Below, piece after piece: positions 1 to 64,000 of a stretch of DNA of 64,000 nucleotides. Source of the DNA: a bacterium (GTDB lineage Bacteria > UBA8248); assembly GCA_965207065.1 (NCBI GenBank), contig OZ242260.1:32001-96000 (forward strand), in the 5' to 3' direction. The notes under the pieces are model-generated. The model ran no database searches. It saw only the letters and a list, made by a program, of their open reading frames with translations, and was not told the origin of the DNA. Position 1 is the first letter of the stretch. Each line of letters begins with the position of its first letter. The position numbers were made by a program, and so were the translations under genes.

Positions 1-950
1 TCGTACATTCGACCGTGCGGGTCGGCGGCTTCGCGATATTCTCGCCACTTACTCGCGAGAAACCGAAGTCCGCGCGAATTCGCCCTGTCCATCATCCAGA
101 GCAACGGAACAAGCGATAACGAGTCCTTCGGGTATCCACCCCCAACATTCGCATGTGCGCCAGCAAACCAAACTTGGCAAATGTGAGTGTTTGTCGAATT
201 GGAAGATTGCGATTTCGACTTCCACAAAAGAGGATGAAATGTCTTGCGTTCATCGTCGAGAGCCAACGCCTGATACGCATTGCAAATACAATGATGAGGT
301 ACATTGTTGTTGAAATGCCATAACCGACGCTTGGAGATACCCGCCCAAACACAGCCGATCTTCCTTTTCAATTTATCGAATGGCAATCCCACCGCATCTA
401 CGGTATCCCACACGCCAATAAAGTGTATAGGGATCGAATGGGGTTTCAGGTTACAGAGTCCCAATTCCTTGCGTATGCGACATGTCTTCTCTTGTTGATT
501 TTCGCAAGACTTGTCGCAAAACTTTTTTATTGACCGGTATGCTTTCATGATTTGACGCAAAATTGCTTTCCGCGTTTTGTGTGAATCGGCCCCCAGGAAA
601 ATATCGCGGTCAATCAGGCCGCACCGACCAATTAGTCCCGCAAGCGAACGTACCGTAAACGCCCCACGACTGAAACCGAAAAGGAATACCTTATCGCCTT
701 GATTGTAGTTCATCGCCAAGAAGGCATAAGCTTGAAGGATATTACGCTTTAGCCCCCAGCCGAACGCTCCACCAAGGAGTCTAAGCAGTTTGATACTGTC
801 TGTTCCAACTCCGTCATCATAATATGTTATCTGCTTTGGCGCAGGATCGTGGCGATCGACAGCATTGAAAATTCGCCAAACGTTGGTGCCGTGGATTTTC
901 GATAGGCTATTGCCAGTCCCATCAGAACATATCACGATATTCTTTCGCAC
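1..950 (-). CDS. DUF2235 / Tle1-like alpha/beta-hydrolase (runs off window start; not in ORF track)
   Basis: Read manually: GGAG RBS, GTG start, MRKNIVICSDGTGN...YDDGVGT...FLFGFSRGAFTVRSLAGLI...FIGVWDTV...ALALDDERKTF...QVWFAGAHANVGGGY, the hallmark DUF2235 motifs. Confidence 0.9.
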   Translation of the reverse strand, partial: MRKNIVICSDGTGNSLSKIHGTNVWRIFNAVDRHDPAPKQITYYDDGVGTDSIKLLRLLGGAFGWGLKRNILQAYAFLAMNYNQGDKVFLFGFSRGAFTVRSLAGLIGRCGLIDRDIFLGADSHKTRKAILRQIMKAYRSIKKFCDKSCENQQEKTCRIRKELGLCNLKPHSIPIHFIGVWDTVDAVGLPFDKLKRKIGCVWAGISKRRLWHFNNNVPHHCICNAYQALALDDERKTFHPLLWKSKSQSSNSTNTHICQVWFAGAHANVGGGYPKDSLSLVPLLWMMDRANSRGLRFLASKWREYREAADPHGRMY

Positions 951-1313
951 TGGATTCTCCTTAACAAAACGCGCACCTAGTGCATGACAAGACTTCAATA
1001 CAGGCATGACTTCGCAATTATTGAAGAATCGGTTTTCGGAACTGCTGGTGCTCTGTTGCATACGGTTCAGTTTGCCCAGACAATATTATAGAATATGGGA
1101 GTGTGATGGGCAATCACACGGTGATTCCAGCGATAACCGAATCTTTCGCCTCGGAATCCGCCGCGATGGGCTTGTAGCGATCCGCCGCAGCTTCGGCGTT
1201 GCCCATATCCAGGTGGTTCATAAAGCACTCATTTCGCGAACGGCAGGATAGTCTGCTTAAGAGGCATTGCCACTCCGCTTCACTTCGAACTCGGAAGTTC
1301 GGCCCGAGCGGAG

Positions 1314-1417
1314 CTCAGGGAGTCGACGTGATGGACGAATCCCCCGCGACGCGCCAGCCCTTCTTCCCCGCAAGCGTCCTTGCGCGATCGAGCATCCGGG
1401 TCTTGCCGGCGCCAGCG
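1314..1417 (-). pseudogene. trwC: 3' remnant of TrwC relaxase/helicase (second half of Walker A)
   Basis: Minus strand reads AGAGKTRMLDRARTLAGKKGWRVAG, the natural continuation of ...GVQGYA at 5161; the rest of the helicase domain is missing. Confidence 0.75.
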
Positions 1418-1505
1418 TTAATGCCGAGAAGTGGATAATGCCGAGTGATCTGCTAAATACGGCTTGTTTACAGGGTTTTTCGGCACATTCACTCGGCATT
1501 ATATC
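1418..1505. repeat. RIT left terminal inverted repeat (88 bp)
   Basis: TTAATGCCGAGAAGTGGATAATGCCGAG...CTCGGCATTATATC; exact reverse complement of 5047-5134. Confidence 0.95.
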
Positions 1506-1556
1506 GGCAGGTGACTTCGGGCATTATCGTTCTCTCACTCAAAAAGGAGAACGACA

Positions 1557-3125
1557 ATGCCTGCAATATCCAGCAACCCGTCCCCGGCGAGTGCCACTCT
1601 GGCGGGCTTCACCGATTTGACCCTTGCCTTCGTTGACGATCTCCGCAGTCGCGCCGAGATTTCCGGGACACTGTTTGGCAAGTACCGGCGCATCGCCCTT
1701 CACTTCCTGGTCTGGCTTGAACTCACCCGTATCGAACTCAAGACGGTGGACGGCGCGATCATCGAGCGCTTTCTGCAGCACGATTGTCGTTGCGGCGCAT
1801 CTTGCGCGCCGGTTCGTCTGCGGCGTTGGCGCAAGCGCCGCACATCACCCATGCTCATGGCGTTCATCCGGTTCCTCGAGCAGACGGGGCATGTCGAGAC
1901 ACCCGGTGAGCTGGACGACAATCTGCGGCTGCTGGGCGCGTTCCTCACCGGTTTGCGCGGCAATGGCTACACGGCTGCAACCCTCAGGTTGTACCGGAAA
2001 GGATGCACCGGTCTCATTGTCTGGCTCCATCTCTCACGCATCCGCCTGTGCGATCTGAGCGCGCAGGTCTATGCGCGCTTCGAGAACCGGTCGTTCGTCT
2101 GCTCGATCCCCGGGGTGTTTTGCGGCCACGAGAAGAGGCGACCCGGCACAGCTTACGCAACCGAACTGCGCGGCTTCCTGAAGCACCTCGTCTCGATCGG
2201 GCGGATCGATCCCCTGGAGCCGGTCCCGGTCGAGCAGGCGCCGCCCGTTCGCCTTGAGAGGTACGCCGTGTGGCTTGAACGCCATCGCGGCATCGGCGCG
2301 GGGACAATACGGCGACATGTGCGTTTGATCGGCGAGATGATGCCTGAACTTGGGGACGACCCCTGCGCCTGTGACGCGGCCCTGATCCGCCGGGTGCTGC
2401 TTGAGAAGATGCGCCCGCGGTCGCGGAGCTACGCCCGGACTCTGACAACCGCGATGCGCATGTATCTGCGGTTCCTGACCTGGGAAGGCAGCATCCCGGC
2501 CGCGCTGATCGCGGCCGTGCCGTCAGCGCCTCGTGGGCAGTTGTCGAGCTTGCCACGGTACATCACGTGCGACGATGTCGAACGCGCCATCGCCAGTTGC
2601 GGCGATGACCGGACGGGCGTGCGCGACCGGGCGATCCTGCTGCTTCTGGCACGGCTTGCCCTGCGGGCAGGAGACATCGTGGCCCTGCGCCTCGGCGACA
2701 TCGATTGGGACCGGGCCGAGATCCGTGTCTCGGGGAAGTCACGCCGAGAGGCGGCTCTGCCGTTGCCGCAGGATGCCGGCGATGCGCTCCATGTCTATAT
2801 CGCCACGGTGCGGCCGAGGGTGGATGAGGAGAAGGTGTTCCTCTGCACCCAAGCGCCCTGGCGAGCATTGGCCGACTCAAGCATCGTCAGTTCTCTGGCG
2901 AAACGCGCGCTCGACCGCGCCGGGGTCAAGACCTTTGCCGGCCGCGGTGCGCATGTGTTCCGCCATAGCCAGGCGACGGCGTTGCTCAGATCGGGCGCGA
3001 CGCTCGATGTCATCCAGTCGCTACTGCGCCACAGGTCACCGAACACGACGATGATCTACGCCAAGACCGATGCGGTCATGTTGCAGGAGATCGCTCAGCC
3101 CTGGATGGGGAGGAGCGACCAATGA
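1557..3125 (+). CDS. ritA: RIT tyrosine recombinase A
   Basis: RDRAILLLLARLALRAGDI, HVFRH, LRH...MIY catalytic motifs; AGGAG RBS. Confidence 0.9.
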   Translation: MPAISSNPSPASATLAGFTDLTLAFVDDLRSRAEISGTLFGKYRRIALHFLVWLELTRIELKTVDGAIIERFLQHDCRCGASCAPVRLRRWRKRRTSPMLMAFIRFLEQTGHVETPGELDDNLRLLGAFLTGLRGNGYTAATLRLYRKGCTGLIVWLHLSRIRLCDLSAQVYARFENRSFVCSIPGVFCGHEKRRPGTAYATELRGFLKHLVSIGRIDPLEPVPVEQAPPVRLERYAVWLERHRGIGAGTIRRHVRLIGEMMPELGDDPCACDAALIRRVLLEKMRPRSRSYARTLTTAMRMYLRFLTWEGSIPAALIAAVPSAPRGQLSSLPRYITCDDVERAIASCGDDRTGVRDRAILLLLARLALRAGDIVALRLGDIDWDRAEIRVSGKSRREAALPLPQDAGDALHVYIATVRPRVDEEKVFLCTQAPWRALADSSIVSSLAKRALDRAGVKTFAGRGAHVFRHSQATALLRSGATLDVIQSLLRHRSPNTTMIYAKTDAVMLQEIAQPWMGRSDQ

Positions 3126-4051
3126 GCACAACGATCACCGATCATGTCGCGCGCTTTGTCGCGATCAAGCGGTCGCTCGGTTACCGGTTTACACAGAACG
3201 AACGGATGCTGCGCAGCTTTGCGCGGTTCGCCGAGGCTCGCAACGAGACCCGCATCTGCTCCGGGACCGCTCTTGAGTGGGCCTCGGCATCGAAGGCGGC
3301 ATCAGCGCAAGTGCAAGTCAAAAAGCTCCGTGTGCTCCATGACCTTGCCCTCTGGCTGCACGCGGAGGACGATCGCCACGAGGTGCCGCCTCGTGATGCG
3401 CTGGGGCGTTCGACGCGGCGGAGGCCGAAGCCGTACCTGATATCGGTCCCGGACATCGGCAAACTGCTGACCGCGGCCCTGTCGGTGGGACCCGCCGAAA
3501 CCATCGCCCCGCTGACCTGGCACTGCCTGTTCGGTCTCATTGCAGCGACCGGCCTGCGCATCGGCGAAGCCCTTGCATTGACGCTGGATGACATCACCCC
3601 TGACGGCTTGGTCATCCGGGATACGAAGTTCGGCAAGACGAGGATGGTCGCGCTGCACCCGACCACCTGGGAAGCGCTCGAACTCTACCTTGAGGCACGG
3701 CTCAGGGAGACAACGCCGGACCGGCACCTGTTCGTGATCGCAACCGGCCGAAGTCCAGACAAAAGCCATGTGCGCGGTGTCTTCCGCAAACTCGCCGAAC
3801 AAGCGGGCCTGCGCAGACCTGGCGCGGGGCGGGGGCCGACCCTGCACTCGCTGCGACACTCCTTCGCCGTCCGGTCACTGGAGATGCTGCCTCCCGGCGC
3901 CGGAGCGGGCCGGCACATGCTGGCTCTGGCCACCTATCTCGGCCACGTCCATGTCACCAGTACCTACTGGTATCTGGAGGCGACCCCGGTTCTGCTGCAC
4001 GGCATCGCCGAGGCGGTGGAACAGGCTCACACCAATGGAGGCGCCCGATGA
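3122..4051 (+). CDS. ritB: RIT tyrosine recombinase B
   Basis: TGLRIGEAL, TKFGKTR, HSLRHSFA, LATYLGH...TYWYL; ATGA overlap with ritA. Confidence 0.92.
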   Translation: MSTTITDHVARFVAIKRSLGYRFTQNERMLRSFARFAEARNETRICSGTALEWASASKAASAQVQVKKLRVLHDLALWLHAEDDRHEVPPRDALGRSTRRRPKPYLISVPDIGKLLTAALSVGPAETIAPLTWHCLFGLIAATGLRIGEALALTLDDITPDGLVIRDTKFGKTRMVALHPTTWEALELYLEARLRETTPDRHLFVIATGRSPDKSHVRGVFRKLAEQAGLRRPGAGRGPTLHSLRHSFAVRSLEMLPPGAGAGRHMLALATYLGHVHVTSTYWYLEATPVLLHGIAEAVEQAHTNGGAR

Positions 4052-5040
4052 CCGATCTTGCCCCCCATCTCTCCGCCTTCCTGCGGGAGTACCTTCCCAA
4101 CGTACGGCAATGCAGCCGCCACACCTTGCAGGGCTACACCGAGTGCTTCCGGCTGCTCGTGGCCTACACGGCGCAACGGATCCGGACCCGTCCCTGCAAG
4201 CTCAAGATCGAGCACTTCACGGTGGCGTTGCTGTCGGCCTTCCTCGAGTCCCTGGAGAAGGACCGCAACAACAGTGTGGGCACACGCAATGTCCGCCTTG
4301 CCGCCATCAAGTCGTTCTTCCGTTATCTGGAATACCGTGTGCCGAGCTGCCTCGACCTCGCGTTGCAGGTACGCGCCATACCGCAAAAGACCACCGACAA
4401 GCCGCTGATCGACTGGCTCGATCGGACCGAAATGCAAGCGATCCTGGATGCCCCGGATACTGGAACGATGGCAGGTCTGCGAGACCGGGCGATGCTGCAT
4501 CTGTGCTATGCCGCCGGGTTGAGGGTGTCGGAACTGACAACGCTCACGCTCGACAGCGTGTCCGGCCCCCGACTCGGGACCATCCGCATCCTGGGCAAGG
4601 GACGACGCGAACGGGAACTGCCCATGTGGAAGGAAACGAGGACCGTCCTCAATCAGTGGCTCGACGCCAGGCCGTCGGTCACCAACCGATACATGTTCCT
4701 CAATGCACGGGGACGGGCGATGAGCACGGACGGCTTCGCATACCTGCTCGACAAGCATGTCACCACGGCCGCCAAGACCGTCGCGTCGATCAAGACCAAG
4801 AGAGTGACCCCGCATGTGCTGCGTCATTCCGCGGCCATGGCGATCCTGCATGCCACCGGCGACATCCGAAAGGTCTCCCTGTGGCTCGGTCATGCGCACC
4901 TCAAGACCACCGAGATGTACGTCCGTGCGAGCCCGGCCGAAAAGCTGCGCATCCTGGAGACCCGCACGCCGCCGTCCATTAGACCGGGGACCTTCCCCGG
5001 TGTCAGGGACAGCTTGACGGAACTTCTCGGTGGCAAGTGA
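4048..5040 (+). CDS. ritC: RIT tyrosine recombinase C
   Basis: GLRVSEL, GKGRRER, HVLRHS, WLGH...EMY; ATGA overlap with ritB. Confidence 0.92.
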   Translation: MTDLAPHLSAFLREYLPNVRQCSRHTLQGYTECFRLLVAYTAQRIRTRPCKLKIEHFTVALLSAFLESLEKDRNNSVGTRNVRLAAIKSFFRYLEYRVPSCLDLALQVRAIPQKTTDKPLIDWLDRTEMQAILDAPDTGTMAGLRDRAMLHLCYAAGLRVSELTTLTLDSVSGPRLGTIRILGKGRRERELPMWKETRTVLNQWLDARPSVTNRYMFLNARGRAMSTDGFAYLLDKHVTTAAKTVASIKTKRVTPHVLRHSAAMAILHATGDIRKVSLWLGHAHLKTTEMYVRASPAEKLRILETRTPPSIRPGTFPGVRDSLTELLGGK

Positions 5041-5046
5041 TCTCCA

Positions 5047-5134
5047 GATATAATGCCGAGTGAATGTGCCGAAAAACCCTGTAAACAAGCCGTATTTAGC
5101 AGATCACTCGGCATTATCCACTTCTCGGCATTAA
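5047..5134. repeat. RIT right terminal inverted repeat (88 bp)
   Basis: Reverse complement of 1418-1505. Confidence 0.95.
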
Positions 5135-5139
5135 TGCGG

Positions 5140-6576
5140 TTATGCCGAGCTCGGCATAACGGCATAGCCCTGCACGCCGACGGTCCGGTCCTTCTCCGAG
5201 AGAATGAGTTTCACCGCCCGTTTCTGCCCGTCCGTGAGCGGCCCCTTGCGCAGGTGCCGCTCCACCATCCAGCCGCGCATTGCCGCACCGCCCCGGCCTG
5301 AGCCCGCGCGCATGAGCGCGATCGTCTCGCGCTCCCGGGCCACGGTCAGGTCGGTCGTGAGCCCGTCGCCTCCCTTGAGCGCCGGCGCATCGTGAACGCG
5401 GCCCTCGCGCGCGAGACCCTCGACCACCCGCTCGATGGCTCCGATGGACGCGGAGCCGGGGCCGTAGGCGAGCGCCGCGGCGAGAAGATCCGTCCTCGCG
5501 AACACCGCATCGCGCTCCGAGAGATGGGCGAGCGCCCACTCGACGGCCTCCTTCGCGGGGTCCGTCCGCAAGGGATGATTGATGAGATTCGCCTGCCGAT
5601 CCGCCCCCGCTTCCCGTGTCCTCTCTTTCCCAGGGACGTGCAACGCCCGTTCGGTGGCCGAGGCGACGAGCGCTTTTGCGTCCAAGCCGAGTTCCGACGC
5701 CTGTTTCGTCCATATCCCGAGCAGCGCCTCCCTGTCCACGTCGCGCTTTTGCGCGCGGGTCATCAGGGCCGCCCGCCGGGCGAGGTGCTGGTTCTCCGCC
5801 GTGGCGCCGTGGCCACGGCTTTCCATCGCCGCCTCGATCTCGGCGCGGCGCGAGGAGAACGCCTCGATGGTTTCGCGCGAGACGCCCCCGATCTCGAACC
5901 GCCCGTCGGCGTGGGTCTTCTCGACCCGGTACCCGAGTCTCGCCAGATCACCCGCGAGTTCGCTCCGGTAGAGCGCGCCCAGCAGCATCTTGGAGGCGTA
6001 GAGGCGCTCGTTCGCCATGGTCCTCCACTTGCCCTCCGCGCCGAGCAGCATGTTGGCTAGAACCGAGTGGGTGTGCAGCGCCGGGTCTAGGTTTCTCGAT
6101 ATCTCGTGCCGGAACGTGGCGATCACGGCCTTCTGGCCACCGGCCCGTACCATCCGTCCCGTCTCCGGGTCCTTCATCCTCGTCTCGGCGGCGTTTCGCT
6201 CGAACCAGTCGAGCGCCCGCGTGACGGCGCGCTCGTGGGCGTCGACGACGCACGCATCGCCCCCGATGAGCGCGACCAGGGATACGGACTTGGGTGCGGA
6301 GAAGGTGAGGTCGCGCCCGGGCCGGTGGTGGATCTCTCCCTCCCGGGTCCTGCGGCCGAGACGTTGTCCGGAACCGTCGGGCACATGGCCCTCGAGCACA
6401 GCCCGGAACACGTCCGGGTCGACCGGACCCTCGAGCCCCAGGGTTTCGGCGCCCTTGCCGGCCCAGGCGCTCAGCATCCGGTGCTCGGCCGAGTCTTTAG
6501 CGTAGTAGCCGTCCCGCTCGTAGTAGGCCGCACCCCGCGAAGGGCTCGCCACCGCGCCGATCGAGGCAACCATCAT
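5140..6576 (-). pseudogene. trwC: MOBF (TrwC/TraI) relaxase, nuclease domain intact, helicase truncated by RIT insertion
   Basis: MMVASI start; YYERDGYY tyrosines, RPGRDLTFSAPKSVS, HEISRNLDPALHTH (HUH), FSSRRAEI; ends at GVQGYA of Walker A. Confidence 0.9.
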
Positions 6577-7217
6577 ATCCAGCGGCCGTATTCGCGCTCG
6601 CGAGGCGCGGGCGCGTCTTCGACGCCCGGGGCCGCCTTCCTGCGGTCCGTGGTGGCAGGCTGTTGTTTCTGGGGCCGCGGAGTATCCGGCCCCGGCGGAC
6701 GGTTCGCCGGTGTGCGGACAGGCGCCGTGGCCGCGGGCTTCGGTGAACCTGAGCCCGACCTCGTCCTGCGCGGCTCGTGCGGCGTGCGCCTCTCGCCGAG
6801 TTCGCCCTCCAGCTACCGGGCCAGCATCAGGCACATCAGCGCGGCGGCGAAGCCGCACCAGGCGCCAAGTTCGTCGGATCGCTTCGCCGTGTGGAGGAGA
6901 CGGTCCCGCGCCAGCAGCGCCTCGCCGCTGAACGTGAGATCGCTGCGGGCGATAGTCACTTCCTCCCCCTCCCTCGTCCGGAATTTGACCTGTGTCCTGG
7001 GGTCGAAGTGGAGTGCGAGCAGTGTTTCCGCCCAAAAGAGCTTGCCGCTCGCATGCCAGTCATGGCTCGTCGTGTCGCGAGCGAGACCGACGACGCAGGC
7101 CAGCGCCGACAAGGAAACGACGTAGACGGCCGTCAGGAGTAAGGAGCGGAACCGCGCGCCGGGATCGAGGAGGATCCTCCAGTCGGTGCGATTTCTGTCT
7201 CGTGCGCGGTTTCCCAA
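6573..7217 (-). pseudogene. Probable N-terminal remnant of a TraD-like type IV coupling protein
   Basis: Two hydrophobic segments flanking FDPRTQVKF; in-frame TAG at 6813-6815; the frame ends in an overlap with the relaxase start; no ATPase domain. Confidence 0.45.
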
Positions 7218-7393
7218 AGAGGCGTTCTCCCTATCCTGCGTGTCGCGGGAGCGGCGGCGGGGATTTCCCGCCGGCGCTCCCGTGGTCCTGGATGACGAAT
7301 ATAATACGAAATTATGAGGGTTTCAACCAGATGGAAAACGGAAATTCGACGATTTTACGACAGACACGCGCAGGCGTGCGATCAAGGCCATGC

Positions 7394-8050
7394 GTCTTCC
7401 CCCGGAACCGGATACCGGGGGGGCAGGAACGCCGGATGCGCCGTCGCCTCCCGGCGAAAACAGCTTCATTTGCTTTCTTGGTGGGGTTTACGGGTGAATC
7501 CATCGTCAGGCTTCCCCGCTTCATCCCCACGAAGGCGGGAACATGAATCAGTAATTGCCTGATTTCAAATTCATCGATTCAAAAGGTTCGGCATCGAAAC
7601 CATGGATCAAATGGTGCGATGATATGCTCCCTTGAAATGAGGGATGCGAAAATCCGCCAGGAGGTTTTTGGTGCTCTTGCGACAGGCAGGCGAGGACAAG
7701 AAAAGGCATACGTGGCACCGAAGAACGGTAGCCAGAGCGGAAAACTCCTGCATCTACACCGACCGCATAGCTTGATAGATGTCCACATAAGAAAGGGACC
7801 GCCCTCTCTCAATTTCAGTGGATCCTGGGAGAGAGGGACAGTCCCTTTTTCTCATATACCAAGTACATCCGAGTCGAGTAGAAAGAAGAACAGGGGCTGC
7901 CCGTTGTTCCCGCTCCCGGCTCGAGGACTCAAACTCATAGCAAGGAGCGGTACTGTTTGCTTCATCACGAGGGAAACAACCAACGGGCAACCCCCTTTTT
8001 CGCTCTCCTTTTACCGCATCAGGCCACGGGGCTGACCCCGGGGGCGAAGG
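7394..8050. repeat. Non-coding repeat, copy 1 (about 650 bp shared with 62263-62925; core shared with 25746-26085)
   Basis: Near-identical DNA in three places. Confidence 0.92.
7714..8010 (-). ncRNA. Candidate structured non-coding RNA downstream of lipoprotein B1
   Basis: Stems on minus strand: GGGGUUGCCCGUUG/CAACGGGCAGCCCC closing a multibranch loop, CCGCUCC/GGAGCGG, GGGACUGUCCCUCUCUC/GAGAGAGGGCGGUCCC, CAUCUA/UAGAUG, GGCUACCG/CGGUGCC. Confidence 0.5.
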
Positions 8051-8062
8051 CGTCCTGCGCTC

Positions 8063-9796
8063 TTACCTGTGCGCCCCGAACGCCCCGATGAAGGCGGCCT
8101 CTCTCGCCGGATTGCTTTGCTGGGTAGCGTAAAAGGTTCCCGCTACTGAACCGGGAGCAGCAGGTGCATAAGTCGTCGTGATGGTCGTGGTTATGTTCGG
8201 AGCCGTTCCCGTTCGTTCCGTTTCTATGGACTTTGTGGCTCTTCTCCCAAAGAACTGGCCTTTCCAGCCGCCCCTGAAGGATTTGTCGTCCACGACGCCG
8301 ATTGACGTACCGGCAAAGAAAGGGGTGCTTATGACATTTTCAAGGGGCTGTTTCTGCAGTTCGATGCTGCCCGCCATGGACTGTCCACCGGCGACGATGT
8401 TCGTGACCGCGCCCTGGATGCTGCCGTTATTATCGCTATCAGAACCGCCTGTCGGATTCCGGAACTCGGCCGTGAGCTCGACGCTCGCCGTGAAATAGCT
8501 CGTATCTCCTCCCGCGATGTAGGCGCCGTTCGCATTTCCCCTGTATCTGGCCATCATGTCTTTGCCGTCATCCACAATTGCTTCAATGGTGTTTACTCCA
8601 TCGGTTACCACACAATTTCTGTCAGTCGTAGTCGTTCCAACCGTAGTTGCGTCACTCGCTTCAATGCCCGAGCAGAAAGTGAAAGATGCGGGGATGGGCT
8701 GGCTCCCATACGCGAATGCCGTAATCCTGGAAGCATCGAAATTGGCGCCTACCGTCAGCCAGATTCCGGCGAGCAGATAGTCGGCGTCGGGCACATCTAC
8801 TTCTTCATACCGCTGGTCGCCATCTACATCCGGATCGTCATTCACGACATTTGTTCTTGTTCTTACGTTGAGTCTCGTTTTCGTGATGTCCGTGTAGGCG
8901 TTGACGTAGGTGGCGCCGGTGGCGTTTGTCAGATCGAATCCATGGGGAAGGGGCCCCGTTCCGGTAAGGAGAGTCGTCTTGCTGTCCGATGTAATATCCT
9001 GCACGCTGACCGTACGCTGTCCGGTAACCCTGGCTGTGGCCGGGCCGGTATCCGCAGCGTATGTGGCGCATGGCGCTGTGCAAGATTCGGTATCAGCGAC
9101 ACCACCCACATCACGAGCCGTCGCGCCAACCTCGCCTACGACAATGCTACCCTCAGTGGCAGTGGTACCAGTAGTCAGGGCGGTCACATCCAACACGGCG
9201 TCGGAGAGGAGCTTGTTCGCTCTCACATGTTGAATGAGCGAGGACCCGTTCGTTGCTGCGCGCTCATCCACTTCGCGTTCCATGCGACGGTTCGCGGCCG
9301 CTTGCACAACGCCCTGAATTCTGGATATTGCCGATGCGGATGTGTTGAGAGTGACTTGAGCCTCTCTCGCGTCCGCAAGCGCCGTATTCGCCTCCGCCGG
9401 CGTAGTAGCCAGGGTTGCCGCGGTATTCGCGCTCACGATATCCGCCAGGGCTCCTTGCGCCGTATTGCTTTCGCTGTTGGCGTCCGTGATTTGAGCGGGC
9501 GTGGCGTCGGCATTGGTCCGTATCGCGGCCGCAGCCGAACTCGCCGCCCCCGCTCGTGCCCGGGCATTCGTAAGGATACTTGAAAGTTCCCGTCTCGCGT
9601 CGGCTATCCTGTCAGCATCGGTCTTTGGTGGATCCATGCAGTCCGGGTACGTCCCGATCTGACCCTGCGGGCATTCCATCACCGTCGTCATATCTTCATC
9701 CGCAGTACCGCCGCCACCACCACCGCAACCGGAGGCAAATGCCGCAATGCACACGACAAGTACCGCCAATCCTGAATATCTGAGCATTTTCATCAC
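8063..9796 (-). CDS. Surface lipoprotein B1 with TbpB-like C-terminal beta-barrel
   Basis: Signal peptide + lipobox ASG-C, poly-Gly linker, Ala-rich helical region, DYLLAGIWL, YRGNANGAY, WKGQFFG, C-terminal GSVAGTF...FIGAFGAHR. Confidence 0.8.
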   Translation of the reverse strand: MMKMLRYSGLAVLVVCIAAFASGCGGGGGGTADEDMTTVMECPQGQIGTYPDCMDPPKTDADRIADARRELSSILTNARARAGAASSAAAAIRTNADATPAQITDANSESNTAQGALADIVSANTAATLATTPAEANTALADAREAQVTLNTSASAISRIQGVVQAAANRRMEREVDERAATNGSSLIQHVRANKLLSDAVLDVTALTTGTTATEGSIVVGEVGATARDVGGVADTESCTAPCATYAADTGPATARVTGQRTVSVQDITSDSKTTLLTGTGPLPHGFDLTNATGATYVNAYTDITKTRLNVRTRTNVVNDDPDVDGDQRYEEVDVPDADYLLAGIWLTVGANFDASRITAFAYGSQPIPASFTFCSGIEASDATTVGTTTTDRNCVVTDGVNTIEAIVDDGKDMMARYRGNANGAYIAGGDTSYFTASVELTAEFRNPTGGSDSDNNGSIQGAVTNIVAGGQSMAGSIELQKQPLENVISTPFFAGTSIGVVDDKSFRGGWKGQFFGRRATKSIETERTGTAPNITTTITTTYAPAAPGSVAGTFYATQQSNPAREAAFIGAFGAHR

Positions 9797-9879
9797 TTGC
9801 CCCCTGAGGGTTACGTCCCCTTCCGGGAAAGAAGAGGGCGGGCGGTTGAAACCAGTTTCAATTTATCGGTTGCTTTGAG

Positions 9880-9921
9880 AACCCCCGGCCCCGGGCTCAG
9901 AGAGCCCGAGGCCAAAGGCGT
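9880..9921 (-). terminator. GC-rich hairpin between lipoprotein genes A1 and B1 (terminator or processing site)
   Basis: GGCCTCGGGCTC-tct-GAGCCCGGGGCC; identical at about 27866-27907; related hairpins follow B1, B2 and the 63-kb gene. Confidence 0.5.
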
Positions 9922-9930
9922 AGTGCGCTG

Positions 9931-11748
9931 TTACTCAGCCTTCCACGTGCCGAAGGAACCGAGGATTCTGATCGGGTCGTTCACGTTGCCCGGCGCGGAA
10001 GCGCCGAAGGTGCCGGCGGCGGTCGTGGGGTATTGCGTTTGAGCCGCAGTTCCCGTCGCGCTGCTGGGACCGTAGAACTGGCCGCCCCAGTTGCCGACCA
10101 TGGTCCTGCCCGCCAGGGTGCCCGAAACAGTGGAAGAGAAACCCCCGGCGTGGGTGCCACTATCATCGCCATCGATGATATTCGCCTTCTTGAGCGTCAG
10201 CATGCCCTCAACGTCTATGCCGCCGGCCTTGATGCCTGAGACGGTGCCGGTGACGGCGCCCAGAAGGTCATCACCTTCACTATCGCTGGTATCATCATCA
10301 GAATCAGCCCCGACGGTTCCGCCGAAGTTGGCCGTCAGGCTGACGTCCGCGTCGAAGTATTCGACCATGCCGCCCGCCGAGTACAGGCCAGTCGCGACCC
10401 CGTTATACGTTGCCGAGTCCTTGAGCCTGGCATTGACAGTGAATACATCGATGCCGCTCGCGAATGCGCCTGTGGCGGCTACGTTCGCGGCTTCCGTAGC
10501 GGTCGGAACCCTTAGCCAGACGCCCCAGGCCAAGTAGTCGCCATCGGCCATGGTCATCGTGCCGGTTGCTGGCAGGAACTCGTAGCCTTGAATTGCCACG
10601 AGTTCACCATCGTCGTTGACGCTTATGGAGCACACTCCGGCGGTGGGGCAGTCGAAGAGTCCCGAAACCGGAGGCGCGTTGTCTGCGATGTTTGAATTGT
10701 ACGTTCCTTCGAAGTCGCTTCCGTCACCCGGGATATCACCAGTAACTCCCGCAGTCACGCCGGCGTCTGTTGGAAGCGCCGTAGCCGTGCCGGATGGGGT
10801 CGCATACTGCGTCACTGTTTTAGTCGGCTGAATGTCCGTGTAGACGTTGGCGTAAGTCATGCTGGTGACAGTGCCTGTGTCGGGGCTTTTTCCTACGAGC
10901 TCGGTGCCCATCCAGCCGCCGCGCATCGTGAGCGACACCGGCTCTTCGCCTCTGGTTACCGCATCCGCATTGGCAGAGTCCAGCGTCACAGTTAATCTGG
11001 GTCCGCTTGCATTGTAAGTTGCTCTTGCGCTGGCGGCTAATGCCGCGGGAGTCTCAGCTACGGTTCGGCCTTGAGAAACGCTTCCACCCGTAACCTCAGC
11101 AATATTGGGGGTGACAGTAGTAACAGTAGGAGTATTGCCTACCGTGGCTACGGCAGCAGCCGAAGCGGCTAGCGCAGTTCCCACTCTCATCGCGTTGGAA
11201 ACAGGCTTGGGAACGGCGTCGCCCGTCTTGCCTTCCAGCACGGCGTTGTTGATCATTTGCTGATTCGTGATCTTGTTCGCCAGCATGGTGATCCCCAGAC
11301 CGCGCTTCATACCGGCTTCCATCGCCATGTCGCGGTACTTCTCGGCCGCTGTCTGGTGCGTCATGGCCATTGCGGAAGTCGTGGCCATCTCCGCCGCGTC
11401 GGAAGCTTCCTTGGCCATCGCCGCGTATTTGTACGCGTTCGACATCGCCACAGGGTCCACCGCGCTTTCTACATAATCCTTGGCCTTCATATAGGCCATC
11501 ATGGCGGCTTCCTGCGCGCCGCTCAGGGCGCCTTCTTCGGCAACTTCCGCGGCAGAGGAGCACGAACCGTCCGCGTTATACCGACCGCCGTCACCCTCAC
11601 ACATTTCCTGCTGGGTCGGCATGGCGGACGTCTCTTCTTCAACGGCGGCCGTTCCGCCGCCGCCGCCGCAGCCGGCCAGCGTCAGTGCGAACACCGCCGC
11701 CAAGGCATAAGCGTAAAGCTTGCTTATCGATTTCTCTTTGAACATCAT
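9931..11748 (-). CDS. Surface lipoprotein A1 with TbpB-like C-terminal beta-barrel
   Basis: Lipobox LAG-C, poly-Gly, DYLAWGVWL, ATYNGVATGLY, FDADVSLTANF, WGGQFYG, AAGTFGA...GSFG. Confidence 0.8.
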   Translation of the reverse strand: MMFKEKSISKLYAYALAAVFALTLAGCGGGGGTAAVEEETSAMPTQQEMCEGDGGRYNADGSCSSAAEVAEEGALSGAQEAAMMAYMKAKDYVESAVDPVAMSNAYKYAAMAKEASDAAEMATTSAMAMTHQTAAEKYRDMAMEAGMKRGLGITMLANKITNQQMINNAVLEGKTGDAVPKPVSNAMRVGTALAASAAAVATVGNTPTVTTVTPNIAEVTGGSVSQGRTVAETPAALAASARATYNASGPRLTVTLDSANADAVTRGEEPVSLTMRGGWMGTELVGKSPDTGTVTSMTYANVYTDIQPTKTVTQYATPSGTATALPTDAGVTAGVTGDIPGDGSDFEGTYNSNIADNAPPVSGLFDCPTAGVCSISVNDDGELVAIQGYEFLPATGTMTMADGDYLAWGVWLRVPTATEAANVAATGAFASGIDVFTVNARLKDSATYNGVATGLYSAGGMVEYFDADVSLTANFGGTVGADSDDDTSDSEGDDLLGAVTGTVSGIKAGGIDVEGMLTLKKANIIDGDDSGTHAGGFSSTVSGTLAGRTMVGNWGGQFYGPSSATGTAAQTQYPTTAAGTFGASAPGNVNDPIRILGSFGTWKAE

Positions 11749-12310
11749 TTAGTGAGTCCTCCTGATTACATAGAAAAAGGGATTTTCCTGCGAATTTCCG
11801 GCTTTTTAGATCGAGGACTCATTTGGAATAGCATTGAATTCTTATATCTCATTGATATTTATCTTGTTATATTTTTTTTATTATGGATTGGAATCTGTGT
11901 TTCAAGGCCCGTAATCAAAAAGATAGCGGATTCATTACAAGTTCTGCGCGCCCTGTCGCGCCGGTGTCGGGCGACGGTCGCGACGAAGCGGGCCCGACGG
12001 CCAAGCGGACACGGATGATTTTTTACGAGAAAAATTCGATCTCGAGTGGCGCTCATGCGCGCCGGGCGGCCTAATCTTCCGCCAGCTTGAATGGCCCCGG
12101 AAAAAAACGGGCCGGGGCCATGGGTTTTTCGGCAACCCTTTTTGATGTAGATTCGGTTCTCGCCCGATACGGCAGAATTTCCGTCGCACTCGTTTCTCCG
12201 GAGGTAGTCCCGTTTCGAAGCGATGGGGATGTACTCCATGTTCTTGTGGCGTGGAACTCCGCAAGCAGCGTTCTGCCCCGGATTGAGACAATATAGCGGA
12301 TGTGCTATAA

Positions 12311-12607
12311 GTGGAAGATGCAGAATGGACGGTCGAGACCGTATCCGGAGTCGATGACGAAATGGCGGCGTTGCCCGTCGGGTTGGGCGCCCGGCTGGTG
12401 CGGCTGTTGGAGATGTCGGTTTCGGGGCGCTTCGCGAACCGCACGCCAGGCACATAGAGAACCAGCTATGGGAATTGCGCGTCAGGGCGCAGGGGGGGAT
12501 CTGCGTGACGGCGGCGGGTCGTGGTTCTGCACGTTTTTGCGAAGAAGACGCGGATGACGCCGAGGCGGGCGCTGGCGGGGGAGCGTATGAAACAGGTGAC
12601 GTCATGA
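12311..12607 (+). pseudogene. RelE/Gp49-like toxin, frameshifted
   Basis: Fragments WTVETV..DEMAALP..ARLVRLLEM / LREPHARHIENQLWELRVR / VVLHVFAKKTRMTP lie in different frames. Confidence 0.7.
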
Positions 12608-12888
12608 CGAAGCTCGAGGATCTGAAGAAGCGTTTCATGGAAGACCCGGAATTCCGGGAAGAGTACGAGCGGGTCGATGAGGAATTCAGGCTGCTCGAGT
12701 CGCTGGTTCGCGCCCGCAGGGAAGCGAAGCTGACGCAGGCGGAACTCGCCCGGCGTCTCGGCACCACCCAGTCGGCCATCGCGCGCCTGGAGAGCGGCGG
12801 CGTCTCGCCATCCATCAGGACCCTGCGCCGCTATGCCGAGGCGATCGGCGCGCGGTTGAGCGTCGACTTGTCGCAGGCGGGCGGTTGA
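12604..12888 (+). CDS. XRE-family HTH antitoxin
   Basis: ARREAKLTQAELARRLGTTQSAIARLESG...PSIRTLRRYAEA; overlaps toxin remnant. Confidence 0.88.
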   Translation: MTKLEDLKKRFMEDPEFREEYERVDEEFRLLESLVRARREAKLTQAELARRLGTTQSAIARLESGGVSPSIRTLRRYAEAIGARLSVDLSQAGG

Positions 12889-13268
12889 GCGGAATTCCGT
12901 AGCGGTAGGGTGATTTTCGATATCGACGTCTCCTGCGGGCGACAACCTGCGGCGGCGCCTCTCCTGAAGGTGCGCACGCTTGGAATGACCCCCGCGCGGC
13001 AGTATCGCGAAGCGATGGTGTGAGGAGGACAGGACGATCCTGGCGGCGGTGGTCAATCCCGAGCGGCTCGCCGCTCTGCATAATTGGCCGCGGGCCACAT
13101 CGAGAGTGCGAAAAACCGGAAAACACAGGGCCGCCCTGACGAATCGACGGGAAAGTGGTAATAAAACCCGTCCCATTTCGACTGTCCATCAAACATGAAT
13201 TGATAAACGTCTTGGAAACGGCTAGATTTATCGTCGCCAAGTCGACCGAGAATCAAGGAGACAATCCC

Positions 13269-14075
13269 GTGAGGCTCGATGAATTCCTGGCCCGGCGCGC
13301 CGTGTTCACTGTGGAGGAGGTGGAGCGTTATCTCTCGGAGCGCGGGTCGGGAAATGCCCACACCCGCAAGTCGCTGCTGGCCTACCACCGCAGGCGCGGC
13401 CGGATCGTCCGCGTGCGCCGCGGCCTCTACGCGAGGGTTCCCCGGGGCATGGACCCCGAAACCACGCCGGTCGACCCGTACCTGGTGGCGGCCGGGGCGG
13501 CCCCGGATGCGGTGCTGGGCTACCACACGGCCCTGGAGTTTCACGGAAAGGCGTACTCGGTCCACTGGAGGCTGGTCTACGTCTCGGGGCGCAAGTCGCT
13601 TCCATTCGCGTTTCAGTCGCACGAGTACCGGCGCGCGCCGGTGCCGCCGCCGCTTGTGTCAAAAGGGGAGGAGATGTTCGGCGTCACCCGCCACGAGCGC
13701 TCCGGCGGGAAACTCCGGGTGACGGGCCACGAAAGAACCCTGGTGGACGTGCTGGACAGGCCGGACCTGGCCGGAAGCTGGGAGGAGATATGGCGGTCGC
13801 TGGAGTCGGTGGAGTTCTTCGACCTGGAGCAGGTCGTCGAGTACGCCCGCCTGCTCGGGAATGCGACCACGGCGGCGAAGGTGGGTTTTTTCCTCGACCG
13901 GCGCAGGGAGTCCCTGATGGTGGAAGAGGCCCATCTCGAATCCCTGCGCAGGCTGCGTCCCCGCCGGCCCCACCACATGACGCGGGGCAGGCCCCGGGGC
14001 TGCCGGCTGGTGAAGGACTGGAACCTGATGGTCCCGGATGAAATCCTGGAGCGCTCCTGGGGAGAGGCGTCGTGA
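13269..14075 (+). CDS. abiEi: AbiEi-like type IV TA antitoxin / transcriptional regulator
   Basis: AAGGAG RBS + GTG; IVRVRRGLY, VLGYHTALEFHG, VTGHERTLVDVLDRPDLAGSWEE. Confidence 0.82.
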   Translation: MRLDEFLARRAVFTVEEVERYLSERGSGNAHTRKSLLAYHRRRGRIVRVRRGLYARVPRGMDPETTPVDPYLVAAGAAPDAVLGYHTALEFHGKAYSVHWRLVYVSGRKSLPFAFQSHEYRRAPVPPPLVSKGEEMFGVTRHERSGGKLRVTGHERTLVDVLDRPDLAGSWEEIWRSLESVEFFDLEQVVEYARLLGNATTAAKVGFFLDRRRESLMVEEAHLESLRRLRPRRPHHMTRGRPRGCRLVKDWNLMVPDEILERSWGEAS

Positions 14076-15046
14076 GATTCTCCGCCCCGGATATCCTTCC
14101 CGCGGCCGGGGCCAACGGATTCAACGCGGAGGTCGTCGAGAAGGTATTGCACCTGATGCGTCTTTTGAACGCCCTGAACGCGCATCCCTACCTGAAGGGG
14201 AAATGGGTTCTGAAGGGCGGCACGGCCCTGAACCTGTTCGTTCTCCGCCACCCCCGGCTGTCGGTGGACATCGATCTCAACTACGTGGGCGCGCTGGAGC
14301 GCGGGAAAATGCTCGCGGCCCGGTCGAAAATGGATCAGGCGGCCGAGGCGGTCTTCTCCCGTGAGGGCTTCACGGTCCGCAGGAAGCTGGGCGAACACGC
14401 CGGCGGGAAGTGGCGGTTGAACTATCAGAGCTACACCGGGCGCTCGGGCAGCCTCGAAGTGGACGTGAATTTCATGTTCAGGCAACCGCTATGGGATATC
14501 CGCCATGCCGATTCGCATCCGCTCGGGGGTTTCAGGGCCGAAGGCGTTCCCCTTCTCGACCTGCACGAACTCGTGGCCGGCAAGCTCTCGGCGCTGTTTT
14601 CCCGCAGGCAGGCGAGAGACCTCTTCGATTGCCATCGCATACTCGATTCGGACCGACTCGATCACGAGCGGCTCCGGATCGCCTTTGTCGTCTACGGGGC
14701 GATGAACCGAAAGGACTGGCGGACCATCTCGATCGAAGACGTGGACTATGACGAGTCGGAGCTGGCCCGGCTGCTCACTCCCACTCTCCGGGTCCGCCGG
14801 CCGCCGGCGCAGGAGGAGACGCTCGCGGAATACGGGGCGCGACTGCTGGAGGAGTCCCGGAGAAGCCTCGCCTCGCTGTTGCCGTTCACCGAAGCCGAGC
14901 AGGCGTTCCTCGACCTCCTGTTGGACGAAGGGGAAATCGACGCGACGTACCTGACCTCCGATACATCCCTGCAGGAACGTATCCGGGTCCAGCCGCTTCT
15001 CGAGTGGAAGGCCATCAACGTGCGTCGCCACAAGGGGTCGTCCTGA
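14072..15046 (+). CDS. abiEii: AbiEii/AbiGii nucleotidyltransferase toxin
   Basis: VLKGGTALNLF...RLSVDIDLNY, K..AL.SR.QARDLFD. Confidence 0.88.
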   Translation: MRFSAPDILPAAGANGFNAEVVEKVLHLMRLLNALNAHPYLKGKWVLKGGTALNLFVLRHPRLSVDIDLNYVGALERGKMLAARSKMDQAAEAVFSREGFTVRRKLGEHAGGKWRLNYQSYTGRSGSLEVDVNFMFRQPLWDIRHADSHPLGGFRAEGVPLLDLHELVAGKLSALFSRRQARDLFDCHRILDSDRLDHERLRIAFVVYGAMNRKDWRTISIEDVDYDESELARLLTPTLRVRRPPAQEETLAEYGARLLEESRRSLASLLPFTEAEQAFLDLLLDEGEIDATYLTSDTSLQERIRVQPLLEWKAINVRRHKGSS

Positions 15047-15171
15047 AATGCAAGCAGCCCATGAACCGGGGAGCGAACGAATCTGAAATTCCATTTGCGC
15101 CCCTGCGGCGCCCGTTGCGCTTCGGTAATTACGGGCGCTGATGGGGTTTTCCCGGAACTCCTCGCGACGCG

Positions 15172-15903
15172 CTATCCGCCGGATTGTTCCCTGTGTTTTT
15201 CGATGGCGGCGAGCGCTTGTTCGCAATCTTCCGGGTCTTCCACGCGGCGCGCGGTATCGGCGGCGGCTTCGATCTGTCCGGCCTCGGCCTGCGCGACGGC
15301 GACGTCGCGGTACGCCCAGGAGCGGTAGAGCGGCTTGCCGATGCCGCCGGCCACAACGAGGGCGGCGGGGAAATCGCCCGCCTTCGCCCGGGCCGAGGCG
15401 ATTTCCTGCAGGGCCCAGGAGCGCCAGGAGGGGTCGCCGATCTCGCGAGCCGCCCGGACGGCGGCCGTGAATTCCCCCGCCCCGGCCAGGGACATGGCGT
15501 TTCGCCACGCCTTTTCGGAAACGCTCTTTTCGTCCCGGATCTCCTCGACGGCCTTCAGGGCGGCGTTCAGCGCATGGGAGGCGATGGCGGCGGCGGGACC
15601 GCTCCGGACGGCGGAGAAATGTTTGAGCGCCTCCCCCCGGTCCTCGGCGTCCTCGATGCGGCGAATCGTCTCTATGGCTTCGCTGATCTGCCCCGCCCGC
15701 GCCTGTTCGCAGGCGCGGGTGCTCCGTTGAATGGAGCGGCCGGTGATTTCGCCGAGAACCCGGGCGTTTGCGGCATCGGGCGAAAGCCCGCTCGCATCGT
15801 GCGTCTCCTCCGCGCCGCCGGGCGGGAGAGACGCCCGAGGGGGCTCCCCGGCTTCGCGCCGGGTCCCGAGCAACCGCCTGAAACTCCCCCAAATGCTTCT
15901 CAT
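15172..15903 (-). CDS. TPR/HEAT-like 33-aa repeat protein (paralog of 33541-34371)
   Basis: Repeats AG.F.AA...A..I.DP..RSWAL.EIA.AQA. Confidence 0.75.
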   Translation of the reverse strand: MRSIWGSFRRLLGTRREAGEPPRASLPPGGAEETHDASGLSPDAANARVLGEITGRSIQRSTRACEQARAGQISEAIETIRRIEDAEDRGEALKHFSAVRSGPAAAIASHALNAALKAVEEIRDEKSVSEKAWRNAMSLAGAGEFTAAVRAAREIGDPSWRSWALQEIASARAKAGDFPAALVVAGGIGKPLYRSWAYRDVAVAQAEAGQIEAAADTARRVEDPEDCEQALAAIEKHREQSGG

Positions 15904-16069
15904 CGGCTCCTCGCCCCTCCCGTCGGGCAGCGCTCGTCTCGACCCCGTATCGTCTTTCCAGGGGATTGACGCGGTGCGTGTTGCAAAATGTCATCTTTAA
16001 CGAGGAGTATCTTCGCATTCGTCTTGTTTTGCAAAAGGTTGTGAGCCTCGAGAAGGAGCGATCGGATTT

Positions 16070-16536
16070 TCACCGCGTTACCGGCGGGAAAACGCAGAAG
16101 ATGAAAGGGAAACAGACCCGGCGCCTGGGACTTCGTTTTGACGTTCCTTTCGGTTGGCCGCCGGCGCATGGCCGCGATTGCGGGGTCTTCCCCGTGGGCT
16201 GCGGGCGCCGTTCGTCCTTGAGGCGCCAGAACACGTCCGTTACCCAGAGCGGAGAGCACATCCTGACGAGATCCCAGGGCGTTTCATCGTTTTCGTCTCT
16301 CGCCGCCGGGTCGGCACCCGCCTGCGCCAGGGCCGTCAGGACGCCGGGGGTCTTGCCGAACGCCGCCTTGTGAAGAGGCGTCCATCCCCGTTCGTCACGC
16401 GCGTTGACGCCGGCTCCCTTCCGCAGACGGCGCAAGGCGTCGCTGCGCCTGCGCGCTCGAAGAATTCCCTCGTGTTCCAGGAATCATGGGAACATCCGGT
16501 CGTCATGACCATCTCTCCTGTTTCGTTGCGGGTCAT
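16070..16536 (-). pseudogene. Ankyrin repeat protein, collapsed to one repeat and frameshifted
   Basis: Same N-terminus (MTRNETGE...WNT.EFFERAGAA) and C-cap (TPWD.VRM.SPLW.T.VF.RLKD) as 34728-36389; frameshift near 16440. Confidence 0.78.
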
Positions 16537-16967
16537 CCGGGGCGGGACGTCCTCGGGGGGGAAAAGCGATTCCAGCACGAAAATCGCGCGCGAAACCCTT
16601 TCGGCGCACCTCGCCGAATCCCGCTTTGAGCGAACTGCATACGGATTCAGCGCGTGAAGAGCGTCCCGACGCCACGCCAAAGTTCAGGTCCGTGCCCATA
16701 CCTTTATATATAACCAAGGCAGCCCGAACCGCGCGGCGGGATAACTCTCGCAGACCGTCGGCCCGAATCAGGCTGGCTAATGGCGGCGACTCACGCAAAA
16801 CCGCACCGAATCGGGAGCGTCGACTCCTCTCCACCCAGGGACGGACGAAGCGTCGACCGGACCCACGCCTCGAGGGGAAAAATCTTTTCCGTGGGGTCCC
16901 CGTCGCATCCGGCTATCCGCCGCCGTTGCCGGGTGTAGTCTGGTGATGGCATGATCATCCCATTTCC

Positions 16968-17030
16968 GTGCAAATCACCATCAGAGGCATTCCCGAGGAA
17001 GTGCGGGACGAGCTTGCCGCGCGCGCGGCG
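16968..17030 (+). pseudogene. FitA-like RHH antitoxin 5' remnant
   Basis: MQITIRGIPEEVRDELAARAA, then abrupt junction. Confidence 0.6.
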
Positions 17031-17635
17031 TTCAGGATTCGTCCGGCTGCACGGGTCAGGCCCAGGTATCTGCCGCCGGTTCCGCTTCCCACCACGAACA
17101 GGGTCGGGTTCGCAATCCAGGTGCGCAACTGCCCGCCGCCGCCGCTCGCGACCTGCCGCAGGTAGGCGAGAACCTCCGCCTCAGGTGTCCCGTCGCGCAA
17201 CACGCCCCGGGAGAGAGCGACCCCGCCCCGCGCGCCCGCCGACTCGAGCGCCCGGCGCGGCGGCGCGACGTCGGCCCCCACGTGGAGGGTCGAACCGAAC
17301 GTCATGACCGGGGCGAGGTCGTGGTAGATCGACGCGTCCAGGTAGGGTTCGTAGCGGATGCCCGGGGGAAAGGCCGGGTCGACCCACAGGTGGGAGGGAA
17401 CGCCGGCCTCATCGCGGTTTTCGGGAAGCAGGGTGGCGTGCACCTCATCCTCCGTCCAGGGGACGTAGGCGGAGGGTGGGAGCGCGGCGCCGGGTTCGAC
17501 CAGCGGGGGCGGCCCCCCGCTCATCTCGGGGGGCGGAGCCCCGCTTCCCCCGCCGCAGGCGGCGAGGATGAAAAGAACGACCAGGACTCCCGCCGGGCGC
17601 GCAACGAAAAACCCGCGCCGCTTCATCTTGTGCAT
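17030..17635 (-). pseudogene. Truncated lipoprotein
   Basis: Signal peptide + LAA-CGGGSG lipobox; runs into the reverse complement of the FitA remnant. Confidence 0.6.
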
Positions 17636-17734
17636 CGCTCCGATCACGGCTCCTCCTCCCTCTCGCGTCCCACGCTTGCACCGCAGATTCAGGGGACAAT
17701 ATACCACGGGCGGGATTTTGCCGTTATCACTCCG

Positions 17735-18086
17735 TATACGCGCGCCAGCGCCCCACGGTCTTGTGCCGGACGACCGCTCCCGCCGCTGCGCACACCGACG
17801 AAGCCCTCCACCGCAACCACGTCGAGAACGGCTACCAGCCGCCTGTGCTTCGTTTGCAGTTCGCCGACCTCTTCGGCCAGTCTGGGAAACAATTCACCTT
17901 GAAACCGCTTCCAGATGTCGGTTCAACTCGATACTAGGGACATGGGGCGCTCCCTCCGCTTTCGGATGTTGTAGGGCTCATAACCACAACATGGTAGGGA
18001 ACGCCCCCTTGTCCACTTTAATCCCTCCAAGCCTCACTCAACCTTGCAACTTATCCCCTACTCCAATGGGGTTTTGCAAGAGGCTC
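17735..18086 (-). mobile_element. IS1182/IS5-like insertion sequence remnant (one end + transposase 5' fragment)
   Basis: End GAGCCTCTTGCAAAACCC at 18086; IWKRFQGELFPRLAEEVGEL...GRPAQDRGALAR with an early stop. Confidence 0.6.
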
Positions 18087-18156
18087 AATACTTATATACT
18101 TCTGGATGGCCCATATTCGGTACGTTTTCATGCGTACTTTCACGGCGGAGAAGAGA

Positions 18157-19001
18157 ATGTCGGAAGGAACTAGGAAAAATCCTGTTGTAGTGTCGATAAT
18201 CAACCTTAAAGGCGGCGTTGGAAAAACAACTGTTGCGGCTCTCTTGGCGAGATACGCTGCGCGTATGAATTTGAACGTGTTGGCGGTGGATTTGGATCCG
18301 CAAGCGAACCTGGGTCAGGCGCTCATGAGTGAAAACGATTACAAGCAGTTTATGGATAACGAAGAGCCTTCTATCGTGGAGCTTTTTAACGGTTATCGAG
18401 CACCGTCTCGTGAGCGATCAACTCCCGAGCCCTTGGGTCAAGTCAGAAAAAAAGTGGGGTACACAGAAAATTTGCATCTTATTCCGTCGAGATTTGATTC
18501 TCTGACAATCTGATTTCTTCTATCCGTGTCGATGAGCGAACTCTAGCTAAGTATATCGCCTATAATGAAATAGAAAAGGATATCGTGTTGATTGATTGCG
18601 CTCCGACTGAATCGATACTTACTAGGACGGCTTATCATGCATCACGGTATATTCTGGTTCCGGTGCGCTTGGAGTTTTTCTCCACAATCGGTTTTCCTTT
18701 GTTGAGAAAATCTTTAGATAAGTTCACGTCAGATCATTCCAGCCACGTCATAGAAGTGTGCGGTGTTCTTCTCAATGAACCACCTCGTGGGGTGGAGCGA
18801 TATGAAGCACGGAAAGAGATTCGTGAACAAGCTAAAGAGTACGGATGGCCTATTATGGATAATGAGATGTCCTATTCTACTGGATACCCTAAATTCATGA
18901 GAAGTGAATATGCTCCTTGGCCAGGTGATGCCCCGGAGGAATTCTCAAAAATTGCGGATGAGTTCCTGGAAATGATAGGCTTATCGCCACAGGGGAAGTA
19001 G
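18157..19001 (+). pseudogene. parA: ParA/Soj-family ATPase with one frameshift near 18500
   Basis: NLKGGVGKTT, AVDLDPQAN, LIDCAPT; adding one T at GATTCTCT restores RFDFSDNLI. Confidence 0.82.
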
Positions 19002-19003
19002 GT

Positions 19004-19477
19004 ATGAAAAAAACCACTTTGAAAACTCTGCTTTCATCTCTTGTTGACGACTGTGGCTATGAGGCGGTCAGCAAGACACTGGAGGATTTTAACCCTGAGC
19101 GGACGAGTTCCACCGCTTCAAAAAGATCCTCCGCCAAGCGGCCAAGAAAACAAAGAACGAAATCCAATGCGGTTGCTGTCGTAAATTCTCTGACTTTGCC
19201 GAATGAGGAAAAAAAGAGTGTCCTGATGGCGTTAGCAAGAAAATACGATGAAAAGACTTTCATGCCGAACGTCAACCATGTTCGAGCCTTCCTGGAGCAG
19301 GAGGGAAAAGATGTTTCGCGCATAAAATCCAGAGGGCAAGTCGTGTCCACCGTATTCAGGTGTCTGGCGGATTGGGAAATACCGAAATTGAGAGAACTGG
19401 ATGTACGGGGTATATACGGTCCCCAAAAATCGCTTTCCGTCATCGCCAAGGCGATAGAAACCGCTGGACGACAATAA
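19004..19477 (+). CDS. Hypothetical protein, probable ParA partner
   Basis: 157-aa ORF starting 2 nt after the parA stop. Confidence 0.65.
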   Translation: MKKTTLKTLLSSLVDDCGYEAVSKTLEDFNPERTSSTASKRSSAKRPRKQRTKSNAVAVVNSLTLPNEEKKSVLMALARKYDEKTFMPNVNHVRAFLEQEGKDVSRIKSRGQVVSTVFRCLADWEIPKLRELDVRGIYGPQKSLSVIAKAIETAGRQ

Positions 19478-19840
19478 CGCCAAGCTCAGCTGAACGAGGC
19501 GGGAAGAGCGGAAGGATTGAAAGCCGTGCATTCTCGGTAAAGCGATTGAGTTTTTCTGCCCCGCCATCATGGAGTGCTGCTCAACCGATCCCCCGAACCT
19601 CCCTGGCCCAGGCGTTCATGAACACCGTCCTGTCGGATTGGTTATGCCGATATCGGCATAATTTTGCCAAGTAGACTCCAATGGGTTAAGTTGGCCAAGA
19701 AAGCTGCAGACTGAAAGGCGTGCATCGCCCATACTCCTTGCCGCCCATACCCCGGCCTGCCAGGGCGCAGATAGGGTGTCTTAGGGAACGTAGAAATCTT
19801 TATTTCTACCATTGAGTATAAATACTCATGATTGTATCAT

Positions 19841-21124
19841 ATGGGCATGAATATCTATGAGCGCGCACAAAAATCGACGCTTCTCCAACGCCTTGGCGAG
19901 GAACCCCAACGGCTGATCATCGTCACCGGACCACGCCAGACGGGCAAAACCACACTCGTTCAGCAGGTTCTGGATGGGACCTACCTGCCGTCTCGCTATC
20001 TGCCGGTCGACGAGCCTGATCGGGGTACGCTCCCCCCCGTTCACGGTATCGAAGCCGACACGACCACGTTCCCGGGACAAGCTGCTGTCCCCTTTGCCGG
20101 CGAAAGAGACACGCGGTGGCTGGTGCGTCATTGGGAGCGTGCCCGGATGGATACCAGCCGTTCAGAGCGGGGCTTTGTTCTGGCAATCGACGAAGTTCAG
20201 AAAATCCCCAACTGGTCGGAAACGGTCAAGGGGCTGTGGGACGCGGACAGGCGTCATAGCCGCCCTCTCCATGTGATTCTGCTCGGTTCGGCTCCTTTGC
20301 TCATGCAGAAGGGGATGAGCGAAAGCTTGGCCGGCCGATATGAAACGATTCACCTCACTCATTGGTCATTCGCTGAAATGTCGACGGCATTCGATTTCGA
20401 CCTTCCGCATTATATCTATTTTGGGGGCTATCCGGGTGCCGCCCCGCTAGTTCTCGACCAAGAACGCTGGCGCTCATACATCGTCGGCTCGCTGATCGAA
20501 CCGAACATTGAGCGTGATATTCTCGCGATGCAGCGAGTGGATAAACCTGCGCTGCTGAAGCGATTGTTCGAACTCGGCGCAGAGTATTCCGGGCAGATTC
20601 TGTCCTACAACAAGATGCTCGGTCAACTTCAGGACGCCGGCAACACGACGACCCTGGCGCGCTATTTAGACTTGTTGTCGGACGCCGGTCTGATTACGGG
20701 TCTCTCCGGATACGCCCGCGGTGCCCATCGACGCAGGGCCTCGAGTCCGAAACTCAACGTGCTCAACACCGCGCTCATGTCGTCTCAGACTGGCTATACG
20801 TTCGGGGAGGCGCAAGCCGACCGGAGCTTCTGGGGGCGTCTGGTCGAAAGCGCGGTCGGCGCGCATCTGTTCAACACGAAACCACCCGACGTCCGCCTTC
20901 ATTTCTGGCGAGACAGAAACCACGAGGTAGATTTCGTCCTGGAGCGCGGCCGAAGGCTCGCCGCTTTTGAAGTGAAGAGCGGTTTTCGCAAGTCGAACAT
21001 GAGCGGACTCAGACTATTTGGAGAACGGTTCGACGTCACAGCCTCGATCATCGTCGGCGAGGGCGGCGTTGCACTCCCGGAATTTCTGTCCGTCCCGGTC
21101 GGGGAATGGTTCGAAAGCTCATGA
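19841..21124 (+). CDS. AAA_14 ATPase with DUF4143 / C-terminal nuclease-like domain
   Basis: GPRQTGKTT, IDEVQK, LLGS, ESLAGR, GGYPG, GRLVESAV, EVDFV...FEVKS. Confidence 0.9.
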   Translation: MGMNIYERAQKSTLLQRLGEEPQRLIIVTGPRQTGKTTLVQQVLDGTYLPSRYLPVDEPDRGTLPPVHGIEADTTTFPGQAAVPFAGERDTRWLVRHWERARMDTSRSERGFVLAIDEVQKIPNWSETVKGLWDADRRHSRPLHVILLGSAPLLMQKGMSESLAGRYETIHLTHWSFAEMSTAFDFDLPHYIYFGGYPGAAPLVLDQERWRSYIVGSLIEPNIERDILAMQRVDKPALLKRLFELGAEYSGQILSYNKMLGQLQDAGNTTTLARYLDLLSDAGLITGLSGYARGAHRRRASSPKLNVLNTALMSSQTGYTFGEAQADRSFWGRLVESAVGAHLFNTKPPDVRLHFWRDRNHEVDFVLERGRRLAAFEVKSGFRKSNMSGLRLFGERFDVTASIIVGEGGVALPEFLSVPVGEWFESS

Positions 21125-24100
21125 AACATTTTGTCGCGCGTACATGCACCGAGATTCCAGAACGCGACTCTCTAGACGATTCGAATAACCCGTCCTTTCC
21201 TCTGGAGGATTTTCGAGAGGCGGATGCCTTTGTCCTACTCGGCGCTCCCGGCGCTGGCAAAACAACGGCGTTCAGGCGGGAAGCCGAGTGTACGGGCGGA
21301 TGCTACGTCACCGCGCGTGACTTCGCGACGTTCGACGACAAACCAGTATGGCGTGACACGGTGCTGTACATCGACGGGTTCGATGAAACCCGAGCGGGAG
21401 CAGCCGATGGGCGCACGCCGCTCGACAGCATCCGCGCCAAGCTCGATCACTTGGGACCTCCTAGGTTTCGCCTGTCCTGCCGAGAGACGGACTGGTTCGG
21501 AGCAAACGACAGGGATCGCCTGAAGATCGTATCGCGCGACGGCAAGGTCATAGTGCTGCGTCTCGATCCGTTGTCCGAAGAGGATATCCGCGAGATTCTC
21601 CTCAAGTTCGGGATCGAAGATGTGAGCGGGTTTATTGAATCAGCCCGTGTGAGGGGGATAGACGGCCTACTTGCAAATCCCCAAAGCCTGAAGATGTTGA
21701 CGACTGCGGTCACGGATAACGGCGTCTGGCCCGATACACGGATGCAAACGTTCGAAATGGCCTGCCAGGCCTTGCTCAAGGAGCATAATCAAGAACACCT
21801 GATAGCAGAACCGGACCGTGTTGATATTCCCACTCTGAAGGATGCCGCAGGACAGCTTTGCGCGATACAACTCCTGACCGGCGGAGCTGGCTACACCCTT
21901 CCCGGCCACGAGGGTGATCGCGATTTTCCCGAACTGGAACGGATACCCGGCGAGGCCCATCGAATTCTTCGTCACTCACTAGGCACCAAGCTTTTCGAGG
22001 GGCTGTCCGAAGGCCGCGTTGCCCCGATTCATCGGCAGATCGCAGAGTTTCTCGCCGCAAGATACCTCACCAGTCTCATAAAAGACGGTCTCCCGATCGG
22101 TCGGGTTCTCGCACTGATGACGGGCCACGACGGCGCCGTCGTGTCGGAATTGCGCGGCCTTTCCGCCTGGCTTGCAGCACACAACAAGCCCTGCCGGAAA
22201 GATGTCGTGGAACGCGACCCGCTGGGAACAATCCTCTACGGCGACGTTCGAGAATTCTCCTTCGATGAGAAGCGCCGGGTGCTGGATTGTCTGGAGCAAG
22301 AAGCGAAGAGAAATCCATGGTTTATGACCATGTCTAAAATCGATTCCCGGATAGGGGATCTTGCGACGCCTGACATGGAAGACGATTTCCGAGAGAACTT
22401 GACCAAACCGGCGCGAGACGGCGCGCGGCAATCCTTTGTTTCCATCTTGATTGAATCGCTTGGATATGGGCAGGCGCTTCCGGGACTCGCCGATCTTATG
22501 ATGGGAATCGTCAGGAATGCCAAGTGGCGGTCAGACGTGAGGCGCACCGCTCTCGACGCACTCATCCGGCAACGGAGAGGTGAAGAATATGCAACCGCCG
22601 AGTTCAAGAACCTGCTGATGGACGTGAGTGATGGATTGGTATCGGATCCGAACGACGATCTGATGGGGTCTTTGCTGAGAGAACTCTATCCCGGAAAGCT
22701 GTCCGCCACAGAACTCTGGCAATATCTGAAAACACCCCAAAACTCATCTTTAAATGGGTGGTGCCGTAATTTCTGGAACTGGCATATCTCGAAGCAATCG
22801 ACTAACGCCCAGCTTGCAGATCTACTTGATGGGCTCGTCGAGCAGTTCGAACAATTACGTCCTGTGTTCATAGGCTCCCCAGGAAGGGGTTCATTTTTCC
22901 GCCAAGTGCCAATCAGACTGTTAAGTCATTTTCTTAAAAGTTTGTCCAAGAATATTCCTCTTAGTCAGCTCTTCAATTGGCTTGGAGTTGCATCGGATCC
23001 CGAACTTAGGACTTCGGGGGAAGACGTCCAATTTATTGGAGATTGGTTAAGCGGCAATCCCGGTGTTCTCAAAGAACTCATCGCACAGGGTATGAGGCAT
23101 TGCGCAGGCTCGCAGGATTTTCACCATTGCATGTATATGGTGGAGCGTCGTCTCTTCCAATCCACATGGCCGCCGAATTTTGGGTCTTGGTGCCTCGAAC
23201 AGGCCATTGCCGCTGAGGATCACGACAAGGCAGCTTGGTTCATGCAAAAGGTTGCGCAGTCCGTGTATCACCACCGTTTCAACAAAGGGCTTTCACAGGA
23301 AATCGTCGAGCGACGCATCAAGGAGCACGCTGGCCTTCTGAGCATGTTCACCGAAAGGCTGACCGAACACGAAGAGATCGATACGCGGGAAAATGATATT
23401 CAAGAGCAATATGAAATTGAGAAGAGGCAACGTCGGCAGGAATGGCGCGACCGTGTCGAGTCGCAGGAGGCGGCGTTGCGCGAAGGCCGATGCGAGCCGG
23501 TTTTGCTTCACCAATTGGCCGAAGTATATTTTGGCCAGTTCGTAGACGTTGAGGGCGATACCCCACGGGATCGGCTTCGAGATCTCTTCTGCAACGACGA
23601 GCGCTTGATCGAAGCCGCCCTGGAAGGGTTTCGTAGCTCTTTAGGGCGGAGCGACGTTCCAGGCGATGCTGATATCATACGTCTTCGAGCCGAGAACCAG
23701 ATTCACCCATTGGCTTTTCCGTTCTTGGCCGGATTGGAAGAAATCGCCAAGGCCACTCCGGAAGGCGACCTCCCGCTCGACGAAAAGCAGATTCGTCAAG
23801 CCTTCGCTTTTCTCTACGCCGAACCTCCGGATATTGTGTCAAGCTGGTACGAGCGGGCGTCGATATCCTACCTGAAGACGGCGGTCGATGTTCTCGTTCG
23901 ATCGGTCCGGGCGGAAATACGTAAGGGTGATGGGCGTTTCTCCGGCGTATATCGGCTAGAGGACAGTGAGGAGATCGCTCGCCTGGCTGTCCTTCCCCTG
24001 CTGGAATCGTTTCCCGTACGTTGCACGACGCAACAACTCGATGAACTGGTTTATCTGCTCAAAACCGCATTTCTCCATTGCGAAGAAGCATCGCTTTTGG

Positions 24101-25143
24101 ATCTGATACAGGGGAAGGTTGCTCATCGCAGCATGAACGTGGCCCAGCGAATCTGCTGGCTGTCCATCGGGTTTCTCGTTTCACCCGAATCCTATCGCGA
24201 AATTCTGGAAGATTATGTCGTAGGAGGAAGTGAGCGCCGGATTCGGCATTTGGCGTATGTCATGTGTCGGGATGATCTCCCTGCAGTGTTGCTCGACCGA
24301 CTGGGGGTCGCGGAACTGAGACTTTTGATCCGGTTGCTTGGCCCGGCCTATAAGCCTTCTCCTCCGGGGTCGAAGGGGGAGCGCATCCGAGGATTCATCA
24401 ATCAACTGGCCTCCGTTCCGTCCCCTGACGCAATGGAGGCCTTTGAAACGCTGTTGACAGATGCTGGCCTGCGCCCTTGGCGCTCTTATCTCGTCGACGC
24501 GGCATACCAGCAGAATTCTGTGAGGCGCGAAGCCGGTTTTCATCACCGCGATATCGACCAAGTGCTTGAGGTATTCCACAACCGCAAGCCGGCGAATGCC
24601 GCCGATCTGGCTGCACTGACGTTTGAATATTTGCGTGAGATCTCTCAAACGATTCGTCACGGCAACACGTCCGACTGGCGTCAATATTGGAATGTAGACT
24701 CACACAACCGTCCTAAAGACCCAAAACCGGAAAATGCGTGCCGTCATACCCTTTTATCCGATCTGAAGCTCAAGATGGATCCTTTGGGCATTGATGTGCA
24801 AGCTGAGGGCCATTATGCCGATGACAAACGGTCGGACATCCGTGTTTTCTTTAGCGGCTTCAACGTTCCGGTTGAGATCAAGAAAAGCTGTCATCGCGAC
24901 CTTTGGAGCGCGATCAAGACTCAGTTAATCGCCAAATATACCCGGGACCCGGGTGCGGACGGTAATGGAATCTATCTGGTATTCTGGTTCGGAGACACGG
25001 AATATTGCCGGCCAACGCCGGGAGAGGGAGTGCCACCGAAGAGCTCCGCCGAAATCGAAAAGCGTCTGCGAAGCACACTATCTGCCGACGAGAAGCTCAA
25101 GATTTCGATTTGTGTAATCGATGTCTCTGAGCCTGCAATATGA
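21121..25143 (+). CDS. STAND/NACHT-like NTPase with C-terminal PD-(D/E)xK-like domain (putative antiviral)
   Basis: LLGAPGAGKTT, YIDGFDE, RLSCR, LANPQSL, HRQIAEFLAA; C-terminus ADDKRSDIRV...VPVEIKKS. Confidence 0.78.
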   Translation: MKHFVARTCTEIPERDSLDDSNNPSFPLEDFREADAFVLLGAPGAGKTTAFRREAECTGGCYVTARDFATFDDKPVWRDTVLYIDGFDETRAGAADGRTPLDSIRAKLDHLGPPRFRLSCRETDWFGANDRDRLKIVSRDGKVIVLRLDPLSEEDIREILLKFGIEDVSGFIESARVRGIDGLLANPQSLKMLTTAVTDNGVWPDTRMQTFEMACQALLKEHNQEHLIAEPDRVDIPTLKDAAGQLCAIQLLTGGAGYTLPGHEGDRDFPELERIPGEAHRILRHSLGTKLFEGLSEGRVAPIHRQIAEFLAARYLTSLIKDGLPIGRVLALMTGHDGAVVSELRGLSAWLAAHNKPCRKDVVERDPLGTILYGDVREFSFDEKRRVLDCLEQEAKRNPWFMTMSKIDSRIGDLATPDMEDDFRENLTKPARDGARQSFVSILIESLGYGQALPGLADLMMGIVRNAKWRSDVRRTALDALIRQRRGEEYATAEFKNLLMDVSDGLVSDPNDDLMGSLLRELYPGKLSATELWQYLKTPQNSSLNGWCRNFWNWHISKQSTNAQLADLLDGLVEQFEQLRPVFIGSPGRGSFFRQVPIRLLSHFLKSLSKNIPLSQLFNWLGVASDPELRTSGEDVQFIGDWLSGNPGVLKELIAQGMRHCAGSQDFHHCMYMVERRLFQSTWPPNFGSWCLEQAIAAEDHDKAAWFMQKVAQSVYHHRFNKGLSQEIVERRIKEHAGLLSMFTERLTEHEEIDTRENDIQEQYEIEKRQRRQEWRDRVESQEAALREGRCEPVLLHQLAEVYFGQFVDVEGDTPRDRLRDLFCNDERLIEAALEGFRSSLGRSDVPGDADIIRLRAENQIHPLAFPFLAGLEEIAKATPEGDLPLDEKQIRQAFAFLYAEPPDIVSSWYERASISYLKTAVDVLVRSVRAEIRKGDGRFSGVYRLEDSEEIARLAVLPLLESFPVRCTTQQLDELVYLLKTAFLHCEEASLLDLIQGKVAHRSMNVAQRICWLSIGFLVSPESYREILEDYVVGGSERRIRHLAYVMCRDDLPAVLLDRLGVAELRLLIRLLGPAYKPSPPGSKGERIRGFINQLASVPSPDAMEAFETLLTDAGLRPWRSYLVDAAYQQNSVRREAGFHHRDIDQVLEVFHNRKPANAADLAALTFEYLREISQTIRHGNTSDWRQYWNVDSHNRPKDPKPENACRHTLLSDLKLKMDPLGIDVQAEGHYADDKRSDIRVFFSGFNVPVEIKKSCHRDLWSAIKTQLIAKYTRDPGADGNGIYLVFWFGDTEYCRPTPGEGVPPKSSAEIEKRLRSTLSADEKLKISICVIDVSEPAI

Positions 25144-25354
25144 GGGGTCTTGTCGTAACAGCTCACGATGGCCGATCAGCTTTCCTGCCAACGGCAGGTT
25201 TTCGCCCACAAAACCACCCCGTGTCCGCCCGCACGATTCATCGGTCGCGAGAGTCCGTCGCCCCAGCTATAACATCAAATTCCAATCTAGTTTCCTGGAC
25301 GGCAGCTTGGGTTTGATAGCGTCTTAGGCGGGAATGTCGGTCCCTTGCCCTGAT

Positions 25355-25726
25355 TTACGCCTCCATTACCAACCCGCGCTTTACGAGTTGAATTAGAATA
25401 TCCTTGAGCAAATCGAGCGAGAGGTCTCCCGTCTGTTCCAAGCATAGTTTTTTCGCCCGTTCCAAAAGTTTGTGGTTGCGCGCGTTTTTGAGGAAGTCGT
25501 GCCCATCCCACGTCAACTTGTGCACTTCACAATGGAGCATCTTGTGTTCGGTGCCATCACCCGAAGGAACGATATCTGCATCGACGAAACCCGCTTCCAT
25601 CATCAGTGCGACATGCAGGTAAACTTCATCTCGTGAGTAATCAGGAAGATCGAGACTTATCTCTCCTTCCTCGTTCGCTTCTATGTGCAGGAGAATTTTC
25701 CTGACGAGGTCCGTGTCTAGTGTGAT
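25355..25726 (-). CDS. DUF2513-family protein (start codon appears as ATC, possibly degraded)
   Basis: LDTDLVRKILLHIE...YSRDEVYLHVALMMEAGFV...LTWDGHDFLKNARN. Confidence 0.7.
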   Translation of the reverse strand: MTLDTDLVRKILLHIEANEEGEISLDLPDYSRDEVYLHVALMMEAGFVDADIVPSGDGTEHKMLHCEVHKLTWDGHDFLKNARNHKLLERAKKLCLEQTGDLSLDLLKDILIQLVKRGLVMEA

Positions 25727-25745
25727 GTTTTAAATAGATATACCC

Positions 25746-26042
25746 GGCACCGAAGAACGGTAGCCAGAGCGGAAAACTCCTGCATCTACACCGACCGCAT
25801 AGCTTGATAGATGTCCACATAAGAAAGGGACCGCCCTCTCTCAATTTCAGTCGATCCTGGGAGAGAGGGACAGTCCCTTTTTCTCATATACCAAGTACAT
25901 CCGAGTCGAGCATAAAGAAGAACAGGGGCTGCCCGTTGTTCCCGCTCCCGGCTCGAGGACTCAAACTCATAGCAAGGAGCGGTACAGTTTGCTTCATCAC
26001 GAGGGAAACAACCAACGGGCAACCCCCTTTTCGCTCTCCTTT
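25746..26042 (-). ncRNA. Candidate structured non-coding RNA, copy 2
   Basis: Near-identical to 7714-8010; homology stops at the base of the last hairpin (GGCACCGaagaaCGGTAGCC). Confidence 0.5.
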
Positions 26043-26093
26043 ACCCGCCTCAGGCCCCGGGGCTTAACCCCGGGATCTAAGGCGTCTTTCTTC

Positions 26094-27782
26094 CTACCTG
26101 TGCGCCCCGAACGCCCCGATGAAGGCGGCGTTGCCTCCAGTCCCGGTCAGCTTGTTGACGTAAAACGTTCCGGCAACAGAATTCGGAAGCCCAGGCGTAT
26201 ATGAAATAGCTTGCGTGTCTTGAGCACCATCAACAACCATCCTTGGGGCTGTAACTTTCTTATCATACCTCATTCCGAAAAACCGGCCCTTCCAGGCGCC
26301 TTGGTATGCATTTTCTCCAACCACACCCGCGGCTACGCCGTTTGTAAAAGCGGCGGTCAGATCACCGTCGGTTATGTCTTGTTTCTGCAATTCAATGTTT
26401 CCGTCAATGCGATTTCCGCCGGCCGTGATGTTCGTAACGTTACCCCCGATTGTACCCGATCCCGTTCCGGCTACATCCTGGAACTCGGCCGTCAGCGATA
26501 CATTCGCCTTAAAAATACTGGCCTTTCCGTCCGCCATATAAGCGCCGTTCGCGTTCCCTCGATACGTGTAGCTCTTATCCGTATTGTTGGTGAGGACTCC
26601 GGCGATCGTGCCTAACCTTGATGTCTCCGAGCAGGTCTTGTTGAGCGCATCGGTATCGGTCAAATCTGCGGCACTGCAGAAATCGTGCGAAGCTGTAATG
26701 GGCTGGTTACCGTACGCAAAGGCTTGAAGGGAAGGGCTGGCGCTTGAGTCATCAAGCCAGATTCCAGCGAGCAAATAATCGGTGTCTGCTTGATACACCC
26801 GGCTCTCATCAACATCTGTTGTATCTGCCAGGTTTGGATCTGGCACCCTACCAGTAATTGACCTTACCAGTGTGTCCACCGAAATATCCGTAAAGGCATT
26901 GGCAAAGAGTGTGCCGGCATCGTTTTTCAGGTCGAGACCTTGAGACAGACGTCCAGAAACACCACTGATTCTGCCTGTTTTGCTATGCGACGTTACTCCG
27001 GTACTCCCAACCGTTATCGTTACCTCCAAAACCCCCCTGTCCAGATCTCGGGGTTTCGGATAAACCGTCCCGGCCGTTCCATCTGCGTTCAAGTAAAAGG
27101 GAAAGGTGGCCTGGTTGGCCGCAGCTGTCGGACCCAGGTTGGAGTTAGGAATTGAAGTATCAGCCATCAACGGCAGGAGTTCGTCATACACTTTCCTGTT
27201 GTCCCTCAAGTGCTTGATGAGCGAGGACCCGCCCGTCAAGACGGCCTCGTTCGCTGCCTGTTGTCTGCGACGGTTCGCGGCCGCTTGCACGGCGCCCTGA
27301 ATCCTGGATATTGCCGATGCGGATGTGTTGAGAGTGACTTGAGCCGCTCTCGCGTCCGTAAGCGCCGTATTCGCCTCCGCCGGCGTAGTGGCCAGGGTTG
27401 CCGCAGTATTCGCGCTCACGATACGCGCCAGGGCGCTTTGCGCCGTATTACTCTCGCTGTTGGCGTCCGTGATTTGAGCGGGCGTGGCGTCGGCATTGGT
27501 CCGTATCGCGGCCGCGGCCGAGCTCGCCACCCCCGCTCGTGCCTGGGCATTCGTAAGGATACTTGAAAGTTCCCGTCTCGCCTCGGCTATCCTATCAGCA
27601 TCGGTCTGTGGCGGATCCCCGCATTGCCCGTTCATCTCGACTTGAGGCGCCGTGCACATCACCACATCCCTGTCGTCGTCCGCAGCAGTACCGCCGCCGC
27701 CACCACCACCGCAACCGGAGGCAAATGCCGCAATGCACACGACAAGTACCGCCAATCCTGAATATCTGAGCATTTTCATCAC
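26094..27782 (-). CDS. Surface lipoprotein B2 (TbpB-like barrel), paralog of B1
   Basis: Identical signal peptide and AAFIGAFGAHR end; divergent central/barrel region. Confidence 0.8.
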   Translation of the reverse strand: MMKMLRYSGLAVLVVCIAAFASGCGGGGGGGTAADDDRDVVMCTAPQVEMNGQCGDPPQTDADRIAEARRELSSILTNAQARAGVASSAAAAIRTNADATPAQITDANSESNTAQSALARIVSANTAATLATTPAEANTALTDARAAQVTLNTSASAISRIQGAVQAAANRRRQQAANEAVLTGGSSLIKHLRDNRKVYDELLPLMADTSIPNSNLGPTAAANQATFPFYLNADGTAGTVYPKPRDLDRGVLEVTITVGSTGVTSHSKTGRISGVSGRLSQGLDLKNDAGTLFANAFTDISVDTLVRSITGRVPDPNLADTTDVDESRVYQADTDYLLAGIWLDDSSASPSLQAFAYGNQPITASHDFCSAADLTDTDALNKTCSETSRLGTIAGVLTNNTDKSYTYRGNANGAYMADGKASIFKANVSLTAEFQDVAGTGSGTIGGNVTNITAGGNRIDGNIELQKQDITDGDLTAAFTNGVAAGVVGENAYQGAWKGRFFGMRYDKKVTAPRMVVDGAQDTQAISYTPGLPNSVAGTFYVNKLTGTGGNAAFIGAFGAHR

Positions 27783-27916
27783 TTGCCCCCTGAGGGTTAC
27801 GTCCCCTTCCGGGAAAGAAGAGGGCGGGCGGTTGAAACCAGTTTCAATTTATCGGTTGCTTTGAGAACCCCCGGCCCCGGGCTCAGAGAGCCCGAGGCCA
27901 AAGGCGTAGTGCGCTG

Positions 27917-29677
27917 TTACTCAGCCTTCCACGTGCCGAAGGAACCGAGGATTCTGATCGGGTCGTTCACGTTGCCCGGCGCGGAAGCGCCGAAGGTGCC
28001 GGCGGCGGTCGTGGGGTATTGCGTTTGAGCCGCAGTTCCCGTCGCGCTGCTGGGACCGTAGAACTGGCCGCCCCAGTTGCCGACCATGGCCCTGCCCGCC
28101 AGGGAGCCCGATACGGTATTGTTGAAGCCGCCCATATGGGCGGCATTATTATCGTCATCGACGATGTTCGCCTTCTTTAGCTCCAGCATGCCGGCGATGT
28201 CCATTCCGCCGGCCCTGATGTTTGTGACTCTACCGGTGACGGAACCCAGGAGGTTATCATCCGGCGTACCGGCTGTTGCACCAGTATCAGCCCCGACGGT
28301 TCCGCCGAAGTTGGCATTCAGGGTGACGTCCGCGTCGAAGTACTCGACCATGCCGCCAGCCGCATACAGCCCGCTCGCGTCCCCGTTATACGTCGCCATG
28401 CCCTTGAGGGCGGCCTTGACGTTGAATACATTGTTGCCGCTTCCGAATGCGCCTGCGGCGGCCGCAGTGGTTACAGGCGTCGTTGTCGTAACGTCCGGAA
28501 TCGTCAGCCAGACGCCCCATGCCATGTAGTCGGTGTCGGTCATGGTCATACCCGCTGCTATTGCATGGAACTCGTAGCCTGTAATCGATCTGATAACGCC
28601 ATTCGCGTCGACGCTGATGGAGCAACCGCCAGTGGTGCCTGAGGGACAAACGAATTTACCCCGTGCCGGAGGGTTATTGTCCGTGGAATCCGCATTATAG
28701 GTACCGGTGAAGCTACTTCCGTCTCCCGGGACGTCACCTGTAATTATCGATGTGGCCGGGGCAGTCGGCAGCGTCAGCGGCGTGTTCGTGCCGTCGGTCG
28801 GATCTGTATACGCCTGTGTCGACGCTTCGATGTCCGTGAAGGCGAGAACATACGTTTTGCCTGGCGTCCCGGTATCAGTCCGCACCAGTTCGGCGCCCGG
28901 CCAGCCGCCGCTCGGCTTCTCTCCGGCCGTCATGAGCGATGTCGGACTTTCGCCGCGCAGAATGGAGCCCGTACCTAACGTTACATCGAACCTGGGTCCG
29001 GCCGCGTTGTAAGTCGCCGTTGCGCCGGCCTCACCACCTTGGTTGGTGTTAACGTTATCCGTTCCGTTCCTCAGGTTGGGTAGATTTGCCGTCATCGCCA
29101 GCTCCATGCCCACTCTCACCGCGTTGGAAAGGGGTTTGGGGATATCGCTGCCGGTCTTGCCCTCCAGCTCGGCATTGTCGATGGCTGCCTGGTTGGTAAT
29201 CTTGTTCGCCAGCCCGGTGCTTCCCAGGCCGCGCTTCATGCCGGCTTCCATCGCCATGTCGCGGTACTTCTCGGCCGCTGTCTGGTGCGTCATGGCCATT
29301 GCGGAAGTCGTGGCCATCTCCGCCGCGTCGGAAGCTTCCTTGGCCATCGCCGCGTATTTGTACGCGTTCGACATCGCCACAGGGTCCACCGCGCTTTCTA
29401 CATAATCCTTGGCCTTCATATAGGCCATCATGGCCGCTTCCTGCGCGCCGCTCAGGGCGCCTTCTTCGGCAACTTCCGCGGCAGAGGAGCACGAACCGTC
29501 CGCGTTATACCGGCCGCCGTCACCCTCACACATTTCCTGCTGGGTCGGCATGGCGGGCGTCTCTCCTTCAACGGCGGCCGTTCCGCCGCCGCCGCCACAG
29601 CCGGCCAGCGCGATGGCGAACACGGCCGCCAGCGCGAAAGCGTAAAGCTTGCTTATCGATTTCTCTCTGAACATCAT
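27917..29677 (-). CDS. Surface lipoprotein A2 (TbpB-like barrel), paralog of A1
   Basis: Near-identical first ~150 aa and last ~55 aa to A1. Confidence 0.8.
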   Translation of the reverse strand: MMFREKSISKLYAFALAAVFAIALAGCGGGGGTAAVEGETPAMPTQQEMCEGDGGRYNADGSCSSAAEVAEEGALSGAQEAAMMAYMKAKDYVESAVDPVAMSNAYKYAAMAKEASDAAEMATTSAMAMTHQTAAEKYRDMAMEAGMKRGLGSTGLANKITNQAAIDNAELEGKTGSDIPKPLSNAVRVGMELAMTANLPNLRNGTDNVNTNQGGEAGATATYNAAGPRFDVTLGTGSILRGESPTSLMTAGEKPSGGWPGAELVRTDTGTPGKTYVLAFTDIEASTQAYTDPTDGTNTPLTLPTAPATSIITGDVPGDGSSFTGTYNADSTDNNPPARGKFVCPSGTTGGCSISVDANGVIRSITGYEFHAIAAGMTMTDTDYMAWGVWLTIPDVTTTTPVTTAAAAGAFGSGNNVFNVKAALKGMATYNGDASGLYAAGGMVEYFDADVTLNANFGGTVGADTGATAGTPDDNLLGSVTGRVTNIRAGGMDIAGMLELKKANIVDDDNNAAHMGGFNNTVSGSLAGRAMVGNWGGQFYGPSSATGTAAQTQYPTTAAGTFGASAPGNVNDPIRILGSFGTWKAE

Positions 29678-30047
29678 TTAGTGAGTCCTCCTGAATACAT
29701 AGAAAAAGGGATTTTCAGCGAATTTCCGGCTTTTTAGATGGAGGACTCTTTTGGAATAGCATTGGATTCTTATATCTCATTGAAATCTATCTTGTTATAA
29801 TTGTTATATTATGGCGTGAAATTTGCATTTTAAATCCCGTAATCAAAAAGATAGCAGTTTTATTGCAAATTTTGCGCGTCCTGTCGCGCCTGTGTCGGGG
29901 CGGCGCAAGTATTCGTTCGGTCGTGGGGTGATAAAGAAAAGGAAAGCACCTGCTGAAGCTGGCTACACCGCGCAATTCCTACGAATGTCTCCGGCATCGA
30001 CTAAGCTATCACCCCTCCGCCAAACTGTTACCGGCGCAATTCTCAGT

Positions 30048-30877
30048 TTGGCGCCGTAGTCATATCCGGCAGACGTACGGGGCGACCCGGCGATCTGGCA
30101 GCCCGGACGTAAAAGCCTCGGGGTACAGAGGGGCCGTCGTGCCCTCGTGTGCGATCAGCCCGGGAGGCGAGCAACGAGTAGGGCCGTAACAAAAGTGAAC
30201 GGATGAAGCGTCGAAACAAGGACTTCCCGCGTGAAGCTGATTTGCGGGGTAGATGGAGTTGCCAAGGGTCTCCCTCCTAACCGATGGCCAGTGCCGGTGC
30301 GGAAGAAACTGAGGCGCACGCACCGGGGCTCCCGGCGTATTGAAGGCGGCAATACTCGAAAGTAGCGCAGTGAAAGTCCGGAAGGTGTGGAGGTCATGAC
30401 AGGATGACCCTGTGAATGTCGAAGACCGTCTCTATAACCGGGGTGCCGGGAAGTGAGACGGAGACCTCCAGACTGGCGGATGAGGTCGCCAAGCGTTGAA
30501 GGGTGGGACAACACAACCCACCCGGAGCGAGGACCTCTGGGCACAGGTGGCGACGCCGTGGCGGGCAGCCCGCACACAGAGGCGGGGGAAACCGCCCTGC
30601 ACATGGTGAAGCCTGAGGACGGAGTAAACGCTGGACCCGCCGAGGAGTATGGCAGGGTCGGTCTTAACCCCGGTGTTCCCGCGGAAGACTCCACTCCAAA
30701 CTGGGAGGTGCCTGTTGCTTGAAGCCGTACCGGGGAAAACCCGACGTACGGAATATTGGGGGGGGGGGGGCGGCTGGAAACGTGGCTCAAGGCGGAACTG
30801 TGACCCCAACCTGCAACCGAAAGAGCAGGGCTGGAAACCCTCCGCCTGAAGGTGCGCGCGCCAGTACTCTACCCGAC
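30048..30877 (+). ncRNA. ORF-less group II intron (5' boundary approximate)
   Basis: Domain V GAAGCCGTACCGGGGAAAACCCGACGTACGGAAT (AGC triad at 30723), long domain VI ending CTCTACCCGAC; no RT ORF. Confidence 0.8.
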
Positions 30878-30985
30878 AAGGCCAGCCACCACCTCCATCC
30901 CGAGTCATGGGCCGCTACCCGCGAGAGCGGGTGGCAAGCGTTGACAGGGGCGCGTGCGTGCGGGGCTATTGAACACCGAAAATGA
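30878..30985 (+). other. Fragment resembling domain I of a second group II intron
   Basis: CCCGAGTCATG...AAGCGTTGACAGGGG...GGGCTATTGAACACCGAAA matches my recollection of bacterial group II domain I. Confidence 0.55.
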
Positions 30986-31122
30986 ATCATCATTATCAAC
31001 AGTGGGGCCTTGCGCAGCGGATTGATCTGGTTAGCGGTAAATGAAGCAGATACGATGTAGGGGTGACAGACTATTCTAACATTATAATTGAACATTAACA
31101 TTAGATATGGTAGTGTTCGGGA

Positions 31123-32145
31123 ATGATGTTAGATAGCCGTCATATCCCTTCAGACAGGGGCGAATATCGCGACCGGCTCGAAGCCTATCTCGAAGCCATT
31201 CTAAAGCGCGGCGTTCCTTTGAAAGACTGGGACGGGTATGAGGCGCTGCCTGTATTTCTGACCCGTTTCTACCAGTTTTTTGAGACGCGGATCGGTCAAA
31301 CACCACTCCTCTTCATGTCGGCGAGCCAAACCGCCGAATATACGCCGGCAGAGCTCAGGAAGCACCTTGAGTTGGCGAAGGAGGGGTTCGACGGAATAGT
31401 CGTGTATTCAGTTGAACGACTTACAGCCGGCTTCCGCGCTCGGCTTATTGCAGCCGGCGTCGCTTTCGCCGTGCCCGGAAATCAGCTTTTTGTTCCGGAA
31501 CTCGCGATGGACTTGCGCGAACATTTCAGGGCGCCGAAACCGGAGCGGCCCGACAAATTATCACCGTCGGCTCAACTGGTTCTGTTTTTCCACCTCATCA
31601 AAGATGAGCAGGCGCGATCATGGACGCCAACCGAGCTGACGGAACCACTTCGGTATTCGATCATGACCATGAGCCGGGCTTTTGATGAGCTTGCAGCTGT
31701 GGGCCTTGCCCGGATAGAGCGGCGTGGCCGCAGGAAGCTCTTGTCGTTCTGCTCCGAGGGGCGCTTGCTGATCGACGCTTCGAAGACACTCCTGATTCGT
31801 CCTGAACGCCGACTGGACCATGTCCGTTGGCGGAAGCAACCGCCTGATTTGCCGTTGGCCGGCGAGCACGCCCTCGCACGATTCAGCGATCTCAGCCCGC
31901 CGGCAGCGCCACCGGTTTACGCAGTGACGCCGAAACAGATACGCGACTTGCTCTCGGCCGGGTGGGCGGAACAGAGAGAAGCTGACTATGACTCTGATGG
32001 TGCGCTTGCAACCTGGCGATACGATCCGAGGATATTGGCTCGGAACCAGATAGTCGATCCACTCTCTCTCTTCGCGCAATTCTGGGACGACCCCGACGAA
32101 CGCTTGTCCATGGCCGTCGACCGACTACTGGAGCAATGGACATGA
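31123..32145 (+). CDS. wHTH/MarR-like protein, putative AbiEi-type antitoxin
   Basis: FAVPGNQLFVP, LSPSAQ, central HTH (ELTEPLRYSIMTMSRAFDEL), AGEHALARFSDL, VDPLSL...DERL. Confidence 0.65.
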   Translation: MMLDSRHIPSDRGEYRDRLEAYLEAILKRGVPLKDWDGYEALPVFLTRFYQFFETRIGQTPLLFMSASQTAEYTPAELRKHLELAKEGFDGIVVYSVERLTAGFRARLIAAGVAFAVPGNQLFVPELAMDLREHFRAPKPERPDKLSPSAQLVLFFHLIKDEQARSWTPTELTEPLRYSIMTMSRAFDELAAVGLARIERRGRRKLLSFCSEGRLLIDASKTLLIRPERRLDHVRWRKQPPDLPLAGEHALARFSDLSPPAAPPVYAVTPKQIRDLLSAGWAEQREADYDSDGALATWRYDPRILARNQIVDPLSLFAQFWDDPDERLSMAVDRLLEQWT

Positions 32146-32909
32146 TAAAAGGACTTGACCGGTTCCGAGAGTATTTCACCGGGCACGAAGATAGCTACGC
32201 GCTTATTGGCGGCGCTGCCTGCGATATTCTTTTCGGCGAAGCCGGACTTGCGTTTCGAGCCACTAAAGACTTCGACATTGTGCTGTGCGTCGAGGTGGTC
32301 GGTGTCGAGTTCGGTATGGTCTTTGCGGACTTCCTTGAAGCAGGCGGATATCAGGCCAGAGAGCGCTCGACCGGCAAGCGGGAATTCTACCGCTTTCATC
32401 GACCATCCGACGAAACGTTCCCGGCGATGCTCGAACTCTTCGCCCGGCGACCGGACACACTGAAACTGCCCGGCGGAGCCAAACTATCGCCGATACCTGT
32501 TGAAGAGAATGTGATCAGCCTTTCGGCCATCCTTATGGATGACGACTATTTCGGATCGATTCAGAAAGCGCGGCGCGTTATCGACGATATAAGCCTTATC
32601 GACGAGACAATCCTTATTCCGTTTAAAGCACGCGCTTTTCTCGATCTTTCCAGACGCAAAGCAAATGGTGAAGACGTTGATGCCCGACACATACGAAAGC
32701 ACCGCGCCGATGTGTTCCGGCTCGCCCAGCTATTACCGGGTAGCGGCAACCTGCCCCTCGCCAGACCCATTCGGGCTGACTTGGCCGCGTTTCTTGATCA
32801 GGTCGCAAGCGATCCGGACTTCGACTACAAGGCGTTGAAGCTACCACTGACATTGCCGGATGCGACGGCAATACTCGATGGATACTATCAGCTCGGCTCT
32901 TTTGCCTAG
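32142..32909 (+). CDS. Nucleotidyltransferase-fold protein (AbiEii-like)
   Basis: YALIGGAAC...FRATKDFDIV, LIPFKARAFLDL, KHRADVFRL; ATGA overlap. Confidence 0.72.
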   Translation: MIKGLDRFREYFTGHEDSYALIGGAACDILFGEAGLAFRATKDFDIVLCVEVVGVEFGMVFADFLEAGGYQARERSTGKREFYRFHRPSDETFPAMLELFARRPDTLKLPGGAKLSPIPVEENVISLSAILMDDDYFGSIQKARRVIDDISLIDETILIPFKARAFLDLSRRKANGEDVDARHIRKHRADVFRLAQLLPGSGNLPLARPIRADLAAFLDQVASDPDFDYKALKLPLTLPDATAILDGYYQLGSFA

Positions 32910-33540
32910 GTTGAAATGTATGAAAATCCTTGATGCGCAATTGGGAGCAGGAGAAGCGTTATCCGACCGGCACGGCGCGGGGCCCTGCTGAAGTTGCTCG
33001 ACAAGGCTCCTGAAACCGCGCTACGCCTGCTAACCTGAGAGGGCTCAAACAAATCGGTCAGGAGTCTCCAGGGAATGGTGGAGCTTTGGGTCAAATTTTA
33101 GGATGCGATAGTATTTTGGCAATAAAGTTATCTGAACATCTCTGAGATAAATGCTTTTGAAGATTCAGGTATCTTGCGCTTTGGCGCATGAATGCCCAAC
33201 AGGAAAATTGCCACCATGATCGCTCAAGTGTGTCATTCAACAAACGGGGGCCCTATTGAAAAAATTTACTTGGGAACGAGCGCGAGAGCCGTCAAATCAA
33301 AGGAATGCCATAGTAAGGGATGGTGAATTCGCCGTTTTGTAGGCCGGAAAGGAAATTATTGTGAGGCGGAAGAAAAGCTCCCCACCCTTGCGCGCGAGCC
33401 GGGACGGCTCATGATTCGGTTTCGATTATAGAGGTTTTTCTCATAACCCGTCGTGAAGGACCTGAGTCCGTACGACATCTGCGGCGATTTTACTTAAAGT
33501 TCGGCGCCGGACGTGTTCTTGCGTGATGCGGCCAGGCGCG

Positions 33541-34371
33541 CTACGCGCCGGGTTGTTCCTTCCGCTTTTCGATGGCCGCGAGCGCCTGCTCTTTATCTTC
33601 TGTGTCTTCCACGCGGCGCGCGGTGTCCACCGCGGCGTCGATTTGCCCGGCTTCGGCCTGCGCCACGGCGATGTCCCGATACGCCCAGGAGCGGTAAAGC
33701 GGCTTGCCGATGCCGCCTGCGGAACTCAGAGCGGCGGGGAAATCTCCCGCACCCGCCTGGCCTGTGGCGATTTCCTGCAAGGCCCAGGAGCGCCAGGAAG
33801 GGTCGCCGATTTCGCGGGCGTTCCGGACGGCAGCGGTGAAATCCCCCGCCCCGGCCAGGGACATGACGTTTTTCCACGCTTGCTCGGAAACGCTCTTTTC
33901 GTCGCGGATATCCTCGATCGCCTCCAGAGCGGCGTTCAGCGTATGGGCAGCGATGGCAGCGGCGGGGCCCCTCTGAACGGCGGAGAAGTGTTTGAGCGCC
34001 ACCATTCGATCGTCGGGGTCGTCGATGCGGCGAATCGTCTCGACGGCTTCGCTGATCTGTCCCGCCCCCGCCTGGGCAATGGCGATCTCCCGCAGGGCGG
34101 AGGCGTGGAAAAGAGAACTCCCGATGCCGCGCGCCGTCTCGATGGCGCCCTCGATGTCCCCCGCCTGCGCCTGTTCGACGGCGCGTTCGCTCAGGTGAAT
34201 GGAGCGGTTGGTGATTTCGCTCAGGAACCGGGCGTTTTGAGCCTCGGGCGTCAGTTCGCGCCCATCGAGCGCCTCCTCCCCGGTATCCGCGCTAACCGGA
34301 GCCGGAGCGGGCTCCCCGGCTTCGCGCCGAGCCCCCGGTAATCGCATGAAACTCCGGAACATGTTTCTCAT
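33541..34371 (-). CDS. TPR/HEAT-like 33-aa repeat protein
   Basis: As 15172-15903 with one extra 33-aa repeat. Confidence 0.78.
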   Translation of the reverse strand: MRNMFRSFMRLPGARREAGEPAPAPVSADTGEEALDGRELTPEAQNARFLSEITNRSIHLSERAVEQAQAGDIEGAIETARGIGSSLFHASALREIAIAQAGAGQISEAVETIRRIDDPDDRMVALKHFSAVQRGPAAAIAAHTLNAALEAIEDIRDEKSVSEQAWKNVMSLAGAGDFTAAVRNAREIGDPSWRSWALQEIATGQAGAGDFPAALSSAGGIGKPLYRSWAYRDIAVAQAEAGQIDAAVDTARRVEDTEDKEQALAAIEKRKEQPGA

Positions 34372-34727
34372 CCGGCCCCTCGCCTGTCCCGTTCGTGAGC
34401 GGTTGTTCCAATCCCGGGTCGTCTTTCCAGAGGATTGACGCGTAATGCATCGTAAAAATTAATCCTGATTCTTAATACAGGTATTATCCTCGCATTCATT
34501 ATATTTTGCATTCGAAAAGGCGCGTTTATAGCTTTTACCACGTAATTGGCGAGAAAACGAAAAACATGAAAAGGGAGCGCGCCCGATTCCGCATTCGGCA
34601 GGGAAAGAAGAAAGTGGTGCGTCTACCCCTTGATCGCCCCGGCCACGATTCAGGCGGCGGAACCGGTGAGGGCGGCGGAAAAGGACAGTAATCCCTCGCG
34701 TGACGCCGCGCGCGCAATTTCTGTGGG

Positions 34728-36389
34728 CTATGGACGCCGTCCGTCCTTCAAGCGCCGGAAAACCTCCGTTCCCCAGAGCGGAGAATCCATCCTGACGTGA
34801 TCCCAGGGCGTTTTACCGCCCTCGTCCCTTGCCGCCGGGTCGGCGCCGGCGGCAAGCAGGGCCTGCGCGACGGCAGGGACGGCCTTGCCGAAACACGCCG
34901 CCACGTGCAGGGGCGTGCGCCCTTTCCTGTCCCGGGCGTTCGGGGCGGCGCCGGCTTCGACCAGTGCCGTCACGATCCCGGGCGTCCTGCCGCCCGCCGC
35001 ATCATGCAGGGGCGTCCATCCTCTCGTGTCCCGGGCGTTCGGGGCGGCACCGGCATCGATGAGGGCCGTCACGACCCCGGGGGTTGCGCCGGAGCCCGCC
35101 GCACAGTGCAGGGGAGTCACGCCTTCTCCGGTACGCGCGTCCGAATTGGCGCCGGCTTCGATGAGGGCCGCCACAATCCCGGGATGCCTGCCGCCCGCCG
35201 CCGCCCGGTGCAGCGGAGTCCAACCGGCTTCATCCCGCGCGTTCGGGTCGGCGCCCGCCCGGACGAGAACCGACGGCACCTCGGGGATACCGGCGTTCAT
35301 CGCCGCGCGGTGCAAAGCCGTCCGTCCTTTTTCATCTTCCCCTTTCGGGTCGGCGCCCGCCTCCACCAGGGCCGCCACGACACCGACGGCGGAACTGAAT
35401 CGCGCCGCCACGCACAGGGGCGTCTGCCCATCGTACGCGCGCGCGTTCACGTCGGCCCCCGCATCGAGCAGCGCCGCAACGATCCCGGGATTCTTCGCGC
35501 CCGCCGCCGCCCAGTGGAGAGGTGTCCAGCCGGTTTCATCCTGCGCCAGCGCGTCGGCGCCCGCCCGGACGAGAGCCTCCGCCATCTCGGGGGTTTCGCC
35601 GTTCGCCGCCGCCCGGTGCAGGGGGGTCACTCCCTCAAAGCGCGCGTTCACGTCGGCGCCCGCCTGCACCAGTATCGTCACGACTCCGGGGGTCGCGCCG
35701 GAGCCCGCGGCGCGGTCCAGAGGCGTCATTCCCTCCTGGTTCCGTGCGCGCGCGTCGGCGCCGGCCCGCAGCAGCGCGAGCACGACCCCGGGAGTCCTGC
35801 AGCGGGCGGACGCCTCGTGCAGGGGCGTCTCTCCCTTGATGGACCGAGCGTCCGGGTCGGCCCCGCTCCGCACCAGGGCCGTCACGACCCCGGAGGTTCC
35901 GTTGAACCGCGCCGCTGCGTGCAGGGGAGTCCGCCCGTCCCCGGCCCGCGCGTTCGGGTCGGCGCCCGCCTGCGCCAGGGCCGTCACGACTCCGGTGGTC
36001 GCGCTTCGCGCCGCCGCCGCGTGCAGGGGGGTCCATCCGGATTTTTCTACCGCGTTCGGCTCGGCCCCGGCCTGAACCAGAGCCGTTACGACGCCGGGAG
36101 TCGCGCCGAGCGCCGCTGCGTGCAGGGGAGTCGCTCCGTCTTCATCCCGCGCATTCGGGTCGGCCCCGTTTTTCACCAGGGCCGCCACGACCCCGGGCGT
36201 CCTGCCGAACGCCGCCGCCCTGTGAAGAGGGGTCCATCCTCTCTCATCCCGCGCGTTGACATCGGCTCCGTCCTGCAGGCGGCGGAGAGTATCCGCCGCG
36301 CCGGCGCGCTCGAAGAATTCCTTCGTGTTCCAGACCTCGCCGGAATATGCGGTCGCCATCATCGACTCTCCCGTCTCGTTACGGGTCAT
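34728..36389 (-). CDS. Ankyrin repeat protein (14 repeats + C-cap)
   Basis: Repeated GAD.NARD..G.TPLH.AA. Confidence 0.95.
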   Translation of the reverse strand: MTRNETGESMMATAYSGEVWNTKEFFERAGAADTLRRLQDGADVNARDERGWTPLHRAAAFGRTPGVVAALVKNGADPNARDEDGATPLHAAALGATPGVVTALVQAGAEPNAVEKSGWTPLHAAAARSATTGVVTALAQAGADPNARAGDGRTPLHAAARFNGTSGVVTALVRSGADPDARSIKGETPLHEASARCRTPGVVLALLRAGADARARNQEGMTPLDRAAGSGATPGVVTILVQAGADVNARFEGVTPLHRAAANGETPEMAEALVRAGADALAQDETGWTPLHWAAAGAKNPGIVAALLDAGADVNARAYDGQTPLCVAARFSSAVGVVAALVEAGADPKGEDEKGRTALHRAAMNAGIPEVPSVLVRAGADPNARDEAGWTPLHRAAAGGRHPGIVAALIEAGANSDARTGEGVTPLHCAAGSGATPGVVTALIDAGAAPNARDTRGWTPLHDAAGGRTPGIVTALVEAGAAPNARDRKGRTPLHVAACFGKAVPAVAQALLAAGADPAARDEGGKTPWDHVRMDSPLWGTEVFRRLKDGRRP

Positions 36390-36890
36390 CCAGGGCGGGG
36401 TATTTCTCGGGGGGAATGAGCGATTCTAGCAGGAATGCGTGTCTGCGCAACTCTTTCGGCGCAACTTGCCGAATCCCGTTTTGAGCGAACCTGATCCGAG
36501 GTAATGTTTCTCCCTCCGCCACGCTGCGGGTCTCGCACCGCTTCTTCCGCACCGTATCGGCCGACGCATCGGGTTGGCGTGACATGAAGTCGCGGGCGGC
36601 TTTTTCGGGATGAAGGCGTCTTCCCGGCGATGAGTTGCGACGCTCCGGTTGGATACGTTCGGCTTCTCCCCCCGCCTGGTGGTAATGATTCCCATTGCCC
36701 ATAGAAGAATCGATATTCACCGAGCGGGAGAAATTGCAAGGATAATGAACGGGCATTCCGTTCATTTCCCGGCTGCGCTGCTGGCGCGATCGGGTTCGTC
36801 TCCTCTATATATAATAGGTCTGGACTCCACGCCGATATCGCAACGACGCAACCCCCCATGCGCCTGATATGACGGAACCCGCAGCGGGAG

Positions 36891-37133
36891 TTGTTCTCCC
36901 CGGACGAAATCATTCTGCTGCGAATGGGCCTGGAGTTGTTTCCTTTCACGCCGTTTGCCGAACGGATATGGGCATTGCGGAGTAACCTGGCCAGCTGCGA
37001 CGCCTGGTACGTGGCGCCGGGTTGTCCGCTGATTACGCTTGACCTGAAGCTCGGCCGCGCTACGGGTCCGGCCTGCGGCTTTCTCGCCCTGCCCCGCTCA
37101 CCGACAAGAAAGAAACTCCGAGCCCATGGATGA
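36891..37133 (+). pseudogene. vapC: VapC/FitB PIN-domain toxin 3' remnant
   Basis: ERIWALRSNLASCDAWYVA..GCPLITLDLKL; N-terminus and an internal segment are missing. Confidence 0.65.
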
Positions 37134-37716
37134 GTCGAGGACTCGATCCGGAAAACGGCCTTCATCATCATGCCGTCAACGGGGCTGCCGGAACCTCCCG
37201 GTTTTGTGGTTCGGCGCTTCGGGATCCACGCGTCCGGTCCGGTGCGGCCCGCCATCGCCGGCTCGCCTCCCCGAGGGTTTTTCCGTCATCACCCCGTATC
37301 CGCGGCGACGCAACTCGCGGGAAAAATGCCGTTCGGAACGCTCGATTCGCCGCTATTCCGGCGCTCCGCTCATCGGGCATACGCCTGCGGGTCCGGGGGA
37401 TTGCGTTCCGGGGCGGGGAGAAACACGAGGGTATCCCCGGTCGCCCGAGCAACCCTGGAGCGAATGACACAGGAACGATGGCAGGCCGGAAGAAGTCAAG
37501 GGGCAAACGTTTGATGAGACAGGGTCGGCACGCAGGATTCGGCAATAGCCCGCCGGGCAAAGGGAATAACTTGACAATCTACCGGAGTTTACTTCATATT
37601 CATATAAACGATAGTGAATAAGGTGATGGTTTCATGTTTCGCCCGCCCGCCGATTGCGGTCTTCTCACCCAGGGCCGAATTTAGCGAGAAAATCACCTTG
37701 ACAAAACGGAAAAAGC

Positions 37717-37740
37717 TGTAGCAATATCGGTGTAGCAATA
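37717..37740 (+). repeat. Direct repeat TGTAGCAATA x2, candidate integrase arm-binding sites
   Basis: 37717-37726 and 37731-37740, ~600 bp upstream of arm-domain integrases. Confidence 0.45.
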
Positions 37741-38327
37741 GAATCCAGGAGGCGCGATTGACGCGGGGTTGCTCGCCGGGAACGATATACTCAGCTAATG
37801 AGGTTCGGAACAGGCGGGTACTACATCGGGAATTGGCTCCTCGGGGATAACGTTGCAGCCGACCCCGAATGTCTGTATTGAGGTTGCATCGGCCCAAAGG
37901 AAGGTTTCTCGAACGGAGTGGTCGTCACCCGGAAGAGGAGACGGGTTCAACGTAACAGGAAGCTTAATCGGCTGAGCAACTTTTTTAGAATCACGAATCG
38001 TGTACCATTACATTCCGGAAGGCGAGCCCGGTAGTAACCGTCCTCCGGTAATTAATTCAGGAAGACAACCCAGAGTTAGAGATAATGGAATTTAACGGAG
38101 AGGAGGATGCTAGAGATTTAGAGAAAGCCGGCAAATACACGTTAAGTTTCTCCCCTCGCCAGTCACCCCACCGAACGCGCTCTGATACGATAAACACCTG
38201 ATTTCATTCACCTTTAACTCAATCGGCATATATTCCGGCGCTTGCAACCTCGTCAGGCGTGTGCTCCAATACGCTCCTGTTTGATGCCGCGTGTTTGCGA
38301 TTTGATTACGGTTTCAGGGGAGGATCC

Positions 38328-39509
38328 ATGCCGAAAAGAAGCGGGATCAGGCTCACGAAGCGCGCCGTCGACGCGCTCTGTGTCGAGGGGAAGGACGCGG
38401 TCTTCTGGGACAGGGAACTGGCCGGTTTCGGGGTGCGCGTCTACCCCACGGGGCGGAAGGTCTACGTGGTGCAATCGAGGGGGCCGCGCGGGCCGAAGCG
38501 CAAGGCGCTGGGCCGTCACGGGGATATATCGTGCGACGAGGCGCGCAAGCTTGCCGCCGCCCTCATCGACCGCATCAAGCGGGGGGAGAACCCCGCACCC
38601 GGTGCGAAACTCACCGTGGCGGGGCTGGCGGAACGCTTCATGCGCGTCCACGTGTCGGCGCACTGCAAACCGCTCACCGCCGTTTCCTACGGCAGCACGC
38701 TGGAGAAGCACGTCCTGCCGTCATTTGGCGAGATGGGGGTCGGCGAGGTCACGGGAGGCGACGTCATGGCCATGCACCACCGCATGCGTGAGACGCCCAA
38801 GGCGGCCGACATAGCGGTCGACGTGCTCTCGAGAATGTATGTGCTGGCCGAGGCGTGGGAACTCATACCGCCCGGGAGCAATCCTTGCTCGGCAGTGCGC
38901 CGCTACCGGAGGCGCCCCCGCGAGCGGTTCCTGACGCCCGAGGAGTTCCGCCGCCTGGGCCGCGCGCTGCGCGAAGCGGAGGCGGAGGGCTCGGCCCGGC
39001 CGTCCACGATTGCGGCGCTCCGCCTCGTGATGCTGACCGGGTGCAGGAAGTGCGAGATTCTGGAACTCAACTGGGACGACGTGGATCTCACGGCGGGGGA
39101 GCTCAGGCTCAGGGACGCGAAGTCGGGGCCGCGCATGGTCCACCTGACGGCGCCCGCGCTCGTGGTGCTCGGTCAAGTCCCGCGCACGCCGGGGGAGGCC
39201 CGCGTGTTCCCCGGGCGGGAAGGGAGGAGCCACAAGCCCTACTTCGACCTGGTCTGGCGGCGGGTGCGGGCTCGCGCGGGACTCGAAGACGTAAGGGTCC
39301 ACGACCTGAGACACTCCTACGCCAGCCGGGCGCTCGCGCTGGGCGAGGGGCTGCCCATGATAGCGAAGCTGCTCGGACACGCGGGGATATCGACGACGGC
39401 GCGCTACGCGCACCTGATGCGCGAGGCGGAGAAGACGGCGGCCGCCCGGGTTGGGGAGAGTATCGGGGTCCATCTGGAGCCTCGGGCCACGGAAGCGCGG
39501 GCGGAATAG
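38328..39509 (+). CDS. Tyrosine integrase with N-terminal arm-DNA-binding (DUF4102) domain
   Basis: FWDRELAGFGVRVYPTG, LTGCRKCEI, HDLRHSYAS, LLGH...TARYAH. Confidence 0.93.
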   Translation: MPKRSGIRLTKRAVDALCVEGKDAVFWDRELAGFGVRVYPTGRKVYVVQSRGPRGPKRKALGRHGDISCDEARKLAAALIDRIKRGENPAPGAKLTVAGLAERFMRVHVSAHCKPLTAVSYGSTLEKHVLPSFGEMGVGEVTGGDVMAMHHRMRETPKAADIAVDVLSRMYVLAEAWELIPPGSNPCSAVRRYRRRPRERFLTPEEFRRLGRALREAEAEGSARPSTIAALRLVMLTGCRKCEILELNWDDVDLTAGELRLRDAKSGPRMVHLTAPALVVLGQVPRTPGEARVFPGREGRSHKPYFDLVWRRVRARAGLEDVRVHDLRHSYASRALALGEGLPMIAKLLGHAGISTTARYAHLMREAEKTAAARVGESIGVHLEPRATEARAE

Positions 39510-39525
39510 CGGGGAGGCGCGGGAG

Positions 39526-40731
39526 ATGGCGAAGCTGCAGGGCGGGACGCTCTCGAACCGCATGGTGGAGAAGCTTGTCGTCGAAAAAGACTCTGTTTTC
39601 TGGGATCGCGACCTCACGGGCTTCGGCGTGCGTGTCTACCCCACGGGGAGCAAGGTCTACGTCGCCCAGGTCCGGGGGCCGAAGGGTCCCAGGCGCGTGA
39701 CGGTGGGCCGGCACGGTGTGATCAACGCGGATGAGGCGAGGAAGCGCGCGGCCTCGGTCATCGCGCGGGTGAAGGCGGGCGAGGAAGTAGCGTCCGGACC
39801 GGCGAAGCCCGCGGGAGGCCCCACGGTGGCCGATCTCGCGCGGCGCTACATGGAAGAGCACGTGGCGGTCCGGTGCAAGCCGAGCACCGGGGACCTCGCC
39901 CGCGCGGTGGTATGCAAGCACATCCTGCCGGCCCTGGGCAGGGCGCCGCTTGCGGCGCTCGAGCGCGCGCAGGTGGCGGAGTTGCACCAGCGGCTGGGCA
40001 GGACGCCCTACATGGCGAACATGGTGGTCCGCACCCTGAAGCTGATGTACAGGCTGGGCGAGGGCTGGGGCATGGTCCCCAAGGGATGCAACCCGTGCCG
40101 CGCCATCGTGAAGTATCCCGACCGCAAGCGCGAACGCTTCCTGACCGATAAGGAGTACACCCGCCTGGGGCGCGTCCTGGAGGAGGCCCGAAACAGGCGC
40201 GGTTCGGCGGGAGCGGTGGCGGCCATCCGCCTTTTGATGCTGACCGGGTGCCGGAAGAATGAAATACTCTCGCTTCGCTGGGAGAACGTCTCGCTCGAGG
40301 CGCGCGAATTCAGGCTGCCCGGCGCCAAGACGGGCGCGCGGGTGGTGTCCTTATCGCCGCCGGCGCTCAAGCTCCTCTCCGCCCTGCCCCGGACGCCTGA
40401 GAGCCCGTGGGTTTTTCCCGCCAGGAACCCCGGCGAACACGTACGCTCCGTCCACCATGTCTGGAAGAGCGTCTGTTCGCGCGCCGGTATCGAGAACGTG
40501 CGGGTCCACGACCTTCGCCACTCCTACGCCTCGCGCGCCCTTGCCCTGGGCGAGAGTCTCACGATGATCGGAAAACTCCTGGGGCACTCCCAGATCAAGA
40601 CCACGGCGCGCTACGCGCACCTCGCGCGCGAGTCGGTGCGCGATTCGGCCGAGCGCGTAGCAGCCAGTATTGCCGACGACGTACTGGAGGATGACTGGAG
40701 GCGGGCTATCGGTTCAGAACACGTCCCGTAG
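39526..40731 (+). CDS. Second tandem tyrosine integrase (DUF4102)
   Basis: Same motifs, paralogous to the upstream gene. Confidence 0.93.
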   Translation: MAKLQGGTLSNRMVEKLVVEKDSVFWDRDLTGFGVRVYPTGSKVYVAQVRGPKGPRRVTVGRHGVINADEARKRAASVIARVKAGEEVASGPAKPAGGPTVADLARRYMEEHVAVRCKPSTGDLARAVVCKHILPALGRAPLAALERAQVAELHQRLGRTPYMANMVVRTLKLMYRLGEGWGMVPKGCNPCRAIVKYPDRKRERFLTDKEYTRLGRVLEEARNRRGSAGAVAAIRLLMLTGCRKNEILSLRWENVSLEAREFRLPGAKTGARVVSLSPPALKLLSALPRTPESPWVFPARNPGEHVRSVHHVWKSVCSRAGIENVRVHDLRHSYASRALALGESLTMIGKLLGHSQIKTTARYAHLARESVRDSAERVAASIADDVLEDDWRRAIGSEHVP

Positions 40732-40874
40732 CGGCGCGGGCCGCGTCCTTCCGACCTTCCTGATGCGCAAGACTTCTCGCGCTCACTCGCTCTCCGGAGA
40801 ATCGACGCCAGCTCTCATATCCGCATGATGCGCGACCGGGGTCCGGAAAACCATCCACTCCCCGCTTCCGCAGG

Positions 40875-41180
40875 CTATGCGGGGTGATAACGCTTCACGT
40901 TTATCTCGCCCGCCCGCACCCGCATGCGCGAGGCGTCGCACCAGGCCTGCATCCGCAACAACATGTCCATGCTTACGCCGAAAGCCTGCTCGATACGCAG
41001 CGCCATCTCCGGCGACAGCGACGCGTTGCCGTTCAGCAGGGCCGAAAGCGTCGCCCGGCGAACACCGAGAATCTCGGCGCTCCTCGTCACGCTCAAGCCC
41101 AGCGTTTCGAGCACCTCCGTGCGTATGAACCTTCCGGGATGCGACGGGGTCATGCGCACCTCGATACCGTCTCTCGCCAT
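40875..41180 (-). CDS. higA: HigA antitoxin
   Basis: PSHPGRFIR...GVRRATLSALLNG...LSPEMALRIEQAFG...LLRMQ. Confidence 0.9.
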   Translation of the reverse strand: MARDGIEVRMTPSHPGRFIRTEVLETLGLSVTRSAEILGVRRATLSALLNGNASLSPEMALRIEQAFGVSMDMLLRMQAWCDASRMRVRAGEINVKRYHPA

Positions 41181-41470
41181 CAGTGGTAATCCTCCAGATT
41201 GAGATGGTCCATGCGGCCGTCTACTTCGGAAAAAGTAATTCGCCAGTTGCCGGACACCGCAACACTCCACACGCCCCGCCGCGCTCCCCCAAGCCGGTGG
41301 ATGCGCCAGCCGGGAGGCGCTTCGGCGATGAAAGCGTCCATGTCTTCGGCAAGAATCAGCGCCGTCATGATGTTTCGCGCCCTGTCCACCAAATCCTGAC
41401 GCAGGAATCGGGAAGAATCATTTTCAAGCAGGCGACGCAGTCCCCGATGACGAACAGAACGAATGATCAT
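41180..41470 (-). CDS. higB: HigB (RelE/ParE) toxin
   Basis: IRSVRHRGLRRL...WRIHRL.G.RRG.WSVAVSGNWRITF...LNLEDYH. Confidence 0.9.
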   Translation of the reverse strand: MIIRSVRHRGLRRLLENDSSRFLRQDLVDRARNIMTALILAEDMDAFIAEAPPGWRIHRLGGARRGVWSVAVSGNWRITFSEVDGRMDHLNLEDYH

Positions 41471-41661
41471 GTATCCATATGTACGGCAACGCCGTTCGGA
41501 TTGCAACCGGGATGCCCGGTTTCCGCATCTTCCCCTTCCTCCCGAATGAAGGCGCCTGAACTCCGGGCGCCGCCCCGCTCGGGAGCGGCCACCACCATCG
41601 TCCGGACCTTGCCGGGAAGCGATGAGGGCGCATCGGCGCCCTCCGGCCTGGGAATCGCTCT

Positions 41662-42003
41662 CTATTCCGCCATGCGCCTGAGCCCCGTGAGCGGCCGGAG
41701 GCGGACCGTCCGCGAGGCGGGCTTAGCAGGCACGCTGATCTCCTCGCCGCTGAAGGGCAGGATCATCCGGCGCGCCTTTCTCGCAGGCTTGCGCGCGACT
41801 TCGATCTTCAAAAGGCCCGGAAGCGTGAAGACGCCCACGGCGCGTCTTTTGAGGTGACGCGCAATGAGAGTTCCGAGTTCATCGAGCACCAGGGCCACGT
41901 CTTTTTTGTGAAGCCCCGTCGAATCGGACAGCGCACCCAGCAGTTCGGACTTTTTCATCGCCGCCCGTAACGCCGTTTCCTTTCGTTTCGCCTGTTTCGC
42001 CAT
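41662..42003 (-). CDS. HU/IHF-family DNA-binding protein
   Basis: MKKSELL.AL...TGL.KKDV..VLD, FTLPGLLKI...KPARKAR...PFSGEEISVPAKPAS. Confidence 0.85.
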   Translation of the reverse strand: MAKQAKRKETALRAAMKKSELLGALSDSTGLHKKDVALVLDELGTLIARHLKRRAVGVFTLPGLLKIEVARKPARKARRMILPFSGEEISVPAKPASRTVRLRPLTGLRRMAE

Positions 42004-42331
42004 CCCGCGTCTCCTCTCGATGTTTTCGCCCGCTTCTCCCCGGAGGGTTCGTATCACGCGCCTGCGAACCGCGCCGCCGGACCCGGTGAATATGATTTTT
42101 TCGGTGAACGGATTCTACCGATCATACCCGGTTCCCCGGCGCCGGACAACGCCGCCGGCCGGGTGAAACCACCGAAACCTCCCCGACGAGGCCGCGCCGA
42201 GTCGCCGTCATCCCGCCGCCCGCCGGCGAGAGGTGGAGGCCGGGGAGAGAAGCCCGGGGCCGAGGGTGCGGGATCGAGAGAGAGGCCGCCGCGCCCCTCC
42301 GCCATCGACCCACGACCCGGGAGGATTTTCC

Positions 42332-42679
42332 ATGACAAACCCGAAACCATCCGCTGCGGCGCACTTGTTCGTCCTGGCGGGACCCGCTCTCGCGCTGCTC
42401 CTCACCCTTATCGCCATAAGCGGCGGGATGGGCGTCCGCTTCATCTCCGCGGCCTGGCTCCTCGCCGCGCTCTGGACCATCGTCACCGCGCTCTCGGGCG
42501 CCCTGTGGCGGGCGTACCGCGGCGACCGGTCCGCCTTCACCGCCTACACCCTCCCCGAGAAGAACGAGGATCGCTTCGATTGGGAGACCCGCACGGGGCG
42601 TTACTCCTGGCGGCGTGATTACGAGGAGGGCGAGATGTACGATGATGATTATCCCTACGGTCACGGCCCCTTCGCCTGA
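42332..42679 (+). CDS. Small membrane protein with acidic C-terminus
   Basis: GGAGG RBS; two TM-like segments. Confidence 0.6.
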   Translation: MTNPKPSAAAHLFVLAGPALALLLTLIAISGGMGVRFISAAWLLAALWTIVTALSGALWRAYRGDRSAFTAYTLPEKNEDRFDWETRTGRYSWRRDYEEGEMYDDDYPYGHGPFA

Positions 42680-43078
42680 GCGCGCGATGAACTCCGCTCT
42701 CTCCCGCTCATGCGGCGGCGCGCGCCCCGTATCCCGGCATACCCCCCTGGTTGTTCGCCGCGGCGTCCGGTCCTCTTCACGGACGCCCATATTATCCGAA
42801 ATCAATCCGCGCGCAAGGAAATTTTGTAGCGGATTTCCTGCGCCTTGCCGCCGTACGCGCTCACGTCCACCACCCACAGCGCCGGGGTTTGATAAAAAAA
42901 TCCGAAATGAATGCGCGTAGAGCGGCCGCATCCCTCTCTTCCTCCACAGGCGCGCCCCGCCCCGCCGGGAGGCGGAGCCGGGCCGGGAGGGGGCGGCGGA
43001 AGGGGTCCGGGAGGGAGGCTCTCCCGGTCGAGGTTTACTTCCGCCGCCATCACCCACCCACTCCAAGGAGGCCGCGCG

Positions 43079-43381
43079 ATGCGTAAACCCAAACCCGAAG
43101 CGAACACCTTCCTCATCCATCTTCTGGGCCCTGGCCTGGCCGACGAGCGATACGAGGTCAAACGCTATAAAGCCACGGGAGAGGGCGACATCAGGCCCGC
43201 GCCCTTTCCCGAGAGCGGGAAGCCCAGGAGGAGGCGCGTGACCGCCTCGCGCCGTATTGTCAGGGAGATGCGTCCCGCACGTGACGAGCTCATCGTCTGT
43301 ACGGGGATCAAGGTCCCCGGGAGCGGACTGCAGCTCTGGGGCGAACACCTCGTCTGGGGCCGGATGATGAGCAGGGGATGA
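43079..43381 (+). CDS. Hypothetical protein
   Basis: AAGGAGG RBS, 100 aa. Confidence 0.55.
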   Translation: MRKPKPEANTFLIHLLGPGLADERYEVKRYKATGEGDIRPAPFPESGKPRRRRVTASRRIVREMRPARDELIVCTGIKVPGSGLQLWGEHLVWGRMMSRG

Positions 43382-43471
43382 AGTCCCTCCTGGGAAGCAT
43401 TTCCGCCCGCAAGACATCTCGCCGGCCCACTGCCGTCCGTGCGGACTCCAGTCGCCGGAAGGAGGGAAACC

Positions 43472-44281
43472 ATGCCCCATAAGGACCCGGAGAAGCGACG
43501 CGCTTATGATCGCAAACGCCACAGGCGGAGAGCGGACGAACGCCGCGCGCGGAATTTATGTCCAAAATGCGGCCGGGATTATCCCGCGCCCGGGCGAAGC
43601 CACTGCGAATCCTGCCTCGCGAGAAACCGGGCCGCCGAACGCGCCCGGTACGCCAAAGCCCGGGGAGAGGGGGCTCGATACGGAGGACGCTCTCCAGAGA
43701 GCCGCCGCCGCATGGCGCGTGTGAGGGCGAGGAAGCGCCGGGACGATCGTCTCGAAGCCGGGCTCTGCACGACTTGCGGCGAACGAGAACCCGCCGAGGG
43801 CGCCACCGTCTGCGAAAATTGCAAGGATTCGCGCCGCGCGGCGGAGAAGAAGCTTTATGAAAAAAGGCGCGCCGGGGGACTTTGCGGAAGATGCGGAGGA
43901 GAGGTCCTCGCGGGGGCTTCGACGTGCGCCTCGTGCGCCGCAAGGGACGTGAAACGCCGACCGCGGAAGAACGCCGCGAGCCGGGCGCGCTATCGCGAAA
44001 GACGCGCCCGCGAGATCTGCGTGGACTGCTCATCCGACACACAAGGAGCATCGAGGTGCGCACCGTGCGCACGACGATCATACCACTCCTCCGGCGAGCA
44101 CAGGGGGATGCCGGTCTTTCCGGCGCGGTTCACCGTGGTGGAACTCAATACGGGCGCAGAGCACGGCCCCCTCGACTCCTGGGAGGAGGTGGCCATGTGC
44201 CTCGCCTTCAAGAGGCTCTCCCGCGAGGAAGTGGAGGTGGTCGAGGACGCGCCCTTGATTTCCGGGCTCGCCGGGTGGTGA
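43472..44281 (+). CDS. Cys-rich protein with eight CxxC motifs and Arg-rich spacers
   Basis: AAGGAGG RBS; CPKC/CESC, CTTC/CENC, CGRC/CASC, CVDC/CAPC. Confidence 0.75.
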   Translation: MPHKDPEKRRAYDRKRHRRRADERRARNLCPKCGRDYPAPGRSHCESCLARNRAAERARYAKARGEGARYGGRSPESRRRMARVRARKRRDDRLEAGLCTTCGEREPAEGATVCENCKDSRRAAEKKLYEKRRAGGLCGRCGGEVLAGASTCASCAARDVKRRPRKNAASRARYRERRAREICVDCSSDTQGASRCAPCARRSYHSSGEHRGMPVFPARFTVVELNTGAEHGPLDSWEEVAMCLAFKRLSREEVEVVEDAPLISGLAGW

Positions 44282-44380
44282 GCGTCGCCTGAGCCGGCAC
44301 GGGTACGTACCGCCGGCGGACCGACGACGCAGGAGGGGGAGGGTTCGCCGCCTCCCTGCTCCGCAGCCGGCCCATCGACC

Positions 44381-44833
44381 TCAGGGCGTCTGCCGGAAGC
44401 GGCTTCGCCGGGGGGGAGTCTCCGATTCGCTCAACGCCCGGAGGAGGAACCTGCCGGGCGAACGCCCGCGCCATTCCCGAGGCAAGGCGAGTCCCGGGCC
44501 GCGGGGCCTTCGCTCGACCCGCCAGGCCGCCACCCATACCGGGAGAGAGACCAGGAGCGCCTGAACGCTTGAGGGGAGCGGACCGAAGAAGCCCGCGACT
44601 GCGGCGCCGCCGAGCGCGAGCCACGCCACCAGGGCGGGACCCGGATAGCCCGAGCGGGCGAGGCGCCTGCAGGCGAGCGCGAGCGGCAGGCCGCACGGCG
44701 CAACCGCCGCCAACTCCACGAGGGAGGCGGGCGCCATCATTCCGGACACGGACCCCGCGCGCAGAACCTCTTCCGCGATAATCCCTCCCGGCAGCCACAG
44801 CAGCGCCGGCAACCAGTATCTCAGACTTGCCAT
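44381..44833 (-). CDS. Hypothetical membrane protein
   Basis: AAGGAG RBS; several hydrophobic segments. Confidence 0.55.
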   Translation of the reverse strand: MASLRYWLPALLWLPGGIIAEEVLRAGSVSGMMAPASLVELAAVAPCGLPLALACRRLARSGYPGPALVAWLALGGAAVAGFFGPLPSSVQALLVSLPVWVAAWRVERRPRGPGLALPREWRGRSPGRFLLRALSESETPPRRSRFRQTP

Positions 44834-45035
44834 GTTTTCTCCTTCCTCACGTCCGCGCGCCTTCTGACACGAATCCGCGGCAAAGGCAAGCCCCCTCCGC
44901 GAGTGGTTCCCGCCGGGTGAGAACCTCCTCCCGAGAGTGAGAGTGAAGCGGGGAGCCGGGCAAATGCCCGGCAGGGGAGAGGGAGACGGTCTCCAGCTCC
45001 CGCCGCCGGCGACAACCCCGAGAGGAGGCCTGGCC

Positions 45036-45170
45036 ATGTACGAGAACGACTACGACGTCGACGTTCCCACCGCGGACGAACTGCTCGCAGAACTCGGACT
45101 CGACGCCTACACGATCCGCAAGCTGCGCGACGAGGCGCAAGGCGAGGCGGAGGAGTTCTGTAGCGTGTAG
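45036..45170 (+). CDS. 44-aa highly acidic peptide
   Basis: AGGAGG RBS; MYENDYDVDVPTADELLAELGLDAYTIRKLRDEAQGEAEEFCSV. Confidence 0.6.
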   Translation: MYENDYDVDVPTADELLAELGLDAYTIRKLRDEAQGEAEEFCSV

Positions 45171-45247
45171 GGCGAACCGGAGGGTAGAGAGAAAGGCTCT
45201 CTACCTCCCGTCACTTTTTCACACTCTCACCACGAAGGAGTACTACA

Positions 45248-45688
45248 ATGGCATTCGGACTGAACCGTGCGGAACTGATCGGGCGTCTCGGCGCCGACGT
45301 CACCATCAACCATCTCGCGAGCGGGGGGCGTGTCGCGAATCTTTCGATCGCCACGGATGAGGGGTACGTGGATCGACAATCGGGCAATCGAGTGGAAAAA
45401 GTCGAGTGGCACCGCGTAGTCACCTTCCAGCCGGGCCTCGTCGATATGTTCGAACGGCACGCGAAGAAGGGACGCCTGGTCTACGTCGCCGGCAAGCTCC
45501 AGACCCGCCGCTGGAAGAAGGACGAGGAGGATTCGGATCGCTTCTCCACCGAGATCCTCATCGCGCCCGGCGGGGTCGTGCAGTTCCTCGACAAGGCGAA
45601 CGGGAGCAGCAACGGAAACGGCGCGCACCCCGAGACGGCCGACGTGGCGGCGACCGCGGGCGTAGCCGGGCAGGAGATTCCATTCTGA
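45248..45688 (+). CDS. ssb: Single-stranded DNA-binding protein
   Basis: LNRAELIGRLGAD, EWHRVV, KKGRLVYVAGKLQTRRW, C-terminal EIPF. Confidence 0.95.
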   Translation: MAFGLNRAELIGRLGADVTINHLASGGRVANLSIATDEGYVDRQSGNRVEKVEWHRVVTFQPGLVDMFERHAKKGRLVYVAGKLQTRRWKKDEEDSDRFSTEILIAPGGVVQFLDKANGSSNGNGAHPETADVAATAGVAGQEIPF

Positions 45689-46287
45689 TCACCCCGGGGG
45701 TCGGCGCCACGCGCCGGCCCCTTCTTTTTTGCTCCGGATCCCGAGGAGGCCCATATGCCCCGAACACCCTCTCCCGCGTCTTTCCCGCCCTGCCGGCTCT
45801 CTCATCTACAGGGGGTCACCCGGGGAATCTCCGGTTCCGTGAACGGTAAACCATGTTCCCGGAAGATCGGCAGAAACGCTGCAATCATCCCGTATTCAAG
45901 ACAGTGGCTCAGTCTCCCCCCCGCTGCGGGAATTCCGGGCCGAATAACGGCCCGGAATGACCCTTTCCGCAGCATGAGAGATTGTTTCCCGATGAGCTTC
46001 GCCTTCATCGTGAAACACCAGAAGCTCTAGTGTCCCGGTGGCGGTCCTAGTGTCTCTCTCTTGGCGTCCTCATTTTAGCACGAACGCCGGGCGAATAAAG
46101 GGTGGCCGCAAGCGGCCATCATTTGCCGGTACCCCCCAAAAAACGATGAGGCGTGTTTTTCGGGAACCCCCCGGAAAATGACGAGCCCTTGATTCGCCCG
46201 CCTGCGGGCGCCGGATACCCGGCGCCCTTACGTGCTGAAAATGGGACGCCAAGAAGCGCATCCGTTAACTCTCTGGAGGAGAAAGGC

Positions 46288-46659
46288 ATGGATACCACCG
46301 TGGTGAACCTGAACGACTATGTCGCAGAAAACGACAGTGGCTTGCTGGTAAGGATCGACCGCAGGACGAAGTGGGGAAACCCCTTCCGGGTCGGCACCGA
46401 CGGCGACCGCGACGACGTCATCGAGAAATACCGGCGATGGCTGTGGGAGAAAATCCAGCGCGAGGAGCTGGACCTCCACGAACTCGCCGACCTCCAGGGC
46501 TGCGAACTCGGCTGCCACTGCCATCCCCTCCCCTGCCACGGCGACGTACTCGCGCGCGCCGCCGAGTGGGCAGCCAGGTATCTCGACGAGATGCCCAGGG
46601 AAGTGGGGCGCAACGAGCGTGGCTACGCTCTTCCCGAATTCAACCATCCCCTCGCTTGA
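46288..46659 (+). CDS. DUF4326-domain protein
   Basis: IDRRTKWGNPF...RDDVIEKYR...LGCHCHPLPCHGDVL. Confidence 0.85.
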   Translation: MDTTVVNLNDYVAENDSGLLVRIDRRTKWGNPFRVGTDGDRDDVIEKYRRWLWEKIQREELDLHELADLQGCELGCHCHPLPCHGDVLARAAEWAARYLDEMPREVGRNERGYALPEFNHPLA

Positions 46660-46680
46660 GGACAACCAAAGGAGTGAACG

Positions 46681-47631
46681 ATGACTGCCACCACAACGCA
46701 CAAGGAGATGATCATGCACGAGTACGCAGAGGACGAGACTCAGAACGAATCTTTCACCGCCATGATCTGCGAGCAGGCCGCACTGTTCGGCGCAACTCCC
46801 GGGCCGGATGAGTTCGACAACCGCACCGTGTGGGACGTGACCGAGTCCACAGACGCCGTCCTGAGAGCCTTCCACCTTCTCGCGGAGGCAGCGCCTGACG
46901 GAACGCAACTCGCCGACGAACGCAGTAATCTTCTCTGGGGTTTCGTCAACGCCTTAGACGCCCAGGCGCAGCGACTCGACCGCGCCGCCGACAGGATCAT
47001 CCCGCAAGTCCGGGAACTCCAGCGCGAGCAGGACGGCTCCGAGATCCGCTCGCGTGAACTCGAACTCAAGATCGACCGCGCGCAGAATCTGAACGACCGA
47101 CGCGACGCCTTCGAGCAGATGAGAGACGCTGCCTCAGAGGCCTACCGCGACCTCACCGGCGAGGTATGGCGGCCCAGGCGGGGGTCGCACGTCTCACAGA
47201 CCGGCAAGCTCACCTCCGCCGTCATCGAGGCGCGAGACTTCCAGCGCGCCAGAAAGGACCGCGAGAACACGGCCCACCTCCCCCAGGGAACCCTCGTCGC
47301 CGTCGCGGGCGGCAAGGAGGCGAACGATGCGGGGAAAATCATCGCGCATCTCGACAAGGTCAAGGCCAAGTACGCCGACGTCGTTCTCGTCCACGGCGGC
47401 GGCCCGGGCGCCGAGAAAATCGCGGCGGGATGGGCCGAGCGCAACGGCATTCATCAGGTGGTATGCAAGCCCGACTGGGAGGCCCACGGCAGGGCGGCTC
47501 CCTTCAGGCGCAACGACGAACTCCTCAGCCTTCTCCCCAAGGGCGTGATCGCGTTCCCGGGCAGCGGCATCACGGACAATTTGATCGACAAAGCGCGGGC
47601 GCTCGGCATACCCGTAAAACAGGTCAGTTGA
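46681..47631 (+). CDS. DUF2493 / YspA-SLOG family protein
   Basis: VAVAGG, VLVHGG.PGAEKIAAGWA, PDW..HGRAAPFRRND, IAFPGSGIT.NL.DKAR.LGIPV. Confidence 0.85.
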   Translation: MTATTTHKEMIMHEYAEDETQNESFTAMICEQAALFGATPGPDEFDNRTVWDVTESTDAVLRAFHLLAEAAPDGTQLADERSNLLWGFVNALDAQAQRLDRAADRIIPQVRELQREQDGSEIRSRELELKIDRAQNLNDRRDAFEQMRDAASEAYRDLTGEVWRPRRGSHVSQTGKLTSAVIEARDFQRARKDRENTAHLPQGTLVAVAGGKEANDAGKIIAHLDKVKAKYADVVLVHGGGPGAEKIAAGWAERNGIHQVVCKPDWEAHGRAAPFRRNDELLSLLPKGVIAFPGSGITDNLIDKARALGIPVKQVS

Positions 47632-47840
47632 TTGCAGCATCCGACGGGTCGCGTCGCCCGGCGGCGCGGCCCGTTTTTGTTCTCCTTCGTTAGCCGTCGC
47701 ACACGCCTCTCCTGTTTGCTCTTCTCATCTCCTCCCGCTCACTCGCCGCGGCTGCTCCCGCTCGCCATTCTCGCCGGCAAAAATTCCCCCGACTCGCATT
47801 CCCGAAGATCCCTGCGCTAGCCGCCCTTCGGCGCTTCTTT

Positions 47841-47866
47841 CAGCACACCGGACGCACCTCGGTGCA
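47841..47866 (-). other. Candidate MOBF origin of transfer (nic between 47845 and 47844)
   Basis: Minus strand GCACC-GA-GGTGCGTCCGGTGT^GCTG: inverted repeat followed by the TGCGTnnGGTGT^R pattern of F/R46/R388-type nic sites. Confidence 0.65.
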
Positions 47867-48235
47867 GGTGCAGGCCATGCGCGCCCCCGGCATGCAATCC
47901 CTTGCGCAAACGACGCCGAATCCCGCCTCCTTGATGCCGAAAAAAGTAATACCAATCCGGTAGCACCTGAACCCTTTGAAATTCCTGCACTTAAAGGTGT
48001 CGTATGCTCATTGTAACTCGGCGTAATATGGGGATTTCCTGCAGGATACCAAATTGGTAGTACTCAGACACGCGCTGCGCTATGATGAATACCGATTTGG
48101 TATTGCCAACTTCCGACATCGATTCGAGGACTTCCCGGTTCGCGGCAAGTGTATTCGGTGCAAGGAAACAGGAATCCCCCGCTCTTTTTGGACCGGAATC
48201 GATGAAAATCTTCACGAAAAGGAGCGGCGAAACGA

Positions 48236-48586
48236 ATGGCGCAGACGGCACAGACGGCACAGAAGAACATCCGCTTCACGTCCGAACAGTGGAAACGCGT
48301 CGAAAAAGAGGCCGAAAAGCGAGACATTTCGCCGAACCGGCTCGTGGTCGAGCTCACAATGGAGGGTCTGGAGCACCGGGAATGGCCGCGAACCAAAGCA
48401 GAAATCCATCTGTTACGATCGGCAATGTTTGTCGCTCAAGCCATCATTCACGACATGGAAATGGCCGGACGCGAGGAGGAAATCGAGCAAATCAGCAGGA
48501 ACATCTCCGAAATCGCACCGGAATTGCCGGGTAATTCGGCAACTGAACCTTTGGATCAGGCAGTTACAAGAACCAACAATTCGTGA
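48236..48586 (+). CDS. RHH-like protein, candidate relaxosome accessory factor
   Basis: NIRFTSEQWKRVEKEAEKRDISPNRLVVEL beta-helix-helix pattern; next to candidate oriT. Confidence 0.55.
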   Translation: MAQTAQTAQKNIRFTSEQWKRVEKEAEKRDISPNRLVVELTMEGLEHREWPRTKAEIHLLRSAMFVAQAIIHDMEMAGREEEIEQISRNISEIAPELPGNSATEPLDQAVTRTNNS

Positions 48587-48599
48587 ATCGATATCCACC

Positions 48600-48809
48600 A
48601 TCTAGGTGTCAATTGCGCAACAAAACGGTTGGAAAGTTCAGTCTCGCTGGGTCTCAGCACAAAACGGACATCTTCCCGAACCCCTTCGGCATCAGGCCAC
48701 GACTGAATACGCTCACTTGGCTGACAGCCACCTTGCCGATGCAGCGGAGAAGATCGGAAACACGGTTATCGCAACTGTGAAAAGACGCAGAACATCGGAC
48801 CCGCCATGA
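48600..48809 (+). pseudogene. Tyrosine integrase C-terminal remnant
   Basis: HQATTEYAHLADSHLADAAEKIG. Confidence 0.5.
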
Positions 48810-49007
48810 CACACCTCTCGAACCCCCTCACTTATCCGGCAAATTGAACCCGTTTACGTCGTACCGAATCGGTAAAATCCCGTACTTCTTCCTGGTGCAA
48901 CAGGAGACTGAGGGTTGAGGACGCTCACGATAGCATAACCATTTAGCCAGGGAATCATCTGGCCTGATTCAAATGGCCATTTCGCCGTCAGGAGTAGGTA
49001 ATTTGAA

Positions 49008-50318
49008 TCATCGTGATTTCATCTCTCTCACAGAACGGACGAAATCGACATGTTTCGCGCGAGATTCCGCAGTCACGGGGATTTCGGTCGCCCTTATCTT
49101 GGTGCAGATCGTTTCCATCTCCTGGCGCGTCAAGTCCGGATACGATGAGCAATTACACGAGAAGGCGATGTAGCGGTGCAGGTCCGCCAAACCCATGCAA
49201 ATCACGCCTCGCATCCGCCATGTTTCATTCTGATTCGCAATCCTCTCGTGTTCATCAAACGGCAGGAATGCATCCGCCGTTTTCAGGTGTGCATCTCCTA
49301 CGAACGCCACGATTGGCCGAAGCAACCAACGATCAACGATGTTGAGTTTAAGAAGAGCCTTTGCGTGCCCCTCGTTTTGCAATAGCGGATTGTAAAACTT
49401 GAACTTATTCGACTTGATTCCAGCATTGCGAGACCGGCGGCCCGCCTTGAATAATTGCGTCCACTGCTTCTGGCCAGGCTTTCCAAATACCCACCCGTTT
49501 ATTTCTTTGGTCTCAATCAGAAATAAAGCACTTGGCGACACCAAGATATGGTCGATTTGCGTTGTCCCTTGTCCGGAAGGCAACATGACGTCATTGAGCA
49601 GCATCCAATCCCTGTAATGTCTCATCAACTCCCGACCGACTAAACGCTCGCCATCGTTAATCGGAGCTGCTGTCAAATCTCGTGTATGGCTGCCCTGAGT
49701 CCGGCGGCCTTCCTGCCCGTTTCTTTTATGTCCAAACCATCGATGAACCTCACGTCGGCGATCACGTCTGCCAGATGACGGAAGCCGCGTAGCAGGCGCC
49801 ACCGCTTCTCGGCGCTCACGGCGAGCTGATGCACGAGGCTCAGCGCCGTCTTCTCGCTCAGGCAGTTCCTGGTCTTCGCCGTTCGCAGCCGGATGGTGGC
49901 GAAGGTCGTCTCGATGGGGTTCATCGTCCGAAGGCTCTGCCGGTGCGCAGCCGGGAAGTCGTAGAATGCGAGTAGTTCCTCCCGACGGCGTTGGCTGAGG
50001 CGAATCAACTGTTGTGGTGCCGAGTTTCCGGCCGAGCAGATACAGAAGAAGCGCTAAAACGATAGCGCCCCCGCTCAAAACATCCAATGGCCCATCCACC
50101 ACGTCAGGGACTAATGTCGTCCAGGACACGGCACTCTCGGAAGCGGAAAATTCAGGCATATTTGCGTTGTAGACGACAATCTTCTGGCCAATATGCACCA
50201 AATCAGGATTTTCGATACGATTCCATCTCTGCAATGCGTCCACGCTGACGCCATAACGAGTCGCAATTTCGGAAAGCGTCTCTCCCGGTTCGACATGTGT
50301 CTCTATGATTTTGTTCAT
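49008..50318 (-). CDS. LysM - TM - NERD nuclease-domain protein carrying an in-frame IS256 fragment
   Basis: HVEPGETLSEIATRYGVSVDALQRWNRIENPDLVHIGQKI; TTQIDHILVSPSALFLIETK..GWVFG, FYNPLLQN.GH. Confidence 0.78.
   Translation of the reverse strand: MNKIIETHVEPGETLSEIATRYGVSVDALQRWNRIENPDLVHIGQKIVVYNANMPEFSASESAVSWTTLVPDVVDGPLDVLSGGAIVLALLLYLLGRKLGTTTVDSPQPTPSGGTTRILRLPGCAPAEPSDDEPHRDDLRHHPAANGEDQELPEREDGAEPRASARRERREAVAPATRLPSSGRRDRRREVHRWFGHKRNGQEGRRTQGSHTRDLTAAPINDGERLVGRELMRHYRDWMLLNDVMLPSGQGTTQIDHILVSPSALFLIETKEINGWVFGKPGQKQWTQLFKAGRRSRNAGIKSNKFKFYNPLLQNEGHAKALLKLNIVDRWLLRPIVAFVGDAHLKTADAFLPFDEHERIANQNETWRMRGVICMGLADLHRYIAFSCNCSSYPDLTRQEMETICTKIRATEIPVTAESRAKHVDFVRSVREMKSR
49664..49985 (-). 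mobile_element. IS256-family remnant (transposase C-terminus + right end)
   Basis: ELLAFYDFPAAH.QSLRT.NPIETTFATIRLRT.KTRNCLS...AEKRWR.LRG; end ATACACGAGATTTGACAGCAGCTC. Confidence 0.8.
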
Positions 50319-50716
50319 TTCGGAAACGGCATCCAGCCGACAATGTCTCTTGGGCCGGTGGTGAGGACCCATGTCTTCCCGGTTTGGTAGTCCGTCAGAA
50401 ATGTATTTCGAACTGCTAATCCTGAGGTGAATACAACAAACCTCGCTTCACGCGTACCGGATGTATCCGGTAGACCCAGCACGGGCATCTTCTGCCAAGT
50501 TACTTCGCCATTTCGTGCTTTCACTAACTGATCTACATTCCCTGTGTATCGGTCCAATCGCAACGTCCACCTCACCGCTAGGGGGGGCTGCACAATCGCA
50601 AATCGGCCCTCTCGCGGCAGTGGCGTGGATTGGTGGACTCTGGCCACATTAGAATGTGGCGATGCCGAGCCGGCTAGAAAAAAACTATGCAAATAATCAC
50701 TCCAACAGGTATACAA
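50315..50716 (-). CDS. Hypothetical protein (start uncertain)
   Basis: RFAIVQPPLA..TLRLDRYTG.V..L; ATGA overlap with the LysM gene. Confidence 0.5.
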   Translation of the reverse strand: MYTCWSDYLHSFFLAGSASPHSNVARVHQSTPLPREGRFAIVQPPLAVRWTLRLDRYTGNVDQLVKARNGEVTWQKMPVLGLPDTSGTREARFVVFTSGLAVRNTFLTDYQTGKTWVLTTGPRDIVGWMPFPK

Positions 50717-51935
50717 CTGTGCATCACTCCTACTCCAATTCGTTCGTCAGGTCATGGCAATATGCATTATTAGAAAAAATATCCCGCTTCAATTGTTGTC
50801 TACGAAAATAGTGTATTTTCTTGTCAATTCCAAGCAACGGTTTGTTTTTATATGCACAAGAAGCTCTTTATCGTCTTCATACGGAGGCAGTGAAAGGCAA
50901 CTTGGGGTTGGAGGGTAGGCATCTCACCATGACGAGTAAAGCGACATTGATCGTGGCCCGCCGTTGCCGTATGTGCGATCACGATGATGACCCCAACTGA
51001 TTTTCATCTATACTCCTCCCGGTTTTTGTGTTCTGGAATCATTCCACAATCGTGGAGCGAAGGCGACGGTGTGGTTCCGGTTCATACGGCCATGGTTTCA
51101 AGTCAATGGTAGGACGTTAAGACATATAATTGATTCGGCCCTATGAAACATTTCGATATACTCATATTCGTATAGGTCTTCAAGGATGTTTTCGACTCAC
51201 AGCTAAATGGTGTCAGCCAGTACATGAGCACAGACAAATCGTTGCGAACTGAATTTTGGAGAGCAGCCCGACAGGAACGTTCCAGGATACGCGACAGTTA
51301 TAATTTGCTCGCTTTCGAGTTGATTAAATTCTGCTGAAAGCAAACCTGAATCAAAATTCACAAAAAACAAAGGGCCAATTGGACGGTCAGGAAGTTGAAA
51401 ACGCATGTTTGGTGCTGGAGCCTCGTAGTGGCGGCGACGAGCTCGGCGATGATCTTGTCGAGTTGCTGGCCGCAATGGCCCTTGTATGCAACGCAATCCT
51501 GAAAATGCAGGAGCTCAATTACCCCCAGCACTCTGAACTCAGGAACGATCTGGGTGCATTCAGAATGATGCTTAAGCACTACGTCGAACTCGAAGATGAT
51601 AAAGACCAGGTGGAGTAAACACTCCACGCCCCCTCGGCACCATTATCTGGTTATCTTGACGTCTCCAGTACATGGCATACAATCCAGCCGAGGGAGAGCT
51701 TTATTGAGCCGTATGTTCTACTTCTACCGTGTGCAGCGAGCTGAGTCGAATCAACCGGGCGGTAGCCACCCCTCTAATAGGCGTGGAGGGGTTACGCTGA
51801 GGAGGCAATGATAGAGATGGCCGCATTCATCGTGGTTGTAGGGGACACGACGTGGCTATACCGAGGTGTATGGCCGCGCATGAGGGCGCGTAGTGTTCGC
51901 AAGTTTTTGAGGGACTTTCCTGACAGATAGGAGGA

Positions 51936-52874
51936 TTGACGATGCAGATAAGATCAAATTTTGTGATTTGCGCAAGAAATATCGTTAGTGAGCAAAGATG
52001 CTCTTACTTTGGGTCTGAGCCCCGAGAAACAACCTACTTGGAAGTTCCATTTACTGCAGAACCGCATCCAAGGAAACACCAACTTAAAAAAGAAACTTGG
52101 CTGAAACGATTGATGGATCGCGCGGGAACGGGAGATATATTGATATTCGCTCATGGCTACAATAATTCTCCTATGGATGCCATGATACGTCACGATCAAC
52201 TCCAAAACATACTGTTCAGAAATGGCTTCGATGGAGTAATCGTTAGTTTTGACTGGCCCAGCTTCCATTCTGCTATGAATTACGAGGAGGCCATTGAAGA
52301 TGCGTATACTACAGCAACAAAACTATGTGAAGATGGTATAGCGATCATTAAATCTGCTTGCAAACCTCCGTCAAAGATTCATCTGCTCGGACACTCATCC
52401 GGTTGCTATGTAATAAATCAGGCTTTTGTTCAAATAAGCGATGCGAACACTGAAATTGATTGTGATGTTGATCAAATCGCGCTTATGGCTGCAGATCTGC
52501 AGATAAAATACTTAGAAAAATTAACTCCTTTAGTGTCGGTGGCTAAGCGCATTACGAATTACCAAGCGCCTTATGACGGCGTATTGTTTGTCGGAGATAT
52601 GTTTTATCAACGTGAGGATTACAGGGTGGGTCTTTGGGGGCCATCTAAAAAAGTCGCCCCGAACGTGGTCAACGTAAATACGTTACAGCATTGGGATATG
52701 TTGGAAAAAGAAGATGATTCTGATGCGGCCACGGAAGGATCACATTCTTGGTATTTTGAAGATAACACACTTGGTGATGATTTGGTTCAAGTTTTGGAAG
52801 GGAAAGAGCGTCACTTCCACACTCGCACACATGATTTTGGGGAATTGTTTTTGACTAAAAAAAGACAGACTTAA
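51936..52874 (+). CDS. DUF900 alpha/beta hydrolase
   Basis: ILIFAHGYNN, VSFDWPS, IHLLGHSSG, ALMAAD, HSWYF. Confidence 0.82.
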   Translation: MTMQIRSNFVICARNIVSEQRCSYFGSEPRETTYLEVPFTAEPHPRKHQLKKETWLKRLMDRAGTGDILIFAHGYNNSPMDAMIRHDQLQNILFRNGFDGVIVSFDWPSFHSAMNYEEAIEDAYTTATKLCEDGIAIIKSACKPPSKIHLLGHSSGCYVINQAFVQISDANTEIDCDVDQIALMAADLQIKYLEKLTPLVSVAKRITNYQAPYDGVLFVGDMFYQREDYRVGLWGPSKKVAPNVVNVNTLQHWDMLEKEDDSDAATEGSHSWYFEDNTLGDDLVQVLEGKERHFHTRTHDFGELFLTKKRQT

Positions 52875-52957
52875 TCACACTGATCGCCCAAAACGGAGGT
52901 TCAAGTCCTGTAGATGCTGGATAATTTCTTTTGGCGCATATCGGTTGAGGGCTTCAC

Positions 52958-53190
52958 CTAGACCAGCGATATCTGTCTCACCTCGTGACCTAACTTGCCG
53001 ATCTCGCGGCCCAAATAGTGTGTGCTTCCATTTGCCTCCATCGCAACCAAGCGTCGCAGTTGTGACACCAGATAACCCAGCACCTTCCCTTTCGTGAGTT
53101 TCTTTTGAAATGCGACCGAACCGTTCGACCTCGCGCCGTGGAGTTGAAATTCCTGTTTCGCCATAACAACTCCGATAATGAGGTCCTATT
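52958..53190 (-). mobile_element. IS110/IS1111-family transposase N-terminal remnant
   Basis: AKQEFQLHG...KKLTKGKV...LVAMEANGSTHYLGREIGKLGHEVRQI (degenerate DEDD/RuvC domain). Confidence 0.72.
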
Positions 53191-53880
53191 CCATGGTTCT
53201 TTTTCAGCAGGGCGGTAAGGGATGCCAGCTAGCCCCAGTGTGATGTTGCTAGGAGGGCGCATCTTCCCCATCATTTTCCGACACGGACCGACCGGGCTGC
53301 GCAGAAGTTGTAATTCGCCCGCTTCCGTTTTGATTACTTATTATAAAAAACTGATTTTCAACAAGACTTCGAATTATGTCTGTTTCCGAATGGTATCAAC
53401 GCGATAGCGGAATGTCACCGCCGTTAGAATTGCCCCAACGTCTGAAAACGGGCGAAAACATAAAAGCGCGGGGTGTAATGAAACGACGACTCTCGAACAA
53501 GAGCCTGAACCTTTTTGCCTTCTGCCTGCTCTGGTCATGGAACCGATTACGATGCTGAGTAAGCGGAATTACCTAATTCAGACCTGTTCATCCCCTCTCA
53601 GGCGGGGAGCACCGATCACCTCGACTTGATTGGGACCATGGAATGGGCTCACAAGTTTTTTCGTAGGCATCACATCGTCGAACTCGCCGGGAAATGGAAT
53701 TGGGAAGACGAATACTACTGCAGAGAATCACACTCGGCGTCTGGGACTTTCCTCTCCGTTGCCACGCGATAGTCTTGTTGGGAAATGAATTAACTGTATT
53801 TTGAAGCACAGGAACCGCATGAAAGACCCCCGATCGAACTCAAGGTTCGAAGCAGGTCGAACGCCTAAAAAACAATTTGG

Positions 53881-55086
53881 TCAAGGTGACCACGGAATGA
53901 AACGGATCAAGAGTGTCGTTATTTCAATGCCCGCATAAATCGTGAACAGATAGATGCTTACAATCAATCCGATGTTTTCCATCCGCCGCATATTCATGGG
54001 CCATGGTTTTTGCTCGTGGAACCGTTTCCATGTTTCTTTAGAAATACCCTTGCCCGCCAAGCGACGCTGACATTGATACATCCATCTACGACGACCGGCA
54101 ATAGTCGGCAAGAGGAGTGCTAAAAACAGTAATCCCAGCGCCCAAACCCCCGCCCTCTGGCCTATATCATTGCTTCCAGCCGGTTGGGACAACATTGATG
54201 CGATAGCTATACATAAGCCGGGTGCGATGGCCCATGATGCTATTTCCAGCGCTATATTCCAATTCTCGAGTCCAAAATCATTCGCTGGACGCTCGGGATC
54301 AAGTTGAATGAAATACCTGGTTCCGTTCAAGGGGAATTGATCCAGCGCAGCGAAATAGATCGTTTGCAGAAAGATTTGAAAAAGAACCAGAAATCCCAAA
54401 CCCAAAAGCAGGAATTCTTCCACCTCCAACATCGAATTAAGAGTAATTTGTGTCCACGGCGGGGGGATACGCGTAGAATCCGATGGCTGAATGGGTTTAT
54501 CAAAAAGCCACTTTACATCGAAGTCAGGATCTTGAAGTGCGAGTTCCATTTGCCTAGAGTAATCTACTTCCCCGAAATACATTAGATAGGTTTCATAATA
54601 ATCAACGGCAGCAAATATAAGTGCACATACAGCCGCCAATACAAGCAGCCAGCTGTTTCGGATTTTTTCTAGTTTCGATGTGAGCTCGCAGGCATCTACA
54701 TGGTTAATAACGCTACCGTCAAGATATGTTTTGACCACAGATGCAGAATCACTTGCTGATTGCCGCCATGCTTTCTGAAAGGGTTCCCAGGTCAACTTTA
54801 CGACGCCACCAACAATGATGATGAAAAGGGGAAATAAAACCCAATTCATCTTGTCGAAATATGATCGATACTCTGGCACCTTTTTCGATGCAATGAAAAC
54901 CAGGTGATTGTTGTCTGGCGGGCAAAGAGGGGTTTCACCAAATCCCATCCACCAAGCACAACCAAGGACAATCACAGAGTAGGCTAGAAAACACCATAGA
55001 AATATTATAAGTGGTCCCTGTTCCGGCCATATTTTCTTGAAAAGCAACCATAGATGCTTCATGCGATTTTGCCTCGATTCAACCAA
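53881..55086 (-). CDS. Multi-pass membrane protein, low GC
   Basis: 401-aa ORF with about 7 hydrophobic segments. Confidence 0.7.
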   Translation of the reverse strand: MVESRQNRMKHLWLLFKKIWPEQGPLIIFLWCFLAYSVIVLGCAWWMGFGETPLCPPDNNHLVFIASKKVPEYRSYFDKMNWVLFPLFIIIVGGVVKLTWEPFQKAWRQSASDSASVVKTYLDGSVINHVDACELTSKLEKIRNSWLLVLAAVCALIFAAVDYYETYLMYFGEVDYSRQMELALQDPDFDVKWLFDKPIQPSDSTRIPPPWTQITLNSMLEVEEFLLLGLGFLVLFQIFLQTIYFAALDQFPLNGTRYFIQLDPERPANDFGLENWNIALEIASWAIAPGLCIAIASMLSQPAGSNDIGQRAGVWALGLLFLALLLPTIAGRRRWMYQCQRRLAGKGISKETWKRFHEQKPWPMNMRRMENIGLIVSIYLFTIYAGIEITTLLIRFIPWSP

Positions 55087-55504
55087 TTGATGATGAAGTA
55101 TATCGCAATATCAGATGTGCAATAAAATTTTTTCTAAACAGTGAAAATGGATGGAGTGCCCACGAATTGACGATCAAAACCGATAATCTTTCGCGAAAGT
55201 AGAGCGAGAATTTCTGGTAGTGAACGCCTTGAGTACCCGGAAAACGCAGACCACGCTGACGGCAATACAATGCATGGCGACATTGCGGTCTGCCGGAACG
55301 GGGAAGCCGTTCTCTGAATCCGGATATGTTCAACCGAAATAGGCATGCGGGCTCGTCCCACGCGCGGGGCGCCACCCTGGTTCCTTTTTTCGCTCACACC
55401 GAAGGGTTCTGCGCCGTGATTCGATCTGCCCGGTTGGTATATGCTTTACGCAGGCGGATTTATTTGATAGAAATGCTCGGAGGACAGATCCTAAACTCCA
55501 TGGT

Positions 55505-56131
55505 ATGGTATCAATGTCGAAATCACGGACACAACGGGATCGGGCGAGCGAAATCCTGCGCAGGCGGGGAATCGTGCGCTTGTTCGAGTTCAGGGATGCC
55601 GGGATCACGGCGGCCACGATAAGCCGAATGGTCAAGGATGGCGAAGTCATAAAACTGTCACGCGGGCTATATCAGTTGCCCGATGCGCCCCTCGACGCCA
55701 ATCACAGCCTGGCCGAGGCGGCGAAGCGGGTTCCCAAGGGCGTCGTCTGTCTCGTCTCGGCGCTTGCATACCACGAGTTGACCGATCAGATTTCACGCGC
55801 GGTCTGGATGGCGATCGGCGCCAAGGACTGGGCGCCGAAGACGGGAAACCCGCCGGTACGGATCGTTCGGTTCACGGAACAGCTTCTCATGGACGATGTC
55901 GTCACCGTGCATATCGAGAACGTGCCTGTGAAAATCTTCGGCGTCGCGAAGACGATTGCCGACTGCTACCGGCATCGCCGGACGGTGGGACAGTCGGTTG
56001 CACTGGAGGGTCTTCAGGAAGCGCTTCGACAGGGAAAAGCCACCCCGGCCGCAATCACCCGGCATGCGGAGCGTGGCGGCGTGGCCACAGTGCTCCGACC
56101 CCATCTCGAGGCGCTCACCGCAAATGGCTAG
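55505..56131 (+). CDS. abiEi: AbiEi antitoxin
   Basis: KLSRGLYQL, PKGVVCLVSALAYHELTDQ, KTIADCYRHR..VG..VALEGL. Confidence 0.9.
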   Translation: MVSMSKSRTQRDRASEILRRRGIVRLFEFRDAGITAATISRMVKDGEVIKLSRGLYQLPDAPLDANHSLAEAAKRVPKGVVCLVSALAYHELTDQISRAVWMAIGAKDWAPKTGNPPVRIVRFTEQLLMDDVVTVHIENVPVKIFGVAKTIADCYRHRRTVGQSVALEGLQEALRQGKATPAAITRHAERGGVATVLRPHLEALTANG

Positions 56132-57005
56132 GGAGGTCAAAAACATCGCGGCCTCGGTTCGGACCCGTCTCCTCAGGATCAGCAAGGAGAAAGGCCTGAA
56201 CTTCGATCTGGTGCTGACGCACTATGCGATCGAGCGCTTGCTCTACCGCCTGGCGCAATCACGCTACGCCGAGCGTTTTGTTCTGAAAGGGGCGATGTTG
56301 CTGATGACGTGGTTCGACGAGCCGCTTCGCGGTACGCGTGACCTCGATCTCCTGGGTCACGGCAACCCCGCACCTTATACCGTACTCGGAGTCTTCAGAG
56401 AAGTTCTCGGTCAGGAACAGCCCGACGGCGTTCTCTTTGGCGCCAATGAGACGAGTATCGGCCGCATTCGACAAGAGAACGAGTACGGCGGTCTCCGCAT
56501 ACGGACGCCGGCCGAGGTCGGCGGCGCCCGCATCGTCGTCAACGTCGATGTCGGCTTCGGGGAAGCGACCGAACCTCCTGCCGAGTGGCTGGACTACCCC
56601 GTTCTGCTCGATATGCCGGCGCCGCGGTTGCTGGGTTACGCGAGAGAGACCGTGATTGCCGAGAAATTCCAGGCCATGGTGGCTCTGGGCCTGGCCAACA
56701 GCCGGATGAAGGACTACTACGACCTGTGGGTCATCAGCCGGACCTTTGACATTGATCGCTCGCGCCTCGCAGGGGCGATATCCGCGACTTTTGCCCGGCG
56801 GCGCACACCGATTCCGGATGCCGTTCCGGACGGGTTGTCACGCGCGTTCGCGGAAGACGTCGTCAAGCGACGACAATGGGAGGTCTTCAAGCGTGATTTA
56901 GGGGTCGACCCCGGTCCGCTCGACAGTGTTTTGGAGACGCTCGAAGCCTTCCTGATGCCAGCTGCTGTGGCCGCCCGTGAAACGGGTGGTCCGGATGGCG
57001 CTTGA
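56124..57005 (+). CDS. abiEii: AbiEii nucleotidyltransferase toxin
   Basis: YAIERLLYRL, FVLKGAMLL, RGTRDLDLLG, ETVIAEKFQAMV.LG.ANSRMKDYYD. Confidence 0.92.
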   Translation: MAREVKNIAASVRTRLLRISKEKGLNFDLVLTHYAIERLLYRLAQSRYAERFVLKGAMLLMTWFDEPLRGTRDLDLLGHGNPAPYTVLGVFREVLGQEQPDGVLFGANETSIGRIRQENEYGGLRIRTPAEVGGARIVVNVDVGFGEATEPPAEWLDYPVLLDMPAPRLLGYARETVIAEKFQAMVALGLANSRMKDYYDLWVISRTFDIDRSRLAGAISATFARRRTPIPDAVPDGLSRAFAEDVVKRRQWEVFKRDLGVDPGPLDSVLETLEAFLMPAAVAARETGGPDGA

Positions 57006-57319
57006 ACGTGCAGACACGCCGACTCAAGTCTCTTGAATGTCCGTAGCGTGGCCGAAGGAGATGTCAGTTTCAGGCCACACAGTCATGATTGGCGGAAACA
57101 GCATCGGCCAATCGAATCCATGCGAAGCCCTGGTTCTCTTGCTCGGGCCGGATCACCTGTCTCGAAGCGGCCCCGATAGACGAGCATGACTTCTTCGAGC
57201 GTTGCTGCCTCGACGGCGCGGAGCCCCCATACTCATCGAGTTGGAAGTCGCGCTGACCGATCTTGCAGAGGATGTTCTCACCAGGTTCCGGATTCACCCC
57301 GAATTGAATTTACATTCTG

Positions 57320-58114
57320 CTAAATCCACAACAATCCGAATCCCTTGGAAGGCTCGCTCATGTTCCTGGCCTGCGATCCGGAATCAGGCTTCCGGGAGTT
57401 CACCCCCAGCCGGTCGACGTCACACTCGTCTCCGGAGAACGAATGCGAACCGGACATGGGGACGGACTTTTCACCGCCACCCAGCCAATCGATATCACCG
57501 CCATCCGGCAGAGTAGGCGCGCCGGCGCTAAACCCCATCGCACGTGCGATGACGTAGGCCGCCTGCGCGGCGGCGTCCCTGAGCGCCGCGTCGTCGAGAT
57601 GGGCGTAGACGGCGGTGGTCTCGCGCCTTCGGTGTCCGAGTAGGCGGCCTACGGTGGTGAGTCCCACCCCGTTCATTACGCCCTGAGACGCCCAGGTGTG
57701 GCGCAGGTCGTGGATCCTGAGGCCGGACAATCCCGCCTCCTCCCGGACTCCGCGCCAGAACGCATGGAGCTTGTCCGTAGTCAGCTCATCCGGAAACACC
57801 CGCACGGCGCCATCGGCCCTCGGTAAGCCCCCAAGCAGTTCCGCCGCCTCGGTTCCGAGCCACAGCGTCCGCGGGCCCGTCTTGGAATCCCCGAGACGCA
57901 CACTCGCGCCGTCATTGGATAATTCCCCGATCTGCTCCCATTCGAGGTTGAGCGCTTCTGACAACCGCGCCCCGGTGAGCGTGAGGAGACGTAAGGCAGC
58001 TACCGCCCAGGGATATTCTTCCCGATGATGGTCAAGCACGACGTTCAGGCGCATCAGTTCCACGGCACTGAGACACCGGGCGATAGGTCTGCGGGGGTTC
58101 TTGATGACGTTGGC
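57320..58114 (-). pseudogene. Tyrosine integrase, N-terminally truncated by RIT fragment
   Basis: LTGARLSEAL, DSKTGPR, IHDLRHTWAS, LLGH...TAVYAH. Confidence 0.82.
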
Positions 58115-59056
58115 GAGATGCTGCCTCCCGGCACCGGAGCGGGTCGGCACATGCTGGCTCTGGCCACCTATCTCGGCCACGTCCATGTCACCAGTACCTA
58201 CTGGTATCTGGAGGCGACCCCGGTTCTGCTGCGCGGCATTGCCGAGGCGGTGGAACAGGCTCACACCAATGGAGGCGCCCGATGACCGATCTTGCCCCCC
58301 ATCTCTCCGCCTTCCTGCGGGAGTACCTTCCCAACGTACGGCAATGCAGCCGCCACACCTTGCAGGGCTACACCGAGTGCTTCCGGCTGCTCGTGGCCTA
58401 CACGGCGCAACGGGTCCGGACCCGTCCCTGCAAGCTCAAGATCGAGCACTTCACGGTGGCGTTGCTGTCGGCCTTCCTCGAGTCCCTGGAGAAGGACCGC
58501 AACAACAGTGTGGGCACACGCAATGTCCGCCTTGCCGCCATCAAGTCGTTCTTCCGTTATCTGGAATACCGTGTGCCGAACTGCCTCGACCTCGCGTTGC
58601 AGGTACGCGCCATACCGCAAAAGACCGCCAACAAGCCGCTGATCGACTGGCTCGATCAGACCGAAATGCAAGCGATCCTGGATGCCCCGGATACTGGAAA
58701 GATGGCAGGTCTGCGAGACCGGGCGATGCTGCATCTGTGCTATGCCGCCGGGCTGCGGGTGTCGGAACTGACAACGCTCACGCTCGACAGCGTGTCCGGC
58801 CCCCGACTCGGGACCCTCCGCATCCTGGGCAAGGGACGACGCGAACGGGAACTGCCCATGTGGAAGGAAACGAGGGCCGTCCTCAATCAGTGGCTCGACG
58901 CCAGGCCGTCGGTCACCAACCGATACATGTTCCTCAATGCACGGGGACGGGCGATGAGCACGGACGGCTTCGCATACCTTCTCGACAAGCATGTCACCAC
59001 GGCCGCCAAGACCGTCGCGTCGATCAAGACCAAGAGAGTGACCCCGCATGTGCTGC
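58115..59056 (+). mobile_element. Partial copy of the 1418-5134 RIT (ritB 3' end + ritC up to HVL)
   Basis: Near-identical DNA to about 3881-4822. Confidence 0.9.
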
Positions 59057-59142
59057 ACCACTATGTCGACTCCATGACTATGTCTTGTAATTCCGCTCGT
59101 TTCAGTCTTTATCGGCGAATGAGCGCGGCTGTGGCGATATAG
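58282..59142 (+). pseudogene. ritC: ritC truncated at the catalytic H-x-L-R motif
   Basis: Near-identical to 4048-5040 until PHVL, then foreign sequence. Confidence 0.85.
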
Positions 59143-59185
59143 TTCGGACTCCATCCATCAACTCGGAGAGAGGGAGGAGTCCACC

Positions 59186-60085
59186 ATGAGACATGTCATC
59201 AATCACCAAGTGGTACTGTCGCAGGCTCCGGAAGGTCCGCTTGCAACATGGCTCGGCAGGTTTGCGGACTCGGCGAGCAGACAGGGATACACCCGTTCAT
59301 CGGTCCGTCGACGGATTCTGCTGGCCGCCGGTTTCAGTCGATGGCTCGGGCGAGAAGGGATCGACCTGAGCAGCATCAACTCCGATCATCCAGGGCAGTA
59401 CCTGCGATACCGCACCCGCCGCGTACGGCTTCATCATGGTGACGCGGCTTCACTCAGGCATCTCATCGATTTTCTGCGTCTTGAGACGGTGATCCCCGCC
59501 GAGTCGATACCGCTCGGTCATGCGACCGAGGCCGAGCGTTGTGTGCTGGCCTACGAGCAATACCTGAGCGAGGCGCGTGGCCTGGCCACGGCAACAATAC
59601 TGAACTACGCGCCATTTGCGCGGGCCTTCCTTCAGTATCGCTTCGGCACGGGTCAAGTGACCTTATCGTGTCTGCGCGCCGGCGATGTCGTGGATTTCGT
59701 TCGACACGAGGCGCCGGGAATGAACAAGAAGCGCGCGAAGCTCATGACCACGGCGTTGCGCTCGTTTCTGCACTACGCGCGGTATCGTGACGAGGGAATG
59801 CCGGATTTGGCCGCCGCCGTTCCCGTCGTCGCCAACTGGTCGATGGATACCCTTCCGCGCGCGATCTCCGCCGATCAGGTTCACAGGCTATTGACCAGCA
59901 TCGATCGCACCACCTCCATGGGTCGTCGCGACTACGCCATTTTGCTGCTGTTCGCACGACTCGGACTCCGCTTGAGCGAAGTCGCCTGCCTCGAACTCGA
60001 TGACATTGACTGGCGCAACGCGACGCTGAACGTGCGCACCAAGGGAGGCATGCGCAACGATTTTACCTTGTCCCATGAGGGATAA
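59186..60085 (+). pseudogene. ritA: RitA-like recombinase of a second, different RIT, 3' truncated
   Basis: EGPLA.WL..F, RGLATAT, RRDYAILLLFARLGLRLSEV; lacks HxxR and Tyr. Confidence 0.8.
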
Positions 60086-60167
60086 GATGAGTTTCACCGC
60101 CCGTTTCTGCCCGTCCGTGAGCGGTCCCCTGCGCAGGTGCCGATCCACCATCCAGCCGCGCATCGCC
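60083..60167 (-). pseudogene. trwC: Second TrwC fragment
   Basis: AMRGWMVDRHLRRGPLTDGQKRAVKLILS, near-identical to about 5200-5285. Confidence 0.8.
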
Positions 60168-60671
60168 GCCTTGCCACGGCCTGACTACTACTATTGAACG
60201 AGATAGCCCAAGAAACGTGAGTTGGCTTCCTATCGCTCACGATGTAGCTATTTGCTTCACCGCTTTTCCTGATAAAGGATCCATACGTTATCTCAACTCT
60301 ACCCTGGAGTCGTTCATCAAAACAATCAATAGGGCTACCGTCGCGCAAAGCAGAATTATCGCTGGGCGTTCGGAAACTCTTGTACGTTCATTAACGCGGA
60401 AACGAACTTGAAAAGATTGACATGAGATTCAAAAGCGATATCATGAATATTTGGTTTTTCTGGTCGGTCCGGGAGTCGGATAACTTGGTATAATCGTTTC
60501 ACATATCTAGTCTGGAGAGTCCTTTCGGGTAAAGTCCAGGTTGCACGGCAACCTTTCGGCCAAAGACGCTTGAACATGAACACGGAACATTCCGAAGCCC
60601 GATTCAAGAATGTCTCCAACTTGCGTTGCCGGCTTCTGCGTGTTATATTTATATATAACTCGGAGGATTTC

Positions 60672-60929
60672 ATGCATACGACAAATCTGCGCAAAGTCGG
60701 TGGTTCCATCATGCTAGCCGTTCCCCCTGCCCTTCTTGACCTCCTGAAACTCGGGGTCGGCGCGAAGGTGGAAATAGACGTGGAGGACGGTCGCCTGATC
60801 GTCGAGCCCAAAGCACGTCCCGTCTATTCACTCGATGAGCTTCTCGCGCAATGCGTAGAGACCTCTACGCAGCCCGCCGAGGACCGCGCCTGGATTGAGG
60901 CCAGACCAGTTGGCAACGAGTTGTTGTAG
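60672..60929 (+). CDS. pemI: PemI/MazE (AbrB-fold) antitoxin
   Basis: GGAGG RBS; MHTTNLRKVGGSIMLAVPPA...YSLDELLAQC. Confidence 0.9.
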   Translation: MHTTNLRKVGGSIMLAVPPALLDLLKLGVGAKVEIDVEDGRLIVEPKARPVYSLDELLAQCVETSTQPAEDRAWIEARPVGNELL

Positions 60930-61261
60930 TGAAGCGGGGTGAAATCTGGCTCGTCAGCCTCGACCCCACCGCAGGCCATGAACAACAGGGTACCCGTCCG
61001 GTACTGATCGTATCCCCAGACCCGTTCAATAGACTCACCGGGACGCCCGTGGTCTTGCCGATCACATCGGGCGGCGACTTTGCGCGCAGGGCAGGCTTCG
61101 CAGTTTCTCTCTCGGGCGCGGGTACCCGAACAACCGGTGTCGTCCGTTGCGACCAGCCGAGGTCCCTTGATCTCGCTGCCCGCAACGGGGCGCGTCTCGA
61201 AACCGTTCCTGAACTTATTATGGACGAAGTGCTTGCCCGACTCGCCACCATCCTCGAATAA
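60929..61261 (+). CDS. pemK: PemK/MazF toxin
   Basis: MKRGEIWLVSLDPTAGHEQQGTRPVLIVS. Confidence 0.93.
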   Translation: MKRGEIWLVSLDPTAGHEQQGTRPVLIVSPDPFNRLTGTPVVLPITSGGDFARRAGFAVSLSGAGTRTTGVVRCDQPRSLDLAARNGARLETVPELIMDEVLARLATILE

Positions 61262-61672
61262 AAAGTGATTGTTCGTCTTCAAGGCCGGACCGCACCCTTC
61301 AGTGATTTCCCGTTTCGGGTCCCAGTTCTTGTGAATAACGCTAATTTGGGGAACTATATACGAAAGTGCCGAAGGGGGAGGTCAATAGGTGGGGTAATAT
61401 TTAAAGGCAAGCTGAAATCTCATAACTGGGGAGGAGATATTGTGGGAACAATTCATGAAGGTGATGCAGGGTTTTAATTTGAAATCCTAGCCACCGCTAG
61501 AGAAACCCCATATAGCCCCCGGCTCCGCTCGGGGGTTATTCTTCGATTTAGAAGGGAGGATTCAAATGGGTGGGCAATTAAGTATTCAAGAAACCATTAC
61601 GATTGGTCTAATCATCGGTATTGTTAGTGGTGTGTATCGCCTTTTATCATTGCTCTAATTGAGAAATGTTGA

Positions 61673-62068
61673 ATGTCACTGAAGCGGAAGGAGCAGATAA
61701 TAAAATTAAGAGAATACTTGGTGGACCAATATCAAAACTTCAAGAACGCAAGGCCACTTCCTCCAATTCCTGAATCCGATCAACAAGAAGAAATTCCAGC
61801 AAGTGTACCGTTGGAAGCATTTGCCAATAGCCTGACTGTCACTTTGGATAATTCTTTAGAGTATGACGCATACGCTCTGAAAATTGAGGAGCGTGGACAA
61901 ATAAGATTCACTTTGCAACGCTTAGAATTTATGAGAAACAAATTAAACGAATTGGGTGCCCAGAAAACTCCCCCACGTTCTGCTCAACCAGAGTTTGAGT
62001 TCTATGAAAATTTCTTTTTCGAGCCACTACGAAGACTTGAGGGACTTGATTTTCCAGCCAAGAACTAA
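61673..62068 (+). CDS. Hypothetical protein (may be frameshifted from an ATG at about 61566)
   Basis: AT-rich 131-aa ORF; upstream GGAGG + hydrophobic N-terminal segment in another frame. Confidence 0.45.
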   Translation: MSLKRKEQIIKLREYLVDQYQNFKNARPLPPIPESDQQEEIPASVPLEAFANSLTVTLDNSLEYDAYALKIEERGQIRFTLQRLEFMRNKLNELGAQKTPPRSAQPEFEFYENFFFEPLRRLEGLDFPAKN

Positions 62069-62262
62069 CACTCCATCAAGTTAAGTTTTTATTGGGGAAT
62101 ACGGGAATCAGGCCCGGTCGGGCCGCGTTCAGAGCCCCAGGTCCATCTCGATCCGCTTCCCGCGGCCGGGTTCGGGAGTCTTCGCGCGCGGCGTTTCCCG
62201 TCCGGTTTTCATGCCCGGGGATGAGGAATCTGCCAGCTCCCGCTCCGTAGTTTCGCGCTCGT

Positions 62263-62925
62263 GTCTTCCCCCGGAACCGGATACCGGGGGGGCAGGAACG
62301 CCGGATGCGCCGTCGCCTCCCGGCGAAAACAGCTTCATTTGCTTTCTTGGTGGGGTTTACGGGTGAATCCATCGTCAGGCTTCCCCGCTTCATCCCCACG
62401 AAGGCGGGAACATGAATCAGTAATTGCCTGATTTCAAATTCATCGATTCAAAAGGTTCGGCATCGAAACCATGGATCAAATGGTGCGATGATATGCTCCC
62501 TTGAAATGAGGGATGCGAAAATCCGCCAGGAGGTTTTTGGTGCTCTTGCGACAGGCAGGCGAGGACAAGAAAAGGCATACGTGGCACCGAAGAACGGTAG
62601 CCAGAGCGGAAAACTCCTGCATCTACACCGACCGCATAGCTTGATAGATGTCCACATAAGAAAGGGACCGCCCTCTCTCAATTTCAGTGGATCCTGGGAG
62701 AGAGGGACAGTCCCTTTTTCTCATATACCAAGTACATCCGAGTCGAGTAGAAAGAAGAACAGGGGCTACCCGTTGTTCCCGCTCCCGGCTCGAGGACTCA
62801 AACTCATAGCAAGGAGCGGTACTGTTTGCTTCATCACGAGGGAAACAACCAACGGGCAACCCCCTTTTTCGCTCTCCTTTTATCGCCTCAGGCCTCGGGG
62901 CTTAACCCCGGGGGCCTGAGGCGTC
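62263..62925. repeat. Non-coding repeat, copy 3
   Basis: Near-identical to 7394-8050. Confidence 0.92.
62583..62880 (-). ncRNA. Candidate structured non-coding RNA, copy 3
   Basis: As 7714-8010; one stem change (C to U on minus strand) keeps pairing as G-U. Confidence 0.5.
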
Positions 62926-63000
62926 TTTCTTCCTGCTTGTTTACGCCGAACGCGCTGAACGAACACACCGGGGCGTTCCCAAGAGGAAACACCGCCTTGC

Positions 63001-64000
63001 TTATTTCTTGCGCGCACCAAACGCGCCGGCAGCAATTCCGTTCGTGAAATTGGCGTTAAATTCGCCAACTAGGACGGGAGGTGCGTCCGCCTCTGCACGG
63101 TTGGCAGCACTGTGGAACTGTCCACTGATGGAACCGGCTGCGCCGCCGCCGGCCGCCGTTCCGTTTTCCAAAGCGAATCCACTAGTAATGCCGGCCGCTA
63201 CGTTCACGTTCCACTTGTTAGCCGGACCGCCATCGAGATCAAAGTTCGATATCGTCCCTTGTATCGTATTCGCATTTCTCAGGGTTGATTCATCGAAATA
63301 AGCCTTAAGACTCACATCCGCCGTGAATCTTCCGGAGGTCGCCGTGTCCAGGGTACCATCTTCTTTCTTGGCTTCGTGAACATAGACGCCAGCAGCTTCA
63401 CCCTCATATTCGGCCATGCCCGTGACGGCATCAAGGCTGGTCGCATTTGGAAGGCTGGACGTCGCGAAGGTCTGGACCGTTTCGTACTCGGTGACATTGC
63501 CGCCCTGCGTCTTTGTGTCGAGCCAGAAACCATAGGTCATATAGTCGCCATCCGGCTTTGATACCGTGGCGCCAGCAGCCGGGGTGAATTCCCATTCGCT
63601 TGCGTTCAGTTCATTGAACTTGCCCATGGTATTGGTTGAAACGGTACAACCACCGGACGCTACACACCTGAAAGTACCGGACGCGCCATCAAGCATTCCC
63701 GAGAATTGCGACGCCCTGCCTGTGGCGGTATCGGCGTCATATTGAACATAAGTCTGGGTTTGGTTTGCCTGGTTAGGGAATTTCGAGGAAGCAATTTTCC
63801 CGTTATCGGCCTCTAAGACCGCATAGGTGTCCATTGCGGTCGTGTCAGTATCCCTGTCGACGGTGAGATCATATTCACTGCTGAATGCAACCTGATCGGG
63901 AACTTCGATGTCCGAGTGCAGAACGATGATTTTCCTGTCCGATCCTATGTTCCGAACGAGCATCTGTCCGTTACCGAAGGAAGCCACCCTTTCGTACATC
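63001..64000 (-). CDS. TbpB-like surface protein, C-terminal part (start beyond window)
   Basis: DGDYMTYGFWL, AEYEGEAAGVY, SGRFTADVSLKAYF, VGEFNANFTNG.AAGAFGARKK. Confidence 0.8.
   Translation of the reverse strand, partial: MYERVASFGNGQMLVRNIGSDRKIIVLHSDIEVPDQVAFSSEYDLTVDRDTDTTAMDTYAVLEADNGKIASSKFPNQANQTQTYVQYDADTATGRASQFSGMLDGASGTFRCVASGGCTVSTNTMGKFNELNASEWEFTPAAGATVSKPDGDYMTYGFWLDTKTQGGNVTEYETVQTFATSSLPNATSLDAVTGMAEYEGEAAGVYVHEAKKEDGTLDTATSGRFTADVSLKAYFDESTLRNANTIQGTISNFDLDGGPANKWNVNVAAGITSGFALENGTAAGGGAAGSISGQFHSAANRAEADAPPVLVGEFNANFTNGIAAGAFGARKK

Follow-up and report, generated by a model that had tools for sequence, protein, structure and literature searches.

The window, a stretch of 64,000 nucleotides, has three surface-lipoprotein operons on its minus strand, each followed by a copy of the same repeat. 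With 7701-7999 as the reference, the further copies, which are direct repeats, lie at 25733-26031 (97% identical) and 62570-62868 (100%), in agreement with the first-pass annotation, which had reported three near-identical copies behind divergent genes. The divergence of the genes is also apparent, as the C-terminal domains of operons A and B are 48% identical at the protein level and the gene ahead of copy C belongs to another subfamily. The genes and the RNA cores within the repeats are as follows.

7892..7995, minus strand, RNA core copy A (covariance-model match of 131.6 bits; RNAalifold consensus; pair counts)
8063..9796, minus strand, last gene of operon A, a lipoprotein with lipobox ..ASGCGGGG and a TbpB/fHbp-like C-terminal barrel (predicted), ending in ..FIGAFGAHR
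9931..11748, minus strand, first gene of operon A, a lipoprotein (MMFKEKSISKLYAYALAAVFALTLAGCGGGG...)
25924..26027, minus strand, copy B of the RNA core, of type 1 (132.8 bits), behind lipoprotein gene 26094-27782
27917-29677, minus strand, first gene of operon B
62761..62864, minus strand, copy C of the RNA core, of type 1 (128.6 bits), behind lipoprotein gene 63001-63999+
63001-63999+, minus strand, lipoprotein gene of copy C, of another subfamily, ending in ..AAGAFGARKK

The ribosome site of operon C falls just past the end of the window. The whole genome has 10 copies of the RNA, and 8 of its 17 ORFs with the C-terminal domain of the family have the RNA behind them, these being the last genes of operons. 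The element had been said to stand behind every such locus, which is the case for the three operons of the window and not for the genome. It had also been described as a discrete unit of 300 nt, and this proved too wide, the repeat being composite with its genus-wide conservation limited to about 104 nt (7892-7995).

Lipobox signal peptides in the family read ..LAGCGGGG or ..ASGCGGGG. No match to the lipoprotein sequence was obtained in Pfam, NCBIfam or the PDB sequences, Foldseek alone returned nothing for its model at E <= 0.001, and Pfam TbpB_B_D was detected weakly in 6 of 54 family members. Given these empty sequence searches, the identity of the lipoproteins is taken from fold comparison together with the weak hits of some relatives. 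An AlphaFold2 model of the last 230 amino acids of gene 8063..9796 (pLDDT 91.7) gave VIA-align Z-scores of 12.4 with NHBA, 12.2 with fHbp and 10.5-11.0 with the TbpB C-lobe; values of about 10 were obtained with hemophilin, HphA and HpuA, and plain OMP barrels score alike. On this model the C-terminal domain is predicted to be an 8-stranded barrel of the TbpB/fHbp/HpuA kind. A diversity-generating retroelement target site was also considered for these genes; the coding part for this domain is conserved, not variable. Three matches to Slam (PF04575) exceed the cut-off in the genome, the best of them adjoining a class III lipoprotein gene, and none lies inside the operons of the window.

The conserved unit is a three-way-junction RNA of about 104 nt, for which the minus strand is the gene-sense strand in the window. 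In copy A it has the following parts.

7981-7995 with 7892-7906, minus strand, P1, 15 bp (RNAalifold consensus)
7974-7979 with 7957-7962, minus strand, P2 hairpin (RNAalifold consensus)
within 7892..7995, minus strand, P3, a composite arm with a tip of a 3-bp stem and an 8-nt loop (RNAalifold consensus)
7964..7972, minus strand, L2, the apical loop of P2, CCUCGUGAU (type 1), complementary to AUCACGAGG, a leader box in class II lipoprotein operons
7923..7932, minus strand, L3, the apical loop and 3′ stem strand of P3, UUGAGUCCUC, complementary to the ribosome site GAGGACUCA(A)

On either strand the fold is more stable than expected by chance (z -6.7 for minus and -6.0 for plus). The RNAalifold consensus of 68 sequences comprises 32 pairs, with compensatory double changes in 12 and 99.3% of the cells paired, while slid controls gave 39-60%. 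The observed value was reached in 0 of 500 shuffles for four of five measures and in 2 of 500 for the fifth. Across the 68 homologues the minus strand has 1921 Watson-Crick, 235 G-U and 16 mismatched cells, against 1921, 5 and 246 respectively on the plus strand, which bears out the first-pass remark that the G-U pairs favour the minus strand. A further remark, that one small stem reads better on the plus strand, is true of a recurrent C.A opposition in P3, which RNAalifold leaves as an internal loop. The covariation and the strong G-U asymmetry favour a gene-sense transcript, and so an element that acts as RNA rather than as DNA. In the alignment of homologues the loops are more conserved than the stems, the loops show indels of 1 and 2 nt and substitutions track base pairs. 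These last features speak against a small protein gene, as does the shortening to 87 aa, in copy 2, of the 138-aa plus-strand ORF (7619-8035) that crosses the element in copies 1 and 3. With no Pfam match either, a coding role for this ORF, or for a frame on the minus strand, is scarcely credible.

Within one Nitrospinota genus (sponge-type bacteria), the covariance model identified the RNA in 17 of 23 genomes, with 103 copies in total and 3-16 copies per RNA-bearing genome, and zero in 19 genomes of sister genera; beyond the genus there are two homologues (G002 and a Binatia-labelled contig). Tandem copies are found at one locus, and one copy, here termed standalone, is syntenic across 17 loci. 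Rfam 15 gave 0 matches at the gathering score in the whole window and only noise at a relaxed threshold (best 20.5 bits against a threshold of 53.1), was empty at the standalone locus also, and ARAGORN identified 0 tRNA or tmRNA genes in the window. As no description was found in the literature searched for this RNA, the earlier label of an undescribed ncRNA stands, and on the strong support of sequence comparison it is a new RNA family of uncultured sponge-type Nitrospinota. Its association with lipoprotein loci also extends beyond the window. Sixty-eight of 77 copies sit 4-198 nt (the range of the spacer between stop codon and core across loci) behind a TbpB/fHbp-like lipoprotein ORF ending in the C-terminal strand of the family, and in five near-complete genomes 33 of 34 class I leaders, by hand comparison of coordinates, are followed on their own strand by the RNA at a distance of 1.8-5.4 kb.

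Correia elements of Neisseria are intergenic inverted repeats of about 100-150 nt which are co-transcribed with their neighbours, surface protein genes included; they are mobile and occur in either orientation with many kinds of genes. A selfish miniature repeat of this type (MITE or Correia-like), spread by chance and with P1 as its terminal inverted repeats, would agree with the size of about 110 nt, the 15-bp inverted termini, the copy number and the tandem copies at one locus. Such an origin is nevertheless very improbable, as the 68 of 77 copies share one orientation behind one gene family, no target duplication or flanking direct repeat is seen at the ends in the alignment, the internal stems covary with G-U pairs on one strand only, and one copy has remained syntenic. 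It is in this fixed orientation, gene-family specificity and covarying internal helices that the RNA differs from Correia elements.

The core is flanked by modules of more limited distribution.

7701..7790, minus strand, downstream module with two small hairpins, lineage-specific and outside the conserved RNA (locus search)
7791..7850, minus strand, long GC-rich interrupted hairpin with an A run on one side and a U-rich run on the other, resembling a terminator on either strand (sequence and fold)
8004..8062, minus strand, spacer from the stop codon to the core, containing a small hairpin (about 8022-8046) and, immediately 5′ of P1, a run rich in purines (8 own-genome copies aligned)

Among the 95 loci searched, the hairpin at 7791-7850 and the stretch 7701-7790 had matches in 5-6, all from a single other genome. 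The module 7701-7790 has 86-89% identity in 5 loci, all from one other genome, and among the copies of its own genome it is missing from E, F and G and diverged in H. The terminator scan, which has a loop limit of 8 nt, left hairpin 7791-7850 unflagged and flagged the 3′ side of P1 in copy A on the minus strand. The U run at P1 is missing in type 2 copies, and the 7791-7850 hairpin looks more terminator-like than the P1 end.

The two apical loops of the RNA are complementary to the leaders of the lipoprotein operons, with the following features in the window.

11753..11761, minus strand, ribosome-binding site GAGGACUCA of the first gene of operon A, 4 nt before the AUG, the 9-nt L3 complement
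11813..11821, minus strand, UGAGUCCUC repeated in cis within the operon A 5′ leader, the partner in an anti-ribosome-site hairpin
29682..29690, minus strand, ribosome-binding site GAGGACUCA of the first gene of operon B

In L3 it is the loop sequence UGAGUCCUC which is complementary to the ribosome site GAGGACUCA, and class I operons accordingly have a 9-nt complementarity between the L3 of their RNA and their own translation start. The L3 sequence is identical in 26 of 26 parsable model-derived loci (30 in total, with a loose pattern). With both L3 and the ribosome site invariant in the genus, the pairing is marked by co-conservation and not by covariation. Any loop containing UCCUC would complement the Shine-Dalgarno core, and in the two homologues from outside the genus the complement is down to a 6-nt core. 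A 19-mer around the ribosome site has 57 occurrences in 14 of 23 genomes of the genus (0 for a reversed-pattern control), though the leaders are paralogues and their many sites are thus not independent events. The genome has 43 sites for GAGGACTCA, 9 of them being the RNAs themselves and at least 14 lying 4-8 nt before start codons of lipoprotein loci. The 8-mer complement of L3 is present in 7 of 19 lipobox-CGGG leaders compared to 1 of 4186 control leaders. Only a minority of class I leaders have a cis copy of UGAGUCCUC.

L2 differs between the RNA types. In type 1, CCUCGUGAU is complementary over 9 nt, without a mismatch, to the mini-leaders at G000 3991833 and 3992186, while in type 2 the loop is CAUCGUCG, the complement of CGACGAUG in the class III operon beside the Slam translocon gene. 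With both loops considered, type 1 RNA has perfect matches of 10+9 nt to the class II mini-leaders and type 2 RNA has matches of 9+8 nt to class III, neither being equalled in shuffles (0/1000 each), and the two matched segments coincide exactly with the two apical loops. A plain inverted copy of the RNA would have the leader boxes in a different order. Across the genus, 14 of 23 genomes contain the pattern CACGA-N(2-12)-GAGGACTCA, with 69 occurrences in all (6 for the reversed pattern), and it is missing from all six RNA-less genomes. By hand comparison, type 2 RNA is found on class II operons in 11 of 12 genomes with a class II leader; in the twelfth, this leader lies on a short contig.

L2 is open, with an opening energy of 0.4 kcal/mol, and accessibility-corrected sums for the two-loop pairs are -15.6, -10.2 and -11.0 kcal/mol. 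The match of operon A to its own leader involves one loop and competes with the cis hairpin, for a net -1.3 kcal/mol. RNAduplex of the core with the 382-nt leader of operon A did not outperform shuffles (-84.8, shuffle mean -84.1), and RNAcofold of RNA and leader gave no gain over shuffles, a null result attributed to the inability of the method to represent loop kissing. The standalone syntenic copies have a different L3 (UGGGUCCUC). Targets of the standalone loop (GAGGACCCA) are scattered at ordinary ribosome sites with no convincing conserved one among them, the two-box site at G000 775019 not being conserved and one conserved site having no start codon nearby.

As its loops are complementary to the ribosome-binding regions of the operons, the RNA probably shuts down or cross-controls translation of the same gene clusters. 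The tie to expression proposed in the first-pass annotation can thereby be worded as a concrete hypothesis, which we hold at a probability of about 0.5, namely that the RNA may be a 3′-UTR regulator directed against the ribosome sites of the lipoprotein operons by means of two kissing loops, like OppZ/CarZ or icaR. Transcripts of the surface-lipoprotein operons would carry the RNA as their 3′ untranslated tail, and in this genome the separate terminator-like hairpin comes after it. L3 (UGAGUCCUC) would pair in vivo with GAGGACUCA of the first gene, and L2 with a box a few bases upstream of the ribosome site, that of type 1 in class II operons and that of type 2 in class III. With its start region paired in this way, the message would be closed to ribosomes and probably become open to attack by RNases. 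A one-loop match may give negative feedback on the RNA's own operon and a two-loop match a stronger cross-repression of other operons, with the RNA potentially acting inside the full mRNA or as a 3′ fragment released by processing. The genome has a gene for RNase E/G, and no match to Hfq (PF17209) was found in it at 96% completeness, a combination that fits a structured kissing-loop RNA.

The RNA might instead be a passive 3′-end domain, which stabilises or terminates the mRNA or docks an RNA-binding protein, the complementarity being a vestige or a coincidence of anti-Shine-Dalgarno-like sequence. We regard this as unlikely. Many copies do have a U-rich run behind the 15-bp GC-rich stem that closes the junction, the 3′ side of this stem on the minus strand is the one marked by the terminator scan, the loop sequences are invariant in the way that protein sites tend to be, and beyond the genus the complement is that of the 6-nt SD core only. 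However, type 2 copies are without the U run and the genome at hand has its separate terminator-like hairpin, while two independent complements of 8-11 nt fall on open loops, have type-specific partners that shuffles do not reproduce, and are directed at boxes kept in the leaders of 14 genomes.

Conserved flanks are also a feature of pilin and opa-type loci, and by analogy the 3′ flank and 5′ leader could be DNA homology anchors for recombination or gene conversion by which the variable middle of the cassettes is swapped. The operons are mosaic, with conserved ends and a diverged middle. RNA types 1 and 2 occur behind all four protein subfamilies, which indicates that flank and gene body have been shuffled, and within the genome the copies are 97-100% identical with different genes ahead. 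The identity shared by copies 1 and 3 (A and C) extends leftward as far as 7394 and stops at the 5′ edge of the core. An anchor would need no fold, yet the stems covary, G-U pairs are confined to one strand and the loops are conserved above the stems. As the whole explanation it is therefore distinctly improbable, though an anchoring effect, and with it the exchange of cassettes named in the first-pass annotation, could operate alongside an RNA function without taking its place.

If the RNA is a translational regulator, it could go further and form a programmable hierarchical silencing network among the paralogous surface-lipoprotein operons, a possibility that we consider doubtful. Each expressed class I operon would export a two-fingered type 1 RNA in its mRNA tail, and the class II operon, with its three to five start regions in tandem, would be clamped by it; the type 2 tail of class II would then do the same to the class III operon next to Slam. 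The set of surface lipoproteins made and the amount of translocon-linked cargo would then be determined from RNA to RNA, without a protein regulator or Hfq. Cross-regulation occurs between fimbrial or flagellin loci, and such a network would be its post-transcriptional counterpart.

Only a few model organisms are known to have bacterial 3′-UTR regulators, most of which are sRNAs with a linear seed and a dependence on Hfq. Hairpin loops that contact the ribosome-binding region, in some cases without Hfq, are found in OxyS-fhlA and in the C-rich loops of staphylococcal RNAIII; these are free-standing sRNA genes, while the RNA described here is embedded in the mRNA tails of one gene family. OppZ and CarZ of Vibrio cholerae are autoregulatory sRNAs derived from 3′ UTRs and, as described there, share with this RNA its place at the 3′ end of an operon and a complementarity to the translation start of their own transcript, through which they exert negative feedback (PMC7398697). 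The RNA likewise lies on the strand of the operon, behind the last gene. From the same description, OppZ and CarZ have a linear seed, associate with Hfq and are released by RNase E, whereas here there are two hairpin loops of a three-way junction in a genome with no PF17209 match, and the strongest matches, those by two loops, are with paralogous operons other than its own. The icaR mRNA of Staphylococcus aureus is described as having a C-rich 3′-UTR motif which pairs with its own ribosome site, blocks initiation and forms an RNase III substrate (PMC3868564). Here too, the predicted 3′ UTR has an anti-SD motif that complements the SD of the same mRNA. In that account icaR is a single gene with one motif (UCCCCUG), unlike the covarying fold behind many paralogous operons with its second specificity loop of at least two types. 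A compact three-way junction with two loops matching the ribosome-binding region, the second type-specific, is found on a whole TbpB-like multigene family. Were the pairing real, it would offer a testable mechanism for a symbiont to coordinate many variable surface proteins and a natural modular two-loop design for RNA-based translational control.

Among mobile-element features, attC, MITE and oriT were rejected on polarity, orientation, strand bias and gene linkage. For an integron attC the polarity is reversed (GTT in the 5′ arm and AAC in the 3′ arm), the folding strand is the coding strand and there are no arrays. The only integrases nearby are those of a three-recombinase element. A TrwC relaxase fragment and a coupling-protein-like ORF lie to the left of copies A, D and H only.

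A repeat search of the window returned one repeat family, at 7701-7999, 25733-26031 (97%) and 62570-62868 (100%), and a three-way alignment agreed, bearing out the three copies (A, B and C) reported in the first-pass annotation. Each lies just downstream of a gene:

8063-9796, minus strand, gene before copy A
26094-27782, minus strand, gene before copy B
63001-63999+, minus strand, gene before copy C

All three genes encode lipoproteins possessing a lipobox and a common C-terminal strand (..GAFGA..); elsewhere they are divergent, that of copy C belonging to another subfamily, as had also been claimed. The near-identity of the copies hints at a possible role as a DNA homology anchor for cassette exchange, which is compatible with an RNA role. 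A MITE is a further rival explanation.

A BLAST search with the region across the entire genome (4.48 Mb) identified more, diverged copies. An alignment of eight own-genome loci shows only about 7888-8003 to be common to them, with the left end of homology varying, and the long terminator-like hairpin 7791-7850 and the stretch 7701-7790 have counterparts in the loci of just a single further genome. The 300-nt element is therefore composite, with a genus-wide core and lineage-specific downstream modules, so that of the discrete 300-nt unit originally proposed the conserved core stands but not the whole. In most other genomes (many loci, e.g. L001, L003, L021) the window's hairpin is replaced by a different module of ~110 nt closed by GCCGACACCCC..GGGGUGUCGGC, a second conserved 3'-UTR domain just 3' of the core.

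The region folds better than its shuffles on both strands (z -6.7 and -6.0). From an alignment of 68 distinct copies in gene-sense orientation, RNAalifold gave a three-way junction as the consensus fold:

P1, 15 bp, closes the junction
P2, 6 bp, with an apical loop (L2) of 9-13 nt
P3, composite arm with a terminal 3-bp stem and an 8-nt loop (L3)

The fold is demonstrated in this alignment, with changes on both sides in 12 of the 32 consensus pairs and 99.3% of 2172 cells paired. Column shuffles were as good as the observed alignment in 0/500 cases for four measures and 2/500 for a fifth, and sliding the partners by 1-3 columns left only 39-60% paired. In the type 2 subtype of the RNA, three G-C pairs of P1 have become A-U pairs. 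The functional strand is unambiguously gene-sense, where these pairs comprise 235 G-U and 16 mismatches, against 5 G-U and 246 mismatches on the opposite strand, in line with the G-U argument for the minus strand made from the sequence alone. A small ORF, as a rival reading, is excluded because the loops have indels of 1 and 2 bases and the plus-strand ORF is not conserved.

The RNA is a real new family, outside every Rfam family. No match was found in the whole window at gathering score, agreeing with the earlier statement that no known riboswitch or ribozyme was recognised; a relaxed scan of 7300-8200 gave nothing above noise (top score 20.5 bits, threshold 53.1), ARAGORN found no tRNA or tmRNA, and full-text literature searches turned up no description of the RNA. 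An exact-pattern scan (one genome per species) returned 65 stretches in about 15 MAGs labelled 'Nitrospinota bacterium' or 'bacterium', one Binatia-labelled contig and one Bacteroidota contig, the last of which looks like a chance match. A covariance model built from the 68 copies was run on the own genome, where it found 10 sense copies, and on 51 genomes of the phylum. It gave 103 matches at E <= 5.2e-10 in 17 of the 23 genomes of the window's genus and none in the other six, none in 19 genomes of eight other genera of the family or in two genomes of other families of the order, and a single weak match, of 41 bits, in a further family (7 genomes). The lipoprotein C-terminal domain, searched with one query, is equally restricted (15 of 42 family genomes, all of the window's genus).

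Linkage to the lipoprotein genes is also established: 68 of 77 copies have, 4-198 nt upstream and in the same orientation, the stop codon of an ORF that ends in the family C-terminal strand. The remaining nine are one at a locus edge, the Bacteroidota match and seven orphans. A weak homolog in a distant genome outside the genus likewise lies behind such a gene, 280 nt downstream. The claim that every locus carries the element holds for the three operons of the window. Across the own genome, 8 of 17 ORFs with the C-terminal domain have the RNA behind them, and four of those without it are upstream genes of two-gene operons. Types 1 and 2 are each found behind all protein subfamilies, and so gene body and 3' flank have recombined; this shuffling of RNA types also hints at the DNA anchor.

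A diverged 'standalone' copy (1626569-1626682 of the own genome, G000) is syntenic in 17 loci, beside a VOC-family gene in 15, often with 2-3 tandem RNA copies spaced by about 185 nt. One genome still has an intact family gene of 322 aa there, ending 4 nt upstream of the first copy, and two others retain just a decayed C-terminus. The standalone site is therefore a lipoprotein locus that has lost its gene to erosion but preserved the RNA fold. On its 5' side (G000 1626169-1626470, plus strand) is a genus-conserved stretch of ~300 nt that could be a further structured RNA without a name; its arms (around GGCAUACAAUCC..GGAUUGUAUGCC) are complementary over a long range, its end resembles a terminator, and Rfam gave no match to it.

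The lipoproteins of the window had no matches in sequence libraries. Among relatives, 6/54 match Pfam TbpB_B_D and a few match FHBP_C, HphA_C or HpuA, all weakly. The last 230 residues were modelled with AlphaFold2 (pLDDT 91.7); the model was below significance with Foldseek alone, and was structure-aligned to known folds.

Structural alignments to the model (similar Z also for ordinary 8-stranded outer-membrane barrels)
NHBA C-domain, Z 12.4
fHbp C-barrel, Z 12.2
TbpB C-lobes, Z 10.5-11.0
Hemophilin, HphA and HpuA, Z about 10

On this modelling, the genes in front of the RNA are predicted to have TbpB-like products. The genome has three Slam (PF04575) genes.

During a test of 5'-3' pairing, L3 (UGAGUCCUC) proved exactly complementary to the ribosome site of operon A's first gene, GAGGACUCA. 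The genome contains 43 GAGGACTCA sites where composition predicts about 35; 9 of them are the RNAs themselves, and in at least 14 cases the site precedes a start codon in a lipoprotein locus by 4-8 nt. The 8-mer complement of L3 occurs in 7/19 leaders of lipobox-CGGG ORFs against 1/4186 control leaders, and no other part of the RNA gives a comparable leader peak. Three classes of operon leader were distinguished:

Class I, UCAG-GAGGACUCA-CUAA-AUG, on the first gene of nearly every operon in the loci of other genomes
Class II, AUCACGAGG-N3-GAGGACUCA, one locus per genome, second box a few bases 5' of the ribosome site
Class III, AUCACGACGAUGAG-GAGGACUCA, one locus per genome in two tandem copies, second box a few bases 5' of the ribosome site

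There are 57 occurrences of the class I 19-mer, spread over 14 of the genus's 23 genomes, with none in other genera and none for a reversed control; in five near-complete genomes compared by hand, 33/34 class I leaders have the RNA 1.8-5.4 kb downstream on the same strand. Class II and III leaders together number 69 in 14/23 genomes against 6 for the reversed control, and none occur in the six RNA-less genomes. All the leaders are paralogues, a weak point in the case for regulation. Ahead of the main class II start are 2-4 mini-leaders in tandem, and each contains a conserved upstream ORF of 11-40 codons. In the own genome the mini-leaders lie at 3991578-3992204 (minus strand), with the same arrangement in 10 other genomes; each has both boxes together with its tiny conserved ORF (..HATKPSPVS stop, or a longer form of 36-40 aa, ..TPVSWISRP..). 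They could represent leader peptides or a sponge that offers the RNA several sites.

Complementarity is perfect over 10 + 9 nt between type 1 RNA (L2 CCUCGUGAU) and the class II mini-leaders and over 9 + 8 nt between type 2 RNA (L2 CAUCGUCG) and class III, with 0/1000 shuffles as good in either case and both segments lying on the apical loops L2 and L3. The box order rules out a trivial inverted duplication as its source. L3 and the ribosome site do not covary because both are invariant, and beyond the genus only the 6-nt Shine-Dalgarno core remains complementary. By hand comparison, class II operons end in type 2 RNA in 11 of the 12 genomes with a class II leader; the class III lipoprotein adjoins the best Slam gene and, in the own genome, has no RNA behind it. 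RNA-leader pairing predicted by RNAcofold and RNAduplex was no stronger than that of shuffles, RNAcofold being unable to represent kissing loops.

Accessibility-corrected net energies of RNA-leader pairing
Type 1 with class II mini-leader, -15.6 kcal/mol
Type 1 with class II main leader, -10.2 kcal/mol
Type 2 with class III, -11.0 kcal/mol
Type 1 with operon A's own leader, -1.3 kcal/mol

The leader of operon A has a cis copy of UGAGUCCUC, found in a minority of class I leaders only. For the L3 variant of the standalone RNA no convincing target was identified. A repetitive protein of 140-190 aa (VGEN.MTEYEAASLAIQ...) near lipoprotein operons in several genomes (L001, L010, L012, L014, L025, L034, L042, L051; G000 523966, 535061) has the ribosome site GAGGACCCA, which matches this variant, possibly by chance.

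The reading that fits best is an anti-ribosome-site RNA within the mRNA tail, which may exert weak feedback on its own operon via L3 and strong, type-specific repression on other lipoprotein operons via L2 and L3. Transcription, loop-leader pairing and repression by the RNA are what we infer from sequence, and the regulatory model is concrete, testable and unproven; a rival reading makes the RNA a passive element that stabilises or terminates the mRNA or serves as a platform for protein. The genome has RNase E/G, and a search for an Hfq gene was negative. The closest known systems are OppZ/CarZ (PMC7398697) and icaR 5'-3' UTR pairing (PMC3868564), which the RNA resembles in principle by its proposed action. 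Unlike these, it folds into a covarying junction that carries two recognition loops, recurs behind the members of a multigene family, finds its best matches between operons rather than inside one, and occurs in a genome without detectable Hfq. The anti-ribosome-site RNA would belong to a known regulatory kind in a new form.

Other features of the window were as follows:

1557-5040, plus strand, three consecutive tyrosine-recombinase genes (recombinase-in-trio element)
5140-6576, minus strand, truncated TrwC relaxase gene abutting the trio
6813-7217, minus strand, conserved membrane ORF of 134 aa (its copy at L066 12756-13643 has 295 aa)
7217-7700, conserved non-coding stretch of ~480 nt
13155-15046, plus strand, AbiEi antitoxin/AbiEii nucleotidyltransferase toxin pair beside operon A
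21106-25143, plus strand, 1345-aa ORF convergent with operon B, no Pfam match
34728-36389, minus strand, 553-aa ankyrin-repeat protein with 102-nt tandem units (13 Ank repeats) and TPR-like neighbours

Such ankyrin-repeat proteins are typical of host-associated bacteria. The segment 1415-5139 has copies of 99.9% identity elsewhere in the genome and a partial copy within the window at 58115-59056. The membrane ORF and the ~480-nt stretch lie between RNA and relaxase in loci A, D and H (the last two elsewhere in the genome), with copy C having only 7394-7700, and may be left over from a conjugative module, as part of a coupling protein or an oriT region.
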